Below are positions 1 to 44,773 of a stretch of DNA of 44,773 nt, piece by piece (within the stretch, counting starts at the first letter, position 1; each line of letters opens with the position of its first letter). The stretch covers positions 1-44,773 of the forward strand of contig NIVC01004473.1 of the NCBI GenBank assembly GCA_002269645.1, in the 5' to 3' direction. Under the pieces are notes generated by a model. It was not told the DNA's origin. It saw only the letters and a program-made list of their open reading frames with translations, and did not search any database. This DNA is from Macrostomum lignano. Lineage: Eukaryota. The position numbers and the translations under genes are program-made.

Positions 1-303
1 GGCTACAGGGCTAATGGCTAATGGTAAACTTTGTTATTGCGAAGTTGCATCGAGTCTGCTACAGTACTGGCGGTCAGTGCTCAGCTTTGGTCTGTGCCTT
101 TTTGCGAATTTTTCTAACACACAAATTACTTGCAATATTTGCTTAATGACTTTTGGCTATATATGCAGGTATTTATACAGCTCAGCCTGTTGCCAAACGC
201 TTGCACTGCTTGCCACAAGTTAAAAGTTGCTGCAGCATACAAATTCACCCAATCTTGGGTGGCAACCAGCTAAGGAATTATACACACGGATAGGTTATAA
301 ATC

Positions 304-3300
304 ATGCTCGAGTTGGAGCAGTCAGCTCGCAGAGCTGCTGGTGGAGCGGTGAGTTGATCGAGTTTTAACACTACAAGACTGGCTTTGTATTGTCTCGTCA
401 GGCCCTTGGCGCCCTTGGTGCTAAAGCCCTTGGTGCTAAAGCCCCTTGGTGCTAAAGCCCCTGCATGGCGCCAAAGAAAGTCGGCAGAAACTGCTCTCTT
501 TTTAGACCCAAGTTTTCTATGGCTATTATAGCTACATGTAAATGTACATTTGTAAATTTTTACGATGATTCATTTTTAAATCCTTTGTCCCCGACGCAAA
601 ACGCATATCAATGTAGCAACGTTCACTGATTCCTTCTACCTACGCGGTATATCGGGTTTAGGTTGGAGATTTTGGTCACTCAGTCTACCGCCTTATAAGA
701 CCAATTAGGCAACAATTAGTGCATGCACCTGGAAATTCCTGAATCTCTTTCCACTACAAAAAATTATTTACAACAGGAAACAAAACTGCTGATCGCTTTG
801 CCGAGACCATTGAGACCCGGCAGCGATGTTATTGTGCACGGCAGTCTGCTGGGTTCTCGGTAAGATCCCTGAGGTTTAAAGTACATAAAATAAAGCTTTT
901 TTATTTTTGTAATACGCTTATATGTACTTGTGGTACTATATGTGAACCATACGTTGCTATGGTGTAAGGATTAGTTCCCGTATCTAAGGTAAACCATCCC
1001 TTGCTATGGTGCAGGGATTAGTGTTCTGTTGTTGAATTAACGAACGCAGAAACAAGATCGATAATTATCCGGCGCGCCCAGTGGCACCAAAAGAGGGCTT
1101 GGCCAATAGGAGGGCGGCTCGTATATTATGCAAGCGGGGAAGGAAAGTTCTAGAAAGACCGGAGAAGAAACTTCTGGAACTATGCGTAAACAAGTCCTGT
1201 TGTGGAAGTTTCTAGAAACCCTGTCCCCGAACTATCCCTACGCATTGCATGCCTTTGCAATAACAACAATTAGTTCCCGTATCTAAGGTAAACCATTCGT
1301 TGCTATGGTGCAGGGATTAGGTCCCGTATCTAAGGTAAACCATTCGTTGCTATAGTGCAGGGATTAGGTCCCGTATCTAAGGCAAACCATTCGTTGCTAT
1401 GGTGCAGGGATTAGGTCCCGTATCTAAGGTAAACCATTCGTTGCTATGGTGCAGGGATTAGGTCCCGTATCTAAGGTAAACCTTATTACAGATTCGTTGC
1501 AAAGATAAAACTTTGCCCCATTCCAGCGTGTCAGCAACTCTGCTGTCCACACAGGATACCGGAAGCCTTCGAGTAGAGCTGACTGACGCGCTTGATGACG
1601 TCACCAACCCAGCCGCAGTTTTCGAAGCCGCCATCGAGGCCCGGCGGCCGTCTGCTGGCGATGGAGCAGGGCAGCTGGGCGGGAATCGGTCGGCGCGCGC
1701 ACGGAGTTGAGAGTGCTGGCCACTCGCTTCAGCAGGTGCAGGTGTCGCAGTGCGGCTTCTCGCTGCGGTTCGGCATCGGAGAAACCTGCTACGAAGTGAG
1801 CCGATATTAGATCTTCCTGATGCGATCAGGAAATGTACTTCTTTATTATTTATTAGAGGCAGGGAGCTGTGTGCACCCTGGTGCACTTTAAGCGACATTG
1901 TCACACAACCGGCGAGAGGCATTACTGCCCATTCCGCCGACTCCCCTGAGCAGGCACACAAGCGCGCGGACACGTACGCAGTCATACGCACAGGCACACA
2001 CTCAGGAGTGTACAACAGCCCTGACTTTAGGTATCGTTAGGCATGTACACTTCACTGTGGCTTGCGGGTTGGCCCTCAAAGGGCGTTAATTGCACGAGCA
2101 GAGCCAAGCTGAGATTCCAATTTAGCCCTAAATTAATGCGACTGCACTTGGAATCAAGCCTGGGCCGCTGGCACATCAGAGCGCCGGGCTAGACCACTGG
2201 GATATGCCCCCCCCCAGAAAAAGGGTCAAGCGTCGCTGTGTAACTAGTAACATCCTTGTGTAACAGTTGTTTTATCTACAACACCAATGTACTGGGTACT
2301 ACAATAGTTTAATAAGCGATTAACCCTGGTCTAACGGGTGACTAAAACCTTTTTAACAGGTTAACAATCCATGTCTAGCAGGACACTAATCTCACCCTTA
2401 TCTACAGGGTGATAGGTGACGAACCGCACTTATTTCCAAAAGATGATAACCCACTTGTGTCTTGTAACACATAACTAGTACCCCTGTCTAACAGGTGATT
2501 AAGCCCTCGCTTGTCTAACAACTCCTGTCATGACCCCGTCAGAGAAAGGACTCGAACACAGCATTCGCTCCACTCTCGCATGCAGATCTGTATCCGAAGC
2601 GACGCCAGCGTCAATGAGAGCCAATTAGCCAGGTTCCTGCATCGCCACACTTTCAAGAACTTTACTAGACTTCTGCTGAGCGGAGCGGCCGACTTCAGAG
2701 AGATCGAATGCAGAGACGAAGACGCCAGTCTGTACTATAAGTTGTTCAGTAAGTGTCAGCTCTTCGCTCGCCACTTTTGTGACTAGCGATCGAGGCTGGG
2801 AGGAAATTGTCGTGCGATTCAAACCCTCGAGGGCCAACCGCAAGGCTCACAGAGTGTACATGCCTGACGATTATAACGGTTAGAAAGTCAGGGCGTGCCC
2901 GCGTACAGAGAAATGGGCAGAATTGCCGTCAGACGACGATTGGTGAGACGATGAGACGACGGTTGGTGAGTTGTCAGACGACGTCAACAAAGACGTTGCG
3001 CCAGAGGAGCTCTCCTGCGAATATTGATTTATCGGTTAAGTACCAAGGTTTTGATTCTGTGCGGCCACAGTGATTTGACCCTGGTCTTGTGCCGTAAATC
3101 ATGCTTGTGAGGGCCGCTGAGGTATCCGAGGGCGCGTGCCATTACGCTGACCTCTGAGCACGCACACACTCACACAGGGTGTACAGCAGCCCAGATTTTC
3201 TCGTCGTCAGACAGTGTACACTCTCTGCGCCCTGGGTATTGGCCCTTGTGAGCTTGAATCGTGCAAAAGCTTCGAATGTGCTAGAAACATCAAGCGAACG

Positions 3301-6300
3301 TGTTCAAAGCAGTCAGATATCGGTAAAAACTGAAACTGCAATTTCCAGGCGAGCCATTCAGCAGCCAGCCGGATGCCTGGGGCGAAGAGAGCCTCTGGCG
3401 GTGCCGACTGTCCCTGCCTCGAGTTGAGCACCCTCTCCAGACTCAGGCCGCAGATTGCTCAGCCGAGTCGCTGCTGACGCTCCAGATGTCAGTGGGGCTC
3501 AACGACAAAGACTTCCTGGCCGCTGCCAACCAGCTGCTGCTGTTGAAAGTGAAAGTCAACATCGAAGGTGTCGATGGTGACGACGTCGGCGACTCGCAGC
3601 CAGCCGTGGCGGCAGACACTCTGATGCCGATGGCCGCCCCGCCGACGGGAGACTGGAACAGCGGTGCGGATCAGCTGTGCAAAGTGACCCTGACTCGGGC
3701 GGAACCTTCGGGCGTGAAGCCACCTGCTGAGAATTACTCAACGCTCGCTGGTCAATCAGGCGATGAATTTCATCCCCAAGTGCAGTCTTTGGACGAGTCG
3801 CTGATTCTGAGCCATGCGGAGCGGTGCGATGCGTCACTGAGCAGCGACCTGCTGTCACCACCGCCCCTGACTGACGAGCCTGGCGACCCTAGCCAGCAGC
3901 ATCAGCAGCTGCTGCAGCCAGTCAAACTGGCTGAGCTCAATGAAACCCCCAAAGCCAATGACAGCTCGCTGTCCATCGAACAGCTTGCATCGCCTCGAGA
4001 ACCTGAGCTTCAAGATTCCAAAAAGGACAACGTCAGCAAGCTTCAGCAGTCTCCAGACAGTCGACAGCCGGCTCCGCAGTTGCTGCCGCCGCTGCGCAGA
4101 AGCCGCCGCACCGCTCCGACGATCTCACCGTTCGTGTGCCGCGCCGAGCGAGCCGCCACGCCAGAGTCCGTCGATCTGTCCGGTTCAACAAAGGAAACTA
4201 CAAGCAGTGATGTCGAAGAAGAACGATGGACTCTAGGCGATCAAGAGCACCAGCTGATGGCCGTAGAGTCCTATTTGTCCACTGCGGTGCATCCCAGGTA
4301 CTACAGCGACAGCTTGGCTGCTGAGCGCCCAGAGACCGATGGCAATCGAGAAGGCGCTCAGTTCGCGAGCTTGTCAATCGAGCTGCCAGACTTCAATAGC
4401 GATGGCAACGGAGCTTCGTCTGAGATTCTCGACGATGTGCTGGCAAAACGACGCGACCACAAGCGCCCCGATTCTGAAGATGAGTGCCTCTTGGCGCAGG
4501 CAACGCCACCGTCAGAGCACCAGGAGGCCTCAAGCACTCAACGGATTATACCCAAAGAAGACTTGCGGGCTATTTGTCTACTAGCAGATACTCTAGTTGA
4601 TGAAGCTCTCTTGGAAGCTGTCAGAAGACAAGAACAACAGACAGGTGAGATCGACGAGGTACAAAGCAATCAGCTGCCAGCGGAGGCAGTGCCAGGGCAG
4701 GAAAGCCCTGCCCTGGTTAGCGAGTATCGTCAGCAGGAGTTGAAAGCTGTCAAGCTTCAGCACAGAGAAGTGCCAGGTGAACTTCACTCTCAAATTGAGC
4801 CGCACGAAAAGGATGCGGACACAACCGAGCACCAGGACAGCGTGCTGTCAGTGGAACTGAACGCCCCACCTGAAGAGGACCATAAAGAGTCCTTGGCAGC
4901 GCTTAGCTACATGGATGAGGAACCAGCTGAAGCCAATGAAGACCAGTTTGCACCTGCCGCATATCAGCCAAGTGGCATGTCATTGAATCTTGAAGGGCCT
5001 GCTGAAATCCCTGATAAAGATTCGGCACCTGATAGGCAAGGGGCGCCGATATCTGAGCTTGAGCCACCTGCTGAGAAAAGTGAGGCTGAGCTACATGTAC
5101 AAGACAGCTTACTGTCAGTGGAACTGAACGCCCCAGCTGCGGGATTCAATGAAGAGCCGTTGGAAGTGCTTAGCAGGGCAGATCAGCAGAGCAAAATAAA
5201 AGACAACGAAGATAAACCGACACCTGTGGCACATCAGAGCAGTGCGCTGTCACTGGAGCTTGAACCACCACCTGACATCCGCGATGACGAAGTGACACCT
5301 AGAGAGCATCTATCATCGGAGTTTGAACCTCATGCTAAAGCAGAAACCGAGAAGTTGATTCCGGCCAAGAAACCGCAGTGGAGGCTTGAACCACCATTTA
5401 AGACCAGTAAGAATGAGCTGGAAGAAGCTGAGCACCAGGACATCGCGTTGTCAGTGGAACTGGACCCACCAACCGCTGAACGGACCCATACCGAATCGCT
5501 AGCTGCTATGGGCTATCAGCAAATTATAGAAAAAGACAAGAATGAGGAACCAAATGAAGTAACCGAAGATATGCTAGAACCTGTAGCACAGCAGACGAGT
5601 GGCATATCATCAGAGCTGGGTCCACCACCTGAGATTCGAGATGAGGACTTGGCACATGTCACACACCAGACGAGTGTCATGTCATCTGACCTGAGACCTC
5701 CACCTGAGATACAAGATGAGGACTTGGAACCTGTCACACACCAGACGAGCGGCATGTCATCGGACCTGAGACCTTCTCCTGAGATACAAGATGAGGACTT
5801 GGCACCTGTCACACACCAGACAAGCGGCATGTCATCGGACCTGAGACCTTCTTATGAGACGCGAGATGAGGACTTTGCACCCGTCACACACCAGACGAGT
5901 GTCATGTCATCGGACCTGAGACCTCCATCTGAGACACGAGATGAGTACTTGGCACCTGTCAAACACCAGACGAGCGGCATGTCATCGGACCTGAGACCTC
6001 CATCTGAGACACGAGATGAGTACTTGGCACCTGTCACACACCAGACGAGCGGCATGTCATCGGACCTGAGACCTCCATCTGAGACACGAGATGAGTACTT
6101 GGCACCTGTCACACACCAGACGAGCGGCATGTCATCGGACCTGAGACCTCCATCTGAGACACGAGATGAGTACTTGGCACCTGTCAAACACCAGACAAGT
6201 GTCATGTCATCGGACCTGATACCTCCATCTGAGACAAAAGATGAGGACTTGGCACCTGTCACACACCAGACGAGTGACATGTCATCGGACCTGAGACCTC

Positions 6301-8773
6301 CATCTGAGACAAAAGATGAGGACTTGGAACCTGTCACACACCAGACGAGCGGCATGTCATCGGACCTGATACCTCCATCTGAGACGCGAGATGAGGACTT
6401 GGCACCTGTCATACACCAGACAAGCGGCTTGTCATCGGACCTGAGACCTCCATCTGAGACAAAAGATGAGGACTTGGAACCTGTCACACACCAGACGAGC
6501 GGCATGTCATCGGACCTGATACCTCCATCTGAGACAAAAGATGAGGACTTGGCACCTGTCACACACCAGACGAGTGACATGTCATCGGACCTGAGACCTC
6601 CATCTGAGACAAAAGATGAGGACTTGGAACCTGTCACACACCAGACGAGCGGCATGTCATCGGACCTGATACCTCCATCTGAGACAAAAGATGAGGACTT
6701 GGCACCTGCCACACACCAGACGAGTGACATGTCATCGGACCTGAGACCTCCATCTGAGACGCGAGATGAGGACTTGGCACCTGTCATACACCAGACAAGC
6801 GGCTTGTCATCGGACCTGAGACCTCCATCTGAGACAAAAGATGAGGACTTGGAACCTGTCATACACCAGACAAGCGGCATGTCATCGGACCTGAGACCTC
6901 CATCTGAGACGCGAGATGAGTACTTGGCACCTGTCACACACCAGACGAACATCATGTCATCGGACCTGATACCTCCATCTGAGACACGAGATGAGTACTT
7001 GGCACCTGTCAAACACCAGACGAGCGGCATGTCATCGGACCTGAGACCTCCATCTGAGACGCGAGATGAGGACTTGGCACCTGTCGCACATCATGTCGGT
7101 GGCGTAGAGCAAGGACTTAATCCGCCTTCTGGGAGTGCAGATACCCAAGATGAGCTCAGTGCGCTTTCATTGGAGCTTGAACCAGCTCACGAGAATCGAA
7201 CCGACGCATTGGGAGCGATGTTTCACAAGCAAAGTGAAAGCTCGCCAGAAACTGGTGGACAGGCTCAGTCCCATGAGGAAGAGCTCACTACTGAACCCGT
7301 CAAACACGAGTACACTGCAATGTCTCCTCATTCAGCAGAACATCGCGAACAGGCGTTGAAAGCAAAGCAACTGCAGCGAATCGACAACTCGCTGAACTCG
7401 GATCGTCCTGAAAACTCATCTCCGTCTAGCGAGGTGTCGGAATCTTCCGCAAACGAGCTTCGACCAGATCTACTTCGGGACTCGAATCAGCCCCCAATTA
7501 ACAGGAAGCATGCTAAGCATCCTTCGGAGCAGCGCGGCGGGGCCGCTACGCCACCCGTGATGGCGAATTTTGCCTGCCACGTCGAACGGGGAAACAGCTG
7601 CGCGTCCAGCGTCCGTTCGCGTTCAGACACCGACGAAGCTGGCGCAGATACAGCTGCAACGAACTCGCCCAAGATATCGAAGTTCAGCTGTCGGGTTTAC
7701 CGCAACGGAGAACTGGTGGAAGCCAACGATATCAGTGAGGCTCCGCCTGCGGATGGAGCAGCAGCTCGGTCGAGCGTGTGCTCATCAGCATCAACCGCCG
7801 AGGAGCAAGAAGAGTGGCACGAGTTCAACGGACGCACGGTATCAGTGTGAGTTGCCTGCGCAGTTGGCTAAACGCTTTTTTAAACTCAATAGCAAATACC
7901 GGTACAAGAATCGCACACATGTACTCGTAGTTCGTAAGACCTAGCTCTTGCCCAATGCAAGGGTCTTGGTCCGCCTTTCCCTTACATGTAGGTGCATCCA
8001 CAAAGGTCAGGTCTACGAATCCAGAAACATCTGAAAAGGCGGTTTCCAAATCAACACTTTTTGTGTAATAAACCAGCTAGGGAGAGTTTTTCAGTTGGCT
8101 TCATGGAAAAGTTTCCTCAAAAATGGGGAAAACTTTTCTTCGACTAAAAGGTCCGGGAAGTCGCGGATAAGTTCAACTTGTACATGTAGTTCCCTAAGCT
8201 CCAACCCACCCACCACCAGAAAGCTTTTCAGTGTTTCTGTATCCTGGAAAAGCTCAGCAAGAGACTCAAAAATATTTCTCAATTTCTCGCTAAATCTCAG
8301 GACGCGGATCTCGCAGCCGATGCCGGAATGCCCGCAGTCTTGGAGTTCAACTCGTCGCGAGCGGCGCCCCCGACGAAGTCACCCGGTGTGCCAAGTCGGC
8401 GTCACCGACGGCAACCAGGTAAACGTTGCTTGGCTGCCAAGCCTGAGGCGCGGTCACGGAGGACAGCAGGTTGTTAAGGACGCCGAGTTGGACGTTGTCA
8501 GACAAACGTTGAAAGCACCGTTTCTGTCCTCCGTCGGATTAGAAATGTCTGATCGAGGCTGCGACGTGAGTTGTTGGGGGAATTAACATTAATATTTTTT
8601 TCCTTCTTCGTGTCATTAAGTAAAAGATTAAACATTTGGGCTACTTATTATTCCCAAGGCGATGACTGCTTAACCCCAAACAAAACTGATTTCAGGTGGT
8701 TGTGAAGCAGACTTACCCAACAGTTTCAGCCGGTATTCGCGCGTGCTCGGGAGCTGATCATCCATCGGTTTAA
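304..8773 (+). CDS. Multi-exon gene for a ~1799-aa protein: divergent galectin-like N-terminal domain, long acidic low-complexity region and 25-aa tandem repeats
   Basis: Hand-built exons 304-348, 777-859, 1527-1795, 2586-2748, 3349-7846, 8301-8565, 8696-8773. All junctions are GT..AG with matching phases (0,2,0,1,2,0). Total is 5400 nt after removing one C at 1640-1642. Possible AATAAA near 9006. The true start and the last two exons are less certain. Confidence 0.6.
777..2748 (+). CDS. Exons 2-4: galectin-like (Gal-bind lectin fold) domain, apparently lacking the canonical sugar-binding motif
   Basis: Spliced translation LPRPLRPGSDVIVHGSL...LRVEL...GSWAG...GFSLRFGIGETCYEICI...QLARFLHRHTFKNFTRLLLSGAADFREI resembles the galectin pattern (PG..I.I.G; W; F.L.I; F.HR...L.I.GD). 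Judged by eye, no profile search. Confidence 0.5.
944..1482. repeat. 47-bp minisatellite interrupted by an insertion
   Basis: Unit CCATTCGTTGCTATGGTGCAGGGATTAGGTCCCGTATCTAAGGTAAA, about 1.7 copies before 1021 and about 4.5 copies after 1273. Confidence 0.9.
1022..1268. mobile_element. Probable solo LTR (247 bp)
   Basis: TGTT...AACA termini flanked by a 5-bp direct duplication ATTAG (1017-1021 and 1269-1273) inside the minisatellite. Confidence 0.6.
2007..3247. repeat. Three copies of a ~70-bp dispersed repeat (2007-2078 +, 2829-2907 -, 3178-3247 +)
   Basis: TCGTTAGGCATGTACACT..GGCTTGCGGGTTGGCCCTC at ~2035-2078 matches the reverse complement of 2829-2870. The third copy is more diverged. Confidence 0.7.
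3349..7846 (+). CDS. Giant 4.5-kb coding exon, E/D/S/P-rich and probably disordered (contains the 1454-aa ORF)
   Basis: The frame is open from the acceptor ATTTCCAG at 3348 (upstream of the ORF ATG at 3486) to the donor GTGAGT at 7847. The ORF-track stop lies inside that donor. Confidence 0.85.
5578..7092 (+). repeat. Coding 75-bp (25-aa) tandem repeat, 20 copies
   Basis: Consensus APVTHQTSGMSSDLRPPSETRDEDL counted in the ORF; the period was checked at 5881 to 5956. Confidence 0.95.
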
Positions 8774-10089
8774 TGAGAGGACTCTGCATATATGAAGTTC
8801 TTATGCAAGCACTATATACACACATTTTGACAGCTGTAGGCTGGAACTGATTGGTTAACTGGAAGCAGCATACGTTGTTTGTTATGTACCTTGCTTACTA
8901 TTACGGTAGTAACTGTTATTACTTTAATTATAGTGTTACACACGTATTGCATGCACTACATCATAATTACAACTACAGTATAGAGCCTGGTTATCGATTG
9001 CTCCTTAATAAAATCAACTCTGAGTAACTACCTAGACAATCTGATTAAACACATTTTAGCCTTCTCATTGGAATTCCTTGAGTTCATAAAATCATGCACC
9101 AAAAATTAGAGTATGTACTCAGGAGTACTTATCTTCTTAAGTAAAGTCTGGCCGAGTGTTGCGGTCGGGTAAGAAAGTTTATTTCTCTATGCCGCCAGTA
9201 AACTCTGCTCTTCTTAACATGTACATATATTCATAATAATTTGGTTTTTTGTTGGCAAAACTTAGCAATAACAAGGCCAAGAGGGTATGAAACAGTTTTG
9301 AGTTATGCGTACTTATTTACCCAAGAATAGAAAAACAAGATAATTTTTTTTGAAATTGAGTAAAAAACTTAATTAATTAAAAAAGCGAATACGAATTAGC
9401 TTGAGTAATTACAAACACACGATTTAGCCTCCGCTGCTAGACTGATAAAACAGGCAAATTAAACAATGATCTAATAATTAAAAAAACACTTGGCAGCACC
9501 GACTGGATGAAACAAAAAGGGCGCAGCATGGCTGTGAGGAGTGTGGAAAATTGTGTGTGACAGCAGATTTCTGTGCGAATGATCTGGAAGCACTGGCATG
9601 ATTGAGTAGATTTTGAGTAAGGGGGAGGGGGTGAGTGGCTGGTAACTTGATGATTTATACCTGTAATACCAACAAAATAAACCTGAAGCCCCATTAATCT
9701 CTCATTTTTTTAATTATAGATACAATACTACCTAGTTGGGTCACTCGTCAGATTTGCGTATAAGCTACTTATAGTTCAGTAGTAAGTTAAAATAGTAAGC
9801 ATTTTAATGTATTTTATATAGATTAACCCGAACAGCGAGCGACTGTCTGACACGTGAATCTGAAGTTACACTACTGTTAATCTACCGCTGGAATTACTTT
9901 ACACATTGTTTGGTCTTTGAAATCCTCTCTCATAATGTTAGAATATTTATTACGTTTTAAGTTGGTTTGTTTTGCCAGAGAAATTCAACGAAAACGGAGA
10001 CGCGCAATCTCGCCTTGGAATAAAATCTTTAAAAACCGGCAGCAGCACAAATCTTGTGACCAGTGGAACACTGAACACTGTTGCCAGCT

Positions 10090-12720
10090 CTAGTCGGAGA
10101 GGAGCGCCTGCAGAGACTTCGGCGTGCTCGGATTATTCAGCGTCCTGGTGCTGTACTTGAGCACGTTGAGCAGCGCCTCGCACAGCTGCTTTTCGCCCGG
10201 CTGCTGCGCCTGGTGATGCTGGTCGGGGCGCAGCACCCGGATGCAAGCCCGGATGTCCACCAGGGAGCCGCGAGCGAACACTCCCAATGGGTGCACATAG
10301 TCGTAGAGGACGCACACGCCCACCATGACGCGAAGGCAGAGTGGCACCGTTTCCTGGTAATGGGGATTGTGGGATTTAAAAGTACGTTTCAACTGAGGAA
10401 CAGTGAGGATTTCCAGATCCCAACTCTAAACTAAGGAACAATGGGGATTTCCAGATCCCAACTGTAAACTGAGGAACAATGAGGGATTTCCAGATGCCAA
10501 CTGTAAACCGAGGAACAATGGGAGATTTCCAGATCCCAACTGTAAACTGAGGGGATTTCCAGATCCCAACTGTAAACTGAGGACCAAAAATATATCCATA
10601 TCTTAACTGAACTAAGAAACGTCAGTTCCCAACCCCCACCAAACAGCAGATACGCACCTCCGGCTTCTTAAGCCTCTGCCGCAGATCTGGATTAGCCACC
10701 AAGCCGCGGCAAATGTCAGCGATGGCGGCTAAGCACTCCGAAGTGGTGTTCACTGGCAGATTTTTGTGCGCGGACATAAAAGCGCCGGTGCATTCAGTGA
10801 GCAGGCGCATCATTGGCGTGTGCTGTGCATAGAAAATGCTCATCTTGCTCACTTCTTCGTCAGATAGGGCGCCTTCGGTCTGCGGACGTGTTTTTGGTAA
10901 AATGGTTTACAAAGAGTTTCGACTGCTTTTCAGTTTGCATTTTCGCGACTGCACATTGCGTATTTCAGTAGATTTTCAGCAACTGTTTATTGCGTATTTC
11001 AGTGAGTATTCAGCAACTGTTTATTGCGTATTTCAGTGAATATTTAGCAACTGTTTATTGCGTATTTCAGTGAATATTTAGCAACTGTTTATTGCGTATT
11101 TCAGTGAGTATTCAGCAACTGTTTATTGTGTATTTCAGTGAGTATTCAGCAACTGTTCAATGCGTATTTCAGTGAGTATTCAGCAACTGTTCAATGCGTA
11201 TTTCAGTGAGTATTCAGCAACTGTTCAATGCGTATTTCAGTGAGTATTCAGCAACTGTTCAATGCGTATTTTAGTGAGTATTCAGCAACTGTTTATTGCG
11301 TATTTCAGTGAGTATTCAGCAACTGTTCAATGCGTATTTCAGTGAGTATTCAGAAACTGTTCAATGCGTATTTCAGTGAGTATTCAGCAACTGTTCAATG
11401 CGTATTTCAGTGAGTATTCAGCAACTGTTCAATGCGTATTTCAGTGAGTATTCAGCAACTGTTCAATGCGTATTTCAGTGAGTATTCAGCAACTGTTCAA
11501 TGCGTATTTCAGTGAGTATTCAGCAACTGTTCAATGCGTATTTCAGTGAATATTCAGCAACTGTTTATTGCGTATTTCAATGCGTATTCCCTCCCTCTCC
11601 CGACGCAACTGTTTATTGCGTATTTCAGTGAATATTCAGCAACTGTTTATTGCGTATTTCAGTGCGTATTCCCTCCCTCTCCCGACGCAACTGTTTATTG
11701 CGTATTTCAGTGAGTATTCAGCAACTGTTCAATGCGTATTTCAGTGAGTATTCAGCAACTGTTCAATGCGTATTTCAGTGAGTATTCAGCAACTGTTCAA
11801 TGCGTATTTCAGTGAGTATTCAACAACTGTTCAGTGCCTATCGGTTGTACTGAAAAGTTTAATCAATTATTATAAGTAAGCATTTTCGTTGCTTTTGCAC
11901 CTGTCTGTTTGACAGACAAAGATTTCACCAGCCTTGCCGTTAAAACACGTATCAAGAGAAGCTTTGCTAATGCGCCATTCGTTACTCCGATAAGACAGCC
12001 TTGCTTGCAGCTGGCTAAAAGTGTTCACAGAGCTAATAATACTTCGTATCAGCAAAATTCCAACTGTTAAAACTGCAGAAACAACTTGTCTGTAAAAAAT
12101 AGTCATCTTGGCTAAATGAAGAGCAAACAATTAATACTTTGAACGCATGCACGCATTCGGCTGTGTACACCACAGTTGCATTCGGTGAAGCTAAATTGAA
12201 GATTGCACAGCCGGAAATAGAATCACGGCAGGAACTATTATTTACTTGAAGCGCTCCTGGCTCTCTTTCTCTCTCTCTCTCTCTTCACAGCTCCAAGGTA
12301 GCACTGACGCATCCAGTCAAGATTAGGTGAATCCTTGCGACCACTTGCGAGGCATATTTGCGCGCATTGCATCACGAAATTATTGTGCTGGTTTATTTAC
12401 AAACTTCTATTCAACTTTGCACGGCTTGTTAAGTCAAGGTAGATAGCAAGAAACGCTTAAGGTAGAAGGCAACAGCAAGGCTGACCTCGGCGCGTTGCGG
12501 ACTAATTTATGCTAAACGGAATTTACTGCACAGACATCTTCATAATACAATATCATTATACCGACTGGCGACTGATAGTTCTTGCTCAGAGTAGGCAAGC
12601 ATTGATTGATAAACAGATATGAGAGATAGAATACACTGATACTTATATAGATAGATAGATACATAGACAGATAGATAGATAGATAGATAGAGAGATAGAT
12701 AGATACATAGATACATAGTC

Positions 12721-12781
<61 letters not shown>

Positions 12782-12824
12782 CATAGATACATAGTCAGAT
12801 AGATAGATAGATAGATAGATAGAC

Positions 12825-12905
<81 letters not shown>

Positions 12906-12920
12906 CATAGATACATAGTC

Positions 12921-12959
<39 letters not shown>

Positions 12960-13604
12960 CAGATAGATGGATATCCAGATACATACAAACTAAAAAAACA
13001 GATAGCCAGACGGACAGGCAGACAAAGACAAACCTTGTGGCGCCGGTGCACCCGCTTATAATAGCTGAGATCGTTGGTCATGGTGGGAGTCTTCATTTTG
13101 ACCTCGTCAAACTTGATAACAAAGTCAATGATGAGGGCGAACTGCGTGAACAGAGCCTGCTGCTGCTCAAGATGCTCTTTAGCGGTCTTCTCAGCTGAGC
13201 ACAGCGACTCAAGCAGGCTGCTGATGAGGGTCTCCAACTCCTGGCCGAAGCTGTAGGCCTCCTGCAGGCGGCGGACGAGGTCCTGCACGCTGGCCCAGGC
13301 CCGTTCCTGCAGCTCCTCATTGTTGGGATCTGTGAGAGCATTCCGAATCTCGTTAGCGGCGCCTGGATACTCGCGCATCGAGCGCATGATCTCGTCTGTG
13401 CGGGCCAGCACGGCCACGGCGCTGGCATAGTGAGCCTGCTCGGCCTCGGTCGGCTCGGCGACTGGAGGGCGAGAATATGCGGTTGAGCGACTGTGCCCTA
13501 TTGTGTCTGCTTTTTTAATCTGACGCTTTTTCAAATATATATACATTGTGAGCTGATGGACACAATGAAAGATAATAAAGCATTAGGTGACAGACAAAAA
13601 ATAC

Positions 13605-13646
<42 letters not shown>

Positions 13647-13698
13647 GCTAAGACAGACACAAAGACAGACAGACAGACAGACAGATAGACAGACACAA

Positions 13699-13737
<39 letters not shown>

Positions 13738-13850
13738 TAGACAGACACAAAGACAGACAGACAGACAGACAGACACTAAGACAGACACTAAGACAGACAG
13801 ACAGACAGACGGATAGACAGACAGACAGACAGACGGATAGACAGACACAA

Positions 13851-13881
<31 letters not shown>

Positions 13882-13938
13882 TACTAAGACAGACACTAAG
13901 ACAGACAGACAGACAGACAGACGGATAGATAGACACAA

Positions 13939-14007
<69 letters not shown>

Positions 14008-14267
14008 GGCAGACAGACAGACAGATAGATAGACACAAAGACAGACAGACAGACAGACAGACAGACGGACAGACAGACAGGCAGACAGACACAAAGACAC
14101 TAAGACAGACACAGACAGACAGACAGGCAGACAGACAGACAAAGACAGAAATATGATTCAGCCAGAACTCAGGCCCTCAGCAACTCACACTCCATATCGA
14201 TGAAGACATCGGAGGACCTGTCGGCGCCGCCGTCCGATCTGGTCAGCAGTCGAATCAGGTTTCCCAT
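10090..14267 (-). CDS. FAM49: CYRI/FAM49 family Rac1-interacting protein (330 aa, 4 coding exons)
   Basis: Exons 14267-14189, 13461-13034, 10879-10658, 10353-10090 with canonical phase-matched junctions (993 nt). Motifs [62 protein letters not shown] and [14 protein letters not shown] match FAM49. Confidence 0.93.
10395..10585. repeat. ~38-bp minisatellite in CYRI intron 3
   Basis: About 5 copies of GATTTCCAGATCCCAACTGTAAACTGAGGAACAATGGG. Confidence 0.85.
10955..11835. repeat. 34-bp minisatellite (~25 copies) in CYRI intron 2
   Basis: Unit GCGTATTTCAGTGAGTATTCAGCAACTGTTCAAT, period checked at 11161 to 11195. Two variant units carry CCCTCCCTCTCCCGAC. Confidence 0.95.
12640..12985. repeat. 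(GATA)n microsatellite
   Basis: Long AGAT run with ACAT/AGAC variants. Confidence 0.95.
13590..14150. repeat. (GACA)n microsatellite filling most of CYRI coding intron 1
   Basis: Long AGAC run with interruptions. Confidence 0.95.
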
Positions 14268-14302
14268 TGGCGGCGCTGGCAGTCAGTCAGGTGACGTGGC
14301 GA

Positions 14303-14335
14303 GCTGGAACGCAGGAATAAAATAAACAACTAAAT
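14303..14335 (-). promoter_or_regulatory. 3' splice acceptor 36 nt upstream of the CYRI ATG (cis or spliced-leader trans-splice site)
   Basis: Minus strand TTGTTTATTTTATTCCTGCGTTCCAG|CTCGCC...GCCGCCAATGG. Confidence 0.55.
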
Positions 14336-15109
14336 AACTATCCAATAAAAGGCAGTAATATTTTAGGGCTGACTAAATTGACTAAAATAGTGTTTGAAAA
14401 ACACACAGAGAGGGAGAGAGGTCTGGACAACAGGCAAAACCAAACAGTTAATAAGTTTAAATATAGAGATCTGTGCGCAAGGGTTGGGGCAGAAAATGAA
14501 ACCTGAACGATCCGAATGCGTTCGGGTTGGCCAAAGCACAGGGCTTAGCGAGATGCTAGTAGGTACAAGGAGACAGATGTAAGTAGACAGTCGCAGGCAG
14601 AACATCCACGATGCAGTGCAGTTTTAAGTAGAGGCAAGTACAGCACCACCGTACAGTGCTGCGCATAGCTTGGCGAATTTGCTGCACAAAACTCGCTGAC
14701 AAAAGACAGAGATGAAAGAAGTTTAGAAACTTAATTGTACAGTCAGAACAACATCCACCGATGCCAAGCGAACCCGCCTTTCTGCCAAGCCCCCGCATTA
14801 GGCAGAAAGCCGACTGGACTCCAGGCCAGCTTCCACGCAGGCGCTAACAGTGAATTTTTTTAGAAACAGTTGTGAAGTTCTGAGTTCGGTTTCTCTGCGA
14901 CTTGAAAAAAGACTCAAAAGAAAAAAACTGTTTACTTTATCTATGACGAATGCCCCACCCCTTGCAAAGCCTGTACATTTGTATTTACTGTCTAAGGGCA
15001 AATCTCAGCGCTAAACAGATTACACATCCTTAACCTTTAACAAAAACAACTTGAATAATGCTAGTACTCTGATACGGGATCTGTGGGTTTGGAGGTCAGT
15101 GCTGAGAAC

Positions 15110-15765
15110 TTGGTATGTGTGGAATCTGTCGAGTTAGAGCTCTGTGATGAGCACTCTGTGGTGTGGAATCTGTCGAGTTAGAGCTCTGTGATGAGCACTC
15201 TGTGATGTGGAATCTGTGGAGTTAGAGATCTGTGATGAGCACTCTGTGGTGTGGAATCTGTGGAGTTATAGCTCTGTGATGAGCACTCTGTGGTGTGGAA
15301 TCTGTCGAGTTAGAGCTCCGTGATGAGCACTCTGTGGTGTGGAATCTGTCGAGTTATAGCTCTGTGATGAGCACTCTGTGATGTGGAATCTGTGGAGTTA
15401 GAGATCTGTGATGAGCACTCTGTGGTGTGGAATCTGTCGAGTTAGAGCTCTGTGATGAGCACTCTGTGATGTGGAATCTGTGGAGTTAGAGATCTGTGAT
15501 GAGCACTCTGTGGTGTGGAATCTGTGGAGTTAGAGATCTGTGATGAGCACTCTGTGATGTGGAATCTGTGGAGTTAGAGATCTGTGATGAGCACTCTGTG
15601 ATGTGGAATCTGTGGAGTTAGAGATCTGTGATGAGCACTCTGTGGTGTGGAATCTGTGGGGCTAGAGCTCAATTATGAGCACTCTGTGGTGTGGAATCTG
15701 TGGGGCTAGAGCTCAATTATGAGCACTCTGTGGTGTGGAATCCGTGGGGCTAGACCTGAATGATG
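15110..15765. repeat. 44-bp minisatellite (~15 copies)
   Basis: Unit TGATGAGCACTCTGTGGTGTGGAATCTGTCGAGTTAGAGCTCTG, period checked at 15145 to 15189. Confidence 0.95.
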
Positions 15766-16234
15766 AGCTTAGTGTGAAAATGAAAATCAACTTGGGCCTT
15801 TTTCTCACAATATATATTGCCAGATCTCACTATGTTATCTGGGCTCATTGGCTTTTTTATCTGTGATAATCTGTCAAATACCAGAAGTTATTATGGGGAG
15901 AAATTCTATCATAGATATTCTCAGTAGCTTATTAAATATTACCAGTTAGCATTTCAGGATATTGCTTGGCTTAATGTATTAGGCACCTTACTACTTATAC
16001 ATCTCATATACTACTTTTAGCCTTTGGCATTTTTAAGATTAGATCATAGCACCTATAATATTGCTTTAGTATATATTTTAATATCCTTTTATAGAACTTC
16101 TCCTGAAAATATTTTTATATTCTTTATCCAAGCTACTTTTACAATATATATATACTAGCCTTATATGAGTGTATTTAGCCCCTATATGTATTGCACAATT
16201 GTTGAAGCCTACAAGATGTGTCAGAAGTCTGTAT

Positions 16235-17160
16235 TGATTGCATTTGTAGACTTTTGCAAAGCTTTTGATTTGATCTTCCAACTGGCAAAGATTTGATCTT
16301 CCCTGGCACTTTCATCTGCACTATCATGGACCTCTACGTGGACATGTGTACCTCTTTGTCTAGACTACCAATGGCCCAACCAAAGAATTCCCAACCACCT
16401 TTGGAGTGCTTCAGGGGGTCAGGGGGACACATTGCCTCCCTTTTCTTCATTCTTGCAATCAACTATGTCCTATGGCTATCTTTGCAAGAAGAAGACAGAT
16501 ACATCTTAGCCTCCAGGAGGGGCCATTGGTAACCCACCATCATTCTTGCCACTTTAGCTTATGCTAATGACATTGCTCTAGTATGCAAGGATAAGCTTGC
16601 AGCCCAGCACACCTTAGACAAACTCTGCCTAGAAGCCTTGGGTGTCAGCCTCATTGTCAGCCTCATTGTCAATGGGAGAAAAAAGTGATGCACATTGGCA
16701 TTAGCATTGCACCTAAAAATTAGCATTGCAAAATAATCTCAACCTACCAAGACTTCTTCTGCTACCTGGGTCCATTGATCTTGAATCTTGAAGATATCAT
16801 CACAGGCCAGAAAGTACAAGCCTGGCATGTTGCTATTAAGATCAGCCTATCTTCAGCTCCGCAGTGCCTGATACCCACAAGATCAAGTTGCTCCATGTCA
16901 CAGTCAAACCAATCCTACTCTACAGACTAGAAGCTGTACCAGCAACTACTACCCAGGAAAATGTGCTAAATGGCATCTACTAGGCACTTCTTTGCTATAC
17001 ACTTAGTATCAAATTCTGCGAGACCATCTCAAATTCCAATCTCGACTAGCATATTGGCCTTCTGCCTCTTAGTGTTATCCTGCAATGGCGGCAATAAACC
17101 GTTGCTAGCCACATTCTGCAACAGCATAGTTGCAATGAAGCCAACCCTCTTGCAATGGTG
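16235..17160 (+). mobile_element. Decayed non-LTR retrotransposon (RTE-like) reverse transcriptase fragment
   Basis: Remnant motifs FVDFCKAFD, IASLFFILAINYVL, LAYANDIAL (YADD-like), FCYLG, VKPILLY and ASHIL, with stops and frameshifts. Confidence 0.75.
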
Positions 17161-20100
17161 GCTGCTTCACTTTTTCTTGATCAAAATTTAGTAGCTACTC
17201 TAATTATATATATAGACTATACCAAACTTGAACTTAATCATTTTTATGCTAACTGCATATATACATACATTGATTGGGATTCAGAACTTTGGTCCTACCT
17301 GCTATCTCAGCAATCTGTATATGCCAAGCTATATACCATAGGATATACCAGGCCTCTCAGCTCTCTGTATGCCAATGGTATATACTAGATCCCTTTATCC
17401 ATAGTAAGGAAGATGGCCTTTTTTACAAAAATGTCTAGTACAAAAAAGGATTAGACATATGTCACACAAGCACATTCCAGCACAACAACAAGCAAGAAGG
17501 AAAAATTCTAGTATACATGATGTATGTACATACTCCCAAAGTCTAGGCTTTAACAAATAAACGTTATTATTTTTGCCTTAAAATGGAATTCCTTTAAATG
17601 GAAACATCAATTTTATTTAAAAGCAGCCTTCTTGAGATGCTAGAGCATTTGTATAAGGAGGCAAAGTACAACAAACTGAAAAAACACCTGTTGTACATAT
17701 TTAGTCTAATTTATAGATCATATATTTATTATGAATGGGACACCAATTTAAACTAAAGGCCTATGTTAAAAAATTTGATCCAAAATTAAAAAGCTGAAAA
17801 ATGATATTTTTAATCTAGTAACAATTGTTAAAAGTTTAAGTTTATTAGTTGAAGAACATTATAGATATTCTTTTTGAAATAATAGGAAAAATATAAGCCT
17901 ATAATAGGGCCTAGTAGCTAATATAAACTTTTATGCAGGCAGAAATATCTAGAAATTTATATATCTTAATATCTAAATCTACATTAGCGGCTAGCCTAGG
18001 CCTCCTATATATAGTATAATAGCAAATCTCAGTATCTTAGTATCTTAATAGTACTTTGTAGTCTATATAATATAGGGCCTAGCCTATTGGTGAAAATATA
18101 GGGCCTATATAACTATAAGCTTATAATTTTGTTTAGTTAGGCCTAGGGGCCTATTTGAATTATAGTTTTGCTAGCCATATATTATTAGTTTATTAATTTA
18201 TACTTAATAATCTTTTATTTTATAAATTAAATTTAAACTATTAATTTTATAACTGAATAACCTATATCAATATATTATGCATATGGCCATATTATAAAGC
18301 TTTATATATTATAGCATATCTATAATATACTACCTAGGTCCTATAGCACATCATTTGATATTAGATTAGATGCGTAGTTACCTCAGGTAGGCTAGGCTCT
18401 AGTTTTTATTAGTAAACAACAATTCTGAAGTTCTGGCCTTCTGTTGCTGACAATACTAGGCCTAATGGAATTGGTAATGGGCATAGTAGTGATGGAGCCT
18501 CTTCACGGCAATCGATTCTCGAAGCAGAATCGGTTCAAATTTCCAAGAAAAAAAGCAGTATAACTATTTAACTTTGTTGAATGTTTGACTGCCTTAACAG
18601 CCTCACTTTGCACAATTTTTCACTTTCTTCTTGGCTATTGCCATTCAATAATCACAATTTTAAAGCACTAATATCCCTCTAGTTTAGGAGACTAAAAGTT
18701 ATACTTTACAAATTGCTTCTGGTTCTAGAACCAGAACAAGCAATATGAAGAGCCTCATGATATGATAGTCACAATAATTTTAAATTTATTTGACATTTTT
18801 TACGTTTAAGGCCTCCAAAATTACTGGCTCACGCGTTTAAGACGTATTCATACACATCAAGGACGAGTGAGTGACGACTCTACTTGAGTCGACCTTCGGA
18901 CCTTGGTACACATCCGCATAAATGAATCAAACTTTCGAAACCCACTAGTGAAAATAAAAAACAACTAAACTGACTATTGTGGCCGGTGGGTTGCCATTGC
19001 CACTGTGTGAGAAGACTAATTTTTTGCATGGAATTTTTTAATTTTGTCTACTGTCTGACGGCTTGACGTCAGGAATTTTCCCGTTTGTGGCCCAATTCAA
19101 TTTTCTTGTCCCCATTTCGGTTCCCTATTTTCTATTCATTGGCCCTTTTGCGTCCCTTTTTTGGTTTTGTTAGTTTTTCGCTACTTATCCGGTGTCTTTT
19201 TTGCGCTTGTCCATCGCATGTTTAATTTGTGCCCACCCTTTTGCCCAAAGCCTGCCCCATTGCTTGGATCGCCTTTTGAGGCCTATTTTAACCCCCCCCC
19301 CCGATTTTTCGAGTGCTCTCCCCTCTCCCCTCCTCCTTCCACACCTTAGCCTAACGTCGTGACCCTTAACTTTTACTTTGCTTAACTTTGATATACTTAA
19401 CCACAGCAACTTGCGTTTAACTCAGTTTTATTAGTTCTCCTACGTAGCCCCGCGCCTCGGCGCCCACGAATCTATCTCCGTCGTTAGATAATAACTTAGA
19501 AATTTAGTATAGGTGGATTTTAGTAAACAATACCCTGCTACCTAACTAATAAATCACAATAATAATAATAACCGTTTGGCAACATTCATTCGTTGATCAA
19601 TAAGAGCCCATATAGCTTTATCTTGAGTCATTTGCCCGTGGGGCGTAAAATAACCAAATCGTTCTCATCTCTACGCGAGCTCTGAGGAATTAACGTTTCG
19701 TAATACTACGTATACAGTGGTGGCAGCGCTACTCTACTGACAGTAATCAACCAACTGATGGGTTTTGACCTCTCGGCCCCCTTTTGGGGAAGCCTTCGGG
19801 CCTCAGGTCTCAGGACGCTTTTATCGACATGAGTTAAGGTCGTGTGGACAAACCCCAGAGTCTAGCTGCCTTTGGGCCTAGGCATCACGTACGTATATTC
19901 GAACTGCAAGACAACCCACGGCAGAAAAAATGCGGCCTATATATAGACAAACGTACAGGGCTGCCGCAGATCTTCGCAGATAGTAGACGAGCTGCAACTG
20001 ACATGTCGAAAGTTACGTCGCCAGTGCGTCAGCGTCTCGGCTCAAAATCGTAAAATTGTCCGTAGTGTCCTGCATGTCAGATTTAGAGGAATTGTGCCGC

Positions 20101-20333
20101 TTCACCCCATCTGTAGAGCGTTGGTGGTATGTGGACCAGGGCCCATCACTTTGGCATCGGTCGCAACGGCAGAGACGGCGGCTTGAATGACATCGTCAAC
20201 AGCATCAGCACCAGAGCATCCTCCATGCAAATCCTATATACATGTACCTTCTCACTCGGTATCACGAACAGCTCGATCATTTTATAATTATGTACATGTG
20301 TACGCTAAATAGAGCGTTCATGTCTCAAAGGCA

Positions 20334-20336
<3 letters not shown>

Positions 20337-20380
<44 letters not shown>
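20337..20380. repeat. (TG)n microsatellite
   Basis: About 22 TG units. Confidence 0.95.
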
Positions 20381-20384
<4 letters not shown>

Positions 20385-20385
20385 G

Positions 20386-23300
20386 CACGGGGCATATGTT
20401 GGGCCATACGCATACAACGGGACCCGCGCTGTTGGGCCAAAAAAAATGTTGGAACTGTCCCATCAAGTCCGTCCAACACTTCCAAAAAAGTTACAATAGC
20501 AGCTCAAAAAATACTCTATGGATTCAGCTCGACAGCCTCTTTTTGATGGTGCAACTCATTTTTAATAATTTTACTTTCTGAGTCCATAATTAGGCAAAAA
20601 CTGGCGTCCCAATAATGAAAAATGATACAAAATTCGACCAAATCACTATTGGGACACTGAAATGGCTAATCTGCTCCCGTATATTTTTATTGGTTTTTTC
20701 TCATATTTTTACTAATAGTAGATTTCAAGCGCATTCATTTGCTGCAGTCTTTGTTTCAAGACTTATATACATAGCATACATTAAATACACACATAGCAAA
20801 ACATAGCAAAATACTTTTAAGGGTATTTTATTGTCAAAGGATGGTTCTGGATGGAGATAAACCTAAAGAAATGACAAGGGCTTACATGTACTTCTGACTG
20901 TGATGGGCATCAGTACTCTACACGAACTAAATTGTTAGGACAGTGTTGCAGTGTTGAATACAACAGCCCACTCTTGTTAGGACTCATGCTATTGACTGCT
21001 GCGCGCATTCGATATTCTATAAATTGTTGGGACTGTGTGCTAGAGTGTCGTTTACAAAAGCCCACTCATATTAGGACTTACCCCGTACATGTTAGGACTA
21101 AGCCCTACCCCCCTGTGTACATGGCTCCAATTTACCAGAGTCCCCTTGCTAGTTAAGTGTACATTTATTTTGGTCTATTATTGACGCCACCCCGCAAACG
21201 TACGGTAAAACTAAATTGGCATGTACTCGCTATGCTGAAATCAATGGTCAACTCTGCCTCTGCCATGGCACCCGAGTCACCATGGTATGGAAAGAACAGC
21301 ATGGAATGGCACAGCGAGAAACATGTAAGTGGTATTAAAAAACTTTGTCGGAAACAAGAAGCATTTATATTTAAATGCTATAAAAAATACTGCTCCTGCT
21401 AAGCAGTACCTACCTTTACTTCAGGTATATCACCTTTGATCAACTGCCATGTGGCGTAATTGCCAAAGGATCCGTCGACTTTAACCGGTAGGCTGTAAAA
21501 GCTTTGAGTAAAATTTGACATTTCGTCTGAATCCATTGACATTCAATAGCCTACGTGTCCAACCACAAAAATGATAAGTTTTGTACTTTTAACTCTCAGA
21601 TCCGGTCTTAGCAGATTCTATAGCTATGCATGCAAGGGCCCCTCAGAGGAGATGCTTAAACACTGCAGTGCATTTTTCCTAGCAATTATTGGGACACGAA
21701 GTGTTGGGCCACTGTGTGTGTGTGTCTAGTTTTTTCCGCATTTGTTAAGTCACCTAAAGAACTCAATTAATAAAGGGCTCCAGAACAAATTGATGGGCAA
21801 ACGGATGACACACTGCACAGAGACTTGTTGGGACACATTAAAAACAGCTTATTTTAGAATGGGTACACTTTACTAAAGTAGAATGCTCCTACAGAAAGCT
21901 GCAAGCAAACTAGCATCTTCTGGAGCTGACATGCAGAGAAGAATGATTTTGTCGTCCTTGAAATCACTAAACAGATATGCGAAATCGATCTTTTGCTAAT
22001 CCCACCACAGGTTCCAGTGAAAAGAAGAAACGAAACCCATTGACTAAATTGGCAGTCGACTCAATCGATGCCGCTGCAACGGACCTGTCAGCTTCGAACT
22101 CAGGAGAGCAGCTAATAGTCTACGAGAGTAATGCTAGATGCTGCAGAATGCTTCACAGCATCAAAGTCTTAAGCAGAAGCTTCAATGAAAGGTTAGTTCA
22201 TGCTGTGGCTGCATTCGTTTTCGTGTCTAGAAGCGTTATAACTTTTTGTACTTTTAACTCTCAGATCGGGTCTTAGCAGCTTCTATAGCTATGCATGCAA
22301 GGGCCCCTCAGAGGAGATGCTTAAACACTGCAGTGCATTTTTCCTAGCAATTATTGGGACACGAAGTGTTGGGCCACTGTGTGTGTGTGTCTAGTTTTTT
22401 CCGCATTTGTTAAGTCACCTAAAGAACTCAATTAATAAAGGGCTCCAGAACAAATTGATGGGCAAACGGATGACACACTGCACAGAGACTTGTTGGGACA
22501 TATTAAAAACAGCTTATTTTAGAATGGGTACACTTTACTAAAGTAGAATGCTCCTACAGAAAGCTGCAAGCAAACTAGCATCTTCTGGAGCTGACATGCA
22601 GAGAAGAATGATTTTGTCGTCCTTGAAATCACTAAACAGATATGCGAAATCGATCTTTTGCTAACCCACCACAGGTTCCAGTGAAAAGAAGAAACGAAAC
22701 CCATTGACTAAATTGGCAGTCGACTCAATCGATGCCGCTGCAACGGACCTGTCAGCTTCGAACTCAGGAGAGCAGCTAATAGTCTACGAGAGTAATGCTA
22801 GATGCCAGAATGCTTCACAGCATCAAAGTCTTAAGCAGAAGCTTCAATGAAAGGTTAGTTCATGCTGTGGCTGCATTCGTTTTCGTGTCTAGAAGCGTTA
22901 TAACTTTTTGTACTTTTAACTCTCAGATCGGGTCTTAGCAGCTTCTATAGCTATGCATGCAAGGGCCCCTCAGAGGAGATGCTTAAACACTGCAGTGCAT
23001 TTTTCCTAGCAATTATTGGGACACGAAGTGTTGGGCCACTGTGTGTGTGTGTCTAGTTTTTTCCGCATTTGTTAAGTCACCTAAAGAACTCAATTAATAA
23101 ATGGCTCCAGAACAAATTGATGGGCAAATGGATGACACACTGCACAGAGACTTGTTGGGACACATTAAAAACAGCTTATTTTAGAATGGGTACACTTTAC
23201 TAAAGTAGAATGCTCCTATAGAAAGCTGCAAGCAAACTAGCATCTTCTGGAGCTGACATGCAGAGAAGAATGATTTTGTCGTCCTTGAAATCACTAAATA

Positions 23301-26300
23301 GATATGCGAAATCGATCTTTTGCTAACCCCACCACAGGTTCCAGTGAAAAGAAGAAACGAAACCCATTGACTAAATTGGCAGTCGACTCAATCGATGCCG
23401 CTGCAACGGACCTGTCAGCTTCGAACTCAGGAGAGCAGCTAATAGTCTACGAGAGTAATGCTAGATGCCAGAATGCTTCACAGCATCAAAGTCTTAAGCA
23501 GAAGCTTCAATGAAAGGTTAGTTCATGCTGTGGCTGCATTCGTTTTCGTGTCTAGAAGCGTTATAACTTTTTGTACTTTTAAGTCTCAGATCAGGTCTTA
23601 GCAGCTTCTATAGCTATGCATGCAAGGGCCCCTCAGAGGAGATGCTTAAACACTGCAGTGCATTTTTCCTAGCAATTATTGGGACACGAAGTGTTGGGCC
23701 ACTGTGTGTGTGTGTCTAGTTTTTTCCGCATTTGTTAAGTCACCTAAAGAACTCAATTAATAAAGGGCTCCAGAACAAATTGATGGGCAAACGGATGACA
23801 CACTGCACAGAGACTTGTTGGGACATATTAAAAACAGCTTATTTTAGAATGGGTACACTTTACTAAAGTAGAATGCTCCTACAGAAAGCTGCAAGCAAAC
23901 TAGCATCTTCTGGAGCTGACATGCAGAGAAGAATGATTTTGTCGTCCTTGAAATCACTAAACAGATATGCGAAATCGATCTTTTGCTAACCCACCACAGG
24001 TTCCAGTGAAAAGAAGAAACGAAACCCATTGACTAAATTGGCAGTCGACTCAATCGATGCCGCTGCAACGGACCTGTCAGCTTCGAACTCAGGAGAGCAG
24101 CTAATAGTCTACGAGAGTAATGCTAGATGCCAGAATGCTTCACAGCATCAAAGTCTTAAGCAGAAGCTTCAATGAAAGGTTAGTTCATGCTGTGGCTGCA
24201 TTCGTTTTCGTGTCTAGAAGCGTTATAACTTTTTGTACTTTTAACTCTCAGATCGGGTCTTAGCAGCTTCTATAGCTATGCATGCAAGGGCCCCTCAGAG
24301 GAGATGCTTAAACACTGCAGTGCATTTTTCCTAGCAATTATTGGGACACGAAGTGTTGGGCCACTGTGTGTGTGTGTCTAGTTTTTTCCGCATTTGTTAA
24401 GTCACCTAAAGAACTCAATTAATAAAGGGCTCCAGAACAAATTGATGGGCAAACGGATGACACACTGCACAGAGACTTGTTGGGACATATTAAAAACAGC
24501 TTATTTTAGAATGGGTACACTTTACTAAAGTAGAATGCTCCTACAGAAAGCTGCAAGCAAACTAGCATCTTCTGGAGCTGACATGCAGAGAAGAATGATT
24601 TTGTCGTCCTTGAAATCACTAAACAGATATGCGAAATCGATCTTTTGCTAACCCACCACAGGTTCCAGTGAAAAGAAGAAACGAAACCCATTGACTAAAT
24701 TGGCAGTCGACTCAATCGATGCCGCTGCAACGGACCTGTCAGCTTCGAACTCAGGAGAGCAGCTAATAGTCTACGAGAGTAATGCTAGATGCCAGAATGC
24801 TTCACAGCATCAAAGTCTTAAGCAGAAGCTTCAATGAAAGGTTAGTTCATGCTGTGGCTGCATTCGTTTTCGTGTCTAGAAGCGTTATAACTTTTTGTAC
24901 TTTTAACTCTCAGATCGGGTCTTAGCAGCTTCTATAGCTATGCATGCAAGGGCCCCTCAGAGGAGATGCTTAAACACTGCAGTGCATTTTTCCTAGCAAT
25001 TATTGGGACACGAAGTGTTGGGCCACTGTGTGTGTGTGTCTAGTTTTTTCCGCATTTGTTAAGTCACCTAAAGAACTCAATTAATAAAGGGCTCCAGAAC
25101 AAATTGATGGGCAAACGGATGACACACTGCACAGAGACTTGTTGGGACACATTAAAAACAGCTTATTTTAGAATGGGTACACTTTACTAAAGTAGAATGC
25201 TCCTACAGAAAGCTGCAAGCAAACTAGCATCTTCTGGAGCTGACATGCAGAGAAGAATGATTTTGTCGTCCTTGAAATCACTAAACAGATATGCGAAATC
25301 GATCTTTTGCTAATCCCACCACAGGTTCCAGTGAAAAGAAGAAACGAAACCCATTGACTAAATTGGCAGTCGACTCAATCGATGCCGCTGCAACGGACCT
25401 GTCAGCTTCGAACTCAGGAGAGCAGCTAATAGTCTACGAGAGTAATGCTAGATGCCAGAATGCTTCACAGCATCAAAGTCTTAAGCAGAAGCTTCAATGA
25501 AAGGTTAGTTCATGCTGTGGCTGCATTCGTTTTCGTGTCTAGAAGCGTTATAACTTTTTGTACTTTTAACTCTCAGATCGGGTCTTAGCAGCTTCTATAG
25601 CTATGCATGCAAGGGCCCCTCAGAGGAGATGCTTAAACACTGCAGTGCATTTTTCCTAGCAATTATTGGGACACGAAGTGTTGGGCCACTGTGTGTGTGT
25701 GTCTAGTTTTTTCCGCATTTGTTAAGTCACCTAAAGAACTCAATTAATAAAGGGCTCCAGAACAAATTGATGGGCAAACGGATGACACACTGCACAGAGA
25801 CTTGTTGGGACATATTAAAAACAGCTTATTTTAGAATGGGTACACTTTACTAAAGTAGAATGCTCCTACAGAAAGCTGCAAGCAAACTAGCATCTTCTGG
25901 AGCTGACATGCAGAGAAGAATGATTTTGTCGTCCTTGAAATCACTAAACAGATATGCGAAATCGATCTTTTGCTAACCCACCACAGGTTCCAGTGAAAAG
26001 AAGAAACGAAACCCATTGACTAAATTGGCAGTCGACTCAATCGATGCCGCTGCAACGGACCTGTCAGCTTCGAACTCAGGAGAGCAGCTAATAGTCTACG
26101 AGAGTAATGCTAGATGCCAGAATGCTTCACAGCATCAAAGTCTTAAGCAGAAGCTTCAATGAAAGGTTAGTTCATGCTGTGGCTGCATTCGTTTTCGTGT
26201 CTAGAAGCGTTATAACTTTTTGTACTTTTAACTCTCAGATCGGGTCTTAGCAGCTTCTATAGCTATGCATGCAAGGGCCCCTCAGAGGAGATGCTTAAAC

Positions 26301-29290
26301 ACTGCAGTGCATTTTTCCTAGCAATTATTGGGACACGAAGTGTTGGGCCACTGTGTGTGTGTGTCTAGTTTTTTCCGCATTTGTTAAGTCACCTAAAGAA
26401 CTCGATTAATAAAGGGCTCCAGAACAAATGATGGGCAAACGGATGACACACTGCACAGAGACTTGTTGGGACACATTAAAAACAGCTTATTTTAGAATGG
26501 GTACACTTTACTAAAGTAGAATGCTCCTACAGAAAGCTGCAAGCAAACTAGCATCTTCTGGAGCTGACATGCAGAGAAGAATGATTTTGTCGTCCTTGAA
26601 ATCACTAAACAGATATGCGAAATCGATCTTTTGCTAATCCCACCACAGGTTCCAGTGAAAAGAAGAAACGAAACCCATTGACTAAATTGGCAGTCGACTC
26701 AATCGATGCCGCTGCAACGGACCTGTCAGCTTCGAACTCAGGAGAGCAGCTAATAGTCTACGAGAGTAATGCTAGATGCCAGAATGCTTCACAGCATCAA
26801 AGTCTTAAGCAGAAGCTTCAATGAAAGGTTAGTTCATGCTGTGGCTGCATTCGTTTTCGTGTCTAGAAGCGTTATAACTTTTTGTACTTTTAACTCTCAG
26901 ATCGGGTCTTAGCAGATTCTATAGCTATGCATGCAAGGGCCCCTCAGAGGAGATGCTTAAACACTGCAGTGCATTTTTCCTAGCAATTATTGGGACACGA
27001 AGTGTTGGGCCACTGTGTGTGTGTGTCTAGTTTTTTCCGCATTTGTTAAGTCACCTAAAGAACTCAATTAATAAAGGGCTCCAGAACAAATTGATGGGCA
27101 AACGGATGACACACTGCACAGAGACTTGTTGGGACATATTAAAAACAGCTTATTTTAGAATGGGTACACTTTACTAAAGTAGAATGCTCCTACAGAAAGC
27201 TGCAAGCAAACTAGCATCTTCTGGAGCTGACATGCAGAGAAGAATGATTTTGTCGTCCTTGAAATCACTAAACAGATATGCGAAATCGATCTTTTGCTAA
27301 CCCCACCACAGGTTCCAGTGAAAAGAAGAAACGAAACCCATTGACTAAATTGGCAGTCGACTCAATCGATGCCGCTGCAACGGACCTGTCAGCTTCGAAC
27401 TCAGGAGAGCAGCTAATAGTCTACGAGAGTAATGCTAGATGCCAGAATGCTTCACAGCATCATAGTCTTAAGCAGAAGCTTCAATGAAAGGTTAGTTCAT
27501 GCTGTGGCTGCATTCGTTTTCGTGTCTAGAAGCGTTATAACTTTTTGTACTTTTAACTCTCAGATCGGGTCTTAGCAGCTTCTATAGCTATGCATGCAAG
27601 GGCCCCTCAGAGGAGATGCTTAAACACTGCAGTGCATTTTTCCTAGCAATTATTGGGACACGAAGTGTTGGGCCACTGTGTGTGTGTGTCTAGTTTTTTC
27701 CGCATTTGTTAAGTCACCTAAAGAACTCAATTAATAAAGGGCTCCAGAACAAATTGATGGGCAAACGGATGACACACTGCACAGAGACTTGTTGGGATAA
27801 ATTAAAAACAGCTTATTTTAGAATGGGTACACTTTACTAAAGTAGAATGCTCCTACAGAAAGCTGCAAGCAAACTAGCATCTTCTGGAGCTGACATGCAG
27901 AGAAGAATGATTTTGTCGTCCTTGAAATCACTAAACAGATATGCGAAATCGATCTTTTGCTAACCCACCACAGGTTCCAGTGAAAAGAAGAAACGAAACC
28001 CATTGACTAAATTGGCAGTCGACTCAATCGATGCCGCTGCAACGGACCTGTCAGCTTCGAACTCAGGAGAGCAGCTAATAGTCTACGAGAGTAATGCTAG
28101 ATGCCAGAATGCTTCACAGCATCAAAGTCTTAAGCAGAAGCTTCAATGAAAGGTTAGTTCATGCTGTGGCTGCATTCGTTTTCGTGTCTAGAAGCGTTAT
28201 AACTTTTTGTACTTTTAACTCTCAGATCGGGTCTTAGCAGATTCTATAGCTATGCATGCAAGGGCCCCTCAGAGGAGATGCTTAAACACTGCAGTGCATT
28301 TTTCCTAGCAATTATTGGGACACGAAGTGTTGGGCCACTGTGTGTGTGTGTCTAGCTTTTTCCGCATTTGTTAAGTCACCTAAAGAACTCAATTAATAAA
28401 GGGCTCCAGAACAAATTGATGGGCAAACGGATGACACACTGCACAGAGACTTGTTGGGATACATTAAAAACAGCTTATTTTAGAATGGGTACACTTTACT
28501 AAAGTAGAATGCTCCTATAGAAAGCTGCAAGCAAACTAGCATCTTCTGGAGCTGACATGCAGAGAAGAATGATTTTGTCGTCCTTGAAATCACTAAACAG
28601 ATATGCGAAATCGATCTTTTGCTAACCCCACCACAGGTTCCAGTGAAAAGAAGAAACGAAACCCATTGACTAAATTGGCAGTCGACTCAATCGATGCCGC
28701 TGCAACGGACCTGTCAGCTTCGAACTCAGGAGAGCAGCTAATAGTCTACGAGAGTAATGCTGGATGCCAGAGTGCTCTAAATAACGAGACTCCTGTTTTC
28801 TCACTCGACCGGAATTTGTTGTTTAATCTGCTTAACTAATCTCTGCGTTTCAGTTTTTCAGTTTCACTGTCAATTTTAGGTTTTTTTCCGAAGCGCAAGT
28901 GTAATTGAATTTTTTATTCATATTAGTCAGGCATATTGCGGACAGCATTATAGCGTATTAGTAAAGGTAAAGGTAAATAGACTGCTTATAACTAGTTTTT
29001 CCTTCATGTGGATTGGCTTTAACGAAGCCTTTTGTATTTCAAGTAATGCTGAATTCGCTGACTGAGGACAATATAGTTACACGATGATATGCTATTCCTT
29101 CACTTTCAATAGATCATACTATTAGTATGGGACGTGCTTTTTTATTTCAATGTATGCTTTTTTTCATCAGTTAAATGCAAAAAATACTTAATAGGTCATT
29201 GCACTGTGTGTATGTGTGTGTTTTCGTGTGTCAAAAAAATTTGCAAAATAAGTGCCCACCATTGTATACCGTACCAACAAGTGCCCGGTG
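20386..29290. mobile_element. Putative non-autonomous CAC-terminated DNA transposon (CMC/EnSpm-like) enclosing a satellite array
   Basis: Left CACGGGGCATATGTTGG..TACGCATACAACGG versus reverse complement of the right end CACCGGGCACTTGTTGGTACGGTATACAATGG. CG lies on both flanks, both ends adjoin (TG)n, and TGTTGGG(A/C)C-like motifs recur internally. Confidence 0.5.
21580..28770 (+). repeat. Tandem array of ~663-bp units, ~11 copies, nearly identical
   Basis: The same ORFs recur at 21977, 23304, 25291, 26615, 27278 and 28603 (spacings are multiples of 662-663). Only scattered substitutions and 1-2 bp indels differ between units. Confidence 0.97.
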
Positions 29291-29293
29291 CGT

Positions 29294-29296
<3 letters not shown>

Positions 29297-29324
<28 letters not shown>
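29297..29324. repeat. (TG)n microsatellite
   Basis: Direct reading. Confidence 0.9.
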
Positions 29325-29326
<2 letters not shown>

Positions 29327-30049
29327 GCATCCGGGGAGCTGAGCTAATATAAAATTTACAAGTACATGTACATGCGCGTACATGTACTTAAATGTCCTAG
29401 CATGAACTGTACGTGTACAGTGAAACATTCAAACTCTTATAAGCACAAACTAACACGGGCATATAAACGTATGCATGTACATATGTAGCACATAAGGTAT
29501 AGAAATAATCTGTACATGTCATAGATGAACCTACCTAGCTCTTGCCTTGTTATGTACTCTACATGCATGTACATACATGCAGGGCCTATACAGTATCAAT
29601 AGGTTTACTGTACAGTGTAGCAGGTGACAGTTCCAACGGATATTTAAATAATTTATTACCAAAACTTCTGGAAAAAGTATAATATGCTCGCAAATGTACA
29701 TAGCAAGGCTCCGTAAGTATATCTTGACAAGGCCCAGGGTATGCCACATAACACAGGCTGAACTTGATTGCAGTAAATAGAACTTGTGCGTTAGCCTGGG
29801 TTGCCATGCAGGTTTGAATATCAGCTGATTTTATCAGCAGCATTAGTGCGGTGCTGCATGGGTCACCAGCGACTGCTGTACGAGCGTACATGTGCGTGTA
29901 AAATCTACATGCATTTTACAGCTTGTATACAGTCTCAATTGCAGTCCAGTTTAAACCTGCAGAGTGATGTTTCCAGGGTTCCAAATTGATTAAGAAGCGC
30001 TGCAGTTTGCGGCACGGCTCGACAGCTAAGACAGAGCTACTCGTAGATT

Positions 30050-33000
30050 ATGGAAGATTTTCGTCTAGTGCCGTTAGTAGCTCTGGTGGCTTTCCTGCTG
30101 CTCTGTTGTCGGTCTTCATCTGCTCGACCGGAGGCCTCTACCTGCGGCTACAACGCCTGCCCGAAGCCCGTGCCAGGTAGGGTCAACGTCCACCTGGTGC
30201 CGCACACGCACGACGATGTTGGCTGGTTGATGACAGTTGACCAGTACTACTACTATCAGGTGCAGTTCATTCTGGACACTGTGGTGGAAGAGCTGCTCAT
30301 TAATCCGGATAGAAAGTTTACGTACGTTGAGATAGCCTACTTCTTCAGGTGGTGGCGAGAGCAGAGCGCCGATAAGCAGGCTAAGGTGAGCGTCATTTTA
30401 TACCTGATCGATTTATTGTGAGCCGGGTTGCTCGGCAAATTGTCGATTCAAACTTCGCAGGCTTTCATTTTTACGCTGGTTTCTTGCCAACGTTGAGGGA
30501 ATTTTAATGTGAAATTTGGGGTGGTTAAAGTACTGTAAGTACCTGTTTTGCTCGAAATTGGGGATTCGAAAATTGGAGGTGTGAAGTTCGGGGATCTGCA
30601 GTTTGGAAATGTGAAGATTGGAGATGTGAAGATTGAGGGATGTGAAGATTGGGGGTGTAAAGATTGAGGGGATATTAAGATTGATGATAATAAGTTTAAG
30701 AAGAATATGAAGCTGGGGAATGTGAGGCTTAGGGATATGAAGTTTGAGGATCAGAAGTTTTCGAATAAGAATGTGGTTTTGAACTCACCAGAAAGGTAAA
30801 TGAGTACCATTTTAGCCATTTATCGCTCCCGCCAACACGCAGGTGAAGCAGCTGGTGAAGAACGGTCAGCTGCAGTTTGCCCAGGGCGGCTGGTCCATGG
30901 ACGACGAGGCGGCAACCCACTACGTGGACATCATCGACCAGCACACGCAGGGACTCCGGTTTCTCAACGACACTTTCGGCGACTGCGGCAGGCCTCGGGT
31001 TGCCTGGCAGGTGGACCCGTTCGGGCACAGCAAAGAGCACGCCGCAATGATGGCGCTGATGGGCTACGACGGGCTGTACTTTGGCCGCATCGACTATCAG
31101 GATCAGGCGATTAGGCGGAAGACGCGGCGCATGGAGATGGTAGGCTGATCAAAGATCTTCGGATAGTCGGGGGAACGATCGAGAGTGAGATACGGAGAGT
31201 CAGGAAACGGAGAGTCAGACACGGACAATCAGTCAGGGAACGAGAGTCAGACACGGACAGTGAGAGTCAGACACGGACAGTGAGAGTCAGAAACGGACAG
31301 TGAGAGTCAGACACGGACAATGAGAGTCAGAGAGTCAGACACGGACAGTGAGAGTCAGACACGGACAGTGAGAGTCAGACACGGACAGTGAGAGTCAGAC
31401 ACGGACAGTGAGAGTCAGACACGGACAGTGAGAGTCAGACACGGACAGTGAGAGTCAGACACGGACAGTCAGAGACTGAGAGCCAGTGGGAATGAGACAC
31501 ACCGAGAGTCAATCACACCTAATTGACAGTCCTCCGACAACAACAGGTGTGGCGGGCCAGCCAGGATATCGGCAGTCCTCAGACGGATCTGTTTTCTGGC
31601 AAACTGTACGATGGCTACGGCCAGCCAGGAGGCTTCAGCTTCGAGACGGGCGACCAGCCCGTGCAGGACGACCCGCAGCTCTACGACTTCAATGTGGAGC
31701 AGAAGGTCAAACAGTTCGTCGACATGGTGAACACTCGCCGGCAGGTGTACAGCTCCGATCATCTCATGCTGACTATGGGTAACGATTTTCAATACCAGAA
31801 TGCCCGCAAGAACTTCAAAATCTTCGACAAGCTGATCAAGGCGGTGAACAACCGTACTGCGGCGCACAATGTCACAGTGTACTACAGTACGCCAAGCTGC
31901 TACACAAAATCAGTGCACGATCAGAACCTGGTGTGGACGGTAAAGAGTGACGACTTCTATCCCTACGGATTCGATGCTCACTCGTTCTTGACTGGCTTCT
32001 TCACCAGCCGCGCCGCTCTCAAGCGCTACGTGCGAACCGCTTCGAACCAGTTCCAGGCCGTCAAGCAGACAGCCTGTCTGGCTGGCTTGCAGCGGGATGG
32101 CGCGGAGCCCGACGCAAGAATTGATCCCCTGCGCCAGGCTTTGGGCGTTGTGCAGCATCACGATGGAGTGTCCGGTGAGTAGTGGATATTGGAGTATTGT
32201 TAATGAGTATTGGAGCGCGGCGTTTCAGTGAATAGATGCCCAGAGGTGAAATACGGGCAGGGTGTAGAATTGGGGCAGGGTGTAGAATCTGGGGCAGGGT
32301 GTAGAATCTGGGGCAGGGTGTAGAATCTGGGGCAGGGTGTAGAATCTGGGGCAGGGTGTAGAATCTGGGGCAGGGTGTAGAATCTGGGGCAGGGTGTAGA
32401 ATCTGGGGCAGGGTGTAGAATCTGGGGCAGGGTGTAGAATTAGGAGCAGAGTGAAGAGTTGAGGATAGGGTGTGGTATTGAGGGCAGGACAGGGTTTAGT
32501 CGAATTGGTGATATTGTAGAAAACACCCTTTACATATGTATGATTGTTCGGTATAAAATTACACAGCACTTCTGCATTAACAACCCATCGAATCACATGT
32601 GCTCACATTGATGGGGTCGCTGTTTTGCAGGCACGGAGAGGCAGCTAGTTGCCTACGACTATGCGCTGCGAATCTCCAACGGAATCGACCGGGCCTACCC
32701 GGTGCTGCAATCTGCTTTGGCGAATCTCACCGGAGACAGCGCCGCCTACTCAGGCATGTCTACCTGCGGCCTGGCTAATATCTCCTACTGCCCGTTCACC
32801 GACTCCAACACCGACTTCTACCTGCACTTTTATAACCCGGTGAGTCACCCGGTATGGCACCTCGCCAGAATACCGGTTACCGGGCGCTACTACGTCGTTA
32901 GCGACGAACATGGCCAGGCGGTGATGTCGCAGACTATCCCGGTGAATAATGGTACTCTGCGAGTACCTGAACGGGCAGGTGCGAAATCCACCTGCGAGCT

Positions 33001-35716
33001 GGTGTTCAACGTGTCAGCCATTCCAGCCATGGGATTCGCTGTCTACCGAGTGGCTGCCGCGGCCCCCGGCTCTCCAGGCGTCTCAACGTTCACCCCGATC
33101 CGGCTGCTGTTCGGGGGCTACGGCAGGGGCAAGATTTCGGCATCGAAGACGAAGGCGGACTGGCTGAGTCAGCACACTGGCTGCGGAGTGCCCAGCATGG
33201 CTTATTATTACGGATATCCGGGCAACAATTCTAGAGCAGAGTTCAGAGCCTCCGGCGCTTATGTGCTTCGGTGAGATCTTCAGTGACCTATGTATGCTTT
33301 TTTTACCCTAGTCACACCTGTCACCCTAAAAAATCGAACCCACTTTCAGGCCAACCAGGCAGACCCCGGAGCAGTTCTCACTCGAGCAAATCGCTGGCGT
33401 ATTCGGCCCGGTGGTGAACGAGACTCACCTGCTCTGGTCCGACTGGGCCTACCAGGTGTTGCGCAAATTTTCCAACAATGGCGACTCGCTGCAGTACAAC
33501 GAGAACGAGCTCACAGTCGGCCCGATTCCCTACGACGCCAACACCGGGCGAGAGGTGATTGTGCGCTACGACTCACAGCTGAGCAGCTCGGCTACTTTCT
33601 ATACCGACGCAAACGGTCGGCAGGTGATGCGTCGAGTGCGCGATTACCGACCAAGCTGGCCGCTGCAGCAGACGGAGAAGGTGGCCGGGAACTATTATCC
33701 CGTCCCTAGCCAGATCTTCATCAACCAGAGCGACGGCGCCTCTTTCACGGTGCTCACTGACAGAAGCGAAGGCGGCAGCAGCATCAATGACGGGCAGATT
33801 GAGGTGAAAAATGCAGGGCAGTCTTTATTTACTCACCTGACCTGTCACACAGAGCTCGCGCGAGCACATTCACAATAGTGTGTGCACTAATCGCCCTGAC
33901 TTTCTTTAACATGAGTAATGTACACTGGTGTACATGTATCTCAGTAATGCATTTTGCAGCCTGTTGGTTTGGTTGTCCATACGTACACCCTGTGTGAGCC
34001 TGTGTACGTATCCGTGTGTAAAGGACCACTAGAACGTTGGCGTTGTGTCACGGTATCCCGCTGAAAAAGATACCCGTTGGCAAGAATCGCCAAAGAATCA
34101 CTTGTGACTCTAGCGACTCTGGGGAGACTCAAACGACTGTAATGAAACGGAGGCTACTGTTGAGTCACGAGAGCATCGCGTCAGTTTTAAGAGTTGTAAA
34201 AGAGTCGCCCAATAGTCGTTGTGTTGGCGCATAATGTTCTACAAACTCAAGCAGACTAAATACAGTTGTTTTACAAATGCGAAATGGAATTTTAATTCAT
34301 AAAGCGACGCAGATGAGCATTAGACGCAATTCAGTGATTCTAGCTCGTACAGGGACTCTAGCACGCGTCAGATACGAGACATGATCTACGGCCCCAGAGT
34401 AATGAAAGGTCATGAAACATGAAAATTTCCATGCGTACGAGCGTATAAACAATAAAAATGCTCAAATTGACTCTTAGGTGACTCTTTAACGACATTTTGG
34501 TCGACTTTTACTGCGACATCTCGTCGTTTTTTAGTCGTCTAGAGTCACTTCTTTTCTATTTTACCTGTGTTACCTGCCAAGACTCTGGAACGACTCTGGG
34601 GCGATGCAAGGGACTCTGATTGAGATGCTTCTTAGCCTAGGTACGACTCGTCGGGTATGACTGCAAAAAACATTGCGCATAGTCAATAATCTACTGTACG
34701 CCTGTCGTTCCCGCATGTACGCTCGTAGATATACATGTGCATGTAAAGACGAACTTTGGGTCATCTTAAAGAGAACAAAATGTCAAACTACCTGACGAAA
34801 AATTATCATTTTAAGTGCAACTGATCCTGAGTCATGAGCATTTAAAGTTTAGCTGCAATGCTTACAAGCGGACCTTCAAATATAATTTTGCAATATTTAA
34901 GCGTGCTACGTTCTGCTACAAGCTGGCAACGATCTAGAGGTCTTTGATGTGTGTGTGCTCAGGGGTCAGCGAAATGACACTGCGGGTTGGCTGTTTATTT
35001 TCGGCAGTGCTTAAAGCATCCCTGCAAGCTAGTAGCAAACTATATGTACATGTACACATGTACACTTTTAATCACTGTCTTCCTTTTTCATCCGCATTTT
35101 GAATTATCAGATCATGCTTCATCGAATCACGGCTCGCGACGACGCTCTAGGCCTCGGCGAAGCGCTGCAAGAGAAAGGCAGCGATGGTCGCGGCCTGGTT
35201 GTCAAGGTAACGCACTGGTTCGCAGCTGACCAATCGCTGTCGTCCGCTAGTCGTCGCCGACGCGAGCTGGCCAATCGCCGCTACCGAGAGCCGCTGATTG
35301 GCTACCTGACCGCGGAGCCCAAGGTCAAAAGATGGAGCGGACTGCGTCGGCCCCTGCCTGAGAATGTCCAGGTGGTGACTCTGGACGACTGGCGCGGGCC
35401 GAACACAAAGCTGCTTCGACTGGAGCATCTGTACCAGACAGGTGAGCACCCCGCACTGTCCCAGCCCGTCACCGTGGCTCTCGGCCAGATGTTCGCCACC
35501 TTCGACATACTCGGTGCAATGGAGCTGAGTCTGGCTGCCAACCAGTATTTGGCGTCAATGCAGCGGCTGCAGTGGCGGACGACCGCAGCCGGAGGCTCGG
35601 CCGCCCAGAACGCTGCCAGAGAGGCAGTCGAGAGGCGACAGCTCGACCAGAACCTGACAGTGACGTTGCGACCGATGCAACTTCGCACCTTTGTAGTGCA
35701 GGTGCAGTACTTGTGA
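30050..35716 (+). CDS. MAN2B1: Lysosomal alpha-mannosidase (GH38), 986 aa, 6 exons
   Basis: Exons 30050-30385, 30843-31139, 31547-32174, 32631-33270, 33350-33803, 35111-35716 (2961 nt, phases match). Signal peptide; [76 protein letters not shown] and LRPMQLRTF motifs. Confidence 0.93.
31195..31480. repeat. 20-bp minisatellite in mannosidase intron 2
   Basis: GAGAGTCAGACACGGACAGT, about 13 copies. Confidence 0.92.
32255..32440. repeat. 19-bp minisatellite in mannosidase intron 3
   Basis: GGGGCAGGGTGTAGAATCT, about 9-10 copies. Confidence 0.92.
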
Positions 35717-36714
35717 ACCCGTCGATACCGTGTCGGTGCTGCTTCGATGGCTAAAAAACTTTGCTTCTTTGATAAAAACTACCGCGATGACAGTTGTTAA
35801 AAACTGTCTGTGTTTGCAGGTTTTGCCTGGGTTGTTCCTAAATTGCTTCTGGGTTGATCCTGAGTTGCCAGTTTAGTTTTAAAGTGTTAGTGCACTGGCT
35901 ACATGTCTAAGCGTGTGTAAAATAATTGCGTCAAATGCGCTTATTCTCGCGTAAAGTGGCGTGCGGAAATCACGTAAAAAGTGGCGAAAATTGCGCGTTT
36001 TACGTACCGGTACATGTACGTCGGCTGCGTGCGTTCTATGCGCGAGATCTACGCGTGTAGAACGTAAGTGTTACACGCCAGAGTTCTGGATAGGAGTCTG
36101 GGACGCTTCTTGTCCTTGGTAGCGTTTTCAATCATGCATTAATTGCAGAGAGTTTCTCAATCCGTTTTCTATCAAATTTTCACTTACTTATAACAATATG
36201 TTTCGTCTTTTAACTCGGTCAGAAGTTCCTAACCGCAATATCAAAAAAAATTCTCTGATCAAATTTTTGCACTTTTTCGAGTCAAATATTCAAATGATTT
36301 TTCTAAAAATCTAAGCCCTATACTTATTCACAGATCAATTATTATTGCGATCAAAGAACTCGTAACTGTTTCAATACCTGCATCTTATTCACCATTTTGA
36401 AACTACCTGTCTGAAGCATCAATACATTGATAAGCATTACACTACCCATTGACACGCAAATTGGACAATATATGGTATTGTCCATAAGCGAACGCAGTTT
36501 AATGAGTAATTACTCAGTATATAGCAGATTTTGTGGCGAAAAGAAATTAAATGACAAGCGTACGAACGCTCGTACGCAGTTATCATGCAGAATATTCTTG
36601 TCGTTATAACCAACGGTAGAATAATTTGATTGAGGTCGACATTATATAGGCCACTCCACACCCCAGATGGTTCATTAAGCACTGTCTTTATGTCAATTTG
36701 ACTCGCAATCCTAT

Positions 36715-37020
36715 ACATTCACGTCCTACAATTCAACATCCAAGTCCAGCAATCCAACATCCCCGTCCTGCAATCCAGAACATCCACGCAATCCAACATC
36801 CACGTCCTACAATTCAACACCCACGTTCTACAATCTAACATCCGCGTACTGCAATCCAACATCCACGTCCTGCAATCCAACATCCACGTCCTGAAATCCA
36901 ACATCCACGCGTCCTGCAATCCACAACATCCACGCCATCCAATATCCACGTCCTGCAATCCAACATCCACATCTTACAATCCAATATCCCACGTCTTACA
37001 ATCCAACATCCACATCCACA
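36715..37020. repeat. Degenerate ~21-bp minisatellite
   Basis: CAACATCCACGTCCTGCAATC-like units. Confidence 0.85.
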
Positions 37021-37089
37021 AATTAATGTGATCCCGCACAGAATCGGGCCCAAAACTTTGGCACGTGAGTCAGATCAGATACTCTGTCC

Positions 37090-37400
37090 TCTATGTCACG
37101 CATTTCAAGTACTTCAGATATACATGCCTATCGCTTGTGGCCATCTCCTGCAGACAGCGGCTCGTACCTTCCTGACCAGCGCCAGCCCCAGCTGGTGATG
37201 AGCAGCTCCTATATATTCGAAGACCATATACTGCATGGACGAAAGCCATTCCGGATGTCGTTGGCTGCATTCTAAAGTGCAACACCGCCGCTAACAACTG
37301 ACTGGCGGTGCTTTTTAACCGACAGATTCGGCTCGGTTACCTGCTAAAGCTCGCTTTGGTGCCGCAGAGCACCGTATAGAGGGAGAGTTCTATGCTCGTG
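37090..37400 (+). mobile_element. Possible decayed LINE RT C-terminal fragment
   Basis: VTHFKYFR (FKYLG-like) and RQIRLGYL remnants with stops; weak. Confidence 0.3.
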
Positions 37401-37539
37401 GCTAAAATTCTTTCTTACATATTCTTCTCATCGATATTCACTAAACATGCCTTTGTGATGCTTAGTTTGATTGGTTTGCAAAATATTGGACCTTGGGTCT
37501 TTTGAAACTTTGCACTAGCAATCTGGCCCGCTCAAGGTT

Positions 37540-37636
37540 TGTGTCTCTTCTCTTCTCTCTCCCCTCTCTCTTCTCTACCCTCTCTCCTCTCTCCCCTCTC
37601 TACCCTCTCTCCTCTCTACCTCTTTATTCTCTACCT

Positions 37637-37711
<75 letters not shown>

Positions 37712-37800
37712 TTCTCTCGTCTCTCCCCACTTTCTCCTCTTGTCTTCTTTCTTATCTCTTCTCTCTCATCACTTATCTTCCATTCCTTCTCCTTTCCTCT
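37540..37800. repeat. (CT)n microsatellite and pyrimidine tract
   Basis: Direct reading. Confidence 0.95.
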
Positions 37801-39129
37801 CTCATCTGGCCCGCAGCCATGAGCTGGATTCTTCATCTGGCCCTCGAGATAAAAAAGTTTGTCAACCCCGGTTTATATTTACCTATCATAGATTCACCTG
37901 TCATGGACTTCTCTATCGCGGATTTTCTTGTCTTTGATTAATTTCGGGCTTACTGTAAAAATTTGAACTGATTTTACATTAAATACAGACCGGTGATAAC
38001 ACTTTAACCTGCTCAGTCTCAGATGCGCCATTAACACGGACTCAATCTATTTTCAGCGTCACGTCAAGTGAAAAAAAACTTTTGAGCCCGGCGGGGTCAA
38101 AAATCGCTCAAATCAATGTAATGTACAGTTGGTTCAGACCTGTTTTAAACTATTGTAATAACTAATTACCTCTGCTCGTCTGTTTTTGACCCCATTAACT
38201 AGCCTTCACTCTGCCAGTGTACATCGTAGATGACTGTACTTGCGGCCTCTGCTCTTGAAGCCTTGCCAGGCGTAGTTACAGCTATCTACATACGCACTCC
38301 CGTGGCCCTATAAAGCCTATATAATGAGAGAGTTCTTACCCTAGCGCCAGCGCACGCACAGCAGCAGCCAAATGAATCATCGCTTTCAAAGAGTAGAGTA
38401 TACAAGACTGCGTATTTTCTGCTAGATCCTCCTTGACCCTCTGACAAGGAAATGCCGATTCCAATTCCTCGGCAGTGTCACTGCAAAGTTGGTAAGCAAT
38501 AAAAAATTAATACTGCTGATAATATTATACAGATGTGAAAGTGAAGCAAGTCCTAATATGGCAGAGACCAGACCGGAGGCGAAGAAGCAGAGCAAACTGC
38601 AGGCTCTGTGGGATGGCGTACAGCTTAGGACGATGAGTGGGGCTGAGGGGAAGCTGAGGGGGGGGAGAAATTGAGGGATGCGTCCTCGTCTGTTCCTTGT
38701 CTCTCCCTCCTGTTCTTCCTCTCATCCTTGCGTACATCCCTGACTGGCCCTCCTCTCGCGGGTCCTGGCCCACAAACCAATAGTTATAATTAGACGGCGA
38801 ATGTTGGGGCAAGAAATTTGTGCCTCTTTCCAAACTAGAAAAAATGGCACCCCAGTTCCCACCCCCTCGCGATCGATAGCAAGGGCTTCCCTTCCCTTCC
38901 TGACCCTCAGTACCGCTGTATTCATTGTTGCCTTTTGTGGTGGGACACGGATTAATAACAATTTAACCAACTTTATGTGCAATTTTTGTGTGAAAGTTCT
39001 TCAGCTAGTTTTTTCATTCTGATCTATATGGAGAGCTCGCTCTTTATGAGATTACTCAAAAAGCTCAACATGCGCGCAGTCTTGGCATCACTGGAAAATT
39101 GGTTGTTATAGCTGGTAGACACAGCACTA

Positions 39130-40461
39130 CGAGGGGCATTCAAAAAGTTTTGGCAACTGCATATGCAGATATACTTTGGCTCAAGCAAAACACACTAAAT
39201 TTTAGGGACATTTTTAGTAACATGCCTGAGACCACCATATAAATTTTCAGCTCAATGGCTTCACCCTTTATTGCACAATTCACACTTAACCATACCTACG
39301 TTTCAGCTTCTGACAAATTATGGAAAATATCAGCTCAGAAAACACGCGCTTCTACATCTTCATGCGCGCACAACTTGGAGAAAATGCCACCAAAATCCAT
39401 GCCGACTTAGCACAGGTGATAGGGGATCAAGCTCCATCTTATCGCACCGTTGCGCGATGGATTGAGGCTTTTGGCGCCGGCAGGAGCAGCCTCTGTGACG
39501 ACCCTCGATCGGGGAGGCCGAGCACAGCCGTGACCAAGAGCAACATTGACACTGTGCAATCGCTGGTGGCTGAGGACCCAAACATTTCTGTTGCCATGCT
39601 GAGCCAGACACTTGACATATCTGAGGGCAGCGTTTTCACCATCCTGCATGAGCAGCTGGGGCTCAGGAAGATCACAGCTCGTTGGGTGCCACATCAGCTC
39701 ACTGAGGAGCAGCGCCAGGAGCGGGTTCGCTGCAGTCAGGAGTTCTTGCGATGCTTCGGTTCTGGCGGCACCAAGCGCCTCTCTGACATTGTCACCGGTG
39801 ACGAGAAGTGGTTTTACTACTTCCAGGTGCCCAACAAGAGCCAGAACAAGGTTTGGATTGGCGCAGATGAAGAGCGTCCAACAGTTCTGCAATCAGCATT
39901 TTGCTCACGCAAGCAGATGTTCGTTGTGTTCTTCAGCATCTGTGGCCCAGTAGCTGTTGTCATGGTGCCCAAAGGCCAGAATGTGAACGCCAGCTTCTAT
40001 ACCAGCACTGCCCTGCCAGCTGTCGTTGATTTCGTGCGGCAAAATCAACGCACGCGCTTGGAGTCAGGTCGCATCCACCTTCACCATGACAATGCGTCAA
40101 GCCACACTGCGGCGATGACTTCAGCATTTCTGGAGGAGAACCGGCTGAAAACCGTTCGCCACCCGCCCTACAGCCCGGACTTGGCTCCGTGCGACTTCCG
40201 GGCCTTCCCGAAACTGACCGAGAGGCTGGCTGGGTGCCAATTTCAGAGGCCGCAAGACCTGGCGCGCGCTATCAATTCAGAGTTGAGGGCATTCACTGAA
40301 TCGGAGTACCGCGGCGCCTTTGATTCGTGGCTACGGAGGCATCAGAAGTGCATAGAGCGCGGCAGAGACTACATAGAAGGACTGTAAACCCTTACTTTTA
40401 GAATAATGAGCTTGCACTAGGTTTTAGTAGCCTGTTGCCAAAACTTTTTGAATACCCCTCG
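39130..40461 (+). mobile_element. Full-length mariner (Tc1/mariner DD34D) transposon, 1332 bp
   Basis: 28-bp TIRs CGAGGGG(C/T)ATTCAAAAAGTTTTGGCAAC with one mismatch and TA on both flanks (39128-29, 40462-63). Confidence 0.97.
39320..40387 (+). CDS. Mariner transposase, 355 aa, uninterrupted
   Basis: HTH region, PRSGRP, WVPHQL, TGDEKW, HHDNA and YSPDLAPCD motifs; 34 residues lie between the second and third catalytic D. Confidence 0.96.
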   Translation: MENISSENTRFYIFMRAQLGENATKIHADLAQVIGDQAPSYRTVARWIEAFGAGRSSLCDDPRSGRPSTAVTKSNIDTVQSLVAEDPNISVAMLSQTLDISEGSVFTILHEQLGLRKITARWVPHQLTEEQRQERVRCSQEFLRCFGSGGTKRLSDIVTGDEKWFYYFQVPNKSQNKVWIGADEERPTVLQSAFCSRKQMFVVFFSICGPVAVVMVPKGQNVNASFYTSTALPAVVDFVRQNQRTRLESGRIHLHHDNASSHTAAMTSAFLEENRLKTVRHPPYSPDLAPCDFRAFPKLTERLAGCQFQRPQDLARAINSELRAFTESEYRGAFDSWLRRHQKCIERGRDYIEGL

Positions 40462-40589
40462 TAAGGAACCCACGAAAGACCGCTGCTGGGAAAAAATCAA
40501 GCCGCCAATTCCTATCTTGCTCAAAACATTTTTCAAGGCAATGGGTGAGCAAGGGGCTCGCTCTACTACTACTCCTTGCCGTATGGGGA

Positions 40590-40812
<223 letters not shown>

Positions 40813-40830
40813 GCCAGTCAAACTAACGCA

Positions 40831-41051
40831 TGTAGATACTGCTGAGTGAACCATCAAGTGTATTCACTGTTATGATAAATGCCAAGTCATGTTTGCGAGC
40901 GAGCGAGAAAACTCTTAGACCAAGACACTGGGTAAACACCGATATATATATTTGAGAACTTCACTGTACATAGAAGGGGTGGGGGCCAGTGTACACAGAT
41001 GTACACGAAATTGCGAGAGTAAATATTAGTGCACACAAGCCACACACAACA
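40831..41051 (-). mobile_element. Candidate 3' LTR of the Gypsy element
   Basis: On the minus strand a short purine run GGGAGG precedes TGTTG, and the segment ends in ACA at 40831. The second LTR is outside the window, so it cannot be confirmed. Confidence 0.3.
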
Positions 41052-41296
41052 CCTCCCAACATTAGTTAACGATAATCCTACGAGTTCGAAGTGTAAAAGT
41101 AACGGAACATTAAAATAAGATATTTGTTCTTGCATTGCAAAGTCGCACGAGATAACATTTAAATATTTGTAGCAAAGCAGGAATAAATCAAGGAATATAC
41201 CAACAATAAAGTTTCTCGCATTTATAGTATAGGGGCCAGTACGCCATTACAGTCAATACAGTCAATCGCAACCAATTATCAGTTCACTGGGTTGGT

Positions 41297-44200
41297 TCAC
41301 CACGAGGCCTGGTACCGCTTTGGCTGTTGTACGAGTCGACCTCGCCTGGTTCGGAATCCAGGCTGTTTCGAACCGGAGCACTCCGACTGATCAGGCTGCT
41401 CAGGTGTCGGCTGCACAGGTGCCGGCTGCACAGGTGTCGGCTGCACAGGTGCCGGCTGCACAGGTGTCGGCTGCTCAGGTGGCTGCACAGGTGCCGGCTG
41501 CACAGGTGCCGGCTGCACAGGTGCCGGCTGCTCAGGTGTCGGCTGCACAGGTGCCGGCTGCACAGGTGTCGGCTGCACAGGTGCCGGCTGCTCAGGTGCC
41601 GGCTGCTCAGGTGCCGGCTGCACAGGTGCCGGCTGCACAGGTGCCGGCTGCTCAGGTGCCGGCTGCACAGGTGCCGGCTGCACAGGTGCCGGCTGCACAG
41701 GTGCCGGCTGCTCAGGTGGCTGCACAGGTGCCGGCTGCACAGGTGCCGGCTGCACAGGTGCCGGCTGCACAGGTGCCGGCTGCACAGGTGCCGGCTGCAC
41801 AGGTGCCGGCTGCTCAGGTGCCGGCTGCACAGGTGCCGGCTGCTCAGGTGCCGGCTGCACAGGTGCCGGCTGCACATCCGCTTCCATCTCGCCATCCTCG
41901 CCGGCCTCCGGGTAGCTCTCTTGGAACGGAACGCCAATCTGACGAGGCCGGATGAACCGCCGATTACGCCAGAGCAGCTGTCCCGACTCGGTGCAAAGCC
42001 AGTAGGACCTTGGGCTGCCGTCAACTTCGTTGTCTAGCTCGGCAGCCGCCCAATCTCGACGACCGCATTGAAGCCAGACCGGTTCGCCGACCTTCAAGCG
42101 TTGCAGTGCGCGGGCACCGCGATTGTAGAGTTGAGCTGCTTGGGTCCGTTGCTTCTCGAAGGCTTCAATGCTGGCGTGCACGTGGGTCTCCCGAGGCCGC
42201 AGATCCTGCACCGCTGTAGGCAAATCGCACCGGAGTTTGCGGCCGAACGCCATCTCTGCGGGACTTGGAAAGCCGCAACCGACTGGCGTGTTGCGATAGT
42301 GCAGAAGGGCCATGGCCAGGCTCTGTCTCCTGACACTTCCTCATCATATTCTTGGCTGTCTGCACATATCGCTCTGCTCTGCCGTTCGACTGCGGGTAGG
42401 TTGGACTCGACGTGCGGTGCTCCACTTGAAATATTTTGATGAACTGGCGGAATTCCCCGGCCGAGAACTGCGGACCGTTATCGCTGATGAGCTTCTCAGG
42501 CACACCAAAGTTCTGGAAATGGTCTTGGAGCACCTGCACCACAGCGTTGCTGGTCGTCGAGCGCAGTCGGGTGACGCTCATCCAGTGGCTGTAGGCGTCC
42601 ACGTACACCAGATAGGTTGCACATATCTGAGTACACCGCGGTACTCGAACAGGTCGGTAGAGCAAACTTGAAACGGGAACTCAGGCATATCAACGGTCAT
42701 CAGAGTCTCCTTCGACTGCGCCTTCATGTTCCGCTGACAGGCCTCGCACTGGCTAACAGTCCGCTCGATGCAGTTGCGCATTCCTGGCCAGTAGAAGTAG
42801 TCTTTGGCTTTAAGGTCCATCTTGACGATACCAGGGTGTCCAGCGTGCAGGATGCTGAGGATGGAGCTTCTGGCACTGCCAGCTGGAACGTAGATGCGGT
42901 CTTTCAAACACAGCAGTCCTGATACGAGAGTCAGATCGAAAATAGTCTACAGCCAACACTTGTCCATCTAAAGCTTCCTCCAGCAAAAGTGTCAAGCTGT
43001 CTGTCTGTCCATGAGCTCGGCTCAGCGTGTCGGCAACGTACAACTTCTTTCCTGGGGTGTACCTCACCCGGATGTCGTATGGCTGAAGCTGAAGCAATAG
43101 ACGCTGGATCCGCGGCGTGGTGTCACAGAGCTGCTTCTTAAAGATGGCCTCTAGCGACTTGTGGTCGCTTTGAACATGGACAGTGCGGCCCCAGAGGTAG
43201 CGGTGAAATTTCTTACAGCCGTAGACAATTGCTAGGAGCTCCTTCTCAATTTGAGCATAAGACTGTTGAGCACTTGTCATTGCCGACAACGCAAACTCAA
43301 CCGGACGATCCTCTTGGAGTAGCACAGCCCCTATGCCGCTCTTACTGGCATCTACAGACACAGTGACTGGCTTGGTGACATCGAATGTGACCAACACTCT
43401 GTCTGAGCAGAGCTCAGTGATGATTGCATCGTACGCCTCATCATGCTGATGCGTCCAACTCCAGATAACTTCCTTCTTTAGCAGATGTCTAAGGGGCTCT
43501 GCAGTGGTGGACAGATGTGGACAAAACTTGGCCAGATACGTGACGCAGCCGAGAAATCTGCGAAGCTGCTCCTTCTTTGACGTGAGGCCTTCAACGTCAT
43601 TTGGCCTCGCAATCTCCTTGATTGCTTTGATTTTCATCGGGTCAGCACGCAATCCTTCAGAGCTCAGCACATCTCCCAGGTAGTTGAGTTCTTGGACGCC
43701 AACTCGCTCTTCTGTGGATTCAGCGTCACCTTGGCTCGCTTGCACTGCTCCAGGAGCTCTCGCATTGCCTGATCATGCTCCTCGATAGTCTTGCCCCAAA
43801 CGATGATGTCGTCAAAGAAGTTCTTGGTGTTCTTCACGTGGTTGGTGACGTTCTCTTCCATTCTTTTCTGGAAGGCCCCCGGGATTGACGAGAGACCGTA
43901 CGGCACGCGCTTCCAGCGATATCGGCCAAATGGTGTGTGAAATGTCGTCAGAAAAGAACTTTCGTCGTCGAGTTTCAGCTGATGAAAGCTCTCGTTCGCG
44001 TCGAATGAGCTGAACAGGATGCTCCAGCAGTCGCAGCTCGCACCTCCTCGGCAGTCGGAATTGGATGGTACTCACGAACGATGAACCTATTCAGGTATGT
44101 CTGATCCAGGCACAGCCGCATGGATCCGTCCTTCTCCAGACGATGGCACATATTAGAGACCCATTGTGTCGGCTCATCAACTGGCACAATGGTGCCTTCT

Positions 44201-44773
44201 TTCTCCAGTCTTTCGAGCTCATTTGAGTGGTTGATACGCAGCGAACGGCAACTTGCGAGGAGGCTGCACTTTTGGCGCGGCGTTGTCAGCAAGCCGGATG
44301 GTGTACGGTTGCTCCATGCAGCCAAACCGTTGAATACTTCAGGGTATGTGGCTTTCACCTGAGAGGCTGTGAGTTCTGACACCTGCTGTTTTTGCACTTT
44401 GCTGATGCTGCTGCTCTGGCTCTGCACAGCAAATAGTTTCTTGACTAACTGAAGCTCCTCAATTGCTGATTTCCAGCCTATAATCGGTGTAGAGCTCTCG
44501 CCGATGACTACAAACTGAAGTTTGACATTCTTACGGCAGGGCGATGACACTGTCAAGTACGTGGTGCCGATCACGTCCAATAGCTGCTTATTGTAGGTGG
44601 TCAGTGTCCAGGACGTAGGCTCAATTGCTGCTGCTGGGCGAGCTGGATCAGATGTCTCAGAGGAATCACATTAACATCCGCCCCAGTGTCTACCTTGAAG
44701 TGCAGCTTTCTTCCGGAGTCCGTGACTGACAGGCAGACCATCATTGACGAGGCATCTGTTTGCAACTTGGGCT
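41297..44773 (-). mobile_element. Ty3/Gypsy LTR retrotransposon pol (protease-RT-RNaseH-integrase), disrupted; continues beyond the window
   Basis: FKVDTGADVN, RLCLD, FFDDIIVWG, VDASKSGIGAVL, YAQIEKELLA, HAGHPG..CEAC, SDNGPQF, PQSNGRAER and terminal TRRGRLVQQPKRY motifs, spread over several frames. Confidence 0.95.
41395..41880 (-). repeat. 15-bp coding repeat (QPAPV/QPAPE), ~32 copies, in the integrase C-terminal tail
   Basis: CAGCCGGCACCTGTG units in frame within the 338-aa ORF. Confidence 0.93.

Follow-up and report, generated by a model that had tools for sequence, protein, structure and literature searches.

A diverged galectin-like domain, possibly joined to a giant acidic repeat tail, in the flatworm Macrostomum lignano

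The locus described here appears to be one copy of a small gene family, found in Macrostomum lignano only, in which a diverged galectin-fold domain is joined to a long acidic repeat tail; we put the probability of this reading at about 0.5. It lies on the forward strand of contig NIVC01004473.1 (assembly GCA_002269645.1), the whole of which, 44,773 nucleotides, was analysed and is called the window below. Exons 1-4 would encode a highly diverged galectin-fold domain of the “galectin-related” kind, in which the canonical β-galactoside site has been lost. Exon 4 is most likely spliced at 2748/3349 to a 4.5-kb exon that would encode about 1500 acidic, Ser/Thr/Pro-rich and probably disordered residues, with a recently expanded 25-aa × 20 coding minisatellite inside this tail. 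As assembled, the window copy is unable to make the fused protein. We infer the fold, the exon 4-5 join, exons 6-7 and everything said about function from the sequence.

Gene model

The proposed gene comprises the following features:

304-348, forward strand: exon 1, start codon and 15 codons (MLELEQSARRAAGGA); N-terminus identical to that of A0A1I8JEH8 and A0A1I8GVY8
777-859, forward strand: exon 2, 83 nt, first exon of the galectin-like domain (LPRPLRPGSDVIVHGSLLGSR), ending in phase 2
1527-1795, forward strand: exon 3, the “W exon”, 269 nt, in one frame to ~1641 and in the next frame from 1646; contains GSW
1633-1645, forward strand: frameshift site, 13 nt against 15 nt inferred in the annotated copies
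2586-2748, forward strand: exon 4, 163 nt, last exon of the galectin-like domain (ICIRSD..FLHRH..LLLSG..FREIE), donor A/GTAAGT
2749-3348, forward strand: proposed intron 4, whose repeat fragment 2810-2871 is an inverted copy of 2033-2097
3349-7846, forward strand: exon 5, 1499 open codons, acidic and Ser/Thr/Pro-rich, first ATG at 3486
5579-7090, forward strand: coding minisatellite, 75 nt × 20.2 copies, translated as 20 repeats of 25 aa (consensus LAPVTHQTSGMSSDLRPPSETRDED)
8301-8565, forward strand: proposed exon 6, speculative; GC-rich island, 88 open codons, basic peptide
8696-8773, forward strand: proposed exon 7, speculative; stop TAA at 8771-8773, AATAAA at 9007

All six proposed introns have GT..AG ends, with donors of the GTRAGN type, and the start codon at 304 has an A at -3 and follows closely on an in-frame stop. 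Three of the six junctions in the original prediction (348/777, 859/1527 and 1795/2586) are reproduced by UniProt models, the junction of exon 2 in A0A1I8JEH8, whereas 2748/3349, 7846/8301 and 8565/8696 are uncorroborated outside the window sequence. The 1454-aa ORF from which the prediction had started is indeed present at 3486-7850; its frame is open upstream to 3327, with a good acceptor (tttccag/G) at 3348, and its stop, TGA 7848-7850, overlaps the next donor. When codon usage was scored as log-odds, the proposed frame was the best of three in 8 of 8 exon segments, both halves of exon 3 included.

Relatives and public gene models

Among 5.8 billion proteins, the spliced N-terminal model has a sole match, A0A1I8JEH8 (UniProt, M. 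lignano, 224 aa; E = 8e-107), to which the window translation is identical at residues 1-78 and 85-179. A0A1I8GVY8 (225 aa) is a second annotated copy in the species, and A0A1I8FFV2 (82 aa) is a short, divergent one with reading-frame switches. With the exception of one short stretch, the translation of exons 1-4 is 100% identical to both A0A1I8JEH8 and A0A1I8GVY8, which are the same protein up to residue 179 and share its first three splice junctions. Because of the identity to A0A1I8JEH8 and the existence of the other M. lignano copies, we assign the window to M. lignano nuclear DNA. An exhaustive HMMER search with the domain recovered M. lignano copies as its relatives and none outside the species; two other matches proved to be spurious repeat proteins. 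In public assemblies, exact look-ups found neither A0A1I8JEH8 nor A0A1I8FFV2 nor the 1454-aa ORF.

The domain had been described as hidden, which is not wholly the case, as UniProt already holds it in the 224/225-aa models under an unrelated name, “Rad60-SLD domain-containing protein”; a Pfam scan gave no match to Rad60-SLD. The two models differ from the gene proposed here in reading AAHRGPGG where the window is frameshifted, in ending inside intron 4 by way of a 22-nt micro-intron, in having no acidic tail and in carrying no galectin-like annotation. The public M. lignano models of this gene, misnamed and ending in an intron, thus constitute an annotation problem, and no annotation seems to exist for the 4.5-kb ORF.

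A frameshift in exon 3 of the window copy

The exons had been predicted to splice in phase, and in the assembled sequence they do not. Their joined length, 5401 nt, is not divisible by 3, and a reading begun at ATG 304 runs into TGA 1708-1710. Exon 3 reads ..AAVFEAAIEA in one frame and GGRLLAMEQGSW onward in the next, and the motifs from which the domain was first recognised span the two: PGSDVIVHGSL..SLRVEL..AAVFEAA belongs to one frame, GSW..FSLRF..YE to the next. A correct reading needs 12 or 15 nt in place of the 13 nt at 1633-1645. At this point A0A1I8JEH8 and A0A1I8GVY8 read AAHRGPGGRLL and A0A1I8FFV2 reads AAIEAPRGRLL, each of which implies 15 nt, a length deduced from these copies as protein sequences only. 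The best codon usage in both halves of exon 3 fits a frameshift within a true coding exon.

Neither of two rescues by splicing was retained. The two frames lie just 13 nt apart, too little for a micro-intron inside exon 3, and repair by an intron is thereby ruled out. Splicing to an alternative acceptor at 1638/1639 would bring exon 3 back into frame at the cost of ~37 residues (strands S3-S4), and this acceptor lacks a pyrimidine tract.

The frameshift has one of two causes, a minor misassembly of GC-rich sequence or a duplicate that broke recently or is decaying, and because the other copies were compared as protein sequences only, we make no choice between the two. That the window holds a non-functional, recently decayed duplicate with a real frameshift is a minority view that we nevertheless take seriously, and one compatible with the best explanation for the intact copies. 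It draws on the agreement of the two annotated copies with each other on 15 nt against the window's 13, on the existence of a far more degraded, frame-switching paralogue (A0A1I8FFV2), and on the biology of M. lignano, which has been described as a hidden polyploid with many redundant copies (PMC10468722). Set against decay, all of the remaining 174 residues of exons 1-4 are identical to A0A1I8JEH8, the 4.5-kb exon 5 is open throughout, and a consensus error in GC-rich sequence, too, would look like two 1-nt differences 11 nt from each other.

The N-terminal domain resembles galectins

The proposal that exons 2-4 encode a galectin-like domain gains modest support. Pfam PF00337 (Gal-bind_lectin) is the sole near-full-length Pfam match to the domain. 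Its score of 14.8-17.6 bits (E 0.0028-0.02) lies below the 22.1-bit gathering cutoff, but in every sequence version the match spans the profile from position 4 to position 130 of 132. The exon 3b/4 half supplies most of this score, and the N-terminal half alone gave no match. Weak Pfam matches to Myelin_MBP, DGF-1_5 and FAZ1_cons were dismissed as chance.

Profile comparison pointed the same way. Aligned by hhalign to a profile of eight human galectin domains, the domain gave P = 4e-4 to 1.5e-3 over 114-117 columns (best 3.8e-4, at 117), with probabilities of 17-36% across runs (36% at P = 3.8e-4). In a local rerun the real sequence scored 25.7, and 200 shuffled sequences scored 11.9 +/- 2.2 with a maximum of 18.1, so that none of the 200 reached the real score; the reversed domain sequence, at 11.6 over 16 columns, fell at the shuffle mean. 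A phmmer search of the domain against the PDB returned no galectin. Single-sequence AlphaFold2 modelling of A0A1I8JEH8 was uninformative about the galectin fold, a β-sandwich (jelly roll) of about 130 residues: the pLDDT was 34.5, there being no alignment depth when near-identical M. lignano copies are the sole relatives.

Gene structure offers a separate line of comparison. The galectin domains of animals are each divided among three exons; the second of these, the “W exon”, holds the Trp and terminates inside strand F3 or F4 (PMC5751359, PMC10343441). Like them, the M. lignano domain occupies three consecutive exons, 2, 3 and 4 (83, 269 and 163 nt), and carries the conserved Trp in the middle one: exon 2 aligns to the galectin pattern LxPGxxIxIxG, and the GSW of exon 3 to the conserved galectin Trp. 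The exon 3/4 boundary (CYE/ICI, phase 0) aligns to VAE/VCITF of galectin-1, at column E87/V88. We take the latter to be the exon III/IV boundary of LGALS1, in the same phase.

The loss of the sugar-binding residues, also part of the original prediction, is borne out. Seven residues were tested (His, Asn and Arg on S4; Asn on S5; Trp, Glu and Arg on S6), and in the hhalign alignment only two of them have a counterpart, the Trp of GSW and the last Arg; other residues stand in place of the HxNxR motif and the Glu.

The domain is, with fairly good confidence, a genuine galectin fold that has diverged strongly and whose sugar site is degenerate. It is quite unlikely to be an orphan β-rich domain unrelated to galectins and similar to them by chance or convergence. 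That alternative would account for a Pfam score of 15-18 bits under the 22.1-bit cutoff, the unmatched N-terminal half, the galectin-free phmmer result against the PDB, the hhalign probability of just 17-36% and the five of seven signature residues that are missing. It sits poorly, however, with a PF00337 match that is collinear over nearly the whole profile and comes from the only family to span nearly the full domain, with the failure of every shuffle to reach the hhalign score and of the reversed sequence to exceed the shuffle mean, and with the three-exon layout including a “W exon”, which is an independent galectin feature (PMC5751359).

Exon 4 is probably spliced to the acidic ORF

Fusion of the galectin-like domain to the acidic ORF at 2748/3349 is plausible from sequence features, as had been proposed, but no transcript or protein record joins exons 4 and 5. 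We regard this splice as probable in intact copies. The donor at 2749 (A/GTAAGT) is strong, and an unspliced reading has only 12 further codons before a stop; 3349 is the only in-phase, open acceptor having a pyrimidine tract. The 46 sense codons upstream of ATG 3486 are coding-like, the proposed frame having the best codon usage of three. At ATG 3486 itself, position -3 is a C, and another ATG, out of frame, lies upstream at 3373. Between 2786 and 3348 there is no poly(A) signal of the form AATAAA or ATTAAA.

The main rival to fusion is a pair of genes, possibly in one operon: a ~190-aa galectin-like protein that ends soon after exon 4, and a 1454-aa acidic repeat protein that is SL trans-spliced at 3348 and starts at ATG 3486. 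We consider this arrangement unlikely, though it has some appeal in a species where SL trans-splicing and operons are common (30% of genes trans-spliced, 15% in operons; PMC8629364), where the acidic ORF has its own ATG and where the acceptor at 3348 could be the trans-splice site of a separate gene. Two separate genes would, however, leave the strong GTAAGT donor at 2749 unused, have no AATAAA or ATTAAA between them, start the second protein at an ATG in poor context after an out-of-frame one, and give no role to the 46 open, coding-like codons upstream of it.

The public models bear on the same question, as A0A1I8JEH8 and A0A1I8GVY8 both stop within intron 4, short of the acidic ORF, which speaks for two genes. 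The lack of any protein match to the exon 5 head, reported below, also counts against fusion. Their tail is read from intron 4 (2749-3348). The 3' end of A0A1I8JEH8 is reached through a 22-nt GT..AG “intron” (2729-2750), followed by the intronic repeat as far as TAG 2881-2883, and by its appearance we rejected it as a predictor artefact. Because both the 22-nt intron and the read-through of the intronic repeat look like such an artefact, the end of the public models is only weak evidence against fusion of exon 4 to exon 5.

The acidic repeat tail

The tail contains the 20 repeats that had been counted in it. At 5579-7090, Tandem Repeats Finder identified 20.2 copies of a 75-nt unit (91% matches), corresponding to 20 units of 25 aa, and the core motif HQxSxLSxEL.PP recurs in degenerate form over a wider span, 4827-7211. 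Since the units are near-identical and form higher-order 50- and 75-aa patterns, the repeats point to an origin by recent unequal crossing-over. A 392-aa minus-strand ORF that runs across them was discarded as a by-product of repeat periodicity. A second short motif, [ST]Px[IM][SA]xFxC[RH][AV]xR, occurs once before the repeats and twice after them and may be another binding site.

The product was expected to be acidic, and the pI of the whole model is 4.57, with D+E at 18-21%; the Ser/Thr/Pro-rich tail has a pI of 4.3-4.4. Likewise in line with expectation, no signal peptide or membrane segment is present, the N-terminus being hydrophilic and the maximum 19-residue Kyte-Doolittle hydropathy 1.18. 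The lack of a classical signal peptide is a trait of galectins. The exon 5 head (first 179 aa) had no match among 5.8 billion proteins, and exon 5 matched nothing in the PDB (phmmer) or in Pfam. AlphaFold prediction of the head from its single sequence was uninformative, with a pLDDT of 40.7.

Speculative exons 6 and 7

Exons 6 and 7 are speculative and are proposed from splice signals, an open frame and the GC-rich island only. The peptide they would encode has a pI of 9.5, which agrees with the short basic C-terminus originally predicted, but the two exons themselves are without outside support, and the codon-usage score of exon 6 is no better than the intron background. An equally simple alternative would end the protein at the ORF stop (7848-7850), downstream of which lies an AATAAA at 8067.

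Comparison with known galectins and possible function

Like the vertebrate galectin-related proteins LGALSL/GRP, LGALSL2 and GRIFIN, the M. lignano protein would have a single domain that has lost the canonical β-galactoside-binding residues (PMC10343441); a three-exon domain and the lack of a signal peptide are further points in common. The vertebrate proteins, in contrast, stand alone, measure ~140-170 aa and are clearly recognisable by sequence, whereas the M. lignano domain falls below the Pfam threshold, has two insertions of ~11 and 20 aa and probably continues into a ~1600-aa tail. Protein searches with the domain detected no orthology to LGALSL/GRP, LGALSL2 or GRIFIN.

In galectin-3, the tail is N-terminal, ~110-120 aa long and Pro/Gly/Tyr-rich, and the domain binds sugar. 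The M. lignano tail would instead lie at the C-terminus, with about ten times the length, an acidic composition and 25-aa units in place of the N-terminal Pro/Gly-rich, collagen-like repeats of galectin-3; the sugar site of the protein is predicted to be degenerate, and the join of domain and tail is a prediction as well. If that join is real, the protein would nevertheless share the chimera-type plan of galectin-3, one galectin domain combined with a disordered tandem-repeat non-lectin region and no leader (PMC5751359, PMC10343441). Judged as a galectin, the M. lignano domain falls short of the sequence threshold and of the signature residues, while its gene structure and the lack of a leader are those of the family. 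With modest confidence, we describe it as a putative lineage-restricted, chimera-like, non-canonical galectin relative. To our knowledge, no galectin or galectin-related protein combines such a domain with a giant acidic repeat tail.

With neither a signal peptide nor a membrane segment, the product would reside in the cytosol or nucleus, or would leave the cell by the non-classical route that galectins take. In our working model it would act as a chimera-type lectin-like scaffold, in which the β-sandwich docks on a protein or a non-canonical glycan partner and the long acidic repeat tail serves either as an elongated spacer or as a platform for multivalent binding that is probably phosphorylated. 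The loss of the β-galactoside site, together with a ~1500-residue acidic chain carrying a repeated short motif, suggests such a docking module on a long multivalent scaffold. The complete proposal, that M. lignano makes a ~1800-aa protein consisting of a degenerate galectin-fold domain that does not bind β-galactosides and a giant, minisatellite-driven acidic tail, is tentative and falls somewhat short of even odds.

Were the ~1800-aa fusion true, it would represent a lineage-specific new use of the galectin fold, anchoring a disordered scaffold. It would add to the known galectin-fold architectures a chimera-type form in which the domain comes first, the acidic repeat tail is very long and the canonical sugar site is missing, and would offer a tractable case for the role of non-sugar-binding “galectin-related” domains in a flatworm that can be made transgenic. 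If the fusion is not real, the locus would hold a small galectin-related orphan gene beside an orphan acidic repeat gene, one example among the many lineage-restricted, repeat-rich genes of a duplicated genome. In either case the analysis mainly corrects poor public annotation.

Other features of the window

Scanning the window for Rfam families and tRNAs gave no hits. Its remainder is made up of ordinary animal genes and transposons.

A short motif flanking the repeat array

The array of 20 25-aa units in the proposed exon 5 is flanked, in the conceptual spliced protein, by three occurrences of a 14-aa motif, [ST]Px[IM][SA]xFxC[RH][AV]xR (TISPFVCRAER, VMANFACHVER and KISKFSCRVYR).

Copies of the 14-aa motif (model residues; window positions)
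Copy 1: ~412-425; approx. 4110-4151
Copy 2: ~1601-1614; approx. 7553-7594
Copy 3: ~1638-1651; approx. 7664-7705

The proposed exon 6 contains a fourth, weaker copy (HPVCQVGV).

Intronic repeats and the public gene models

Introns 3 and 4 share an inverted pair of repeat fragments (2033-2097 and 2810-2871; 80% identity over 65 nt). As the C-terminal tails of A0A1I8JEH8 and A0A1I8GVY8, the annotated copies of exons 1-4, are a translation across the second fragment (2810-2871), which lies in intron 4, the sequence suggests that both UniProt models extend into the intron. The Pfam scan returned nothing that accounts for their name, 'Rad60-SLD'. Introns 1 and 2 carry tandem repeats, and older, partial copies of the 47-nt repeat lie upstream of its main array, at 923-1063.

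Repeats in introns 1 and 2
411-462, intron 1: microsatellite, unit 15/16 nt, ~3.3 copies
1269-1482, intron 2: tandem repeat, unit 47 nt, 4.6 copies, 97% matches

Other genes, mobile elements and base composition

Further host genes and transposable elements were recognised elsewhere in the window.

Host genes and transposable elements
12719-13546 (-): exon from a gene for a CYRI/FAM49 Rac1-binding protein (Pfam PF07159, E = 4e-46)
30050-35716 (+): multi-exon GH38 lysosomal alpha-mannosidase gene (Pfam matches)
39320-40387 (+): intact 355-aa mariner/Tc1-like transposase ORF (HTH_48 and DDE_3 domains)
41297-44580 (-): pol gene fragments from a Ty3/gypsy-type retrotransposon (RT_RNaseH and a putative integrase-like ORF)

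The CYRI/FAM49 exon adjoins a long simple repeat (13583-14142), which produces spurious SVCL/SIYL 'ORFs'. The alpha-mannosidase gene matches the Pfam families Glyco_hydro_38N, Alpha-mann_mid, Laman-like_dom and Glyco_hydro38C2, and at the single exon junction inspected (33271/33350) the exons join cleanly and the reading frame is kept. The pol fragments are spread across several frames, and a PAPVQ-type coding minisatellite (~41320-42040) lies within their region.

Strongly skewed blocks at 15001-16000 (GC skew +0.31) and 36001-38000 (-0.28 to -0.34) are probably simple-sequence tracts; the SLSLSL 'ORF' at 37539-37937 exemplifies such a presumed tract.
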